Assembly (NCBI GenBank): GCA_002269645.1
Contig: NIVC01000436.1
Coordinates: 377,551 to 441,550, forward strand
Length of the DNA stretch: 64,000 nt
Source: Macrostomum lignano
Lineage: Eukaryota
Direction of reading: 5' to 3'
Part shown: piece by piece, positions 1 through 64,000 of the stretch
Numbering within the stretch: position 1 is the first letter of the stretch
How the letters are laid out: every line of letters begins with the position of its first letter
Translations under genes and position numbers: made by a program
Notes under the pieces: model-generated
What the model was told of the DNA's origin: nothing
Databases searched by the model: none
The model's input: only the letters and a program-made list of their open reading frames with translations

Positions 1-18
1 ATAAACCCGTGATTTTAG

Positions 19-3000
19 CTTGAACGTGGAGGTGGACAAGACTCAGCGCTACGTGACAGAGATCAGCCAGTTGAAAAATGAAATCGTCGACAAAGACTAT
101 CAAATTCGCGAGCTGAATATGAATCTTAACCAGGCCCAATACGACAACAGCGGGATGAAGAAAGACTTGGAAACAAAGACTAGACTGGCTGAGGACTTGA
201 AGCGACAGTGAGTCGACTATTTTGAAATTTATTTTCAGTCGAAAGGAAATATAATTGCAAACATTACAATGTCTAAATTTTGTAGACTTGATCTAAGCAA
301 AAGCGAGTACAAAGACACCACCAATCGTCTGCAGATTGTGGAAGAGAAACTTTCTTTTCAGGAATCATTCACAGAAGAAGTGAGTAAAGCATGTTGACAA
401 ATAAATTTAAGCTTCAAATGATGTTGAGAAAGTTGAACTTAACCTACAGTATGCTAATAGACTATGACTTCTCCCGTAATCATTAGAAGGCATGGAACTA
501 AGCTTTGTGAGTATCTGGGTAAAGTTCAATATTTATAAAGTCGTGACTATAATGACCAGGAGAGGGTAGAGTCCGAGCTCCGCCATGACCAGGAGAGGGT
601 AGAGTCCGAGCTCCGCCATGACTAGGAGACTGTAGAGTCCGAGCTCCGCCATGACCAGGAGAGGGTAGAGCTCCGCCATGACTAGGAGACTGTAGAGTCC
701 GAGCTCCGCCATGACCAGGAGAGGGTAGAGCTCCGCCATGACTAGGAGACTGTAGAGTCCGAGCTCCGCCATGACCAGGAGAGGGTAGAGTCCGAGCTCC
801 GCCATGAACAGGAGAGAGGGTAGAGTCCGAGCTCCGCCATGACCAGGAGAGGGTAGAGCTCCGCCATGACTAGGAGACTGTAGAGTCCGAGCTCCGCCAT
901 GACCAGGAGAGGGTAGAGTCCGAGCTCCGCCATGAACAGGAGAGAGGGTAGAGTCCGAGCTCCGCCATGACCAGGAGAGAGGGTAGAGCCCGAGCTCCGC
1001 CATGACCAGGAGAGAGGGTAGAGTCCGAGCTCCGCCATGACCAGGAGAGAGGGTAGAGTCCGAGCTCCGCCATGACCAGGAGAGAGGGTAGAGCCCGAGC
1101 TCCGCCATGACCAGGAGAGAGGGTAGAGTCCGAGCTCCGCCATCAAAGGCATCCTTTAACAGTGACAAACTATAAATCACTAACGTATAACGACACCAAT
1201 TGCAGCGCATGGGCGAGCTCAAGCGTCGAATCGAGACCTACCTGATGCAGATTGCTGAGCTAGAAAACAAATGCGAACTGTCCGAAGCTCGAGAGGCCGC
1301 CTTCCCCGACCAGCTTCGCCAAGTGAAAGAGACGGCGGACGCCGATTTGCGCAAGTTTCAACGCGACACTGAGGAGTTCTACAAGGGCAGCATCCAGACG
1401 CTGCAGGAGCAGCTCGAGGAGGAGATTGGCGAGAACAAAAAACTGCAGGGCGAAGTTGAACGACTCAACGATAAGATTGTTGAGTACAGGAATCAGGTGA
1501 GAAATGCATTTGCAAGCATAGATGATTATTGGACCCCTTTGCGATTGGCTATGCTAAAGCTCAGTTCATGTGGCACACATTTCCATTTGGACATTTTAAT
1601 CACTAGCTCATCAATCGCAGGTTACGGAGCTGAAGTCTCAAATCACCATGCTGGAGCAGCAGAAGCGCGTTCTCAGCCAATCATTGGAGTCTGAACGTCA
1701 CCAGAACACGTACGCAATCAGCGGACTCGAGCGCAAGCTCAAGGAGGTCCAACAGGAACTGCAGGCCAAGGTGACCGAGATGAACCAGAAACAGGACGTG
1801 AGCGCCTCGCTCCGGGCAGAGCTGGACGCGATGCGCGCTCTGATTGAGGAGGAGGAGACCCGGCTGGGAATCCGGATCAGGCCGGCTGCGCCCATCAACT
1901 ATCCCGGAAGCGGTGGCAACGGCGGAGGCACTCAGCAGCAGCAGCAGTTGACAACAGTTACAACTGTAGTTGAAGCTACCAGTACGTCGAAGACTGCCGA
2001 GACAACAACAGCCGTTGTTGCCTCAACTCAGGTGGCAGGTAAAACTGAACAAACTAAAACCAAAACTTCGAACGCGGAGGCAACAAGCTCCTCAGAGGTG
2101 CAACACGACATTGCTGAGCAGAAGCGGCCGCAGTTGAAGCAGCGCGACTCGGACTGGCAGAAGATGAGGTTCCTCGCCGAGGAGACTCAGAAAGCTATGG
2201 CCAACAGCGGCGGCGGCGGCGGCTCGTCTGGCAGCTCGCAGGCCGGAGAGGAGGGCATGCAACTGGACCTGAACGAAGCGACTGCAGCGTCGGCCGACGA
2301 GGCGGTGTCGCCTAACGATGGCTACGACGAGCCGAAAACTCCGCGTGACAAAGTGGTCGGACCCGTGCTGGGCGGCAGTAGCAAGGGACCGGGCGTATCC
2401 AATGCCGTTGGACCTCTGGTTGGTGCTGGGGCGTCTGGCGACAAAGAAGCGACACCACCTAGGAGCGGGTCGAGTAAGTGCACTCTGTTTGCCTTACTCT
2501 GTTTAAACACCAATCTTATCTATCTCGCTTCGGATTGGCTTATCGTAGCATCCTGACAGCTTCAGATGATCGTAAACGTGCTTTGACCTCTTCACCATGC
2601 ACATGCATTTTCCTAATGATATCTTGCATTAATTAGTTCAATGAAACAATGCCCCTTTCTAATTAGGAGGGAGTTCATTTTGCGATACGAATCATTTTGG
2701 AAAACTTCTCATAAACAGGCAAACGTCGCTCTGCACGCAACGAAGGCGAGGGTCGCGACTACTTCGAGGAGTTGTTCGAAGACATCGACGATCGGATGGA
2801 GGAGGCAGGCGCAATGCAGCCGCAGCCTCAGGATACGTCGGTCATGCAGTCCAGGTGAGTCAAGACTTTTAATTAAGGTTACCTAGCGAAATAAGAGACG
2901 AGATCCTGAGATGAAATAGAGTGAGGCGAAGTAACTGATAGCTAAGTATATGATCAGGTGATTATTTAAAAAAAGTTAATATGCAACATGCATGACATAA

Positions 3001-6000
3001 AGCCGAAACCGCTGTGTTTACAACTGCCTCTAACACCCCGTCTACGAATATAGGAACTGAAATTGAACTGGAGCATGTAAAAATTCGGTTTCTCAAATGT
3101 GTTTTCAATTCACGATTGTTCACTAAAGTTGGATCAACTAATGTTGTTCATTTTCTGTTTTATTCAATAAGCTGCACAATTGCAGCTGCAGTACATCTCT
3201 AAAAGAAGCATTGAAAACTTTTTGCAGCGCCATCGGCGACATCAAGATTCTGGAGGTGAATCCGGAGGGAAAATTTGTTCGAGTTCTCAACTCCAATGAG
3301 AAAACGGTGAGAGATTGTAACATGTACTTAATGGACAACGTGGGGAACTCCTTCATTTGAGGAGAAATTCCCGGAACTGAATTCTGCATGCTCCCAGAGT
3401 TGAAAATCGAATTCATTCGGTCCCGTTCATTGGAGCTGGAATCCACTTTCTGTCCAGCCATTTACCAAACCGTTTAGCCTCTTTGTCCATCATCTTTTGC
3501 TGGCAGCTGTTATTTTGTCTCACATCCTACAGCAAGGGTCAACAAACTTTTTACCTCAAGGGCCGGATGAAGAAGTCAGCTCATGGCTATGGGCCAGTTG
3601 AGAGAAAAAAGGAGGGGAATAGAAGAGATAAGAAACAAAACAAGATGAGAAAACAGGGGAGAGACGAGAGAAGGAAGAGAAGAGAGAGGGGACAGGGGGA
3701 GAGGGAAGAGAGGAGAGGGAGATAGAGGGGAAAGAGGGGAGAGAGGAGAGAGGGAAATCTGGGAGAGAAGAGAGAAGGAGGAGAGAGGAGAGAGAGGGGA
3801 GAAGAGAGAGGGAGATAGAGGGAAGAGAGGAGAGGGAGATGGGAGATAGAAGGGAGAGAGGAGAGAAGAGAAGGGGAGAAGAGAGAGGGGAAGAGAGGAG
3901 AGAGGAGATAGAGGAGAGAGGGGAGAGAGGAGATAGAGGAGAGAGGCGAGAGAAGCTCTCTCTAGAGAGGGGAGTGGGGAGAGGGGTGAGGGGAGAGAGG
4001 GATAAGAGAGTGGGCAGTGGTGGGGAGCGGGGAGAGGAGATAGGAGAGAGAAGAGAAAAGACAAACATTAAGCGGGCCGGATTGCTATTGTGAAGTTTCA
4101 ATGGACCTGAGGGCCGGATAGAGAAGCTTCGCGGGCCGCATGTGGACCGCGGACCGGAGTTGTCCGACCCCTGTGACCTACAGCAAGTCCTCTGGTAATG
4201 AGTTCAATCCCAATTCTGTATACCCTTACATCACCACTTCAACTACCAGGAGGCCGAGTTCGGCAACTTCGCGGTGCAGCAAAACATCGGCGGCCATCCG
4301 ATCGCCGTGTTCCGCTTCCCGCCGCACACGAAAATCAAGCCGAACAGCACGGCGACAATCTGGGCCGGCTGCAATCCGCCAACCGAAGCGTTGCACCAGC
4401 CGCCTACAGATTTCTATTGGCGAGAATATGACCGGTTCAATACGGGGCCGGAGTGCACTACGGTTGTGTGCGAGCCAAGCGGACGGGTGAGACTCTTGTT
4501 TCTCTGTGACCCTTCTGATTTCTTTTAAAACGGTTACTTTCAGCATGCCTACATGCAACTATAATTTGTGCTTCAACCTCAAAGGCGGTTGTAGCCTAGA
4601 AAGGGGGTTGAAGCCAAGTGGTTACAACGTCAGACTCACGACTGAAACGTCGGGGGTTCGATTTTCGACCTACTCTGAAAAATTTGTGTCCTTAAGCAAG
4701 ACACCTAACTCTGCATTGCTTCAGTTCACCCAGCTGTAAAATGGATGCCAGCATTAGCTGGGGTAATTGAAGATGTGTGCCCCCCCCTCGCTAAGTCCTT
4801 GGACTGAACAGCCGTACGCAGCCTTCAGATGCGCCGCGCAATAGCTGCGGCTGAGCTGTCAGTTGCTGGAACAAAAATTATATTATTTTTCAACCTCAAA
4901 ACACTGACTTCACACCTTTAGAAAGATTGGGGGCAAGGGATCGAGGGGGTCCTTGTGGTAGCGCGTCTGATTATTTTACGCCGAAGTACCCTTTGACTCA
5001 GGCACGCAAGCACGATTTGGCATAAAAAAACCTTTATTATCAACTGCACCAGCTTCAGAAAAGTATGCGATTTGGACTTTGGACACGATCGTACGTCTCT
5101 CACTGAAACATGCGTCCCCGATTTTCCTCATATTACAGTCCATAGCCTGGACCACGCCGTACCACCGCTACTCAAAGGACGCCTTTCTTATTGTCACGCC
5201 GACAGCCTCGCAGAAAACGTCGGCTAGAGACCCATCTGAGGACTTTGACGGCCTTGAGGGCGAGCCAAAACTGCCGCAGCATCGAACCCTGCCGCGAGAG
5301 GAGCCTGCAACCTTGAGGCGGTGAGTTTAGTGCTTTTGGAAACAAAATTTATGACATTTAAAGACGACCTCATTTGGGACCTCATGTGCATGGGGCCTCT
5401 ACTAAAATTGATAGAAATAAAAAATGATACACCATGTGAAGTTTAAAGGTGCAGAATTGCTGTCTCAAAACGTAATTTACTGACCTATATTCATAGTTTA
5501 ATTGTACCCTACTTGCTCCCGCCTCAAAACACAGCGAGAAGACTATGCCCTGCTACGTGTCGTCGCGTCATCCACACGCCCAGCCAACCTGCAACAGCGT
5601 GCATCCGCGATGTGACTCGCCTCGCACCGGCCTGTGGGGCAACGATAATAGCTCAGTAAATAGGCAGTCGCGCTCGCAAATGACTCGAGTACCAGATCGA
5701 GTTCCTGGTGAGCGTATTTTTGGTTTTCATGACTCGTACATGTACTTCTTGCATTTTATATTGTATTGAATCACTGAATCAGTTACTTACGATGGGTTGA
5801 TGTGGCGAGGGATCGTTTTTACAAGTTCGAAACTTCGTCGAACAGTCTTATGGTAATTGTTACCTTCACTAGAGCAAAACTTCACAAGCTCGAAATTTCA
5901 CTATAAACGAATTCTTTAAGATTGCGTGTATACTAGCGAAAGTTGCTCGCAGGGCTTTTTAATGATGTGAAGTCTCGACTCGAGCATATGAAACGCGACG

Positions 6001-6386
6001 CCCACGTTTTGGGTGACAAATTAAAAATGATCGATTTAAAAGTCTTCATTGATATTTTTTGTTTAGCTTATTGGCTTACATTTGACTAAAGAGGTAGAAA
6101 ATATATTGGCTGTTTCTCCTATCCCTTGTGGAGAGTCTATAGCTATGGAGTTAATATTTTAAACTGCAGTTGCTAACCTGAAGACTTTAATTCTGCGTTT
6201 CTGCCTTTGCTTGAAGAGATCAACTAAAAATGGTATTGATAAAAATTATTTAACAGAGCGATTGTTGAATGCAATCTTATACCAGGTGAGCCGTACACTG
6301 GCAGCAGCAACCAGGTGATGGGCTTGGCCCGTGTCATGCACTATCAAGCCAGCCTTCGCAAAAGTGCCACTATTGGCAACAGAGCT
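19..6386 (+). CDS. Intermediate-filament protein with lamin-type rod and LMNTD1-like lamin tail domain (5' part outside window, 3' end uncertain)
   Basis: Phase-consistent GT-AG exons: 19-207, 286-379, 1206-1496, 1621-2473, 2719-2854, 3228-3306, 4250-4486, 5139-5320, 5535-5707, 6286-6386. Rod motifs NRLQIVEEKLSFQESFTEE and rod end LRAELDAMRALIEEEETRLG. LTD reads AIGDIKILEVNPEGKFVRVLNSNEKTEAEFGNFAVQQNIGGHPIAVFRFPPHTKIKPNSTATIWAG...HQPPTDFYWREYDRFNTGPECTTVVCEPSGRSIAWTTP. Confidence 0.88.
548..1143. repeat. Intronic minisatellite, ~27-35 bp unit (CCATGACCAGGAGAGAGGGTAGAGTCCGAGCTCCG)
   Basis: About 18 variant copies visible in the intron between IF exons 286-379 and 1206-1496. The minus-strand MAELGLYPL ORFs are translations of this repeat. 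Confidence 0.95.
3605..4055. repeat. GA-rich polypurine low-complexity tract (intronic)
   Basis: Almost only G and A on the + strand between IF exons 3228-3306 and 4250-4486. Confidence 0.95.
4603..4868 (+). mobile_element. tRNA-derived CORE-type SINE, copy 1
   Basis: tRNA-like head with A-box-like TGAAGCCAAGTGG and B-box GGTTCGATT, followed by GTGTCCTTAAGCAAGACACCTAAC...CAGTTCACCCAGCTGTAAAATGG resembling the MIR/CORE domain. A second similar copy lies at 52321-52607. Confidence 0.75.
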
Positions 6387-7473
6387 GTAAGTGCATATTG
6401 TCTTTTTTTCAATTACTGATCGTCTTGAACTGAATGCAGTTACTACTACTGTAGATAGATCTATATAGGCCGAATTCGACGCTTAATTACTTACTGAAAC
6501 ATTAACAAACTAATCCATCAGCCCGTTTTGTTGGGTCAATCGTATCGTATTACATGCGGACTTTTACCTTTTAACACCTATTAGCACTTTTATAATTGGG
6601 TGATTGGGTGTCCCAGAAGTAGTGCCACTTTTATGCGTGTAAAGGTGGTACGTTACACCTTTCTTCTGTGCAAGCGTAGAATTACTGTATCGTGTATATA
6701 TTTATATTTATATCTATATTTATATGGTCAAGGGTGCGCAAGCAAATGCCTAGAGCAGGAAGAATACATGCGAAAATCGGATTTTCTGTGCTTGAAAGCT
6801 AAAAAAGCTGCTTAGTCGGCCAATGCAAAAAGTAATTAACACTCACGTTCCTATACTAGTGGGGAAAGAAAATGGTGACACTTAAACTTTCATGACACCC
6901 CTCGTACAAATGTTAATATTTTATTAATTTACTTTAGCCAGTATAGTTATTTACGACTCGTAGAGAGGCCTTCAATATTTTATAAGTTTTACTTCTACAT
7001 GTACATGCAAAATTGTGTGTAATTATGTTCGTTCGCACACACGCACATTTGGGAGCCAGATGCATGATTGCCCTAATTTATATGTACATGCATGTACAAA
7101 TCACGACGAAACGATCCAGGTTAGGTAATGGTTGGGAATTATTGCATTATGCATGTTTGCGGTAATGTAATAATAAGCATATATTACTACAGTGTTTCTT
7201 AGGTACTGATATGTACAACAGGTGTGATTTTATTTAGCCCAACTTAAAGTCAATCATGCAATTAAATAAGTGAGCAATTTAATAAATTGATAGTAGATAT
7301 AGTTTCTTGAAAATCGACAGTTAATTATTATTTCAAATTTTTTAAGCAAAAGCCTAAATCTTTTCAATAATATTTTCTTTAAAAAAATTACTTGTAGACT
7401 ACAATTCCGCAAAAACGTTTATTATACCTTTAACACCACAACGACAAATTTATAACCATTAACATTTATGTAA

Positions 7474-8517
7474 TGAAGTACTGGTGTCTTGCTGCTTCCC
7501 AATCAGTTGCGAGAGCTGCCTACCTTGAGCTCCTCTGGGAAGTCTCCAGGTTGATCTAGTAGCGTCGGTAGTGCTGCCACCAGCTTCGCAGAGTCGCAGC
7601 CTTCGGTGAGGTGCTGAGCTCGTAGAAGCAAATAATTAAGACGAGAGAAAGAGACTCGCACTCCGTGCAGATTTAGCAGTTCTCGCGCAGAGGTGCCCAC
7701 CGTCAGCAGTCCCTGCCGGGCTGGTGCGGGGTGAGAGCGAAAGTGCTAGCTTCGGGCGATCTGAGCTGGCCTGCTAGCTGATAGCAGGAACAATCAGAGC
7801 CAGAGGCAGTCACGCGCAAAGTCGGGAGTCTTGGAGTTCAACTTAAGCGCAAACTTGGCACACAAACTTAGAGGCTTGAACTGAGAAAATCTCGGGCTCG
7901 AAAACAGGAGAGAAAGCCGGTTAACGGAAGGAAAGAAAGGCTTGTCTGAGCCAAGCCAGGAGAGGGGCTGCATTTATAGGGAGGATCGATTGCACCATAG
8001 CACGAAAGGCCCCCGCTGAGAGTCATAAGTGACTCTGTTGCTATTTTTAGCAACAAACAAGCGGGCCCTGCCTCAGAGGAGGCAAGGGGGGTCCGGGCGC
8101 ACGTGATCTCCCATAAACACGAGCCCAGCGTACAATGATGAAATCATTGCACTTTGGACTAAAGAAGGAAGAGGGCCTTGTCATGTGACTGACTCACATG
8201 ACAAGGGGAAAAGGCCCACAAGTGAAGGCACTCGTGACCGTGGGACCGGAAAACAGGAAGGCACTCCAAATTTGGAGATGCCTGACAGAGAACGAAACAG
8301 AGGCAGGCCAGACCAAGCTGTCTGGGCACTGCAAAAAGGGAAAGCGAGACAAAAGGGGCAAACGAGGACAAACAGACAGACAGACAAACGGGCAGAGGAC
8401 AGGCCAGGGACAGGCGGGAGGGACAGGCAACTGCCCAGCGGCAGACAGAAACCAGGGGAGAAGGCGAGGGCAACAGCTGACTAGTGCGGCGCCTAACTAA
8501 ACTAGCGACTCACTACA
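7474..8517 (-). repeat. 3' LTR (1044 bp)
   Basis: Matches 16504-17549 except for two 1-bp homopolymer indels seen by eye. TATA-like CTATAAATG on the minus strand near 7970-7978. Confidence 0.97.
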
Positions 8518-8529
8518 CTCTCCCCGTTC
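8518..8529 (-). promoter_or_regulatory. Polypurine tract (plus-strand primer)
   Basis: Minus strand reads GAACGGGGAGAG immediately before the TGTAGTG start of the 3' LTR. Confidence 0.85.
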
Positions 8530-8919
8530 AAATAAAGAGGCGGAGTGAAGCGGCGCGCGCTTTATTTAAAACAAAGTAAACGTGAATTTACTGACAAAAG
8601 AAAACACACAAAATTTCAAATGCGCTCGTGAAATTGCGCGACTGGCCAGGTCGTAAAGATAGTGGCCTGATACCGCGGGGGCGCCAACCCGCTAATAGCC
8701 TGCGCCTAACTATTCCTCGTGCTCCAGCCCGCAAAATTAGTGCTCGAATTTGGTGTGGGGGCGCCGGCCCACCCTAGAAATGGCGCCTAAATATTGCGCG
8801 GGCGATACCTGAATACACAAGCCAACCGGCTTAAAATTCCTGCATAAGGGCGCTTAACTAGCGCGGCAAACGGGGCAGCTTCATTGTCAACAGGGCGTAC
8901 ATCAGCGTACGGCCGCCAA

Positions 8920-10062
8920 TCAGTCAAAATAGCACAGACGCGGAGTCATCAAGAGCATCGGCAGGTCTTCTTCCCCGCCGCCCATGAATCGGGCAACGCG
9001 GACGGCCGCCAGGTGGAGAGCGTACGGCCGGTTCGGCCGCTCCAGGTCGGGGCCGGCCAGGCCGACCGCCTCCGCGAATAACCGGCTCCTCTCCTCGGCC
9101 GTGGTTTGACGGAGCTCCGCCCAGATCGGGCCACCGAGGTCAACGATTTCTCCGCCTTGCCGAGCCGCTCTGACGAGTACAGCGCTTATCAGGTTGGCGC
9201 CGGCAGCGATGACGGTAGCTCGGTATTCCGGTATTGGCGACTCCGTTTGAGTGCCGGTATCGAGCGTTTCCGCCGGACGTTCGGGCGATGGTGGCGGGGC
9301 CCTGGACAGGGTGCGGCGCAGCGACGCGGCCAGGTCGGTCCAAACAGCTGAGGAGCATGCGGCCGCTCCCTGAGTGTCATCGGTCCAAGACATCGGAGAC
9401 GGGGCCGCGTCGGGATGCCTGGCGTCGTCGAGATCCCCTCCGCGTTCATCTGTTCCGCCGGGCCTGCCGTGGTGCTCCGACCCGACTCGCTCACGGGCCG
9501 CCGGCCGAGCCCCGTCGATGTCTGGAAGGGAATTGCGGACTTGGAGGCGGATGTCCGCCAAGCCCCGCATCACCTGCTGTTCCAGCTGCACGTAAGCCAA
9601 AGCGGCCGCGATCCGGTCGACCATGAGTGTCCGCGCAGTCGCGTCTGGCGATGGCGAGTCGCGCGTGAGGTCGATGACTTCGGGCGAGTGTCGTTGACCC
9701 CGAGCGGGGTGTTGAGCTGCATGGCTCTCCAGAACGGGCGAAGGGCTTCGCCTGGGTGCCGATGTTCGGAGTGGCCTCCCATTCCGCCTCTGGGGCTCGG
9801 GGGACGGCGTGCGACGGTGATGGCGCCGATCAACCTGGCGCGTCGGCCTCGCCGAGCCGTTGCCTTCAGCCCTGAGTCTCCGGTTAATTGTCTCCAGCGG
9901 GCGCCGCGGGATCCCCATGGTCTCTGGCGAGACCGGGGTACCAGGTCGGCGCCGGCTACGGCTAGGCCGCCCTTGCTCCGCATCGGACGAGGAGCTTGAG
10001 CTCACGTGGAGCGGACGCTTGTGCATTTCTGCGCTGCAAGGTTTTAATTTGTGCACACGCAT
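8920..10062 (-). CDS. Retrotransposon ORF3, 380 aa, non-env, unknown function
   Basis: Uninterrupted ATG-initiated ORF between pol and the PPT. No signal peptide or TM helix is evident. Arg/Ser/Pro-rich N-terminus, VIDLT and IVDL motifs, DTGTQTE motif, helical-looking C-terminus. Confidence 0.75.
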   Translation of the reverse strand: MRVHKLKPCSAEMHKRPLHVSSSSSSDAEQGRPSRSRRRPGTPVSPETMGIPRRPLETINRRLRAEGNGSARPTRQVDRRHHRRTPSPEPQRRNGRPLRTSAPRRSPSPVLESHAAQHPARGQRHSPEVIDLTRDSPSPDATARTLMVDRIAAALAYVQLEQQVMRGLADIRLQVRNSLPDIDGARPAARERVGSEHHGRPGGTDERGGDLDDARHPDAAPSPMSWTDDTQGAAACSSAVWTDLAASLRRTLSRAPPPSPERPAETLDTGTQTESPIPEYRATVIAAGANLISAVLVRAARQGGEIVDLGGPIWAELRQTTAEERSRLFAEAVGLAGPDLERPNRPYALHLAAVRVARFMGGGEEDLPMLLMTPRLCYFD

Positions 10063-10481
10063 GCGGGCGGTGCGACTAACGTACGTTTTGGCCCTAGGAT
10101 CGCTAATCAGAAGCCTCTCGGCGGCCTCCGATCCCTAACTGGCCTACCTACCACTACTGGTATAGGAGACGCTTCCACCGGAGTGGTGCAAGAAGGTGGC
10201 GCAGGAGACTGCGCCGCAGAAAAAGGTTCGGGAAGGGGGGACGCGTGGGCAGGTGAAAAAGAAGCAGCAGGTGCAGACGCATTCAAACCAGGCACACCAT
10301 CATGGCGATCACCATACGGCAGTGGCTCACGCCGAAATGCACTTGCCTGGTTCGCTGGTGTCGTGACCGGTCCACCTCCTGGCTGCACATCCGGGATCGC
10401 CAACGGCCGGAAGCGCCACCGGAAGGCCGGCCATGCGTCATCATCATCATCGTCCTCGTCGGATCGTCCTCCGGATCGGTG

Positions 10482-11630
10482 TCAGGGTCGCGGGTCCTGC
10501 ACCGTCCGGGCATCAGTCGACCTGCGGCGTTTCTTGGCCTGGTCGACTTCTGGATCCGAAGTCAGCTGGTAGTCGGCATCAGGGACGAGTAGCAGATTCC
10601 GGCGATGGACTACTAGCTCGTCGCGCCTGGCCCGCGGGTTTGGCACTCTACGGCGAATCTTGTAGACGACCTCGCCCTTGGGTTCGACTACCTCGTACAG
10701 CGCTTTGCGAGGTCGATGGAACTTCGCCGCTTCATCCGGTTCGAGCACCGGGTTGTTGAGGAAAACCAGGTCACCAGGTTGGAGCTTCTTGGCAGCGGGC
10801 AGGTTCGAATAGTGCTCGTCGCGCAGTTGCTGATGCAGATGCAGGCGTTCTTTGGCTAGCTCAGTCGCTTCGTCCAAACGGCGCTGGAAGTCCTTGACAT
10901 AGTCAGGCAGATTGGCATACTCCGGCAGCTTCTTGATCGCGTTGTCGATTGGTAGTCGAAAGTCTCGACCAAACACCAGGTAGTGAGGCGTGAAACCTGT
11001 CACCGGGTGTACACTAGAGCGGAGCGCCATCAAGCAGGCTGGGAGGAAGGTGTCCCAGTCGTTATGGTTGCGCTCGAGGAGGCAGGTGAGGACACTCTTC
11101 AGCTGCTTGTTGAGGTTCTCGACTTGCCCATTAGAAGCTGGGTTGTACGGTGTTGTCGTCGTATGCCGGATGCCAAACAGGTCGCAGAACTTCTTGAAAG
11201 CTGAGCCAGTGAAATTGGTTCCTTGATCAGTGTGTATCCAGCATGGTACACCAAAGTCAGGGATCAAGCGCTCCTGCAGGATCTTGATGACCGTCTTGGC
11301 TTTCTGGTTCCTCATCGGATAGGCGAACGGGTACTTCGACGTCGCGTCGCATAGCGTCAAGATGTAGCGGTTCCCGCTCTTGCTCTTCTGGGCGATAGGG
11401 CCTACTACATCGCAATGTACTCTTCCCAGGACTTCGCACACAGGGAAGCTCTGTACAGGTACTCGGTCTCGTCTTCGGGATTTACTTTCAAGACAGGCGC
11501 GGCACTTACTGATAAAGTTCTCGGTGACACGGGCTAGTCCGGGCCTCCAGAATCGTTCACGTAGCCGCTTCAACGTCTTCGTCTGGCCGAGGTGTCCACA
11601 CAGTGGCGAACTGTGGAGCTCCTGGAGCAC
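10482..11630 (-). CDS. pol: Integrase region of pol (HHCC + DDE); in-frame extension to 10107 after a single TGA
   Basis: LHSSPLCGH...KCRAC zinc-binding motif; VHCDVVGP, IHTDQGTNF and QVENLN catalytic motifs. Separated from the upstream ORF by a frameshift near 11661. Confidence 0.95.
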   Translation of the reverse strand: MLQELHSSPLCGHLGQTKTLKRLRERFWRPGLARVTENFISKCRACLESKSRRRDRVPVQSFPVCEVLGRVHCDVVGPIAQKSKSGNRYILTLCDATSKYPFAYPMRNQKAKTVIKILQERLIPDFGVPCWIHTDQGTNFTGSAFKKFCDLFGIRHTTTTPYNPASNGQVENLNKQLKSVLTCLLERNHNDWDTFLPACLMALRSSVHPVTGFTPHYLVFGRDFRLPIDNAIKKLPEYANLPDYVKDFQRRLDEATELAKERLHLHQQLRDEHYSNLPAAKKLQPGDLVFLNNPVLEPDEAAKFHRPRKALYEVVEPKGEVVYKIRRRVPNPRARRDELVVHRRNLLLVPDADYQLTSDPEVDQAKKRRRSTDARTVQDPRP

Positions 11631-11638
11631 CTGGGCAT

Positions 11639-13060
11639 CTAGAGCTTCGGGCAGGACAACCTTCGGGGCTGCTGGCCATCAGTCAGATCGATCATCAGCA
11701 GGCCGTTGTCCTCTCGCAGATTATCATAATATCCGAGCAGATTCCGCTGCTCCTTCGTCAGTCGCAACCGGGCGTCGAACTCAGGCTTCAGGGCTTTGTT
11801 CTCGACCAAGTTGAGCACGTAGCTGATTGCTCGGTCGGCGCGCTGCGCGTCGACAAACTGTTGCCGCGTCATCGGCATCCTCATAAAATCAGTGAGCACG
11901 GCGCGGCATGGCTGAGGGTTCCGGATTTCCTCAGTCTCCGCTTCTGTGGCTCGCAGTTGATCACGCGACTCCGTCTTGTCGGCGTCAGGATTAGGTCGCT
12001 CCGAGGGACTTTGTCTCACAACGTCGGCGTACGATCGCTGATCTCGTTTCGAAGTTCTCATCGTCGCTCTCTTGACAGGAATTTCCGCAGCTGGAGCAGT
12101 GCACTTGCCTCCACTGCACAGCCCAGGCGACTCTTGGCTGTAGGGCGAGACGCAACACGTGAAGCACGCCTCGTCGCAGGCAGCCGTAGCCGTCGGCTCG
12201 ATCATCGTCGTCATTGGGTGAGTCTTCTCCAGCACTGGGCGGTGTCGCAAAGGGGGACTCGACTTTCCGCACAGGCGATGAGCAGCTGTCTGTCGGCTCG
12301 GGGGACAGAGCGTTGACCTTGCAGCCGTCGCGAGAGTCTGGCCTCTGTCAACACGGCGAGAACTCTCAGCGCAAAACTCCGGGGAGTTGAACTTACATTG
12401 CTGGTCTGGATTCGCGTTGTGGGCTGTCATCAGAAGGGCTGCTTGTTCAGTGGCCTCTGAGTCGTGGTCCATGGGCGTCTCCAGATTCCGAGACCCGCAG
12501 TCTTGGACATCATCAAGGAGGTCTACGTCAGCAGTGGCCTCCGAGGTTTTGTCCGGGCGAATCTCCAAGTAACGGCAGTCGGCGTGGGCGTCGCTGCGGA
12601 GGGCTGAGGTGTCAGTGGCCTCCGGGTTGGTGTCCAAACCGGTCTCCAGGCGTTGACTGCAGCGATGGTCGTCGTGCTGAAGGACTGCTGGCGCAGTGGC
12701 CTCCAGGTCTTCGGCCAGGGCAGTTTCGGCCTCCTTGTTGCGAGTGTGGACCTTCTTCGTGCGGGCTGCTCTCGCAGTGGCCTCACGTGTGGTGTCCAAT
12801 TCCGGCTCCAGGCTGGTGTCATCACCGGGTCGGGCTGCAGAACCGGGGTGCTCCAGCAGTCGGCCATGTTCGAAGTCAACCGGTGGTGTCTCCGGGCGTC
12901 TTGACAGGGCGTCAGCGTTGGCGTGGTCCTTGCCTTTGCGATGGTGAAGCTGGAAGCGGAACTCGCTTAATCGCTCAATCCAACGGCCCAAGATGCCTGT
13001 GACCTGCGTCTGGTTCAGCAGCCACAGCAAGGCCCGATGGTCAGAACGAACTTCAAACTT
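11639..13060 (-). CDS. pol: pol segment: RNase H C-terminus plus long RNase H-integrase linker
   Basis: Upstream in-frame VRSDHRALLWLL...RWIERLSEFRFQLHHRKGKDHANADALSR motif, then about 340 aa of linker, then the pre-integrase helix (QFVDAQRADRAISYV). Joined to the RT ORF by an apparent 1-bp deletion at the T-run 13059-13062. Confidence 0.88.
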   Translation of the reverse strand, partial: KFEVRSDHRALLWLLNQTQVTGILGRWIERLSEFRFQLHHRKGKDHANADALSRRPETPPVDFEHGRLLEHPGSAARPGDDTSLEPELDTTREATARAARTKKVHTRNKEAETALAEDLEATAPAVLQHDDHRCSQRLETGLDTNPEATDTSALRSDAHADCRYLEIRPDKTSEATADVDLLDDVQDCGSRNLETPMDHDSEATEQAALLMTAHNANPDQQCKFNSPEFCAESSRRVDRGQTLATAARSTLCPPSRQTAAHRLCGKSSPPLRHRPVLEKTHPMTTMIEPTATAACDEACFTCCVSPYSQESPGLCSGGKCTAPAAEIPVKRATMRTSKRDQRSYADVVRQSPSERPNPDADKTESRDQLRATEAETEEIRNPQPCRAVLTDFMRMPMTRQQFVDAQRADRAISYVLNLVENKALKPEFDARLRLTKEQRNLLGYYDNLREDNGLLMIDLTDGQQPRRLSCPKL

Positions 13061-15096
13061 TTGCCGATTAAATAATGACGGAAATGTCGCATCGCGTCCA
13101 CGATTGCAAGCAGCTCTTTCTTCGTGACCGTGTAGCGCTTCTCAGGATCACGAAGCTTCCGGCTAAAGAATGCAATTGGGCGCTCGACGCCGTCGGATTG
13201 CCGTTGTCCAAGACAAGCGCCTATGCGAATGTCTGAGGCATCCGTGTCTAGGACAAACTTCACATTAGGATCTGAGTTAAACTCAGGCAGAGCGAGAACT
13301 TCAGTCGAACACAACTTCTTCTTCAACGTGTCGAACGCTACCTGGTGCTCATCAGTCCAATGCTGCCGCAGGCTGCCGATGTCCTTTCGAGTCAGGGCAT
13401 GTAGCGGCGCAGCAAATCCAGCGTAGCCGTTGACAAACTTGTGGTAGTAATTGGCGAGGCCTAGGAATTGTCTCAGTTGAGTAACGGACTGTGGCACGGG
13501 CCAATCACGGATCTGCGCAATCTTGTCCTCACAGGTCTTCAGGCCGTCGGGAGTCACGACGTGGCCTAGATAATGCAGCTCCTTGAGGAACAAATGGCAC
13601 TTCTTCGGCTTGACCTTGAGGTTGGCTGCGATAATCCGCTGGAGTACAGTCCGCAGGTTGTCCAGCTGCTCCTCGAAGGTCACAGAGTGCACCACGATGT
13701 CATCCATGTAGCCAAGCGCAGTCTTTGGCGTCAGGCCGTCCAGGAGCTTATTGATGCAACGCTGAAAGCTGCCTGGACTATCGTGGAGACCCATCGGTAG
13801 AACATTGAAACAGAATTGTCCGCGGTCAATCACAGAGAACGCCGTCAGGTGCTGATCGCAGTCGCGCAGCGGGATCTGCCAGAATCCTTGAGCGAGATCC
13901 AAGCTAGAGTACCACTGGGCACCACGCAGCTTCGCGAAGGTCTCCTGAATGTGCGGCAGCGGGTACGGGTGGTACACACACTTGTCGTTGAGAGCTCTGA
14001 AGTCATGCACCAGCCTGATGTTGCCGTCCTTCTTGGGCACTATCAGCATTGGCGAGTTGTAGCTAGAATAAGCCGGGCGAATGATGTGCTTCGCCAGCAT
14101 CTCGTCTAGCAGGGCGTCTAGCTTGTCCTTCAGATGAGGCGGGATCCTGCGCGGTGGTAGCGCAACTGGTGTCCGATCCTTCAGGATGATCTCGTGGGTC
14201 ACCAGGTGTGTCAGGCCAGCGTCTAGCAGATGCTTCGAGAAGGCTGCTTGACACTCAACTAGTAGATCTCGCACTCTCTGTCGTTGATCTTCGGACAGCT
14301 CGCTGTTGATCTCGACTTCCTCTAGCCAAGCTGTGCTGGACTCTTCAGGGCTCCTTGGCAAATGTCGCACTTCAGGTTCCGGCGTCTCTTCCAGGTACAT
14401 CAGGTCGGCAGTTCTAAGTGGTGTCGCAACACCAACGCGGATGCCCGACTGCAGGAACACCTCACAGTCAGCAGTGTTGACGACCTCGATGTAGCCTCGA
14501 CCTTCAGGCATAGTCATCAGAGCTGGAGCTGCTTCCAGAGTGTTGCAGCTGGGGTGCAGTCTCGACTTCACCAGCTCGACGATTGATGGCGATCCTCGGT
14601 TCTCGGGGTGGCCGACATCCAACTGGACGGCCAACAGCGCTGAACTTCTCGGCGGCAGAGTGCACTTCTCGGAGGTGTACACCCGGCATGATTGAAGCTC
14701 ACGGCGCGAATAGCGAACGGGAATGCACGCGCCATTGTTGAACTTTAACATTCCTTGAGCAAAGTCCAAGTTCTGGCAGTGTTCACGCATGAAATTAATA
14801 CCAAGCAAATTTTCACAATCGGTGACCGTGACCAGGAATTCGGTGTCCGCGACGACATCACCGAACTCCACCGGGATGATCACCTTACACGCAAGGGGTA
14901 GCTGCGTACCGTCGTACATGGTCACGCAATCCGGGATAGCATGCGATATGATACAACGAGGCATCCGACGTCTAACATTGGCCCAGGTCGACGCTCCAAG
15001 AAAGTTTTTCCGACTGCCGCTGTCTAGTAGGAAAGGGACTTCTCGGCCCGCCAATCGGCCGGTGACGTACGGATCAGCCTCACGCGCATGGATTTT
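13015..15096 (-). CDS. pol: pol segment: aspartic protease, reverse transcriptase, RNase H
   Basis: FLLDSG protease motif; RLVHDFRALN, LDLAQGFWQ, LPMGL and GYMDD RT motifs; LDTDASDIRIGACL RNase H motif. Confidence 0.97.
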   Translation of the reverse strand, partial: KIHAREADPYVTGRLAGREVPFLLDSGSRKNFLGASTWANVRRRMPRCIISHAIPDCVTMYDGTQLPLACKVIIPVEFGDVVADTEFLVTVTDCENLLGINFMREHCQNLDFAQGMLKFNNGACIPVRYSRRELQSCRVYTSEKCTLPPRSSALLAVQLDVGHPENRGSPSIVELVKSRLHPSCNTLEAAPALMTMPEGRGYIEVVNTADCEVFLQSGIRVGVATPLRTADLMYLEETPEPEVRHLPRSPEESSTAWLEEVEINSELSEDQRQRVRDLLVECQAAFSKHLLDAGLTHLVTHEIILKDRTPVALPPRRIPPHLKDKLDALLDEMLAKHIIRPAYSSYNSPMLIVPKKDGNIRLVHDFRALNDKCVYHPYPLPHIQETFAKLRGAQWYSSLDLAQGFWQIPLRDCDQHLTAFSVIDRGQFCFNVLPMGLHDSPGSFQRCINKLLDGLTPKTALGYMDDIVVHSVTFEEQLDNLRTVLQRIIAANLKVKPKKCHLFLKELHYLGHVVTPDGLKTCEDKIAQIRDWPVPQSVTQLRQFLGLANYYHKFVNGYAGFAAPLHALTRKDIGSLRQHWTDEHQVAFDTLKKKLCSTEVLALPEFNSDPNVKFVLDTDASDIRIGACLGQRQSDGVERPIAFFSRKLRDPEKRYTVTKKELLAIVDAMRHFRHYLIGKSLKFVLTIGPCCGC

Positions 15097-15137
15097 TTAT
15101 CATCGGAGGTGTCCACGAAACCTCCGCTCAGCCTCAC

Positions 15138-16307
15138 TTACTGATGAGCGACTGTCGGACTGGGCATTGGCGCCTGCGCAGCCGACATCCTCTTCTTCTG
15201 GTGAGCGTTCGGAGTCTGCCAAGTAGCCGGGGCTTGGGCTCTGCGGAGGGCGTTGCCGTGGGCGCTCTCCGTCTCGCCGTTTCCCTGGTTCTGGCGTAAC
15301 GGGCACTGTGCATTGCGATGACCAGGCTGACCGCAGCCATAGCAGATCATGGCTTTCGAAGGCGGACTCGTCTTCTGCTGCTGGTCACGCTGCACCAGGT
15401 TGTCTAGCAGTCGCTGCTGTTTCTCTAGCAGATCAGTCAGAGCTAGGAGAGCTTGAGCGGTGGCGTCGGGCGTCGGGTCACCGTCGCGCTCCCCGTTCAG
15501 CATGCGAACCGGGGGTTGAGCAGAGCGCTGCGCCAGTTCCTTGGCGCCTTCCAGACGATGGAGTTCTCGAATAGCGGCCAGCAGATTGTTCGGGCGGACC
15601 CAATAGAGCCGCTCGCGCAGATCTGGTGTCGTCCTGATGCCAGCTAGGAACTGATCAGCCAGCTCCCGCTCTCGATCCTCAGGGTGCATTCGAGGGTACG
15701 CTCGCTCTCCCAAGGTGCGCAGGGCATCAGCGTACTCTTCTGCTGACTCATTCTTGCCTTGCTGACGGCGCCTCAGCAGCTCTCGATATTCATCCGCGCC
15801 ACCGTGGCGGGCGAATCTCTCGATCAGTCGCTGCCTGACCTCCTCGTAGCCAGCATAGCGTGGGAGGTGCATACTGAGCAGAGCCGGGTAAGCGGTTGCC
15901 AGATCTAGACTCGCAACGAGGTGCTGCTTCATCTCGATCGGGTCTTCGATACGCTCCATCTCGCAGCGCTGCTCGAACGCGGCGAGCCAGACGTGGATGT
16001 CCTGGCTGGGCGTGTACTTTACAATCTTAACAGATTTGCTTACCGGCCGCTCCATCTGCTGCTGCAGAGCTGCCATCATCGTTCTCACATCCTGGGGCCT
16101 GATGTTCTGGCCGAGGTCGTCCAAACCTGGCAGAAGCTCGTCTGGCGGGTCTTCGGACACTTCGCTTCTCGCACTTCGCCGCGGCATCTGCTGACCAAGG
16201 TCGTTGACCGCTGCTGCTGCGGCAGCCGATGCTGCTGCAGGTCTCGAACTGCTGATGTGCTGATCCAGCCGGCTGCTGCACCGGCTCTCTTCTCTCTCGT
16301 TAAACAT
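15138..16307 (-). CDS. gag: gag, 389 aa, with CCHC zinc knuckle
   Basis: ATG ORF about 200 bp after the 5' LTR. Capsid-like helical region and CYGCGQPGHRNAQC (C-x2-C-x4-H-x4-C). Confidence 0.92.
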   Translation of the reverse strand: MFNEREESRCSSRLDQHISSSRPAAASAAAAAAVNDLGQQMPRRSARSEVSEDPPDELLPGLDDLGQNIRPQDVRTMMAALQQQMERPVSKSVKIVKYTPSQDIHVWLAAFEQRCEMERIEDPIEMKQHLVASLDLATAYPALLSMHLPRYAGYEEVRQRLIERFARHGGADEYRELLRRRQQGKNESAEEYADALRTLGERAYPRMHPEDRERELADQFLAGIRTTPDLRERLYWVRPNNLLAAIRELHRLEGAKELAQRSAQPPVRMLNGERDGDPTPDATAQALLALTDLLEKQQRLLDNLVQRDQQQKTSPPSKAMICYGCGQPGHRNAQCPLRQNQGNGETESAHGNALRRAQAPATWQTPNAHQKKRMSAAQAPMPSPTVAHQ

Positions 16308-16395
16308 TTCAAATTAGTAGAATAGCCGAATTCTTACTCGAAAGAGCGGTTGTCTTGGGTGTAGTAGTAGTCGAATCTTGACTTGTCGGATCCCA

Positions 16396-16488
16396 GATAG
16401 TCGTGTCGTTGACTCGTCGAATCCCAGATAGTCGTGTCGTTGACTCGTCGAATCCCAGATAGTCGTGTCGTTGACTCGTCGAATCCCA
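16396..16488. repeat. 3 x 31-bp tandem repeat overlapping the PBS in the element's 5' leader
   Basis: GATAGTCGTGTCGTTGACTCGTCGAATCCCA occurs three times; the last copy runs into the PBS. Confidence 0.9.
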
Positions 16489-16502
16489 CCGCTGAGTCAC
16501 CA
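16479..16502 (-). promoter_or_regulatory. Primer-binding site, tRNA-Leu-like, with an internal bulge
   Basis: 1 nt after the 5' LTR the minus strand reads TGGTGACTCAGCGGTGGGATTCGA. The + strand TCGAATCCCACCGCTG...CACCA resembles metazoan tRNA-Leu 3' ends (TCGAATCCCACCGCTGCCA-CCA). Confidence 0.75.
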
Positions 16503-16503
16503 G

Positions 16504-17549
16504 TGAAGTACTGGTGTCTTGCTGCTTCCCAATCAGTTGCGAGAGCTGCCTACCTTGAGCTCCTCTGGGAAGTCTCCAGGTTGATCTAGTAGCGTCGGTA
16601 GTGCTGCCACCAGCTTCGCAGAGTCGCAGCCTTCGGTGAGGTGCTGAGCTCGTAGAAGCAAATAATTAAGACGAGAGAAAGAGACTCGCACTCCGTGCAG
16701 ATTTAGCAGTTCTCGCGCAGAGGTGCCCACCGTCAGCAGTCCCTGCCGGGCTGGTGCGGGGTGAGAGCGAAAGTGCTAGCTTCGGGCGATCTGAGCTGGC
16801 CTGCTAGCTGATAGCAGGAACAATCAGAGCCAGAGGCAGTCACGCGCAAAGTCGGGAGTCTTGGAGTTCAACTTAAGCGCAAACTTGGCACACAAACTTA
16901 GAGGCTTGAACTGAGAAAATCTCGGGCTCGAAAACAGGAGAGAAAGCCGGTTAACGGAAGGAAAGAAAGGCTTGTCTGAGCCAAGCCAGGAGAGGGGCTG
17001 CATTTATAGGGAGGATCGATTGCACCATAGCACGAAAGGCCCCCGCTGAGAGTCATAAGTGACTCTGTTGCTATTTTTAGCAACAAACAAGCGGGCCCTG
17101 CCTCAGAGGAGGCAAGGGGGGGTCCGGGCGCACGTGATCTCCCCATAAACACGAGCCCAGCGTACAATGATGAAATCATTGCACTTTGGACTAAAGAAGG
17201 AAGAGGGCCTTGTCATGTGACTGACTCACATGACAAGGGGAAAAGGCCCACAAGTGAAGGCACTCGTGACCGTGGGACCGGAAAACAGGAAGGCACTCCA
17301 AATTTGGAGATGCCTGACAGAGAACGAAACAGAGGCAGGCCAGACCAAGCTGTCTGGGCACTGCAAAAAGGGAAAGCGAGACAAAAGGGGCAAACGAGGA
17401 CAAACAGACAGACAGACAAACGGGCAGAGGACAGGCCAGGGACAGGCGGGAGGGACAGGCAACTGCCCAGCGGCAGACAGAAACCAGGGGAGAAGGCGAG
17501 GGCAACAGCTGACTAGTGCGGCGCCTAACTAAACTAGCGACTCACTACA
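16504..17549 (-). repeat. 5' LTR (1046 bp)
   Basis: Partner of 7474-8517. TATA-like CTATAAATG on the minus strand near 17001-17009. Confidence 0.97.
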
Positions 17550-17710
17550 GTAAAGACGTATTATATGTAGTTGCGTTGACGTGCTGAGTATACCTGCCTA
17601 ATGTAACGTTTTACATCGTCAGAAACTTTAACAAACAACTGCAAGGGTGCATTAGCTTTTTATATGTAATATCCTTTAACCATATCATAATTTATTTTTT
17701 GCCATTGCAG

Positions 17711-17769
17711 CTACCTCTAGTCAGCAGTGCTTTCAATACACAATACTCAAGCAGTATGCCGCATTTTAA
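17711..17769 (+). CDS. Candidate next exon of the IF/LTD gene, downstream of the retrotransposon
   Basis: Strong acceptor TTATTTTTTGCCATTGCAG, open in phase 0 (LPLVSSAFNTQYSSSMPHF) and followed by a possible donor GTACGT. No homology support. Confidence 0.35.
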
Positions 17770-18778
17770 GTACGTAATTTACACATTTTATCACGATCAG
17801 TAGATGTCTTTGTCTAATGATTATAAGTTTAAATGTCTACATACACATATAATTAAATCAACATGCACCTAGTTCAATTGCATTTGTTTTATCATGCCCT
17901 GTATATACTAAAATTATTATTGCATCAGCACAGAGAATATCCCAGTTGTAAATTATAACTAATTTGTGATTGCACTTCTTGATGCATTACTTTGGCCTAA
18001 TTGTCTATCTTTACTGGCGCGTACTCGCATGCAGCGGCAGAGCAAGCTATTAATGCAGATGCAGGAGCAATGATTAATGTTGCCTGCTATATAAACCTTT
18101 ATCTTAAAACATTTCACGATAATTAATTTGCTTTGAAATATGTCTCAATAAGAAATGAATTGTACTTTTTATGGCAGAACTGTAATTTTCAAGTCTGGAA
18201 AAATCAGGAATAAAAATATCCGGTTTTTATTCTGCATAGGAAATGTAATAATTTTGTTATTATTTGGTAAAATGCAACCGTGAGGCAACCCGGGGGCCAA
18301 CAGATAAATCTAAATAATAGATACACCGTAGGGCGTAGGCCTTAACTATGCTTTATATTTTTGCTTTCATTATCGCTAATGAGTCGTCATGCTATGCATA
18401 TTTGCTTTTCAACCTATCCTCTTATACCTCTGTCAATTAAAATTGCACGCAAGGATTTACTTAAGTACTTGAAAAATGGTAATAAAATGGTGTTAATTAA
18501 GACCCTGTCTGTCTCCACATTGCATATAATAAACGTCGTATTCGGTATTCGAATCAGTATTCGTAGTAGTTTATTTATATCGGCAAAAATTCAATAATAT
18601 CGCAAAAGGATAATGTCTGACCTTGGCTTCATTTTCATTACAGCTCAGTGGCTCCACCTAAAATTGTCCATGTTATGATATTTGTCTTCTCAGTGGACGC
18701 ACCTTTTGCCAAGACAGCAGTACGAGCGTATAGAGATGAAACGAAATAAATTAGGATGTAGATGGTCATTGTATCTAA

Positions 18779-18851
18779 GCCGCGATAGCTCAGTAGGGAG
18801 AGCGTTAGACTGAAGATCTAAAGGTCCCTGGTTCGATCCCGGGTCGCGGCA
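18779..18851 (+). tRNA. trnF-GAA: tRNA-Phe (GAA)
   Basis: GCCGCGA/TCGCGGC acceptor stem, D-arm AGCTCAGTAGGGAGAGC, anticodon arm TTAGA-CTGAAGA-TCTAA, T-loop GGTTCGATCC, 73 nt, T6 Pol III terminator at 18853-18858. Confidence 0.97.
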
Positions 18852-19924
18852 ATTTTTTGTCAGTCGCGACTTGTCTGTCAACTATTTATTTTTCTCTGAT
18901 GTTTTTTTAATTTGTAAAAAAATTAATTTATAAAAATTTCAACGAACTAACTAAAGTTCACCTTTAACGCAACAGTCCATCACTTTCCGATATGTGTCGA
19001 AAGTATGTCTTTTCCTGCGATTTTTTTTACTGAAAAATATTCGAGTTACGACTTTTACGAGTAAAACTTTTTAAGTTCAAATTTGCACACTAGCAACCAA
19101 ATTCGGCATTTTCAACCAAATTTTAGCCTGACGTAATTCTTCGCTCGGATCTGGAGCGGCCAAGCCCGTTTTCAAAGCCACACAGCCGGTTCGACGATGG
19201 AATGAAGCAGGTTCAGAGCATGTACAATTCTGAGCATTTACCGCCAATGCCCCGGCCGCCAGCAGCTGTAAAAGCCGAAGGAAACTGAGTTGCAAAAGCG
19301 ACCAAATGGTTTACAGCTATGTTCTTTGAATTTCAAAAAAAGTAGCACGAATTTATATTTTTAAGCCGTCTTGCTGCCAGCTTTAAGTTTTACGCCGAGT
19401 TTTTTTATTTTTTATATTGTTTTCATCTACTTATAGTAGAAAAGTAATAATAGTTGCTTTGAAATTATTCTAACCATGTGCGCACGCCAGTAGCTCGTGA
19501 TTAAAGCTTTAAAAAGAACACCGTCTCCTTTTAATGCTTTTTCCAATTCTCTTACCTTAAATGATTGCCTAACTACTTAAGGATGATATATCTATATTTT
19601 GCTACTATTTTAACATTTTCAATCGGATTAACACTTAACAAATATAAGAAAAATCTGACAAGTTTTTTGCGAATCCCATGACCGAATTTGAAACTTTCAA
19701 TACCGAATTCATCGTCAATATACCCATTTGCTTCTACCTTTTGCCTTTTTAAGCTGTATCGTTTTTGCAGTATGTACAGTACAAATAAAAATACAGTTAC
19801 AAATTATTAAATAAATTCAGATTAAACCGTAATGTTGCTGACGTTCCAAAGTTTAGGACAAATTTTCAGTATTCGATGTACTTTTGTTTGTTAATAAATT
19901 CTAGTGCCGTAGAACATCGTGACA

Positions 19925-20520
19925 GTATTTGGCGCCGCCCTGACACTAACTGAGAATTGGCGCCACTCTGACATAAATTAGCGCCACCCTGACCCTATTG
20001 GCGCCACTCTGACACTATTAGCGCCATGCACCCTTGACCCTATTGGCGCCACTCTGACACTATTAGCGCCATGCACCCTTGACCCTATTGGCGCCACTCT
20101 GACACTATTAGCGCCACCCTGGCGCATTATGGCGCAACTTCTGACTCTATTATAGCGCTTCTAGTTGACACTACCGGTTGCCCCAGACACTACTAGGCAC
20201 TACAAAATATCTATCTATTGGCACCCCAACACAGTAGATATTGGCGCCTCCACACCGTAGATATTGGCGCCTCCACACAGTAGATATTGGCGCCTCCACC
20301 CCGTAGATATTGGCGCCCTCACACAGTAGATATTGGCGCCCTCACACCGTAGATATTGGCGCCTCCGCACCGTAGATATTGGCGTCCTCACACCGTAGAT
20401 ATTGGCGCCCTCACACCGTAGATATTGGCGCCCTCACACCGTAGATATTGGCGCCCTCACACCGTAGACATTGGCGCCTCCACACCGTAGATATTGGCGC
20501 CTCCACACCGTAGATATTGT
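19925..20520. repeat. Compound GGCGCC-core minisatellite (20-46 bp units, then 23-bp CACCGTAGATATTGGCGCCCTCA units)
   Basis: Tandem copies directly visible in two sub-arrays. Confidence 0.9.
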
Positions 20521-20994
20521 CGATGTTTGCGCTCGCAAATTTATGCGGGTTTTACCTTTTAAAAACCCTTTCAAATTGCTAAGCGTAGTTTTAATGACAA
20601 AAGCATTTTCTTAATTTATTTTATTTTAATAAAGCAGCTGAATTCTCGCTTTAAAAGAGAATTTTCAAAGCCAAGCAAAATCCTTGTTGACTCCGCTTTT
20701 GTAGGAAGCAACAAAATCAATATTCAGGCTCAGAGCTTCTGAGATTTCAATCGAACAAGAGAAAGAAACACGCAAAAACTGGGCGTGACAATTTTCTGAA
20801 AGCCCTGATCCACTTCTAATCTTCTTCCAGCCTTCGATATTTAATGATTGCAGAATTGCAGACTGCATGCTCAGCGTAAGAGTACACTGTAATTTCAGTA
20901 CCTTGTCCATCTTATTTGCGCTTTGTTAGATGAAATCTTCTCACAGACTCGCATAACCACATTGGGAGTGAGTTTGCTAGCAATGAAGTGATCG

Positions 20995-22975
20995 TCTAGT
21001 AGCTTTGGAGTGAGTCTAGTAGCTTTGGAGGGAGTCTATAGTAGCTTTGGAGTGAGTCTATAGTAGCTTTGGAGTGAGTCTAGTAGTTTTGGAGTGAGTC
21101 TATAGTAGCTTTGGAGTGAGTCTAGTAGTTTTGGAGTGAGTCTAGTAGTTTTGGAGGGAGTCTATAGTAGCTTTGAAGTGAGTCTAGTAGTTTTGGAGGG
21201 AGTCTATAGTAGCTTTGGAGTGAGTCTATAGTAGCTTTGGAGTGAGTCTAGTAGCTTTGGAGTGAGTCTAGCAGTAGCTTTGGAGTGAGTCTAGTAGTTT
21301 TGGAGTGAGTCTAGTAGCTTTGGAGTGAGTCTATAGTAGTTTTGGAGGGAGTCTATAGTAGCTTTGGAGTGAGTCTAGTAGCTTTGGAGTGAGTCTAGTA
21401 GCTTTGGAGTGAGTCTATAGTAGCTTTGGAGTGAGTCTAGTAGCTTTGGAGTGAGTCTAGTAGCTTTGGAGTGAGTCTATAGTAGCTTTGGAGTGAGTCT
21501 AGTAGCTTTGGAGTGAGTCTATAGTAGCTTTGGAGTGAGTCTAGTAGCTTTGGAGTGAGTCTAGTAGCTTTGGAGGGAGTCTATAGTAGCTTTGGAGTGA
21601 GTCTAGTAGCTTTGGAGTGAGTCTATAGTAGCTTTGGAGTGAGTCTAGTAGCTTTGGAGTGAGTCTATAGTAGCTTTGGAGTGAGTCTAGTAGCTTTGGA
21701 GTGAGTCTAGCAGTAGCTTTGGAGTGAGTCTAGTAGTTTTGGAGGGAGTCTATAGTAGCTTTGGAGTGAGTCTATAGTAGCTTTGGAGTGAGTCTAGTAG
21801 TTTTGGAGGGAGTCTATAGTAGCTTTGGAGTGAGTCTATAGTAGCTTTGGAGTGAGTCTATAGTAGCTTTGGAGTGAGTCTAGTAGCTTTGGAGTGAGTC
21901 TAGCAGTAGCTTTGGAGTGAGTCTAGTAGTTTTGGAGGGAGTCTATAGTAGCTTTGGAGTGAGTCTATAGTAGCTTTGGAGTGAGTCTAGTAGTTTTGGA
22001 GGGAGTCTATAGTAGCTTTGGAGTGAGTCTATAGTAGCTTTGGAGTGAGTCTAGTAGCTTTGGAGTGAGTCTAGTAGTTTTGGAGGGAGTCTATAGTAGC
22101 TTTGGAGTGAGTCTATAGTAGCTTTGGAGTGAGTCTATGGTAGCTTTGGAGTGAGTCCTTAGTAGCTTTGGAGTGAGTCTAGCAGCTTTGGAGTGAGTCT
22201 ATAGTAGCTTTGGAGTGAGTCTAGTAGCTTTGGAGTGAGTCTAGCAGTAGCTTTGGAGTGAGTCTAGTAGTTTTGGAGGGAGTCTATAGTAGCTTTGGAG
22301 TGAGTCTATAGTAGCTTTGGAGTGAGTCTATGGTAGCTTTGGAGGGAGTCTATAGTAGCTTTGGAGTGAGTCTATAGTAGCTTTGGAGTGAGTCTAGTAG
22401 CTTTGGAGTGAGTCTAGCAGTAGCTTTGGAGTGAGTCTAGTAGTTTTGGAGGGAGTCTATAGTAGCTTTGGAGTGAGTCTATAGTAGCTTTGGAGTGAGT
22501 CTATGGTAGCTTTGGAGGGAGTCTATAGTAGCTTTGGAGTGAGTCTATAGTAGCTTTGGAGTGAGTCTATAGTAGCTTTGGAGTGAGTCTATGGTAGCTT
22601 TGGAGTGAGTCCTTAGTAGCTTTGGAGTGAGTATAGCAGCTTTGGAGTGAGTCTATAGTAGCTTTGGAGTGAGTCTAGTAGCTTTGGAGTGAGTCTATAG
22701 TAGCTTTGGAGTGAGTCTAGTAGCTTTGGAGTGAGTCTATAGTAGCTTTGGAGTGAGTCTAGTAGCTTTGGAGTGAGTCTAGTAGCTTTGGAGTGAGTCT
22801 ATAGTAGCTTTGGAGTGAGTCTATAGTAGCTTTGGAGTGAGTCTAGTAGCTTTGGAGTGAGTCTAGTAGCTTTTGAGTGAGTCTAGTAGCTTTGGAGTGA
22901 GTCTAGTAGCTTTTGAGTGAGTCTAGTAGCTTCAGAGTGAGTCTAGTAACTTCGGAGTAACTATTTTAGTAGCTT
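20995..22975. repeat. ~2-kb satellite, 20/22-bp unit GGAGTGAGTCTA(TA)GTAGCTTT
   Basis: Directly visible. It is the reverse complement of arrays inside the GM2A-like gene introns. Confidence 0.97.
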
Positions 22976-23483
22976 CGGAGAAACTTTTGTACTAGCGTTT
23001 CTTAGCCTGCGTTGTCCTACTTGCGTATTGGAGGAACTTCAAAACAACAATGACTCAATACAAAAAGTAGTGCAAACTGCAACGAAAGATTGGAAGAGAA
23101 GAAACCGTCTATCGACTCACAAAATCACGCCACCAATATCGGAAGAATCCAAGAAAGTTCAGCTGCCGTTTAATCAGTCCCAGTCAAGCACCGGGTGGCG
23201 TGACCCGCCCGTCACTCGGGCAGGTCAATGTTTAACTCGACTAAACCCCAACTGGAGAGTGGCCTGACCCGATACCGCATAATTCTCTTAGAAATGCACG
23301 TTTTCGGCTATGGAAACAAGGCAGCTGTTGGAGTCCCACGGCACCGGACACCTACTTGTGTTATTCGGTTGCGAAGGCTATAAATTGGCGAAGGATTGGC
23401 GGGATTCTGATTCTGTACACTGCAATTACTTTCAACACCTTCAAGTGTTCTATAGCGACAGATCCTACCCATTGACTTCTAGA

Positions 23484-26032
23484 ATGCAGCTGCTTCTTGT
23501 CACCCTTGCTCTGGTGGCCGCCGGTGCCTCTGCTGAGCAGCTTCAGTGGAAAGACTGCGGTGAGTGTGTACCGACTGCATTGAGACCCATTGCAGTGCTG
23601 CTAGCCTCACTCAAAGGCTACTTGACTCACTCCAAGGCTACTAGACTCACTCCAAGGCTACTAGACTCACTCCAAGGCTACTTGACTCACTCCAAGGCTA
23701 CTAGACTCACTCCAAGGCTACTTGACTCACTCCAAGGCTACTAGACTCAACCCAAGGCTGCTTGACTCACTCCAAGGCTACTAGACTAACTCCAAGGCTA
23801 TTAGAGTCACTTTAAAGCTAATAAAGTCACTCCAAAGCTAATAGAGTCATTCTGAAGCTAATAGAGTCGCTCCAAAGCTAATAGAGTCACTCCAAAAAGC
23901 TAATAGAGTCACTCCAAAGCTAATAGAGTCACTCCGAAGCTAAAAGAGTCACTCCGAAGCTAATAGAGTCACTCCAATGCCAATAGAGCCACTCCAAAGC
24001 TAATAGAGTCACTGCAAAGCTAATAGAGTCACTCCAAAGCTAATAGAGTCACTCCAAAGCTAATAGAGTTACTCTAAAGCTAATAGAGTCACTCCAAAGC
24101 TAATATAGTCACTCCGAAGCTAATAAAGTCGCTCCAAAGCTAATAGAGTCACTCCGAAGCTAATAGAGTCACTCCGAAGCTAATAGAGTCACTCCAAAGC
24201 TAATAGAGTCACTCCAAAGCTAATAGAGTCACTCCGAAGCTAAAAGAGTCACTCCGAAGCTAATAGAGTCACTCCAATGCCAATAGAGCCACTCCAAAGC
24301 TAATAGAGTCACTGCAAAGCTAATAGAGTCACTCCAAAGCTAATAGAGTCACTCCAAAGCTAATAGAGTTACTCTAAAGCTAATAGAGTCACTCCAAAGC
24401 TAATATAGTCACTCCGAAGCTAATAAAGTCGCTCCAAAGCTAATAGAGTCACTCCGAAGCTAATAGAGTCACTCCGAAGCTAATAGAGTCACTCCGAAGC
24501 TAATATAGTCACTCCGAAGCTAATAGAGTCACTGCGAAGCTAATAGAGTCACTCCGAAGCTAATAGAGTCACTCCGAAGCTAATAGAGTCACTCCAAAGC
24601 TGGATCTCTTCAAGTCTATTAGAAGCACTACCACTGCATAAAAATGACTCCAACTCATTCCAGGCTCCTCCAGCGACATCGTGAAGATCACTGACTTCGG
24701 CATGCGCCCCTACCCGCCGATCGCTCAGAAGGGCTTCAACTTCCAGCTGTTCGTCAAGGGTCGCGTCAACAGGGACTTCGGCGAGGCCAAGATGAACCTG
24801 AAGCTGTCCCGCAAGGTCCTGGGCTTCTGGGTCCCGATCCCCTGCCTTGCTGGCTACGGTAGCTGCACCTACGACAACGGCTGCCAGCTGATGGACACCC
24901 TCCTCCGCGAGGCCTCCATCCCGGAGATCCCCGACGAGTGCCCTGGCATCCGCGCCCAGAATGTCGACATGGCCAACAGCATCACCCTGCCCGAGATTCC
25001 CGGCCCTCTGGCTTGGCTCGTGTCGGTAAGAGGAAATCTCCGCTCCAATGCTTGTAGTATAACTCTAATGTCTGCAGTATAACTCCAATGTCTGCAGTAT
25101 AACTCCAATGTCTGCAGTATAACTCCAATGTCTGCAGTATAACTCCAATGTCTGTAGTATAACTCCAATGTCTGTAGTATAACTCCAATGTCTGCAGTAT
25201 AACTCCAATGTCTGTAGTATAACTCCAATGTCTGCAGTATAACTCCAATGTCTGCAGTATAACTCCAATGTCTGCAGTATAACTCCAATGTCTGTAGTAT
25301 AACTCCAATGTCTGTAGTATAACTCCAATGTCTGCAGTATAACTCCAATGTCTGCAGTATAACTCCAATGTCTGCAGTATAACTCCAATGTCTGCAGTAT
25401 AACTCCAATGTCTGCAGTATAACTCCAATGTCTGTAGTATAACTCCAATGTCTGTAGTATAACTCCAATGTCTGTAGTATAACTCCAATGTCTGTAGAAT
25501 AACTTTAAATTACAACGGCTCTAAATCGTCTTCTAAACAATCTAAAGCCACTAGACTCACTCCAAAGCTACTTGACTCACTCCAAAGCTACTAGACTCAC
25601 TCCAAAGCTACTTGACTCACTCCAAAGCTACTAGACTCACTCCAAAGCTACTAGACTCACTCCAAAGCTACTAGACTCACTCCAAAGCTACTAGACTCAC
25701 TACAAAGCTACTAGACTCACTCCAAAGCTACTAGACTCACCCCAAAGCTACTAGACTCACTCCAGAGCTACTAGACTCACCCCAAAGCTACTAGACTCAC
25801 TACAAAGCTACTAGACTCACTCCAAAGCTACTAGACTCACCCCAAAGCTACTAGACTCACTCCAGAGCTACTAGACTCTGCCCGACTCACTCACTTAGCT
25901 GCCAGACTGCTACACAGAATAAAATGCCAATCAATTTCGCAGGGCACTTACCGCGCCCGCGGCGAGGTGATCGAGAACGGCAGCAATGCCCGCGTGATCT
26001 GCATGGAGCTTGAGGGTCGCATTGAAGATTAA
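23484..26032 (+). CDS. GM2A: Ganglioside GM2 activator-like ML-domain lipid-transfer protein, 175 aa, secreted/lysosomal
   Basis: Exons 23484-23559, 24664-25025, 25943-26032 in consistent phase. Signal peptide MQLLLVTLALVAAGASA, QWKDCG, WVPIPCLAGYGSCTYDNGC, LAWLVSGTYR and C-terminal ICMEL match the GM2A/ML pattern. Confidence 0.87.
23606..24600. repeat. Intron-1 satellite (ACTCC(A/G)AAGCTA(C/A)TAGA(C/G)TC family) with a 300-bp higher-order duplication
   Basis: Reverse-complement relative of 20995-22975. The variant ACTCCAATGCCAATAGAGCC recurs 300 bp apart (~23971 and ~24271). Confidence 0.95.
25050..25500. repeat. 20-bp minisatellite AACTCCAATGTCTG(C/T)AGTAT (intron 2)
   Basis: About 22 near-perfect copies. 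The minus-strand LELYCRHWSY ORFs are translations of this repeat. Confidence 0.97.
25545..25880. repeat. 20-bp minisatellite AAAGCTACTAGACTCACTCC (intron 2)
   Basis: Exact reverse complement of the unit in 20995-22975. Confidence 0.97.
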
Positions 26033-27134
26033 ATCGGTTTTAAGCGACTTGATCGTTTCGAGGTGATCGAGGTGGGTTGGACATGTCAATCGTAGTGGAG
26101 GCACATCTGATGGGAATAAACATTTTATCAATCAAAGAGGCTTAAATTTTGTACTGCCTTAAGTGTTTGTCGCAAGTAAATTGGAAGCTAAATAAACTTG
26201 ACATGCTAACATCAACAAAGTGATTCTACAATACATTTTAAACTACTCATAAATTTTGTTGTATTTATTTGTTAAACTCAATTTATTTAAAACTCTAATT
26301 CCTAATTAGAATATAGGTAGCGTACCCCGGTGATGCATTCTGTTCGCAAGCATGGACAACACTTGTAAATACACCTTTTCACCTTCAATTTTTATCAAAG
26401 TCCAGTTTTAAAAAAACTAGCAGAAATTCAACTCAGACAATTCAGACTGGGGACAATTTTGTCTATGGCTAAACCGTTCTTCGGTGGCAGAATGTTTAGA
26501 ACTGGGTTTTGTTTTTATTGATTTTCCATAAGCGTTAATCGCTACTGATTAAGCTTAAGTAAGAAAGAAGCAGCAGACTGAAAACTGTAGCTTCTAGAAC
26601 TGCTCCTTCAACTTCTGATGAGGCCCAAGAATATAAAATCCAAAGTGCTACCATAGACACGTGACTCATGGCTTAGACATCAGTGTGCTGTAGTATAATA
26701 TAAGTTAGACCAATAATTTCCTTGATAGCTTCCAATTGGTTGCTAAGCTCTGCTTCGTGCCTTGGAATATAGCAAGTCACATGACTTCTAAGACGGGGCG
26801 CTTCTCTGGTATTGGTTAAGGCTTCATTCAACTAAATGAAGTGCGGATTTAACACAATTTTTCCGCTGTAACCCTTTATACGAGGTAGACTCAAGTTGAC
26901 TAGCTTCAAAAAATTCCTTTTTTCCAATCTTTATTTACGTTCAAACTGTAATTAATTTAAATTCCGCTTCAATGATGGATAAAATCTGGGCTGACTTTCA
27001 TTACATTTGCCACGCCCGCATGGTTGGCAAAAATTGAAAATTTCAACGCTTATTTTCATCCGTTTTTTATAACTTCATCAGCTAAATTAGTACTTAGTAC
27101 TTTTAGCTTATCGAAGATCAGTTCGTGGGTGACA

Positions 27135-28345
27135 TTGTCAGTGAGCCGTCTTGTTAGTTGATAATCTTGTCAGCGAGTCATCTTGTCAGTTGATGATCTT
27201 GTCAGTGAGTGTCATCTTGGCAGTTGATGATCTCGTCAGTGAGTCATCTTGTCAGTGAGTCATCTTGTCAGTGAGTCATCTTGTCAGTTGATGATCTTGT
27301 CAGTGAGTCATCTTGTCAGTTGATGATCTTGTCAGTGAGTCATCTTGTCAGTTGATGATCTTGTCAGTGAGTGTCATCTTGGCAGTTGATGATCTCGTCA
27401 GTGAGTCATCTTGGCAGTTGATGATCTCGTCAGTGAGTCATCTTGTCAGTTGATGATCTCGTCAGTTGATGATCTCGTCAGTGAGTCATCTTGTCAGTGA
27501 GTCATCTTGTCAGTTGATGATTTTGTCAGTGAGTCATCTTGTCAGTTGATGATCTTGTCAGTGAGTCATCTTGTCAGTTGATGATCTCGTCAGTGAGTCA
27601 TCTTGTCAGTGAGTCATCTTGTCAGTTGATGATCTTGTCAGTGAGTCATCTTGTCAGTTGATGATCTTGTCAGTGAGTCATCTTGTCAGTTGATGATCTT
27701 GTCAGTGAGTGTCATCTTGTTAGTTGATGATCTCGTCAGTGAGTCATCTTGTCAGTGAGTCATCTTGTCAGTTGATGATCTTGTCAGCGAGCCGTCTTTT
27801 CAGTTGATGATCTTGTCAGTGAGTGTCATCTTGTTAGTTGATGATCTCGTCAGTGAGTCATCTTGGTAGTTGATAATCTTGTCAGTGAGTTATCTTGTCA
27901 GTTGATGATCTTGTCAGCGAGCCGTCTTGTTAGTTGATAATCTTGTCAGTGAGTGTCATCTTGGCAGTTGATGATCTCGTCAGTGAGTCATTTTGTCAGT
28001 GAGTCATCTTGTCAGTGAGTCATCTTGTCAGTGAGTCATCTTGTCAGTTGATGATCTTGTCAGCGAGCCGTCTTGTTAGTTGATAATCTTGTCAGTGAGT
28101 CATCTTGGCAGTTGATGATCTTGTCAGTGAGTCATTTTGTCAGTGAGTCATCTTGTCAGTGAGTCATCTTGTCAGTGAGTCATCTCGTCAGTGAGTCATC
28201 TTGTCAGTGAGTCATCTTGTCAGTGAGTTATCTTGTCAGTGAGTCATCTTGTCAGTGAGTCATCTTGTCAGAGGGTCATCTTGTCAGTGAGTCAGTGAGT
28301 GACTCGTCATATAGCTCGCTTACATGGCGGGTGAGTCAGTGAGTC
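27135..28345. repeat. 16-bp satellite alternating GTCAGTGAGTCATCTT / GTCAGTTGATGATCTT
   Basis: Directly visible; contains dozens of TGAGTCA heptamers. Confidence 0.95.
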
Positions 28346-29560
28346 ATCTGGTTGCAGATCCACTCATTAGGGTGGTTAGATAATCGCTATATGAACCAAG
28401 TAATAGCGCAAAAAGCGGCAAAAAAGCTTACGCAAAGGAACTGAGCAAGGATATAGTCTAATAGAAAAGTAGCCACATATATAGACGCTCCCATAATCTT
28501 GTTGTTGCTCTCAATTCTGACAGATTGTCAATCAGCCGCGGCGGCGGCGAGCAAGGAAAGAAAAGTTTTCACTTCTTCTCTTCATCTTCTTATTTTCCTC
28601 GAGTGCTCCCAGGAAGAAAAAATTAGAATAGCTGGAGGAACGGCGGGCATCGGAGCTCTCTGATTTGGCTTGTCCGAGTCGATTTTTCTGCTGCCAGGGA
28701 GGAAGAGGGGGGAGAGAACAGAGCGATCGACTTGGTTCAAATTGGCTTCGAAGCCCCATAGGAGCTTACGCGCCAAAAGGCCTTTTCTCTAGCTAATGGA
28801 CTAGTTTTTCCCTTAGCTCTACTGTTACAATACATTTCAAGTACTTCTCTTGTTGCTGGGGGGGGGGGAAGGAAGCTCCTCGCCCGAAGCGTCGAAGCGG
28901 CCCTCAAGGGTAAAACAAGAGCGAATTTTCTGCTTGTGATTTAATTCCTACGTCACGACATGGTCAAGCCTGTCTCGAGTCAGTACAGCAGATCGACTGA
29001 CGGACTGACTCATCTCGCACCTATTTTTAAATATTTTCTTTGTCAAAGCCTCTGTTTACCTACGAGTATCTGTTTTTGATACTTGATTAATTTGATAGGT
29101 AATATTGAGATGTTTGAGATGTAAATTCGTTTCTGAGAAAATCAAGGGCTGACTTTATATTGAACTTACGCCATATGTTAGTTAAAGCGATAAAGTTTTT
29201 TAGGGAATACAATTTGACGTTTTGATTCATTCTTTGATTCCTATCTCGGTGGTGTATATTTTTCTGGAAAAAGCATGCAGCCTTCAAAGATTTTCTAAGA
29301 AATAATCCGTCCTGTGCATCTACTTAAAAGTCGTCCTTGCAGGACACGACGCGTCAACAGCCAATGGCGATTCGCGGTTAAAGCCCACCAACCAGGGCTG
29401 AAATCTCCGCTAGCCTGCTTGCCTCTAACGAACTCTGTATAAAGAAGCGACGACTGCAGAAGCTGCAGAGCGTGGCGCTAATAAATTTACGCATAAGCAA
29501 CTGGCAATCTTGAATCTTCTCTATCTTATTAAGTTTTGATAAGCGGCACGGCGGCACATC

Positions 29561-31362
29561 ATGTCTGGTTTATCTGGCATAGGCCTACTAATCTACAACG
29601 CAGCCCTAGGATCAGTGTTCGCTGTTGGTCTCCTTGGCAACTGCCTAGTGATCGGGGTGATCTTACGCCAACGCTCCGGTACTCGATCGCCAACGAGTAT
29701 CTACCTGGCTAATTTAGCTCTGGCCGATGCTCTGCACCTGTTGTCGATACCGCCTCTGATTCATACGTCCATCGCGAACTACTGGGCTTGGTCAGAGCTG
29801 GCCTGCAAGGTGTATTACCTACTGTTCTACATGAACTCCACCATGTCAGTTTATATCATCACTGCTATGAGCTTCGATCGCTATAAAGCAGTCGTGTCGC
29901 CATTCACTTCGGCCGGCTTGCGTAACAAACGATTTGCCAGCATCATTCTCGTCGCCCTGTGGATCATTGGAGCCCTGGTGATCAGCCCCGTCTGCTTGTA
30001 TGCTCATATTGATGAGCTGTACAACGCCACGCACTGCACGCATTCACAGGTAAGAATTGGACACAGCTAAAGGGACACAGGCGCGTCGAATGGTACAATA
30101 TAATTAATACGACTCTGTGAGGTATTCAACCAAACATATTTGATCAAGAACCTTTCGAATGAAGCAGTAAACGTGATCAGTAAACTCAGTAACGCCAGAA
30201 ACACACAGTCAGTAACGCCAGTAACACACAATGAGTAACGCCAGTAACACACAGTCAGTAACGCCAGTAACACACAGTCAGTAACGCCAGTAACACACAG
30301 TCCGTAACGCCAGTAACACACAGTCCGTAACGCCAGTAACACACAGTCAGTAACGCCAGTAACACACAGCCAGTAAAGTGTTCAGTTTCGTAACATAGTC
30401 ACTAATGTGTGAAGTAACCATGAGCATAAATGTCTTTGTGTCAACCACTTTGACACAAAATTGACAAAAATACAACAGTTTGAACACATTTATAGAAAAC
30501 AAAACTCGTCTCTAATGCTCCATTCTACCAGTGTTTTCACAGCTGTCTCACAATTTCTCTCGCACAGATGCCACCGATGGAGGACGCCAACGAGACGGAG
30601 CCGGTGCCAGACGATCTGTCCGACATGATGCGCAGCTTTTTCACGCATCCAGCCTACTTCATTCGCTACATTTTTGTCACCGGCTGCGTGCTGCCCGGCC
30701 TAATGCTGATCTGCTTCTACTCGCTGATTGTGCACAAGCTCTACATGATGAAGCTCGCCAGGAACTCCAGCGGTCAGGCCCGACAGAGATTCGAGAAGGT
30801 CACCTTGCTTGTTGGAGCCGTTGTCGCTTTCTACGTTGTCTGTTGCCTGCCTCACTGGGTGCACGTGAACGTGAGCCTGAGCGTGAGCGGCCACTCCTAC
30901 TGGCTGGTGGTCAGCTCCCACATCACCGCCCTGCTCGGCTACGTCAGCAGCGCCGGAAATCCCGTGCTCTACGCCTTTTTAAACGACCCGTTTCGAGCGT
31001 CACTACGTGAGTTTCTCGGCATCAACGGGCCGGCCGGCGCTGGTGGCGCTGGCGGAGCGCTGGGCGCTGCCGGCGCTGGCGGCGCTGCTGGCGGAGCTGC
31101 CGGTGCAGCGGCTGTAGCCGGCGGCGCAGCCGGAGCGGCAGACGGGCTGATTTCGGGCACCGGCGGGGCTGCCGACGCGGAGGCCGTCGCCACCACCCGG
31201 CAGCTGTTGAGTGGCAGCGTCGGAACCGGCGGCATCTTCGGCGGTGGAGCTGTCGTTGTTGGCGGCGGTGGCGGCGAGGGATCTCCAACGATGGGCCTGA
31301 CGACCTACAATGTCACCTCTATGGAGAGTCAAGAGCACGGACAGGAACAGTCGGCTGTGTAA
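29561..31362 (+). CDS. Class A (rhodopsin-like) peptide GPCR, somatostatin/opioid/allatostatin-C receptor-like, ~427 aa
   Basis: Exons 29561-30049 and 30568-31362 (phase 0). GN in TM1, LALAD in TM2, SFDRY, TM4 W, CCLP in TM6, NPVLY in TM7, Gly/Ala-rich tail. Confidence 0.9.
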
Positions 31363-32944
31363 ATTTGAGAGCTAGCCAGTAACCATCAGCAAACCATAAG
31401 CAGGTTTTCGTCGATAAGCCACGAAGTTAGCCTTCTGTTTTCTGCCCGCGAAGACTACGAGCGGGGTGGACCTACATGTAGGTAGTTTGCTTAGTCACAG
31501 CGTAGGTTTTTTAAATCTTCGAATGCACCTATAAACTTATGTATATTTAAGCGTTTGTGATGAGATTGTATAAACTTGAAAACAAGCGGAATTTCGCCAT
31601 AAGTATGGCTCCAGTACTCAGTCTGTCAGGCCTAATGAGGAGAAAAACAATCTATGTCAAAATTTACTTAGTTTTATTAGTTATCAGAGTGTGAGTTTAC
31701 TGTTGCTTGCAACTACATTTGTGTTTCTTCTCTGCTTCGTAACTTATCCAACAGAGATCCCTTGAGCTCGTATTCGGCAAGCGCAATTCCCTTTTTTATT
31801 TCTCTTACGAGTAAACTTGGAATTTATTTTTTGACTGTACTGCCCCCAATTTTTGTTTATTTTCGTATTGTTTCCCGTGTCCTATGTCCTGGTAATCCCG
31901 TGTCCTAGCTCTAATTACCAGTTTATTTACCTGAAACCCTGTCCAAAAACGAGCTTATGTCGAACTTTAGTGACACTCTGTGTGTATTTATCATAACCCA
32001 AAAGTTTAAATTGATTTCAATGACGATATCGTAGTCTGTAAAGTTTGTCCTCGTGTTGTGCAATTTCTAATTTTAACGAATTACTTTTTTTGTTATAATC
32101 AGTTTGCATAACTGTCTCTATTATTGTAATATCTCTGTTGTTTCGTATTACTTTGTTTTACTAAGTCATTCAAATTTGTGTTACTAAAATGTTGCAAAAT
32201 ATATTGTTGTTAAGACTCGAAGACTCGTTACCTTTGGGTATTTCCTTTACTAAACACCTATCAGGCAAATTCGTCAATGTAGAGTTTACCGCTGTTTCAA
32301 TGTTTGCTTCGTTAAGCTACAGCTTTAAAAGAAGGAGGTTTCGATGAACACATGGACGTTATCTTCACAGTACCTACGGTAGATTTTCTACGAAACTTTC
32401 TACTGTCAAATCCCCGCTGCTCCTGCCTTAACGCTGCTTACCCACTCTTTGGGAGCGAAGTCAAAACAAGTCGTGGCATCGTGGCAAAAAGGCACAGTTA
32501 AAAGCCTCTGGATACCCGGAAAGATTTGCAGGCAGGCGCAAACGTCTGCAAGATTTAACAGGACTGGCACACTTTGCCCAGCGACAAGAAAGCCTAAAAG
32601 TGCAAGATTTGCCGTTCTGCAATGGGAAGGACAGAATTTACGCTCGTAGCCTTGACGTCGCCTGGTTGGACAAGACTTCCGAATGCTTCATTTAGTTGGC
32701 TCTCCGAATTCCGACCGCTAAAGTAGCGTGACGCTGCACTTGGATATCGTGTAAAAGTTACTGCAAAATGAAGTGACGAGATAGGAAGTTTTTTTTAATT
32801 TTTCTCACTCAATAGAAGATATCAATCAAATTTAGCCTGAACACGTTGTGCCTAGTTTTATTCATAAATTTGTTTGGACAAGTTCAAAAAACAAAGACGC
32901 ACTGACGATACGATAAATACCCGTTCGTTACCGGCCTTTAGATC

Positions 32945-33140
32945 GTTTCTAAGAAAATCTAGTCTAGCGTCCTTATACTTCAGCTGTCCAGCTCGTTTCT
33001 AAGAAAACCCAGTCTAGCGTCCTTTTACTTAAGCTGTCCAGCTCGTTTCTAAGAAAACCCAGTCTAGCGTCCTTTTACTTAAGCTGTCCGGCTCGTTTCT
33101 AAGAAAACCCAGTCTAGCGTCCTTTTACTTCAGCTGTCCA
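32945..33140. repeat. 4 x 50-bp tandem repeat
   Basis: GTTTCTAAGAAAACCCAGTCTAGCGTCCTTTTACTTAAGCTGTCCAGCTC-like units start at 32945, 32995, 33045 and 33095. Confidence 0.92.
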
Positions 33141-33787
33141 TGTCTCGTAAACACTCGCGAGCACTCTCAAACAAGGCCTCAAACCCCGGATGATGCAATT
33201 TGCCCTAGTTCCTGCCCCAGACTCGTCAGAGTGAAACCTATAAAAAGATATTTATCTAGTCTAGGCGCCAAGATTTCGACGCTAGATAATAAGCGAGAGA
33301 GGACTTTTGTTCGATGGCGATCCCCACGGGAGCCGACGGACAATCTGGTCGCCCTCGGCTCCGATCCTCGGCTCGCACTACCAAATTCCCCAAAGAGGGG
33401 GGGTATGGGGCAGGCCCGAACAGATCAAGTCTTCCCAATTCTAACCTTCAGGAAGAAGGAATGAGACCGCTGGAGCTCATGCAGAGAGAGGGAAATATGA
33501 GAGAAGAATTCGAATAGTTACGAATGAAAATTTTCGCCCTTGAGCGGCCAGTTATAGAGATGCTAGGCTGAGATTGAGATTGGGATTATATAGAATAGTT
33601 CGCATCGGATCCCAGCCCTGTCCGTTTAGGGAAGTTTCTGTAGGAAACCAAGGCTCTGTTTAATCAAAAGTCAAGCTCATAACACTTATTTTCTGATCTT
33701 CTAGGTGTAATTTAGTTCTCTTTCTAGTTGCGCAAACAATTTATATTTTTAGTTGGCAACAAATTTAGTTAAATTAGGCAACTATCA

Positions 33788-34525
33788 ATTCCACCCTACC
33801 CAACTCCACCCTACCCAAATCCACCCTACCCAACTCCACCCTACCCAAATCCACCCTACCCAACTCCACCCTACCCAACATTACCCTACCCAAATCCACC
33901 CTACCCAATTCCACCCTACTCAAATCTACCCTACTCAACTCTACCCTACCCAACTCTACCCTACCCAAATCCACCCTACCCAACTCCACCCTACCCAAAT
34001 CCACCCTACCCAACTCTACCCTACCCAACTCCACCCTACCCAAATCCACCCTACCCAACTCCACCCTACCCAAATCCACCCTACCCAACTCTACCCTACC
34101 CAACTCCACCCTACCCAAATCCACCCTACCCAACTCTACCCTACCCAAATCCACCCTACCCAAATCCACCCTACCCAACTCTACCCTACCCAAATCCACC
34201 CTACCCAACTCCACCCTACCCAACTCCACCCTACCCAACTCCACCCGACCCAATCCACAATACCCAACCCACCCTACCCAACTCCACCCTTCCCAATCCA
34301 CAATACCCAACCCACCCTACCTACTCTATCCTACACAACTCCACCCTACCCAACTCTACCCTACCCAACTCTACCCTACCCAACTTTACCCTACCCAACT
34401 CCACCGTACCCAATCCACAATACCCAACCCACCCTACCCAACTCCACCCTACCCAACTTTACCATACGCAACTCCACCCTACCCAACTTTACCCTACGCA
34501 ACTCCACCCTACCCAACTTTACGCT
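33788..34525. repeat. 15-bp C-rich minisatellite (CCACCCTACCCAA(C/A)T); G-rich on the minus strand
   Basis: About 45 copies directly visible. Confidence 0.97.
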
Positions 34526-35089
34526 GCGCAACTCCAGCCCTTACCTAAAAATCAAAATTGCTTCAATACAGCATTTATCCCAAAATAATCCCTCTTATTC
34601 TAGAAATAATAAATCCCAGGCTTTAGGTACAGTTCTGCGCAATTCACTCAGACATCGTGAATTCTCTCTCCGATCCAACTCCCTCATCCATTTTACTTTC
34701 CATCTCTCCCGCAAACTACTCTCTCCTTCCTTAGTCCAGTCTTTAATTTGTACTTTTTTGCTGGGATATTTTCCTGCCAGAGACTGACCGTCCAGCAATC
34801 GGATATTCAACGTTGGGGTCAATTTAGCCAATGCACAGCACAGGCAAGAGGGTAATTAGTTCAGTGTACGCATTTAGGAGGAAAAGAGCCATCAAGAGTC
34901 CAAGGACAGCGGCCGAACACAGTTTATAAGCAATAGAAGGTATCTTTCGTTCTTATTTATCCCAGCTACATATCCTACAGCTAATCTTTTAGAGTAAAGC
35001 TGATTTTGTAAAATATTTTGACAACGCATTGTTTGTTGGCTATATGCATTGGGATTATCATTATTCTTGTGCTGCATCAAACCTGAACG

Positions 35090-35580
35090 TGAGTCAGTCT
35101 CCCAGTCACTATCCCAGTCACTCTTCCAGTGACTCTGCCAGCTACTCTTCCAGTCACTCTCCCAGTGACTCTTCCAGTGACTCTGCCACCTACTCTGCCA
35201 GTCACTCTTCCAGTCACTCTCCCAGTCACACTTCCAGTCACTCTCCCAGTCACTCTTCCAGTCACTCTTCCAGTCACTCTTCCAGTGACTCTGCCAGCTA
35301 CTCTCCCAGTCACTATCCCAGTCACTCTCCCAGTCACTCTTCCAGTGACTCTGCCAGCTACTCTCCCAGTCACTATCCCAGTCACTCTCCCAGTCACTCT
35401 TCCAGTGACTCTGCCAGCTACTCTCCCAGTCACTATCCCAGTCACTCTCACAGTCACTCTTCCAGTGACTCTGCCAGCTACTCTCCCAGTCACTATCCCA
35501 GTCACTCTCCCAGTCACTCTCCCAGTCACTCTCTCAGTCAGTCTCTCAGTCAGTCTCCCAGTCACTCTCCCAGTCACTCA
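35090..35580. repeat. 12-bp minisatellite (CCAGTCACTCTC/T) with a 60-bp higher-order unit
   Basis: Lines 35281-35520 repeat almost exactly every 60 bp. Confidence 0.95.
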
Positions 35581-36057
35581 GCCCCTTACTGTTTGCCATC
35601 TTGGCTCACCAGAGAATTGACTGCTTCAATATAATTCCCATCACCTCTCTCTAATCATCCGCCTGCAGTTCTCCCTTCCCTCCCAGAGGGCAAATCAGCA
35701 AAAAGGGGATTAGCAGGCCATCCTCCCCGAATATGTTGTCAGCTTCCTCATTTCCGCTTGTGCCCACCATCCATCTCATATTTTTCATCTCCCAGACCTG
35801 ACCGCGATGACGATGACGGGCAAGGCAATGCATTATTAAATTATAAATGACAGATTAAAGTAGCGGTCGCCATAGCATGGGGTTTCAGATTTGGTGGGGG
35901 GGTTCTGTCGGGATAGGGGAGGATAACGAAATCCTGAGCAAGGAAGTTTGCGGGGTTAGGTGGGCAGAGTTATTGCTGTAATATAAAGTAAATACTTGCG
36001 AAAAAAACAACAGGATTTTTTTATCGATTTCATTGCTATATTTGATACCAATTTAAA

Positions 36058-36815
36058 CACACTCCGTCCCACACTCCAATCAACCTGTGTCTCACACTCC
36101 AATCACCCTGTGTCCCACACTCCAATCACCCTGTGTCCCACACTCCAATCACCCTGTGTACCACACTCTAATGGCCCTGTGTACCACACTCCAATCACCC
36201 TGTGTCCCACACTCCAATCACCCTGTGTACCACACTCTAATCGCCCTGTGTACCACACTCTAATCGCCCTGTGTCCCACACTCTAATCGCCCTGTGTCCC
36301 ACACTCTAATCGCCCTGTGTGCCACACTCTAATCGCCCTGTGTCCCACACTCTAATCGCCCTGTGTCCCACACTCTAATCACCCTGTGTCCCACACTCCA
36401 ATCACCCTGTGTCCCACACTCGAATCACCCTGTGTCCCACACTCGAATCACCCTGTGTCCCACACTCTAATCGCCCTGTGTCCCACACTCCAATCACCCT
36501 GTGTCCCACACTCCAATCACCCTGTGTCCCACACTCCAATCACCCTGTGTCCCACACTCTAATCGCCCTGTGTCCCACACTCTAATCGCCCTGTGTCCCA
36601 CACTCTAATCGCCCTGTGTCCCACACTCTAATCGCCCTGTGTCCCACACTCCAATCACCCTGTGTCCCACACTCCAATCACCCTGTGTCCCACACTCCAA
36701 TCACCCTGTGTCCCACACTCCAATCACCCTGTGTCCCACACTCCAATCACCCTGTGTACCACACTCCAATCACCCTGTGTCCCACACTCCAATCACCCTG
36801 TGTCCCACACCCCAC
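36058..36815. repeat. 23-bp minisatellite CACTCCAATCACCCTGTGTCCCA
   Basis: Directly visible. Confidence 0.96.
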
Positions 36816-37504
36816 ACTCAGTGAGAACTGACCTCCTATCATTCACTGTCTACTCTCTCTTTTATCTTTGTTTCTCTTTGGTCTTTCACCCCCAAAAATA
36901 TTTTCGTCAGTTGTTGACCAGCAGCGGTAGATCGACGAGGCGCGCTCATAATTAAAAGCGATCCCGAAAAGTCTATACGAAAGGAAATGTGCTGGGCCCT
37001 GTAATTTTATTAGCCAGCTATGTCGGTTTTCTGTGCATGATAATTGCTGTAATTATAGATAACAAAGTAGGCTCAGATGAGCGCCATGCAATATGTATCC
37101 GATGCTTTGATTTTTATCTAGATTGGAAATTTTCGGCTTCTTAGATTTTTAGGATGCATCGGGAGTATAAGACGATATTCGAGCATAGCAGCTCGAGTTC
37201 GGTTATCACCTACCGGGGAAATTTAATTGATTTCGAGTTGGCGCCGTCGCTATTCGAATTTCAACAAAAATTCTTCTTCAACTGAGAGAGAAATTGGAAG
37301 TGATCGTTGCTTTGAGGGCCAACGGCCGGCCGCAACGGTCGAGGTCACCTTGCGTGACGACTAATTTTCTTGGAAACTTGATCGCCTCTCAACTGAGATT
37401 TGATCTGCAGCCACTGCGCGTCTCTGCTGGTCTCCGCAGCATTCGGGTTGTTGGTTCAACTCCTCTGCCTTGCCTCCCTACCTGTGTTACAGCTGTGTCT
37501 GTCT

Positions 37505-39953
<2,449 letters not shown>

Positions 39954-40338
39954 GTATCAAATGCTCCTGAAATTAAATAACTCATTTTTTCTGCATAGAA
40001 ATCAAAGAAAAAATGCTGAAACAATGGGGGTTCCGGCCAGCCCAGGCCGCAGCTGGTGGCAAGCGAGTTAATCCAAACCCTATCAGGGTGAAATGACCCT
40101 TGTACGAATGCATTATAAATCACTGCTTGCACTATACTAATTTTTTTGTATCGGCTGATTGTGAAAATGTGGCGCGACTTTTTATTAGAATAAATCTATA
40201 AATTAGCCGGGCTATTCGTGTCTAATTCCCACACTTGGTTGAGGCTTTTTAATTCGAAATCCATTCTCTGATAGTGGCGACGTAGTTTTGCTTAATTTCC
40301 CAGACAAATTAATTTCCGGATTAGGCGCTAAAAGAAAC

Positions 40339-42636
40339 ATGTCTTTTAAAACGGTTTCGGTGCTCTTTGTTGTCGCCCTACTGTCTGTGACTTTCAGCTG
40401 CGGACTGGGTGATGACGTCATCACGGTGGCCGAGTAAGTTCCTAGTCTGTCTGGAGCGGTCTTATACAGGGACAGGAGTTTAGTTCGAAAGTACATGTAC
40501 GGGATGTCATGTTTGAAATTGATGAATAAGATTTGAAAAAAACAGGAACAGAAGAGAGAAGAAAGGAAAAAGGAGCGAGGAGAGATGAGAGAGAAGAGAG
40601 AAGAGAGGAGAGAGGAGAGAGGAGAGAAAAGAGAGGAGAGAATAGAGAGGAGAGAGGAGACAGAAGAGATGGAGTAGGAGAGAGGAGAGAGGAGAGAGGA
40701 GAGAGAAGAGAGGAAAGAAAAGAGAGTATAGAGGAGAGAGGAGAGAGGAGAGAGGAGAGAGGAGAGAGGAGAGAAGAGAGAGGAGAGAGGAGAGAGGAGA
40801 GAGGAGAGAGGAGAGAGGAGAGAGGAGAGAAGAGAGAGGAGAGAGAGAGAGAGGAGTGAGAAGAGATGAGAGAGAGGAGAGAGAGAGAGAGAGAAGAGAG
40901 AGGAGCGATCAAAGAGGAGAGAGAGAGAGAGGAGAGAGGAGCGATCAGAGAGGAGAGAGGAGAGAGAAGAGAGGAAAGAAAAGAGAGGAGAGAGGAGAGA
41001 GAGGAGTGAGAAGAGATGAGAGAGAGGAGAGAGAGAGAGAGGAGAGAGGGGCGATCAGAGAGGAGAGAGAGAGAGGAGAGAGGAGCGATCAGAGAGGAGA
41101 GAGGAGAGAGAAGAGAGAGGAGCGATCAAAGAGGAGAGAGAGAGAGAGAGGAGAGAGGAGCGATCAGAGAGGAGAGAGGAGAGAGAAGAGAGGAAAGAAA
41201 AGAGAGGAGAGAAAAGGGAGGAGTGAGAAGAGATGAGAGAGAGGAGCGATTAGAGAGGAGAGAGGAGAGAGAAGAGAGAAGAGAGATAAAACAGAGGAGA
41301 GAAAAAGAGGAGAGAGAGTGGAGCAGAGTAGAGTGTCAGGTTCACAAGACGTTAACTCAATACAAGTATTATTGGCTGAACATTTGATCATGGCCCGATG
41401 AACCTGCAGCTGCAAGACTTTGTAGATAGGCTCAGTCCAGAGCGGCAGCGAGTGCCTCAAAGAGCAGAGTTTTCAGCTCGAATCCATGCAAAATTTGCTT
41501 TAGCATCTCGGGTTGCCCTCGCGTGGGCCAGATAACTTACCAGCCTCCTGAGGTATCGCTCGGAGCCCGTGTCCCAGAGCTTGTTTGGGCACCTCAGTGT
41601 ATTTGCCCACCAATTGAACGGGCAGAGCCTGTAGTGCACTGCTGGATTGATAAAGTTCAAGATTCCTACTTTGCCGATATAAACTTTAGAGACCAATATA
41701 TGTATTGCACTCTTTTGGCCCATTCACGCACTCCATGTGCGTCTTTTGTGCACTCCATGTCCCTTCATGTCTCTCCCTCTCTTACGCACTCCATATCTCA
41801 CCTCTACGCACTCCATGCCCCTCCTTTACGCACTCCATGCCCCTCTTTTACGCACTCCATGTGCGTCTTTTGTGCACTCCATGTCCCTCCTCTACGCACT
41901 CCAGGTCCCTCCTTAACACACGCTATCACACCATATCTCACCATGGCCCCCCTCACAAATCCCTGCTGTCGCCCGCGTCCATTCCTTGATCAGATACAAG
42001 GAAACGCTGCAGCAACTGGAACAGTTCAACATCATCACGGAGACGCTGGAGAAGATCCGCGACTTGCTAGACCAAGCCGCCCAGGTTGGCCGGGAAAAAC
42101 TGATGGAGGTGCTGCAGTCTGAAGCCCTGAAAACTCTGCTGAACTTCCTGCCGTCTTACCTTCGCGACTGGCTGGATGGCTACATCAAGGATCTGCTGGA
42201 GAACCTTAACGACCCCATTGCCTGTGAGTGCCGATTAGGAATACTTACTTCTATAGGTTCAACATCGGCTTACACGGGGTTTCTGCTATTTAAAATCTCG
42301 TTCACGTGGTTTGTTAGTCCCCCGAAACACCATATGGGGTGTCTGTCATCCACTACACCATATGGGGTGTCTGGCATCCACTACATCATATGGGGTGTGT
42401 GGCATCCACGTCTGTGGCATCCACTACACCACGTAGGGTGTCTGTCATCCAACATCTCCTTTACGTAGGGTATCTGCAAAGCTGCATGTTTAAGCTTTGA
42501 AAAAAGCAAGACTTCTAAAAACCGGGACTTAACGGCACCCATCTCTCCTCTTGTTTCAGTCACCAACTTGCAGCAAGCCATGCAGTCCGCCGCCAAGGTC
42601 TACACTGAGATGTCCTACAAAATGAAGAGATTTTAA
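40339..42636 (+). CDS. Unknown 133-aa secreted, alpha-helical protein
   Basis: Exons 40339-40433, 41994-42223, 42560-42636 with canonical GTAAGT/GTGAGT donors and CAG acceptors join in frame (402 nt). N-terminal hydrophobic signal peptide MSFKTVSVLFVVALLSVTFSCG. Confidence 0.78.
40545..41335. repeat. GA-rich (GAGAG)n polypurine tract in intron 1 of the secreted-protein gene
   Basis: Directly visible; includes a recurring GAGCGATCAGAGAG sub-unit. Confidence 0.96.
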
Positions 42637-43751
42637 GTTGACCTAAATCTTTATGTAAAAAGAGAATACAATGCTCAAGACCTATTGCTCGTATTGAAAA
42701 AATATATAAACAGCTGAATATTTTGGCAGACCTATAATCTTTTCCACTGTTGCAGTTTCAAGGTTCATGAAGTATCTAGCCAGCATTGAAGTGCATAGTA
42801 GGATCAGGGATTTACTGGTTAATTCCCTGCACCAACAATGTCCGCTCTATGCAGAGTGAACCCGCTGTTTACAGAGATAATGTATATTATAGGATCTGCA
42901 ACTAAGTCTCTGCTTGGCCACGATATTAAAAAACTTTGACTTAAAACATGGCAGGCGTGGATACAGATAAGACCTTAAGACGCAACCAGAAAAAGAGAGG
43001 CGAGACGGCGGGAGCAAGAAATTAATAACTCTGCCAAGAAATTGATTCCTCGCCTTCAATGTTAAACTTCCTACCCGAGTCCTGCGAGTTTTAATTACTC
43101 TTAGTCTCGATTTTCGACGCAGCTAAAGGCCTTATCGAAGTTGGCGCCTTCGTTCAATTCATTTTTAGGTTGAATGAAATCTTTTCTTATTGAGCTACAG
43201 TTCTTGCAGCCACCAGTTACAGTTTAGTAGTACATTTGACTTCTCACGGCAAAGAAGTAGGAACAGTATTGAGAGATGGACGTACTGGTACTGCAGAGCG
43301 ATTTAGGAGCAATAGACCTCACTATATACTACTATTGTCAGTAGAGTTGGATAGGACTTCAAGAGAGTATTTTAACAAATTTTGCTCGGCACTGCCTCCG
43401 AAATAGTCTCAAGTCAATTAGACAGGTTCTCAGCAATAGCGCGCCTTCAAAACTGCCTCATCACCTCTGCAGCCTGTTGTGCGAACGCGTGCGAGCAAGG
43501 GGTCTCCCCTCTTCGTCATGGTCGATAAAAAATTCAAGGCTAAGGACAGTGCTTCGAAAGATGAAGGAAGTTGAAAATAAATTGTACCAGATCAAAGACA
43601 AGTGAAATATCGGTTCTCCCGAATTTTCATCTCAGTGTAGCGAGTTTAAAAAGCTACTTAAGACTGAGAAAGTGTTTTATCTTAATAGCTATTAGTTTTG
43701 AACTTACAAATTCACCGACAGCAATTTCGAATTTGTCAAGTGTTACTAAGC

Positions 43752-45253
43752 ATGCTCAGTTTTAGTCTCAAATCGGAGTTTACTTGCTTGCTACTGCTGT
43801 CAGCTCTGACTAATTTGACATGGAGCTTCCCCGGTGCCGCAAATGAGGCTCGACTGGGTCCTAAAACTGGTAAGCAGTTCTGGAAATTATTTAAAAAAGC
43901 AACATAACAAATACCAGCTACATCACTTACTGGTTTTAAAATTCTTTCTTGGTGCCTTTCCCTCTCCTAGAAGCTTCTAGACCGTTGCGTCTGCGCTCGT
44001 ACTACATACTAGATGCCGCTGGATTCTGGATAACGCTGTGTTTAGAAAACTCTGGATGACGGTGTCTTTGGAATACTCCGGATGACCGTGTCTTTAGAAT
44101 ACTCCGGATGACCGTGTCTTTAGAATACTCCGGATGACCGTGTCTTTAGAATACTCCGGATGACCGTGTCTTTAGAATACTCCGGATGACGGTGTCTTTA
44201 GAACACTCTGGATGACGGTGTCTTTAGAACACTCTGGATGACGGTATGCTTAGAACACTCTGGATAACGCTGTGTTCAGAAAACTCTGGATGACGGTGTC
44301 TTTAGACGCTCTGGATGACCGTGTCTTTGGAATACTCCGGATGACGGTGTCTTTAGACGCTCCGGATGACCGTGTCTTTAGAATACTCCGGATGACCGTG
44401 TCTTTAGAATACTCCGGATGACCGTGTCTTTAGAATACTCCGGATGACCGTGTCTTTAGAACACTCTGGATGACGGTGTCATTAGAACACTCCGGATGAC
44501 CGTGTCTTTAGAACACTCCGGATGACCGTGTCTTTAGAATACTCCGGATGACGGTATGCTTAGAACACTTTGGATAACGGTGTGTTTAGAACACTCTGGA
44601 TGACAGTGTCTTTAGAACACTCTGGATGACGGTGTCTTTTTGAACACTCTGGATGACGGTGTCTTTAGAACACTCCGGATGACCGTGTCTTTAGAATACT
44701 CCGGATGACCGTGTCTTTAGAACACTCTGGATGACGGTAAGCTTAGAACACTTTGGATAACGGTGTGTTTAGAACACTCTGGATGACAGTGTCTTTAGAA
44801 CACTCTGGATGACGGTGTCGTTTGAACACTCTGGATGACGGTGTGCCTAGAACACTCTGGATGACGGTGTCTTTAAAACACTCTGGATGACGATGTTTTT
44901 ACTACCCTTTGTCTCACTCAGGTCTTCGTTCCTTCTATCATCTCAGCTTGCAGTCAACTTCTAATCAAACAGTTGCTGAAATTTTTAGACAACAAACCAA
45001 TCGTTGGTTTAACGCTGCATATCCTCGATCTGAACGAAGATCAACCGGAGGGAACCCGGATGAAACGCGTGATAGATTTGACCGAACCGGCGACTTACCA
45101 CTGCGGCAAGTGTCCAACTTGTCTGTGCTATTACAGGCGCTGGCGATGATGGACAGACGGCAGCGATTGAACTTCTGGACATTGCTGACTAAACGAACTC
45201 TTTTGAAACTGATTAACATCCTTGCTGAAGGAAAAGAAAAAATGACACCTTGA
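43752..45253 (+). CDS. Unknown 149-aa secreted protein, candidate neuropeptide precursor
   Basis: Exon 43752-43869 (signal-peptide-like MLSFSLKSEFTCLLLLSALTNLTWS, phase-1 GTAAGC donor) splices in frame to 44922-45253 (acceptor CTTTGTCTCACTCAG). Confidence 0.65.
44025..44895. repeat. 26-bp minisatellite TTAGAATACTCCGGATGACCGTGTCT
   Basis: About 33 variant copies filling most of the intron of the 149-aa gene. Confidence 0.96.
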
Positions 45254-46351
45254 TAAGAATCGAACCTTCGATAAAAATCACGATCTTTTTTGGAATTTTT
45301 ACTTTCAGTAGCTATTGCATACATTAGAAAGATCGCAACAGTATATTATAAATAGTGTATATTACAACAGCATCTTATAAATGCTATTGCATTTATTTGC
45401 ACTATCATTATAGATCGCAACAGTAACTACATGTGAAATGACCTCATGGACAACTGCCATGGACAAAATCGGTCGAGAAGAATCTGCGCTAGAAAAATCC
45501 AATTTCCCGACCCCCCCCCCCCAATCACATTTCTAAGAAAGCAAAAAGTATAGCGGCCTACTTCTTGAGTGACCTACAACTGAACTTTCGGATTTTAACT
45601 TCGAGGATACTTCGAGCCTGACTCTTTGCAGTGCAAAATATGAGGAACACTTTTCTCCGTTTGCTTGTGAATGGAATTGATACACACATCAATCAATGTC
45701 TGACAGATCCACGTAGTTTGTCTTGCTCCCCTCCCCGTCACTCTGCGAGGGACAGGAATTAATTCGGGTGAGAATAATTTGAGCAAGATAAGGTAGAGGT
45801 AGCCTACGACGAGTTTACCGCGCATGCATGAAAACATTAATCAACTGCAATCAAAATCCATATGGTTGTTTCCCATTGCGCTGTTGTGCAGCATAGGCGC
45901 AATTTAGAAAATGTGAAAATTCTTACACTTAAAGACAAATTAGTGTTTGTTTTGTGAATCCGTTGTACCCAAACATTCGCTGCGCATGTGTATTAACTTA
46001 CAGTTGGACAGCAATTGTTTCCTGTTTTTATAGACTTACACGCTGAAATTGACACTAAGCTGCACTATATAGTTACATACACGTATATTAAGACAGAAAA
46101 TTGTTGACAGAACTCGCATAGCTAGACAGATAAACTATAAACTGTTTTACGAGTACCACGGGGGAATCGCGAATAACAGATAAGCGTTTGCGATGATTGA
46201 CACAGTCCTGAGGCGTATCCAGAGGAAGGCCAGGGGTGTAAGTAAAAAAATGTATAGCGCTTCTCGGGAAACTAATGACAGAAGCTTAAGTTTTGCCTCC
46301 ACTTAAATGTGGAATGGTATCTGCCGGTCTTAGAGATGGAAGTACGGGCAT

Positions 46352-46935
46352 TCACCAAGAGACAGGGGCGCCCACCAACAGATAGGGGCGCCCAGCAAGA
46401 GACAGGGGCAGCCACCAACAGACAGGGGCGCCCACCAACAGATAGGGGCGCCCACCAACAGACAGGGGCGCCCACCAAGAGACAGGGGCGCCCAGCAAGA
46501 GACAGGGGCGCCCACCAACAGATAGGGGCGCCCACCAACAGACAGGGGCGCCCACCAATAGATAGGGGCAGCCACCAACAGACAGGGGCGCCCAGCAAGA
46601 GACAGGGGCGCCCACCAATAGATAGGGGCGCCCAGCAAGAGACAGGGGCAGCCACCAACAGACAGGGGCGCCCACCAACAGATAGGGGCGCCCACCAACA
46701 GACAGGGGCGCCCACCAAGAGACAGGGGCGCCCAGCAAGAGACAGGGGCGCCCACCAACAGATAGGGGCGCCCACCAAGAGACAGGGGCAGCCACCAACA
46801 GACAGGGGCGCCCACCAACAGATAGGGGCGCCCACCAAGAGACAGGGGCGCCCAGCAAGAGACAGGGGCGCCCAACAAGAGACAGGGGCGCCCACCAAGA
46901 GGCAGGGGCGCCCACCAACAGATAGGGGCACCCAC
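46352..46935. repeat. 20-bp minisatellite GA(C/T)AGGGGCGCCCACCAA(C/G)A
   Basis: Directly visible; the overlapping ORFs on both strands are repeat translations. Confidence 0.97.
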
Positions 46936-47634
46936 CAGAAAGAGAAAAAAAATTATTGTTTGCATCACCAGAGAAACACATCGAAGAATTCTCCTAAAGG
47001 GGAATTCCGTTTAACGTCAATTCTTAAAAGGAGAATTCATTAAGAAGAAATTCATTTTATCTCTAAGGGGAATTCCATCCTTCGGTAGGGAATTCTATCA
47101 AATGAAATTTTCTTTATTTTGGAATGCTTTCCAATATAATGGAAACTTTTCCTTAATAAAAATCAACTTAATGGAGAATTCTATCCAGGAGAATGTCCTT
47201 CAAGCGGATAATTAAAACTACAAAAAATCAAGTTAGCTAGTTTTGCGCCTGCATTAAAGAGCCTCGCATAGCTAGTATATTTATTTAGCCAATGAATACA
47301 AATTGTCAGGGCCAAAGTTCTTATACTTAAAAGGTCTGCAGCCGCCCAAATGACCGCGTGGGCTGGGCTCAGGGGCAGATGGGAGGAGTCCAGTTACTCT
47401 GCACGTCGCAGCTCCAACGCCCTAACAACTGGTCGTGGACGTACAGAAAAATTTCCTGACCCATGGAGAATAAACATGCTATAGAGTGGACTGGAGGGGG
47501 GCAAGACGGAGAGACAAGTCCTGCACCAACCCTGCCTCCGCCTGCACCGCCCATACAAACTCTCCAATAGAAAATAAAGAAAATATAGAGAGAGGGGAAG
47601 GCGGAGTTGCGTAGGAAATCCCAAACCACAAGCC

Positions 47635-47643
47635 TTTATATAA
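47635..47643 (+). promoter_or_regulatory. Putative TATA box of the otopetrin gene
   Basis: TTTATATAA about 100 bp upstream of the ATG at 47740, with a CCAAT near 47564. Confidence 0.4.
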
Positions 47644-47739
47644 TAGAAGTTAGGCATTATTAGTTAGAGAACTTCAGAGACTCCAACTTCCATACCAATA
47701 CCTAAATCAATTAGTTCAAGACTGCATGATTGCAACGGC

Positions 47740-47789
47740 ATGGGAAAGTTCGATTCCTTGTTGAGACGGGTGACCCATCGTAGTCAACC

Positions 47790-47820
<31 letters not shown>

Positions 47821-50800
47821 CAACAGCAACAACGACAGCAGAAATCGTCGAGAGCCTCCAGCCGAAGGAGGCAGCATAGTGGACGAAGAGGCAACCCAGG
47901 AAGTTCCCGAAGGCTTGCCCCAGCTGATGGCGGTGAATCCGGCACCGGAATGATGGCGAGACTGCGGTAAGCGTAGCAACTACCTTCTCAACATGGCCGC
48001 ACCTAGCTATAGCTAATTTCTCACCCATAAGCAGCTTTTTGTTGAATAATTCACAGACTTTGGGCACCAAATTCTTTAGGGCTTGTATTGAGCTGTCAAT
48101 TATAATAGATTGCTTCCTGCGCTGGAGAAAAAGTGCAAGTTTCTTTTCTGCACTAGAAAACAACATTATACTGAGGTTTCTTAAATAATAACTCAATTTT
48201 CCTATAGACCTTCCAAAACTGAAGCGAAACCAAATTATCGACAGCGCTAATCAAGCCTGCAACCAGACATAAGCCTTAGCGAACCAGTTACAACTGCGTG
48301 AAAAAGCACTTGTTTTCGATTCTTTATTAGGAATCCTATTCGAAATTTGTGCTACTAAAGAATCTGTAAAAATCGTTCAAAGTAAAGAGAAAGTTTGTTG
48401 CTACAAATAAATAAATATAGGCTTCTATAAATAGAAGGTAATAAAAGGTAATAAAAGTCCAGAAGGTAATAAAACGTTTGTAAATTCAATGCTAGGGGGG
48501 CCGTAGCCCAGCGGTGGCGCAGCTGCTCTGGTGTGCCAGCGACCCAGACTCGATTCGAAGTGCAGTCACATTAATTTGGGGCTGAATTGGAATCTCGGCT
48601 TGGCTCTGCTCGTGCAATTAACGGCCTTGAGAGCCAACCCCCCAAGGCGCAGTGAAGTGTACATGCCTAACGATAAATAAAGTTAGGGCCGCTGTGCACT
48701 CCTGTGTGAGTGTGTGCCTGCGTACGTATCCGCGCGCTTGTATGCCTGCTCAGGGGAGTCGGCGGAATGGGCAGTAATGCCTCTCGCCGGTTGTGTGCCT
48801 ATGTCGCTTAAAGTGCGCCAGGGTGCACACAACCCCCTGCCTCTAATAAAAAAAAATTCAATGCTAGACTGAAGTAAGAGCGTACTGGTATTGACATCTC
48901 GCAAATACACTTTAAGGCATCGAATAAGGGTCTTTAATAGCATCTACTGTAGCTTTGATACCTCTTTCAAACAATAGAACTCATCTACACATCAGCAATG
49001 TTTCCCAACTTCAGCCGGCCAAGCCAGCTGGGATTTGTGGCCGATCATTCAGCAACGCCGTCGAAGTCGCTGATGCAATCGCTGCTGACTCTGTACGGCA
49101 TGGTCATACTGATGCTAGGCGTCGTGATCCCAATCAGCGACGCTCTGGCGAAGCCGGCGCAACATGCCGACTACAGGCAGGTGAGGAGCCTACTAATCAA
49201 GAATGCGCTCTTATTTCTATGCAAATTTATTTCATTTCTTGTCTTACGTAGACAGGCTTAAAAATTATTTTAGTCTGAAGTTTTGTCTAAAATTAATTAA
49301 GATTACAGCGTGTCATAAAGCCCTAGATTTATTATTTCAACAGAGAATTATTCGTTATCACTTGGGTGCTACCTCTCGGTTCGCTGAGCTCTTTTTCGGT
49401 AAGCATATTTTCGGTATTTTCCAGAAAAAAACTTCCCCTATGGAAATGAAGCATTTGGTCGTAGCGGATAAAATGTTCTTCAGTGCAGTGATTGACCCTG
49501 CGTGGCCTGGATTGACCCGTACAGCCAATGTGCTGCAGCAAATCCATGCTCTAGTACGGGTATTGGGCATGACGTACTGTCTGTGAATAACCATTCTTTA
49601 AATGTTTACAAGTACTATAGGAGTCTAGCTGTTTTAGGCTCTTATCTGAGCAAGGAAAAAGACGTGTGACTTTAGACTCAAGGGGTTTGCTTTCCTGCAA
49701 CAAGGAGCAAGCATGCACGGGGATACTTGGATAACACCTTGCGTGTTGTCAGATAAGCCATGCGAGTAGTGGATTAGAGTAATGCAATTTAAGACAAAAC
49801 TGCTACTCAATTCAGTTTGCTCCTTTTTATTTTCTTTAAATTGGTGCCTGAAATCGGATAGTTCATATTTACTATAGATAAGTTTGTGATTGCTATACTG
49901 TCGGACAAAATGTTTTAACAAAAATGCTCTAGTCTGGCCTGATATACAGCGACATTTTTCATGGTTCTGAATATCCATCCACCTATACTAAATCTCTAAG
50001 ATCTGTTTGTCTGTTTGTCTGTCTGTCCATCTGAAACGCTCTAGTAAATTATCTACGACTTCAAAATTATTTGCAGCAATTTCTAAGATATTTTTATCAT
50101 TAGACTCGTAAAACAGTCCTTACTAATGTACTTAAATCACGACCCATGAACTCTTTCACATAGAGAACAAATAAAGTAAAAGCCAACCTATTAGTAAGTA
50201 ACATGTAGCTCAGAACTCAATAAATATCCCAGTACCACCGACCCATTTTGTTCAGATGTTCTACATCTTTATGCACGGAATCGGAGCAGTGTCCATCATG
50301 TACCTGGACGCTCTGATCGCGTTTCACAAAAGCGACCCAAACTGCAGTGCCAGCCGGTCAGCAGTCAGCGGTCAGCCGCTGGCCACTGTGCCGGAGATTC
50401 GCTTCGAGGAAGCCTCTACCACACCGCCGGATTCGCCGAATGACGCAGCGAATGGCGCTTCGCAGCTAGAATTACTCACTACGGCTAACAACGTACCGAT
50501 GGGAGATAGGGGAGCAGTTTTCGAGAACGAAGACAAGGACAACGATGATGAGGAAGAGGAAGAGAAGGATGAAGCAAAAGCAGCGGACGATCGTCAAATC
50601 AGCAGGACGTTGGCGGAACCCGCTGAGATCGCGGAATCAGTAGCGGCCACGGAGGCTGCCGAGACGCGTCTGTATCTGAAGCCGCTGCCATTCTGCTCTG
50701 GCGGCAGCAATTCAGCTTCGGCAAACTCGATGGACTCGATGACCGGGACAGCGACTGGTGCAACCACCACTTACGGAGGAGGCGGCAATCGGGCTCAGAC

Positions 50801-53672
50801 GTCTTGTCGAGTCTTTTTCGACAGGGTCAGACGTCGCTTGAAAGTAGCGAAGTTAGCTATTCAGAGTAAAATAGGTTTGTTAGGGACTGCTTCTGGAATT
50901 TAAAAATCTCATGGGTTCTACTTATAACCAGTAGAGTTTTGTATCTTGTCATCCGTATGATCTACGGATAATTAATTTGCAGATAAAATCAAGAAAAAGC
51001 GAAACGGTAGACGAATTACATGGTCGGCAGCTGGAGTGAACATCTATCTGAGGCTGGGCTCCGTTAGTGAGTATGGGATAAAAATAAATACCTGTTCATC
51101 ATGCACAAGATTTAAATTCTTCAAGATATCAACAAAATCTAAACACGAACCGAACCGGCAGTATTTGGCTTCGGTGTGATGGTCCACGACGGCTTCAAAA
51201 TAGTCGACGTGCTGGAGAAACCCGACAGCGCACACTGCGCGGGACCCTGGTTCCTGCCTAAGCAAGTCATCCACTTGATCTTCATCGTGTGCCAGACCTA
51301 CTACCTGTTTAAACATCATAGGGTACGTAGGCATGGTGGATGCTGCTCGCTGCAATCTACGAGCTAGATGAATCATCTGTTGACCATTTCCTGTAAAAAA
51401 TCAGGTGACCATCAATACCCAGAAGCCATTGGTTCGATTCATACTGGTCCACCTGATGGTGACTAACCTGTGCATCTGGGGCAAAACGGTAATCTACGAG
51501 ATTAAGCTGAGCATTATGCATTTAGCGAACACGACTGAGCACCACAGCAATGGGACCGGGGCAAAGCAAACACACTCCAGGACTCTGAGCACTTATTTGA
51601 ACGCTACGTCGACAGGGCACTATCAGAATGGTTCAATAGGTAAAACAAAAAAATCAATTCTTATGTTCTAACCGTTTATGAATTTTGATAATCGCATCTC
51701 TTCCGCTTAACGCGCAGTTCATCCAGCCGCTCACTACTTATCTAAGTGCGACGGGCTTCAACTGCCAGAAGAGGACAGCCCGTCGCATAAGCTCGGTCCG
51801 TACCTGTACCCATGCGCAGTCGAATACGGCCTCATCTGCGCCGCGATCTGCTTCAAACTGTTCGCTCGAGTTGGCGATGTCGAAGTCGTTCCCTACGGTA
51901 GGAAAGAGTCGCCCCAAGGACCTCGGGCCACCACGTGTCACAAATCGCACAAGGGCCTGTTCCTAGGCCTCTTCATCATGATTTGCGTCCTGGTGCCGAC
52001 TATTAGTCTGATATTTCTGCAACGGGAAAACGAGCCTGGCAGGCACAGGGATCAGCACGCGCTAGCAGTGATTGCTGTCGAATGTCTCGTACTCGTCTGT
52101 ACATCCGGAATGGCCGTGCTAGGAACTGTAAAAGCAGTCCGAAAATTGAAGCTCTACAAGCTCCATGGCAGCGAAGCTTTTGATGTCAACTTGCTGTTTG
52201 TTGGACTGGCTGGTAAGATATGTCACAGTACTTTTAGATCCAGTTAATCCTTTTAATCCTTCTAGTTAATCCAGTTAATACGCATACGACAGCGATGTGA
52301 AGATTCAAGAGATTTAACGGATTCACGACTGAAACATCGGGGGTTCTACATACTTCGACCTACTCGGAACAATTTTTGGTCCTTGAGAAAGACACTTAAC
52401 TCTGCATTGCTTCAGTTCACCCAGCTGTAAAATGGGTGCCAGCATTAGCTGGGGTAATTGAGGGTGTGGCGACCCCCCACTCCTTGGACTGAACAGCCGT
52501 ACGCAGCCTTCAGATGCGCCACGCAATAGCTGTGGCTGAGCTGTCAGTAGCACATCTGGCCTAATTGGAGCACTTGTAATCAAATATTATTGTTATTATT
52601 ATTATTATCTGACTGATGACTTTTGGACAAAATGTATCGATTAAAAAATAGCATGTCAAAGCTGCTGAACTTTGCTTTCAAAAATATCAGATGCCATAGC
52701 CTATCATCGTAACTCAATCAGGAATCATCTGCTACAACCTGTTCGTCACCATCTCTGTCGGGGCATGCCTTCTCGACCCAGCGGCGGCCACTGTCGGCCC
52801 GACAGTGTCGATGACGCGGGAGCTTGGCTCCGGTATTGAGCACTGCCAGTGGGGCAGCCAGTTTCAATTCAATATTGCTCGACTTACCGGCTTGAAATCG
52901 TTTCTTGAAGTGACGCAATCGGTCGCGCAGACTCTGTTCATAATGCAGGTAAATACTTTACTCAAAGTTGATATATTTTACTCATGGTCCACTTCATAGC
53001 GAAAAGAGTTAAGAAGCACTGTCAATAGGTAGAAAGTTTTCCGTATTTTCCAGAATCAACTGCAAATACTGCACATTCAGAAATTGCAAATCACTATTAA
53101 AATAATCTGTTCTGTCCCAGGTTGATTCCTTCATTTCATTCACGAGGCTGTTTGGTAGTTTCACAAGTTAAAGTTTTTTTTCAAAACTATACAGGACACC
53201 GACGAATTTTTTTTGAAACGGGTCGTTTTGGCGGATTTTTTCTATGCCAAAACCTTATTTAACGATAACCAAGACAGCTCATCCTAAGGAATCCATTTTC
53301 AGGCGTTTAGCTGGTCTTCAATAATACTCCATACATTTACGTTCAAAGTCGGCTCCACCACCGGCTATTCACTAATTTTAGGCCATCCAACGCAAAGTGA
53401 CTCTACAGTTAGCTGAAGGTCTGAGCAAGCCGGGCCGGGGAACCACCATAGCCCTGCTTATCGCCAACTTGGCCATGTGGGTCGCGTCCGTGTTTGAGTC
53501 GCAGCGAGACATTGCGGATCAACTTCTGCTTAACTATTTCGGCTCAATGCCGTGGAACATTATCAAATACATATTTCTGCCGCTAATTATATTCTATAGA
53601 TTTCATTCTACAGTTTGCTTGTCGGAGATCTGGATACAGAGCTACAAATTGCCCAAGACGTCGCATCGCTAG
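47740..53672 (+). CDS. OTOP: Otopetrin-family proton-selective channel
   Basis: Exons approx. 47740-47966, 49015-49180, 50256-~50875 (donor uncertain), 50983-51066, 51162-51322, 51405-51639, 51718-52212, 52722-52948, 53382-53672. Family motifs NIYLRLGSVIFG, RFILVHLMVTNLCIW, YLYPCAVEYGLIC, HKGLFLG, KPGR...N..MW and FYRFHSTVCLSEIW. Confidence 0.92.
48495..48680 (+). mobile_element. Possible second tRNA-derived SINE fragment (otopetrin intron 1)
   Basis: GGGGCCGTAGCCCAGCGGTGG (A-box-like head) ... GACTCGATTCG (B-box-like), ending in an A-rich ATAAATAAA. Only one copy in the window. Confidence 0.4.
52321..52607 (+). mobile_element. CORE-type SINE, copy 2 (5'-truncated, ATT-repeat tail)
   Basis: Closely similar to 4634-4868 over about 230 bp; ends in ATTATTGTTATTATTATTAT. 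Confidence 0.78.
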
Positions 53673-54531
53673 CTGCTGGTTTCTGCTAACATTATAGCCA
53701 CCAATTTATTTCGTATTGTGCTTTTAATTTCATCTCGATGCATTGCAACTACATGTACGGGTATATCTGATTGTAGAGTTCAACAAGTCGAAGACTTTTT
53801 GGCTTGTGTTTTTTAATTTATACGTAACTGCAAACCCCAATGGACAATCAGAAAAGGAATGCAAGTTTATACTACTAGCCTTTGTAATTATATACGAATA
53901 CTGTTTTAAACCATCGTGCTATTATGTATTTTACTTATTAATGAAATTAAAGCTGTTGAAAAACCTGGATGATAATTACATTAGGTCAATTAAGTCAATA
54001 AGCTTAAACTCGACAATTTAAAATTGACTCGAAAATGAGATTCGTTGATTTAAGGATTGCGCGTCTACTACTGCATGTCCATACGAGTGTATCATTGAAA
54101 AACATACTTGAAACTTGTATTGCATTCCCTATCAAGCACCATTAATGCAAAAGTACAAAGTTTTTTGTTGGCAAAAATGATTATGCATTTTGGTTCCTGT
54201 AATACGCTCGTAGTTGCTCTTAATCAATAAAGATGCAAATAATTAGAATTTTATGCCTGAAAGATTTTATTCATGTTTCTTCCTATCTCAATGACTTTTT
54301 AACTTTCTTGTTTTGAACTCCAGCGGGTGCAGAAATTGTAGGATACTCTTCAACGTAAGAGCTACGGAGCACTTGCAACGTTAGATTGTAACTTTTAACT
54401 CTTGAATTTATCAATTTACTAAACATCGACTGATTCTGAACTTAAGTGAAGCCGAATCAGATACAAAAGAATCTATTAAACTTGAAAATTGTCGCCAAAA
54501 AAAGATAGTGAATAGCTTAGTGGCATTATTT

Positions 54532-57500
54532 TCACAACACTTCGCAGTTGCAGCAGCAGCTTTGCGGATAGTTCTCGCAGTACACGGCCCTGTTGTTCAC
54601 TCCGTAGACGAAGAATTGAAATGGTTTCCTACGCCAAACAACGTCGCATTGGAACACGGGCACGCCACGGATCGAGTGACTCTGCAACAGGATGCGACCG
54701 GACTGACCCATGATTTGGTGATCGCGGATATAGCAGGAGGACATCATGTTTACATCTAGATCTGGGAAGGACTGAATAGGTCTTAGCTGCGGCTGAGTGT
54801 CCTCAAACAGGACCTGCTCAACAGAAGGGGTTGATTATTCATCGGTAAATATGCCAACCAAATGCAATGATACACAAAATCACGCAAGCTTTGAAAAAAA
54901 TACAATTACAGCTCTTAAATTTGATATCCCACAAAAAGAGCTCAAAGGGTTACAAACAAGTCGTCCCAAGACTTCTCGTCCGGGTCACTTTGTCTGATTG
55001 GTACTACTTCTAGGTCGTTTCGTTCAAGAGCCAAGAAACTACGAGCGTATACCCAAAAGGTAGATACAATACAGTCAATACTTCGTCCGATTTCGTTGTT
55101 TCTCATTTGTCTCGGGCGAAACACCCGTCAATCTAAGAGTTTTTTATAGAAATTTAGACTTTTGTTTACTGTAATGTAATGCACCCATAACGTGAAACCC
55201 CCAGTCATACATCAAAACTCCACTTGCGGTCCTATATTTAAGCTTTAAAGTTGAGCGATTTGTATTGAATTATGCGTTGATGCACTGACGAAATAAATTT
55301 CTTACGCAAACGAACTGACTTGGGAGAAAAGTCAGGACGAGATGTCCTGTTCCCTGAACAAACAAGACTATTATCCAACTTACGGTGCCCTCGACGTCGC
55401 AAATCAGATGATCGGGTAGAGGCGTTCGCTCAATGATGAACTCCTTCGCGTGGGTCTCAAATTTAGTTGTCAATCGAACGAAGTACTTCACTTGGCCCGC
55501 AGCTTTGCAGGTGGCGCAGGGTACGTTGCCGCGGCCGGAACAAATCTTGCAAAGGATCGCGTTCGAGCCGCTGCAGCCGATGCACTTTTGATTTGAGTCT
55601 CTGAAGCCCACATTGGTGTCACTGCAATGAGAGCATCTGACCTGACCCCAACCCATGCATTTGCAGCACTTGATAATTGCCGTGCCATTGCAGCCGTGAC
55701 AGATTTTAACAGACGCCGTGTGCGGTACTTCCGTCTCGACGATGGTATCTTGAAACATGTTCGGCTGCGGGACCTATGCAAAGTCACAAAGACGTTTTTA
55801 AAAAACCTTAAGGAGCAAATAGTAAACATTTTGTCCAGGAATGGGAATGGGGACAATACAATACGTCATTTGATCTATTTTATTACGCATTACGTTTTCG
55901 TGCTTAGTTTTTCAGTGCACTTGTCGCATACATGAGTGGTGAATTTAGTGAGCTCGTTCAACATTGTAAAGCTGCACTTGCTATTCGGTTTACAAGAATT
56001 TGTCCCCCAGGGTTCCAGGATTCGGATTCTGAAGCTCCCAGAATTCTAGACTATGAAGGTGCATCATTAGACACGGAAATTAGGAAATAGACACTAGATG
56101 CTGCATCTTTCTTGCTATTGTTTACATTGGCTCATCTTTCGAAAGGTCTTCGATTCTGCTCCATGATATGCGCGTAAAATGGGGCCGCAGTCCTGAGGGG
56201 AGCCAAAACATGTATTTGGTATCTGCCTGGTCGGCGCCCCCATCTTTGTCTCTTATGCTGGTGATGCCACGTCCAAGAGGTGGAGAAATTTGAGGATACC
56301 TAAAATCAGCGTAGGTTCAATGAAACGACACCTTTCGCATTACAGTGTGCATCTTCAGGTTTATTTGAACTAACGAGTAGATCGCGAGCGAATAAATATG
56401 ATATTTATGTTAATTTAATCAATAAATTATGTACATCTACACAATCGAAAGACAAGATCTAGGGACGGGCGCTTTGCGTTGAAGCCAACTGCTCTGAATG
56501 TGCCGCCAGTGCCCCTTTTAAGAACATACTTGTTAGTTCAAAAAACCTGAACATGCGTATTTTGTAGTGCGAAACGCGTCGTACGACTTGCCAAGACGAC
56601 TAACCTTACCGGGAAATTTGAGCCCTTGTCATTCGTTGAGCTTGTTGACCTTTCTATTTTTTTGAGAAGCAAAATTATTTAGGGCGATTTAAGAGGCCAT
56701 GCATTCCCCTCTGTCTACGCCACTGCCATGTAACTCTTTTTAAGCCACAACAAAGGTATGTAAGGAGCAGTTGGACACTGGTTAAAAACACTCTAGATTG
56801 AAGACTGTTCACTCTAAGTAAAGAATCTGACCTGAATTCGCCATGGATATGGAGCCTGCCCGTTCATTGATCCATCAATAACCTGGCCTCGGTACGGCTC
56901 AAATGCCCAATTAGTCGATCGCTTCTCAATAAACGTTTTCAACTGGTAGTGAACTGCTGTGGTTTGAAGTAAATTTCTAAATTCCATTTTAAGCGCAGCG
57001 TTGGTGCCCCAGCAGCACATTGACTTGGCTTGCTGGTACAGCAGGTCCCGGGCTTCTTCTTCAGTAAGCTTGGCGCTTGGCGCGATAGTCTGCGGGGAAG
57101 CGACCGGGCTCGAGCTTCGAGGGCGCGGTGGCGGCGGTATGGAGGTCACGTTCGGCAGCAGGATCTTATCGTAGCCTGAAAGGATTTTTTGTGCAATTCT
57201 CTTTTTGTCCCAAAGCAACGAATGCTTTCCCGATAAAACTAAAATCACAACAGAATAACACATTCCAATTGTGTTGCCAAAGTGCCCCTGGGTTTGATTC
57301 CCCTGCGAATATTTGGACTTCCAAATTCCATTTTGTACTTGGCCCTGAGTGAGAGGCTTGACTTCATCTGACTTAGCCGCAAGGCTGTCCCAGAGGGGAC
57401 ACAGCGGGAAGGCCATTCCGCTAATCCCTGAACGGTCGACACGTTGCTATGAACGAAGGGTTGGCGCAGTGGGAATGTGTTTAAAAAGGCTAGGAATGGT

Positions 57501-58277
57501 GGGCACTGTCTGGCGATGTGATGATATTCACTGCGGATGTACATTCTGTGTGTGTTGCTTCGTCAGTGGGCAAGGTTCAGGGAAATAGGTATTCTTAATT
57601 ACTTCGAGTAGTCTCATAAGCTAGTTGTATCAGTCGACTGCTGACTGTTACGGACAAGGTTAATAAGTTCCGTTTCCTGGAACATCCAATCGACCAATTT
57701 GCTAACCCGCAATCTTCTCCATTTTTGCCAGCGGCACCGCTGCTGGAGCCTCCTCAGCTTCCCGCTGTTGCTGCGTCTTGCCGTTGTCTTTGGGGATCTG
57801 GCCGACAGCCCCAACTAACCGGTGACCAAAGCTTGGCGAGGCCAGTAGAGCTCCCGGTCTAGCAGGTTGTTGCTGGGGAGACCTTCCGGTCGGCGTGGGA
57901 CTGAATGAAGTTTGCAGAACGGCTCCCTGCTGCTGAGATGACGCTCGTCCAACTGGATTTCCAGTGGGCTCAGCTCGTCCCAGACTCGCACTGGTTAATG
58001 TTGAGCCCGATGTAGTTCCGGAGAGTCTTTGTTGCCCTGCTGCCCGCTGCTGCGAGCCTGCGATTGTAGTTTGGCTGAGGCCGACGGGACTTTGTTGGTC
58101 CGATTTCGATGAATCTGAGGTGACTGCATCTCCAAAAACTTGTTGCTGAGATAAGCCTTGCTGCTGCGGTGTATCTCTGTTCCCCATGGTCGACCGCACA
58201 TTGATCTGCTGGCTCTGGTCATCGCTTTTGAGAGCTGGAGGAAGGCCCTGTGGCCCTCGTTTATTCCCGTGGTTCAT
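54532..58277 (-). CDS. SSUH2: SSUH2-like protein (DnaJ-type CxxCxGxG Cys-rich repeats), ~528 aa
   Basis: Exons 58277-57707, 57175-56832, 55773-55384, 54813-54532 join in frame (1587 nt). Motifs LTEEEAR...CCWG, VPHTASVKICHGCNG, multiple CxxCxG repeats, C-terminal YPQSCCCNCEVL. Confidence 0.87.
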
Positions 58278-58703
58278 GCTGCATCGATTGAGGCTTGAAT
58301 TCCCTTACATTTTGCATCACAAAGTCAGATCTTGTTTGTTTTAATTTCCCGAATATACCGAATCATTTTCTTTTTTACTTCCTATATGTGGCAGAAGAAT
58401 CTATGGCACAAAATCATCACTTAGAGCAATAGGATCCGGCATTCTAAAAATACTGATATTACCTTTATTGGTTTCATAATATTGCATACCGCTAGATAAA
58501 CCATGATTTGTTTTAGAATTAGAAGTCGTTGAATGAAAACGGTGTTTTTACGGACAGCAAAGACAGAAAGAAAGACTGGACTCCTGTACTCCTAGGTAAA
58601 CAAAATGAGTTTAAGTGAAAGAAGTACTGTAAGTTGTCAGCGCTTTTTGGAAATTTTTGGAAATCAAGAAAAAGTTACCCTTCTAGTTGCTCAGTTAATG
58701 ATC

Positions 58704-59400
58704 TCAAAGCAGCTGGCAGCCACAGCAGCAGGTCTGTGGGTACTCATCAGTGTGCACCTTCCTGTTGCCTACGTACACGAAGAACTGAAACTCTTTGTCT
58801 TCCCACTGGCAGTCGCACTGGAACACTGGCACTCCGCGAATCACGTGATTCTGCATCCAGATCCGACCGGTCTGGGCCAGCCCGCGGTGTTCCTGGACGA
58901 TTCCAGCCGATTGGCTGTTGACCTGCGGCTCCGGAAACGACTGGATCGGGTTCAGCAACGGCTGAGTGTCCTCGAACAGAGTCTGGTGAGGCAGGTTTCA
59001 GATACCCAATTGTAAAATTTACAAATTCGTCACTATTTGTATTTCTGAATTTCTGAATTTTAACAAATTAAAAACTTTTCTACCTCTTTCGAATGTACAG
59101 AGGCATTTAGTTACAATGAATTGTTTTGGAAAGGCAATTTAGATTCTTTTTCGTCTAAAGAGTGGTGGTAGCCGTGAATTTTAGAAAACTTGTCTAACAA
59201 ATAATATATAAAACACGAGCAAAATTTACGAAGTATATATAGAGCATAGGTGCGTAAATTTCTAGCGTAATATAAAGGTAAATACTAATTCTTTTTAACG
59301 CCAATGCAGTTTTAAGACTTATATGGAGTGGTTAATACGAGTACCAAAGGTTTTTGGTAAATTGGTTGTTCGCTATTTATCGAAACACTCACCGTACCCT
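58704..59400 (-). pseudogene. Orphan 3' end of an SSUH2 paralog: intact last exon (58982-58704), intron, and only 8 nt of the penultimate exon
   Basis: The last exon is open (TLFEDTQP...YPQTCCCGCQLL*). Similarity to 63725-63770 stops at 59400, right after the AGGGTACG|GTGAGT donor. Confidence 0.75.
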
Positions 59401-59548
59401 GTATTTATTTGTCTCCGAGGGGCTAAATCTCTCTCAAATTTCTGCATTTATGGCTATAAAAATATATACAACCCTCAAATTTATACGTCAAACTAAAAGA
59501 TTGGGGGATTCCGGGCCTACAACCCGGAAACCTGCTATATACTCGTAG

Positions 59549-62500
59549 ATGTAGATGTAGATGAGAAGCCTCCATATTCTTCGCCATAGCCAAGTTATAT
59601 CATGGAGAAGATCACTGCTCGATTGATTATTTGCTCAGCTCCTCAAGTTAAACCTACCAGCGTATTTGATTTGAATTGCCTAACGATACAAAATGTCAGA
59701 CGAAAGACGCATCAATCAATCAATCTGGTGTAGAAGAACAGCAATTGATGGAACGGACAGGCCACCGGAGTCTGATTGGAGTCCGCACGTACAAGCGGAC
59801 ACTCATCGTCAGCTTTTCTTGACTCCAAAATGCTACGCAAGGCGGAAAAAGACTTGATCAGCCGACGACCTCGATGTGCATCAACTGAATTTTAACTTTA
59901 ATAACTGCTCTGTCGTTATAACAATTGATTTTAAGTACACTACATAGTGACTCCCTTATAGTGTGACTGAAACAAACTAAATTGTTGACTATGTGTCGTC
60001 CCCAAAGTCGTGTTACATGTTCATGCGTTTCGGGTTTAAAAAATTTGTGTTTGTTGTCAAGAATGCATAAAATACAACCCGGAAAATTGAAAATCTTAAC
60101 TCTGTGTTTTATGTCTACGGCAAAAATACATCCGGGATTCAACTTCTACATATATGACGAAAAGCAATACCTGTGTGATGGGTGTGCTTAGGAGTTTATG
60201 TGCTACTCAGAGATTATTAAATTGGGTATTTGCACCTAGTTCTCATGCCTCTTTTGGGGACTGAGAGATGTTTTCAGTCCTCCTGCAAGCACAAACATTT
60301 CTTTGAAGTTGTTGTCTCTCTGGAAAAGCACGAGACTGGGAAAGAGGCACCAGAATTTCAGTTTCTGTAGGTTTGGTTTGGTGTTGTATGTAACGTGCTT
60401 GATGGGTTCGGCCTTTTTAAGCCTATAGCTTCGGGCCTCAGAATTCAGAAATGAATCACTTAGAACTCTGGCCTCTCACTCCTGTCAGATGGTCAGCCCC
60501 ATGGTAGCTAGATTGTGGGCGAACAGCAAGGTCCTATAGCTAGGAGGAGACAGCGAGAGACAAGCAGGGAGGATTTGAAAGGTAGAGATCAGCTAATCCG
60601 CAGATTAAATAACCCGCTGCCACCAGTCCGTGCGCCCCGGCTCACCAAACCGGAGCTATCGAAATCGGACTTCCGACTAGAGGGGCACTGCACTTACCTG
60701 CCTTCTAGTGTCTTTTAGCTGTCTAAATCTCGAAGTCATAGCCGAATAGAAGGGACGCTGCTGGGACTAAAGATCGCATTGGCCATGCAGGGACAGAGAG
60801 GACTTCTGCAGGGGGTTCTTGCGCTGGCGAGCCTCTATACACTACTAAAAGTACTATTTCATTACCAAATTCCCAGAAGTACATGTAAAAGTACACGTAA
60901 CTGCACGCTTGTGGCACTAAATGTGTTAACACGTCGACAGATAGCGATGATGTAGCTGCATTGTCACTTTCGGAGATCGTTAGACTAATATTTAACTTAC
61001 TTTAGCCGCTTAGCTGCCTGAGACCGCGCGAAAGCGCCAGTCTGGCAGTTAACTCGCATGCTTAACATTATGATTTCTGAGATCGACTGATTGACTGGGA
61101 ACTGCGCCGCTTCCGGTCCACTCTAGATCTAACCGCTTATCTCAGCTGGCATTGCGAAGAAAGAAAGAAAACGCTAAGTCTTTAATTTCCAGATTTAACT
61201 TTCTCACTTAATCCGCAATCCTTGAAACTTTTGACTGAGTTAGAGCGAATGGCTACTTTTAATATTAACTGACACTTCTGCCTCGAGATTGGCACACAAT
61301 TTAAGCAAGTAAGCAAAAGCGCAAATCCTATCGGACTACCTAGGAAGGGGTCAATCAAAGGGCGCACCCAGTTAAGCAGGTCAAGAAAGCCTCTTACCAA
61401 ACCAATCAGAGGACCTATCTGCCGGTAGCCAAGGAATCCACAGAGACCGAAGCGCTCAGACGGGATGCTGCTGCCGATCTTAACTGATGCTCTTAGATCA
61501 CTGCCGGGAGATATTGATGATGCTTCTCAGGGGGAACTTAGCTGTTGAAGCCGAAACTGCCAGGGGAAGGGGGATCAGGTCGGCAGGACCGCAGGGAGAA
61601 GAGCCTGAAGGCAGTATCAAGCCAAGTCCCCTTGGCAAGGACAACAACCGGGGTTCTCGAGCGCGGTTCGAGTTGCCGCCTTTTATAGCTCTCACGCGGC
61701 CGATTTTGTTATAACGCACGCCGAATTTTCCGATTGGCTGAGAGCTTTTGTTAAAATAGGCGCCGAATTTTCTGATTGGTCGAGCCGGGGGCAGTCAGGT
61801 CGACTCTGATTGGCTGAGCTCAAGACTCCAAAACCCACCCCACCAGGTGGCCTTCAGACCCCAGGGAAGATGACAGGTGCGGTTATAAATCATGCGCAAA
61901 AAATTATAAAAGCCACTTGTCTAGACATCCTGGCGCCAAGTGACAGCAAAACACCCATAAATCAAAGGAGAAAGTTACAGAGCGAGTGGGGAGGAAGCTG
62001 GAAAGACCTCTTTGACCCAGACAGGCTGGAGCCAAAAGTGACAGCTAGACCGCCATAAATCACTGAAAACAGTGAAAAAGCCGCAAATCTGGGGGTCAGA
62101 ATGGGGTTGAAACTTAACCATTCCTCCCAGACTTAGTGTCGCCCGTCTAGACTGCTAGAGGTCAATCCGTCTCAAACCCAGACAGTCGGACCTTCAAAGG
62201 TGCGTAAACAATCCAAAATTAGAATCCTAAGAGAAGTACATTGAGTTTTTATTATAATTAATAGTGATGGCATAAATTAGTGTAGAACTTAGCCTGGATG
62301 AGAGAATGGAGAGAGATTCCTAAGCTAGCCTACTGACAGTAGGGGAAAAGCGCATCGAAGCGAAATGTGCGGTTTTAAGATTGAAAAAAGATGCGTCCTC
62401 ATCATGCTTTTGAAATAATGTTTATTATGTTTAAGTGCTCATGTAATATTAGCTTAAAAATGTGACTTTTGATTAATTATCATTCGCAAAAATTATAAGC

Positions 62501-62843
62501 TCGATCTTAACGCATTAGTGAATAGTATTGTTTACTGATCTCACATAAAAGCAGCGCACGCAGCAGGGGGCCAGATGGGGGAGTCACGGCCCACCCCTTT
62601 GCAATCGCACACAATAAAAGTACCGCTTCCAAAAACTTGCGCACCTCCAAAGACAGAATGAGAGAAGTATCTCCCAGCTCGAAAAATGGACAGGAGCTCA
62701 ACTTTTGCGACCTCTTGAACGTGTCATCCACTGGCTGGACAGACAGGCAATTCTGGCATCCGAGGTTTGCGGTCCCCTTCAATCAAAACTACTGCGCACA
62801 CCACTGGCACACAGACAATACTCTGTAGAATTGTAATCTACAT
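59549..62843. mobile_element. Possible 3.3-kb non-coding insertion (large solo-LTR-like or non-autonomous element)
   Basis: Ends ATGTAGAT...ATCTACAT (8-bp inverted) flanked by direct TCGTAG at 59543-59548 and 62844-62849. Internal LTR-like promoter; no recognisable transposase or RT ORF. Confidence 0.3.
61681..61813 (-). promoter_or_regulatory. LTR-style Pol II promoter module: three CCAAT boxes plus TATA
   Basis: Minus-strand CCAATC at ~61813, ~61779 and ~61737, then CTATAAAA at 61688-61681. Direct repeat CGCCGAATTTTC(C/T)GATTGG occurs twice, 42 bp apart. Confidence 0.5.
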
Positions 62844-63103
62844 TCGTAGTCGGTAGAAGCCAAGTAGAAATCTATTGCCAAGTAAGGTTAGCTCGTAAGT
62901 ACCTTTAGGAAGCCATAAATAAATGTAATAAAATCAACGCAACAAGCATGCTGAATAAAAAATTAATTGACAAACGCACAAAAAATTCCGATTAATACAT
63001 ACGAAAACATTCCTTACAAAAAATATATTGATTGGCATATTGAAATAATAAGATTTGTGGAAATCGTGAAAAGTTGCACTCTTCGTTGTACGATTGAATG
63101 AAC

Positions 63104-64000
63104 TCAAAGCAGCTGGCAGCCGCAGCAGCAGGTCTGTGGGTACTCATCAGTGTGCACCTTCCTGTTGTCTCCGTACACAAAGAACTGAAACTCTTTGTCT
63201 TCCCACTGGCAGTCGCACTGGAACACTGGCACTCCGCGAATCACGTGATTCTGCATCCAGATCCGACCGGTCTGGGCCAGCCCGCGCGTGCTCCTGGACG
63301 ATTCCAGCCGATTGGCTGTTGACCTGCGGCTCCGGGAACGACTGGATCGGGTTTAGCAAGCGGCTGAGTGTCCTCGAACAGAGTCTGGTGAGGCAGGTTT
63401 CAAATCTACTTGTAACATTTCGAATTTAAAACACAAGTTTTAATTGACTTCGGTTTTGGCTGAAATCCTACAGGAGACTGGATATGCCGACAAAATTTCC
63501 GCAAATTTAAAGCTCTTCTATTCTTTCGACTCGAGCTACGGAGCGCATTTATTTTCAAGGAAGTATTTTTGGAAAGGCCAAGATTCTTTTTCATCTGTTG
63601 TCGTGCATTCTAAAAAACTTCTAAAAAAAGGCTGCGTAATTTTGTTATTTAGTGCCGAAATAAAAATCTTTTTAACGCTGATGCAGATTTAAACTTATAT
63701 GGAGCGTTTAATACCTGTGGGGTTTGGTAAATTGGTTGCTCAACATCCAGCAAAGCACTCACCGTGCCCTCGACGTCTCGAATTCAGATGATCCGGTAGA
63801 GCCGTTCTCTCCAGGATGAAATCTTTTACGTGAGTATTAAAAGTAGTCGTCATCTGCACAAAGCACTTCACCTGTCCTACTAGCCTGGCAGGTGGGACAA
63901 GTTACACGGCCCCTGCCGTGGCCAGTGCAAGCAGCGGACTCGGCCCTGGCCTGGCCGTTGCAGGAGGTGCAGCTCCTGCGACCATCGCCCACTCCGTGTG
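63104..64000 (-). pseudogene. 3' part of another SSUH2 paralog with multiple small insertions (pseudogene or low-quality assembly)
   Basis: Penultimate exon >64000-63763 has CxxC repeats but several frame breaks. The last exon 63384-63104 is 281 nt versus 279 nt in the orphan copy (two +1 insertions). Confidence 0.75.

Follow-up and report, generated by a model that had tools for sequence, protein, structure and literature searches.

A Pol-fused accessory gene with predicted SUMO- and LC8-binding motifs, carried as an exchangeable cassette by a Ty3/Gypsy retrotransposon of Macrostomum lignano

Accessory ORFs located behind pol are already known, as are accessory proteins made by splicing and anti-silencing activities encoded by the elements themselves. 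Among the closest described systems is CERV, a non-env accessory protein of the Ty3/Gypsy element Cer1 of C. elegans. As described in the available text of its source papers, CERV is made from a spliced mRNA with or without SL1 and is needed for gRNA export; it is nuclear, predicted to multimerize, and fast-evolving (PMC3315495, PMC10309623). VANC proteins of the plant VANDAL DNA transposons are described, in the portions of the literature available, as element-encoded, fast-diversifying, sequence-specific DNA binders proposed to counter silencing. In the available descriptions, the place between pol and the 3' LTR is taken by extra ORFs in plant and bdelloid LTR retrotransposons and by env and sORFs in insect errantiviruses. 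Among non-retroelement proteins, excerpts of the sources give VIDLT as the high-affinity core of the PIAS1 SUMO-interacting motif (SIM) (PMC3901395) and EVIDLT as an adenovirus E1A segment that binds Ubc9 and alters PML bodies (PMC5030357). SUMO and LC8 also take part in fly piRNA silencing, according to the part of the source available (PMC8490990). Plant VANDALs and many viruses actively counter host silencing, and the locus reported here bears on the question of whether retrotransposons of animals do likewise.

The window, that is, the whole stretch of DNA analysed, is 64,000 nt of Macrostomum lignano. The host element is a 10.1-kb LTR retrotransposon on its minus strand (Table 1). A target-site duplication flanks its LTRs, and it has gag with a single CCHC knuckle and a pol whose domains follow the PR-RT-RH-INT order of Ty3/Gypsy elements. 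Since the twin LTRs differ by two one-base indels only and the 4-bp duplication is present, the insertion is young. The pol of the window copy is split over four frames. Public records name Macrostomum lignano for proteins identical to the tails of related copies. The window LTR was unlike the Mlig-id38 LTRs when compared by eye, and no heat-shock element word was found in it.

Table 1. Positions of the retrotransposon features in the 64,000-nt window.
Feature	Position	Strand	Remark
5' LTR	16504..17549	-	matches 3' LTR except for two one-base indels; 4-bp target-site duplication
3' LTR	7474..8517	-	
gag frame with zinc knuckle	15138..16313	-	
pol piece: protease, RT, RNase H	13015..15096	-	
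pol piece: RNase H end and ~345-codon spacer	11639..13141	-	
pol piece: integrase	10482..11678	-	
pol piece: post-integrase linker	10107..10481	-	the "extended pol frame" of the first-pass annotation; unbroken with integrase and tail in most sisters
GC-AG intron inside pol	10034..10346	-	314/311 nt in 13/14 types, not a multiple of three
Conserved 3' splice acceptor, YTNCAG form	10034..10039	-	7 nt before Met13
Accessory ORF from Met13 (367 aa + stop), also Pol C-terminus	8920..10026	-	cassette start
SIM VIDLT, then acidic or Ser-Pro residues	9664..9678	-	
Predicted long helix, aa 139-178	9529..9648	-	
Conserved Trp-led amphipathic helix, then PPxSP-like stretch	9307..9342	-	
Predicted LC8-binding motif LDTGTQTESP	9235..9264	-	TQT at 9252-9244
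Predicted five-helix C-terminal domain, ~aa 278-372	8947..9231	-	
Cassette 3'UTR	8518..8919	-	repeated module 8756-8793 and 8673-8712; polypurine tract adjoins LTR
Conserved AATAAA	8566-8561	-	element's only sense AATAAA; before polypurine tract, not in LTR

Several other features were observed in the window. Tandem repeats of 31 nt occupy 16378-16503, downstream of a tRNA-primer-like site, and in some copies primer-site-like units are repeated where the LTR ends. The spacer between RNase H and integrase (~345 codons, 11700-12900, minus strand) is open with dN/dS of ~0.5-1.3 at very low dS, and the equivalent spacer is much shorter in the sister Pol compared; the spacer is possibly under RNA-level constraint. 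Host exons encode a rhodopsin-family 7TM receptor (30496-31362, plus strand) and an otopetrin (51711-52247, plus strand), and a host exon at 1600-2556 (plus strand) has a weak intermediate-filament match. Long simple-repeat arrays and inverted arrays lie at 37350-40000 and 21000-26000.

The first-pass annotation described a separate ORF3 that starts 45 nt past the pol frame and ends about 400 bp before the polypurine tract. The 380-codon open frame was present at 10062-8920 (minus strand), and the distance from its stop to the 3' LTR was 404 nt in the window's tail type. The separation from pol was not borne out. Integrase and tail formed a single frame in 20 of 61 copies, which comprised the window and 60 fetched 10-kb loci picked from search hits and are not a census. 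The fused frame was seen in 12 of the 14 tail types; the other two had no fused copy among those examined. The frame from integrase to the junction was open in 30 of the 48 copies with both anchors, and in a genome search the tail ended frames of 1852, 2139, 2215, and 2206 codons in other copies. Compared with 12 near-identical sisters, the window showed one-base indels at ~10119, 10460, 10475, and 10510, each against 10-12 of the 12. Short-read contigs from four runs of four studies had the sisters' state at 10119 (3/4), 10459 (2/4), and 10507 (4/4). Because one-base indels are scattered in all copies and also occur between the twin LTRs, they point to assembly error as the likely source of the window's gap before ORF3; private mutation of the window copy may be an alternative source. 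In this family, "ORF3" is the C-terminal end of Pol (the tail), not a free-standing ORF.

The start codon of the tail was also revised. The ATG given by the first-pass annotation was kept in only 7 of 14 types, and the ATG of Met13 (10026) was kept in 14 of 14. The junction was found in 52 of the 61 copies, and 50 of these had the YTNCAG acceptor; both exceptions were intron-less copies. Identity across types was 0.93-1.0 from -13 to +5 of the acceptor region, except at the N position, and ~0.5 from +6. According to the available text on Macrostomum lignano, YTNCAG is the top trans-splice acceptor motif and the spliced leader is 35 nt long and ends in ATG (PMC8629364); mapped leader sites were used to cut the gene models of the species (PMC5730564, in the part available). 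The starts of four public proteins equal to tails are offset from Met13 by 0, 0, +1, and -2 residues, although the reading frame in the DNA stays open for another 554-1228 residues upstream. At offset -2 lies the first complete codon past the acceptor.

A GC-type donor was present 311-314 nt upstream of the acceptor in 14 of 14 types. Exact loss of the intron was found in C1341 and in C2766/C1069, which represent two lineages and three genome hits, and each flank of the intron-less copies matched its own lineage. The GC-AG intron was the sole deletion among those listed that recurred in two lineages and was bounded on either side by splice signals. Since its two ends have three bases in common, template switching is an alternative, though weaker, cause of the intron loss. 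A longer spliced form common to all types was considered and rejected: in-frame ATGs upstream of the donor occur in 10 of 14 types and are absent in the other 4. A stretch of ~65 nt around the GC donor (10310-10376, minus strand) was nearly invariant in the 14 types, third positions included, and the donor region showed no special folding; the question was raised of whether this stretch is a splice regulator or an internal promoter.

The first-pass annotation proposed a separate ORF3 transcript as a check. The acceptor and the gene-model starts make a tail-only form likely, and no junction reads were seen in the contigs. Among the joints listed for the short-read contigs, whose RNA origin was guessed, no splice joint was found, nor was any leader read seen. 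A leader ending in ATG would yield a contig end at 10034; a contig of one run did end there, at the last base of the acceptor, but was discounted since three other runs read through. A tail-only mRNA very probably exists, as judged from these sequence features, and the AATAAA at 8561-8566 may end it.

The tail has relatives outside the window's family. In a sister lineage, pol stops a few codons past the position of the acceptor and a separate ORF of ~370 aa lies behind it (fully resolved at 4 of 6 loci). The C-domains of these proteins scored 14-29 bits on the family profile in 6 of 6 cases, and 0 of 200 shuffles scored as high. By eye, each protein viewed had a TQ motif resembling that of LC8 clients, and a stretch resembling a SIM was also noted in this homologue. 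No open frame longer than 384 codons was found among the 37 matches of this lineage. The free-standing gene of the first-pass annotation is therefore not seen in the window's family, in which it is fused, and does occur in the sister lineage as a homologous separate gene. Since the homologue there is separate from Pol, the core job of the tail is independent of fusion.

A more distant sister group has the same geometry, and the one Pol compared was 55-57% identical. An acceptor was found 13-27 nt before an ATG in 16 of 16 loci of this group (one of which belongs to the nearer lineage), and 14 of the 16 held a separate ORF of 229-278 aa. C-domain homology was not shown for this group (hhalign probability 0.1; 7 of 7 within the shuffle range). 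The presence of separate ORFs in two outside lineages suggests that Pol fusion is the derived state. As a side observation, the separate ORF3 of the distant families (L157-L172), 236-278 aa long, has NLS-like and SIM-like stretches, an acidic helix, and a conserved Cys-containing C-domain without a Pfam match, and is listed as a second undescribed accessory family.

The 29 unbroken tails fell into 14 types that were 26-71% identical, whereas RT and integrase were mostly 93-100% identical. In pairs with the same core, integrase dS was 0.03-0.2 and tail dS was ~0.8-3, the high values being near saturation. The values for C1835/C347 were 0.053 for integrase and 1.6-1.7 for the tail; those for C4250/C130 were 0.08 and 1.4. 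In the trees, three core groups were each nearly uniform with deeply split tails, and C672 and C3051 had a common tail type on different integrase branches. The exchanged unit consists of the acceptor, the ORF, and the 3'UTR: homology is lost at the acceptor/ATG and regained at the AATAAA ~50 nt before the LTR. Fourteen deeply diverged cassette types thus circulate on near-identical cores, at dS of 1.2-1.7 for the cassettes and 0.03-0.08 for the cores. Co-variation of LTR and tail, as for a Tas/Tat-like target, was rejected, with LTRs 99.7% alike while the tails were 39% alike.

Conservation of ORF3, proposed in the first-pass annotation as a check, was found in the form of purifying selection. 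The dN/dS was below 1 in all tail comparisons, with no signal of positive selection. It was 0.05-0.26 for the C-domain (pairs >60% identical) and 0.20-0.60 for the disordered part, whose dS is near saturation where diverged.

Structure prediction agreed with the disordered N-half and helical C-terminal region described earlier from the letters. The predicted order was basic Ser/Thr-Pro-rich disorder, the SIM (residues 129-133), a helix (139-178), disorder, a Trp-led helix (233-252), the LC8 motif (267-276), and a five-helix domain (~278-372, pLDDT 87 when predicted alone). The hydropathy peak was 1.68 in the window's type and 0.75-1.62 in the other 13, and corresponds to helix 1 of the predicted globular domain.

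The retention of the motifs was compared with expectation. VIDLT was exactly at 9678-9664, as first reported. The sequences EIVDL and LDTGTQTESP were also right, and their coordinates were corrected to 9150-9136 and 9264-9235. VIDLT was preferentially kept, in 10 of 14 types versus 0.02 expected, with a column identity of 0.82 versus 0.18 and 0.28 in the flanks. EIVDL, read earlier as a second SIM, could not be sustained: it occurred in 1 of 14 types versus 0.41 expected, with a column identity of 0.04. The LC8 core was kept as TQT in 8 of 14 types (0.87 expected) and as xQT in 13 of 14 (2.06 expected). These tests used simpler patterns; other LC8 and helix patterns were fitted after viewing the sequences. 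The SIM was absent from the type C4188/C46/C321, and two further types lacked it in the copy counted. In the triplicated insertion of C4188/C321/C46 (L080, L077, and L100), a linker deletion of ~190 nt uncouples the intact SIM-less tail from Pol. SUMO conjugation sites were rejected as a further feature (2 of 14 types versus 0.62 expected, not significant).

The general pattern of a type b SIM is a hydrophobic-hydrophobic-D-L-T core. The tail SIM has such a conserved core in predicted disorder with an acidic/phospho flank. By prediction only, the tail also has the features of an LC8 client, its TQT-type anchor lying in disorder and fitting into the groove of LC8. The Macrostomum lignano genome encodes LC8 and a SUMO-like protein. 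The complex-model check suggested in the first-pass annotation gave a positive result with host LC8: the 2:2 model scored 0.62 and the best control 0.00, with a mark that 51 of 78 solved pairs and 2 of 108 mismatched pairs reached. The interface was at aa 264-273, contacts were at least 85% alike from run to run, and the partner pLDDT was ~40. The positive result of the model may stem from likeness to solved LC8-peptide complexes. The tail protein is predicted to bind SUMO and LC8, and this probably holds.

The best explanation, advanced tentatively and with a little less than even confidence, is that the tail is an accessory gene, Pol-fused and likely also made alone, whose product would be a nuclear, LC8-dimerized SUMO binder that counters SUMO-dependent silencing of the element. 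Tail-only mRNA would come from spliced-leader trans-splicing or from cis-splicing, either of them using the conserved acceptor, with translation from Met13. Unspliced RNA would give Pol with the tail, and removal of the intron would shift the frame and give Pol without it. LC8 would dimerize the tail protein and its single SIM would bind SUMO, directing the protein toward SUMOylated chromatin or silencing complexes, and a host factor would be contacted by the variable helical domain. When fused to Pol, the tail would carry the same activity along with the new DNA copy. Recombination would keep exchanging old variants, as expected for a gene in host conflict.

Counter-silencing is favoured because the best-kept feature is a SIM of the PIAS1/E1A type, because the gene exists unfused in the sister lineage, and because many old variants on one core would fit the pattern of host-conflict genes. 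Host silencing as the target of the tail protein is a possible reading, held with reserve. The comparison with Drosophila Panoramix-Nxf2, the host here being a flatworm, serves as an analogy only; neither protein is known outside flies. Both the SIM and the LC8 motif are of a generic kind found in nuclear hubs, and they suit the rival roles as well. Silencing counter, RNA export, and tethering could be combined in one protein. A stronger version of the counter-silencing reading appears doubtful: a dedicated SUMO-directed gene would act through hijacked trans-splicing and integrase fusion, with at least 14 ancient alleles exchanged on one core. Such a gene would be for retroelements what hypervariable anti-defence loci are elsewhere, and its helical domain would be new.

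A Rev- or CERV-like role is somewhat unlikely. The tail-only protein would bind element RNA through an Arg-rich stretch and the 3'UTR module, multimerize via LC8, and export or protect unspliced genomic RNA bearing the unused strong acceptor. The layout of C. elegans Cer1 is the closest architectural precedent, as far as the available text shows (PMC3315495, PMC10309623), and the ORF and 3'UTR move as one cassette. Runs of 8-9 Arg per 12 residues were found in 7 of 14 types, but the other 7 had weak runs (4-6), and the SIM is the best-kept motif. The 3'UTR module, present as 1-2 units per 3'UTR where matched, has a conserved 6-bp stem with 98.4% of cells paired and one covarying pair with two-sided change (3 rows), equalled in 0 of 500 shuffles, in a structure drawn from the same sequences that were used to score it. 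However, neither of the two window modules folded better than its shuffles (z -0.12 and 1.69), and both preferred other pairings. The stem, a palindrome pair, may be either an RNA stem or a DNA site, and the core word of the module was missing from all 16 sister-family loci. The first word of the module was also observed near the LTR start (17528 and 8496).

Other LTR elements have targeting domains or chromodomains that steer insertion. It is unlikely, and more so than the RNA-binding role, that the tail acts as an integrase C-terminus that binds SUMOylated chromatin and steers integration. In accordance with such a tether, 12 of 14 types retain the in-frame integrase fusion, and the linker of ~320 codons after integrase stays open with dN/dS of 0.13-0.48. 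Against it, the sister lineage has its homologue outside Pol, and no tRNA gene was found in the 36 upstream flanks, which had sequence in common only for the one triplicated insertion and one other pair.

The tail protein was searched against sequence, structure, and literature collections. No Pfam family was found for ORF3; the Pfam and PDB sequence-family searches gave no match, env included, which does not by itself exclude an env origin. The full 380-aa protein had no homologue near its length among 8000 candidates scored. The C-domain profile, run against 1.84 billion representatives, matched own-element proteins only, apart from two evident repeat-driven matches; among longer proteins it matched one own-element model. 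The ~100-residue helical domain is thus without a match outside Macrostomum lignano in the searches run. Foldseek found nothing at E<=0.001 in PDB or BFVD, and the best VIA Z values were 5.5 for the domain (rmsd 4.2, 94 aligned) and 5.8 for the whole model (rmsd 4.6, 92 aligned); a missing fold match does not make the tail fold new. The ESM Atlas search returned nothing, and Rfam gave no match at threshold. The gene-model names were absent from the literature searched, as far as its text was available, and from five supplements of PMC12801592. The family, the C-domain, the SIM plus LC8 design, the fused/spliced layout, and the multi-allelic cassette were likewise absent from the available text of that literature and of PMC12801592; an earlier classification of the LTR elements of this species, which the latter cites, may mention the extra ORF.

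That no family, fold, or relative was found outside Macrostomum lignano and that one-base indels are frequent in assembled copies would suit a degenerate env, a fragment captured from the host, or neutral read-through in which the motifs arose by chance, but these are highly improbable and largely refuted by purifying selection and motif retention across saturated dS, the confident compact fold (pLDDT 87), the constant place in Gypsy elements, and the few cysteines, few N-glycosylation sequons, and lack of a consistent hydrophobic segment in the tail types.

With counter-silencing as the favoured reading, the family is a compact candidate system: it has two motifs that can be mutated, fused and unfused forms that occur naturally, and 14 variants found in nature, and its host is amenable to transgenesis and RNAi. 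Its resemblance to the described systems is partial. The SIM has the same core motif as adenovirus E1A CR2 (EVIDLT) and PIAS1 SIMb in the excerpts available, a likeness of motif without homology. Like the additional ORFs of LTR retrotransposons from plants and bdelloids and the env/sORFs of insect errantiviruses, the tail lies between pol and the 3' LTR; unlike them, it is part of an in-frame Pol fusion that has a GC-AG intron inside pol. Unlike errantivirus env, it has no Pfam or fold match to env among those found and no membrane-protein evidence by hydropathy. Like VANC, it is element-encoded, fast-diversifying, and proposed to counter silencing. Whereas VANCs bind specific DNA sequences, the tail has a SIM and LC8 motifs without a known DNA-binding domain, and its LTR does not co-vary with it.

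CERV is the nearest comparison in architecture, both being non-env accessory proteins of an animal Gypsy element; the nuclear location, predicted multimers, and fast evolution of CERV are counted as further likenesses. SUMO and LC8 were not mentioned in the available text of the CERV paper in a word search. CERV has exons in common with gag and H/M/G domains with a Cys loop, as described in that text, whereas the tail lies 3' of integrase, is Pol-fused, and forms a multi-allelic cassette; the two are set apart by their descriptions. Under the rival readings too, the tail would add a domain without a match in the libraries searched and would be the second Gypsy accessory protein, after CERV of Cer1, to be produced through splicing or trans-splicing.
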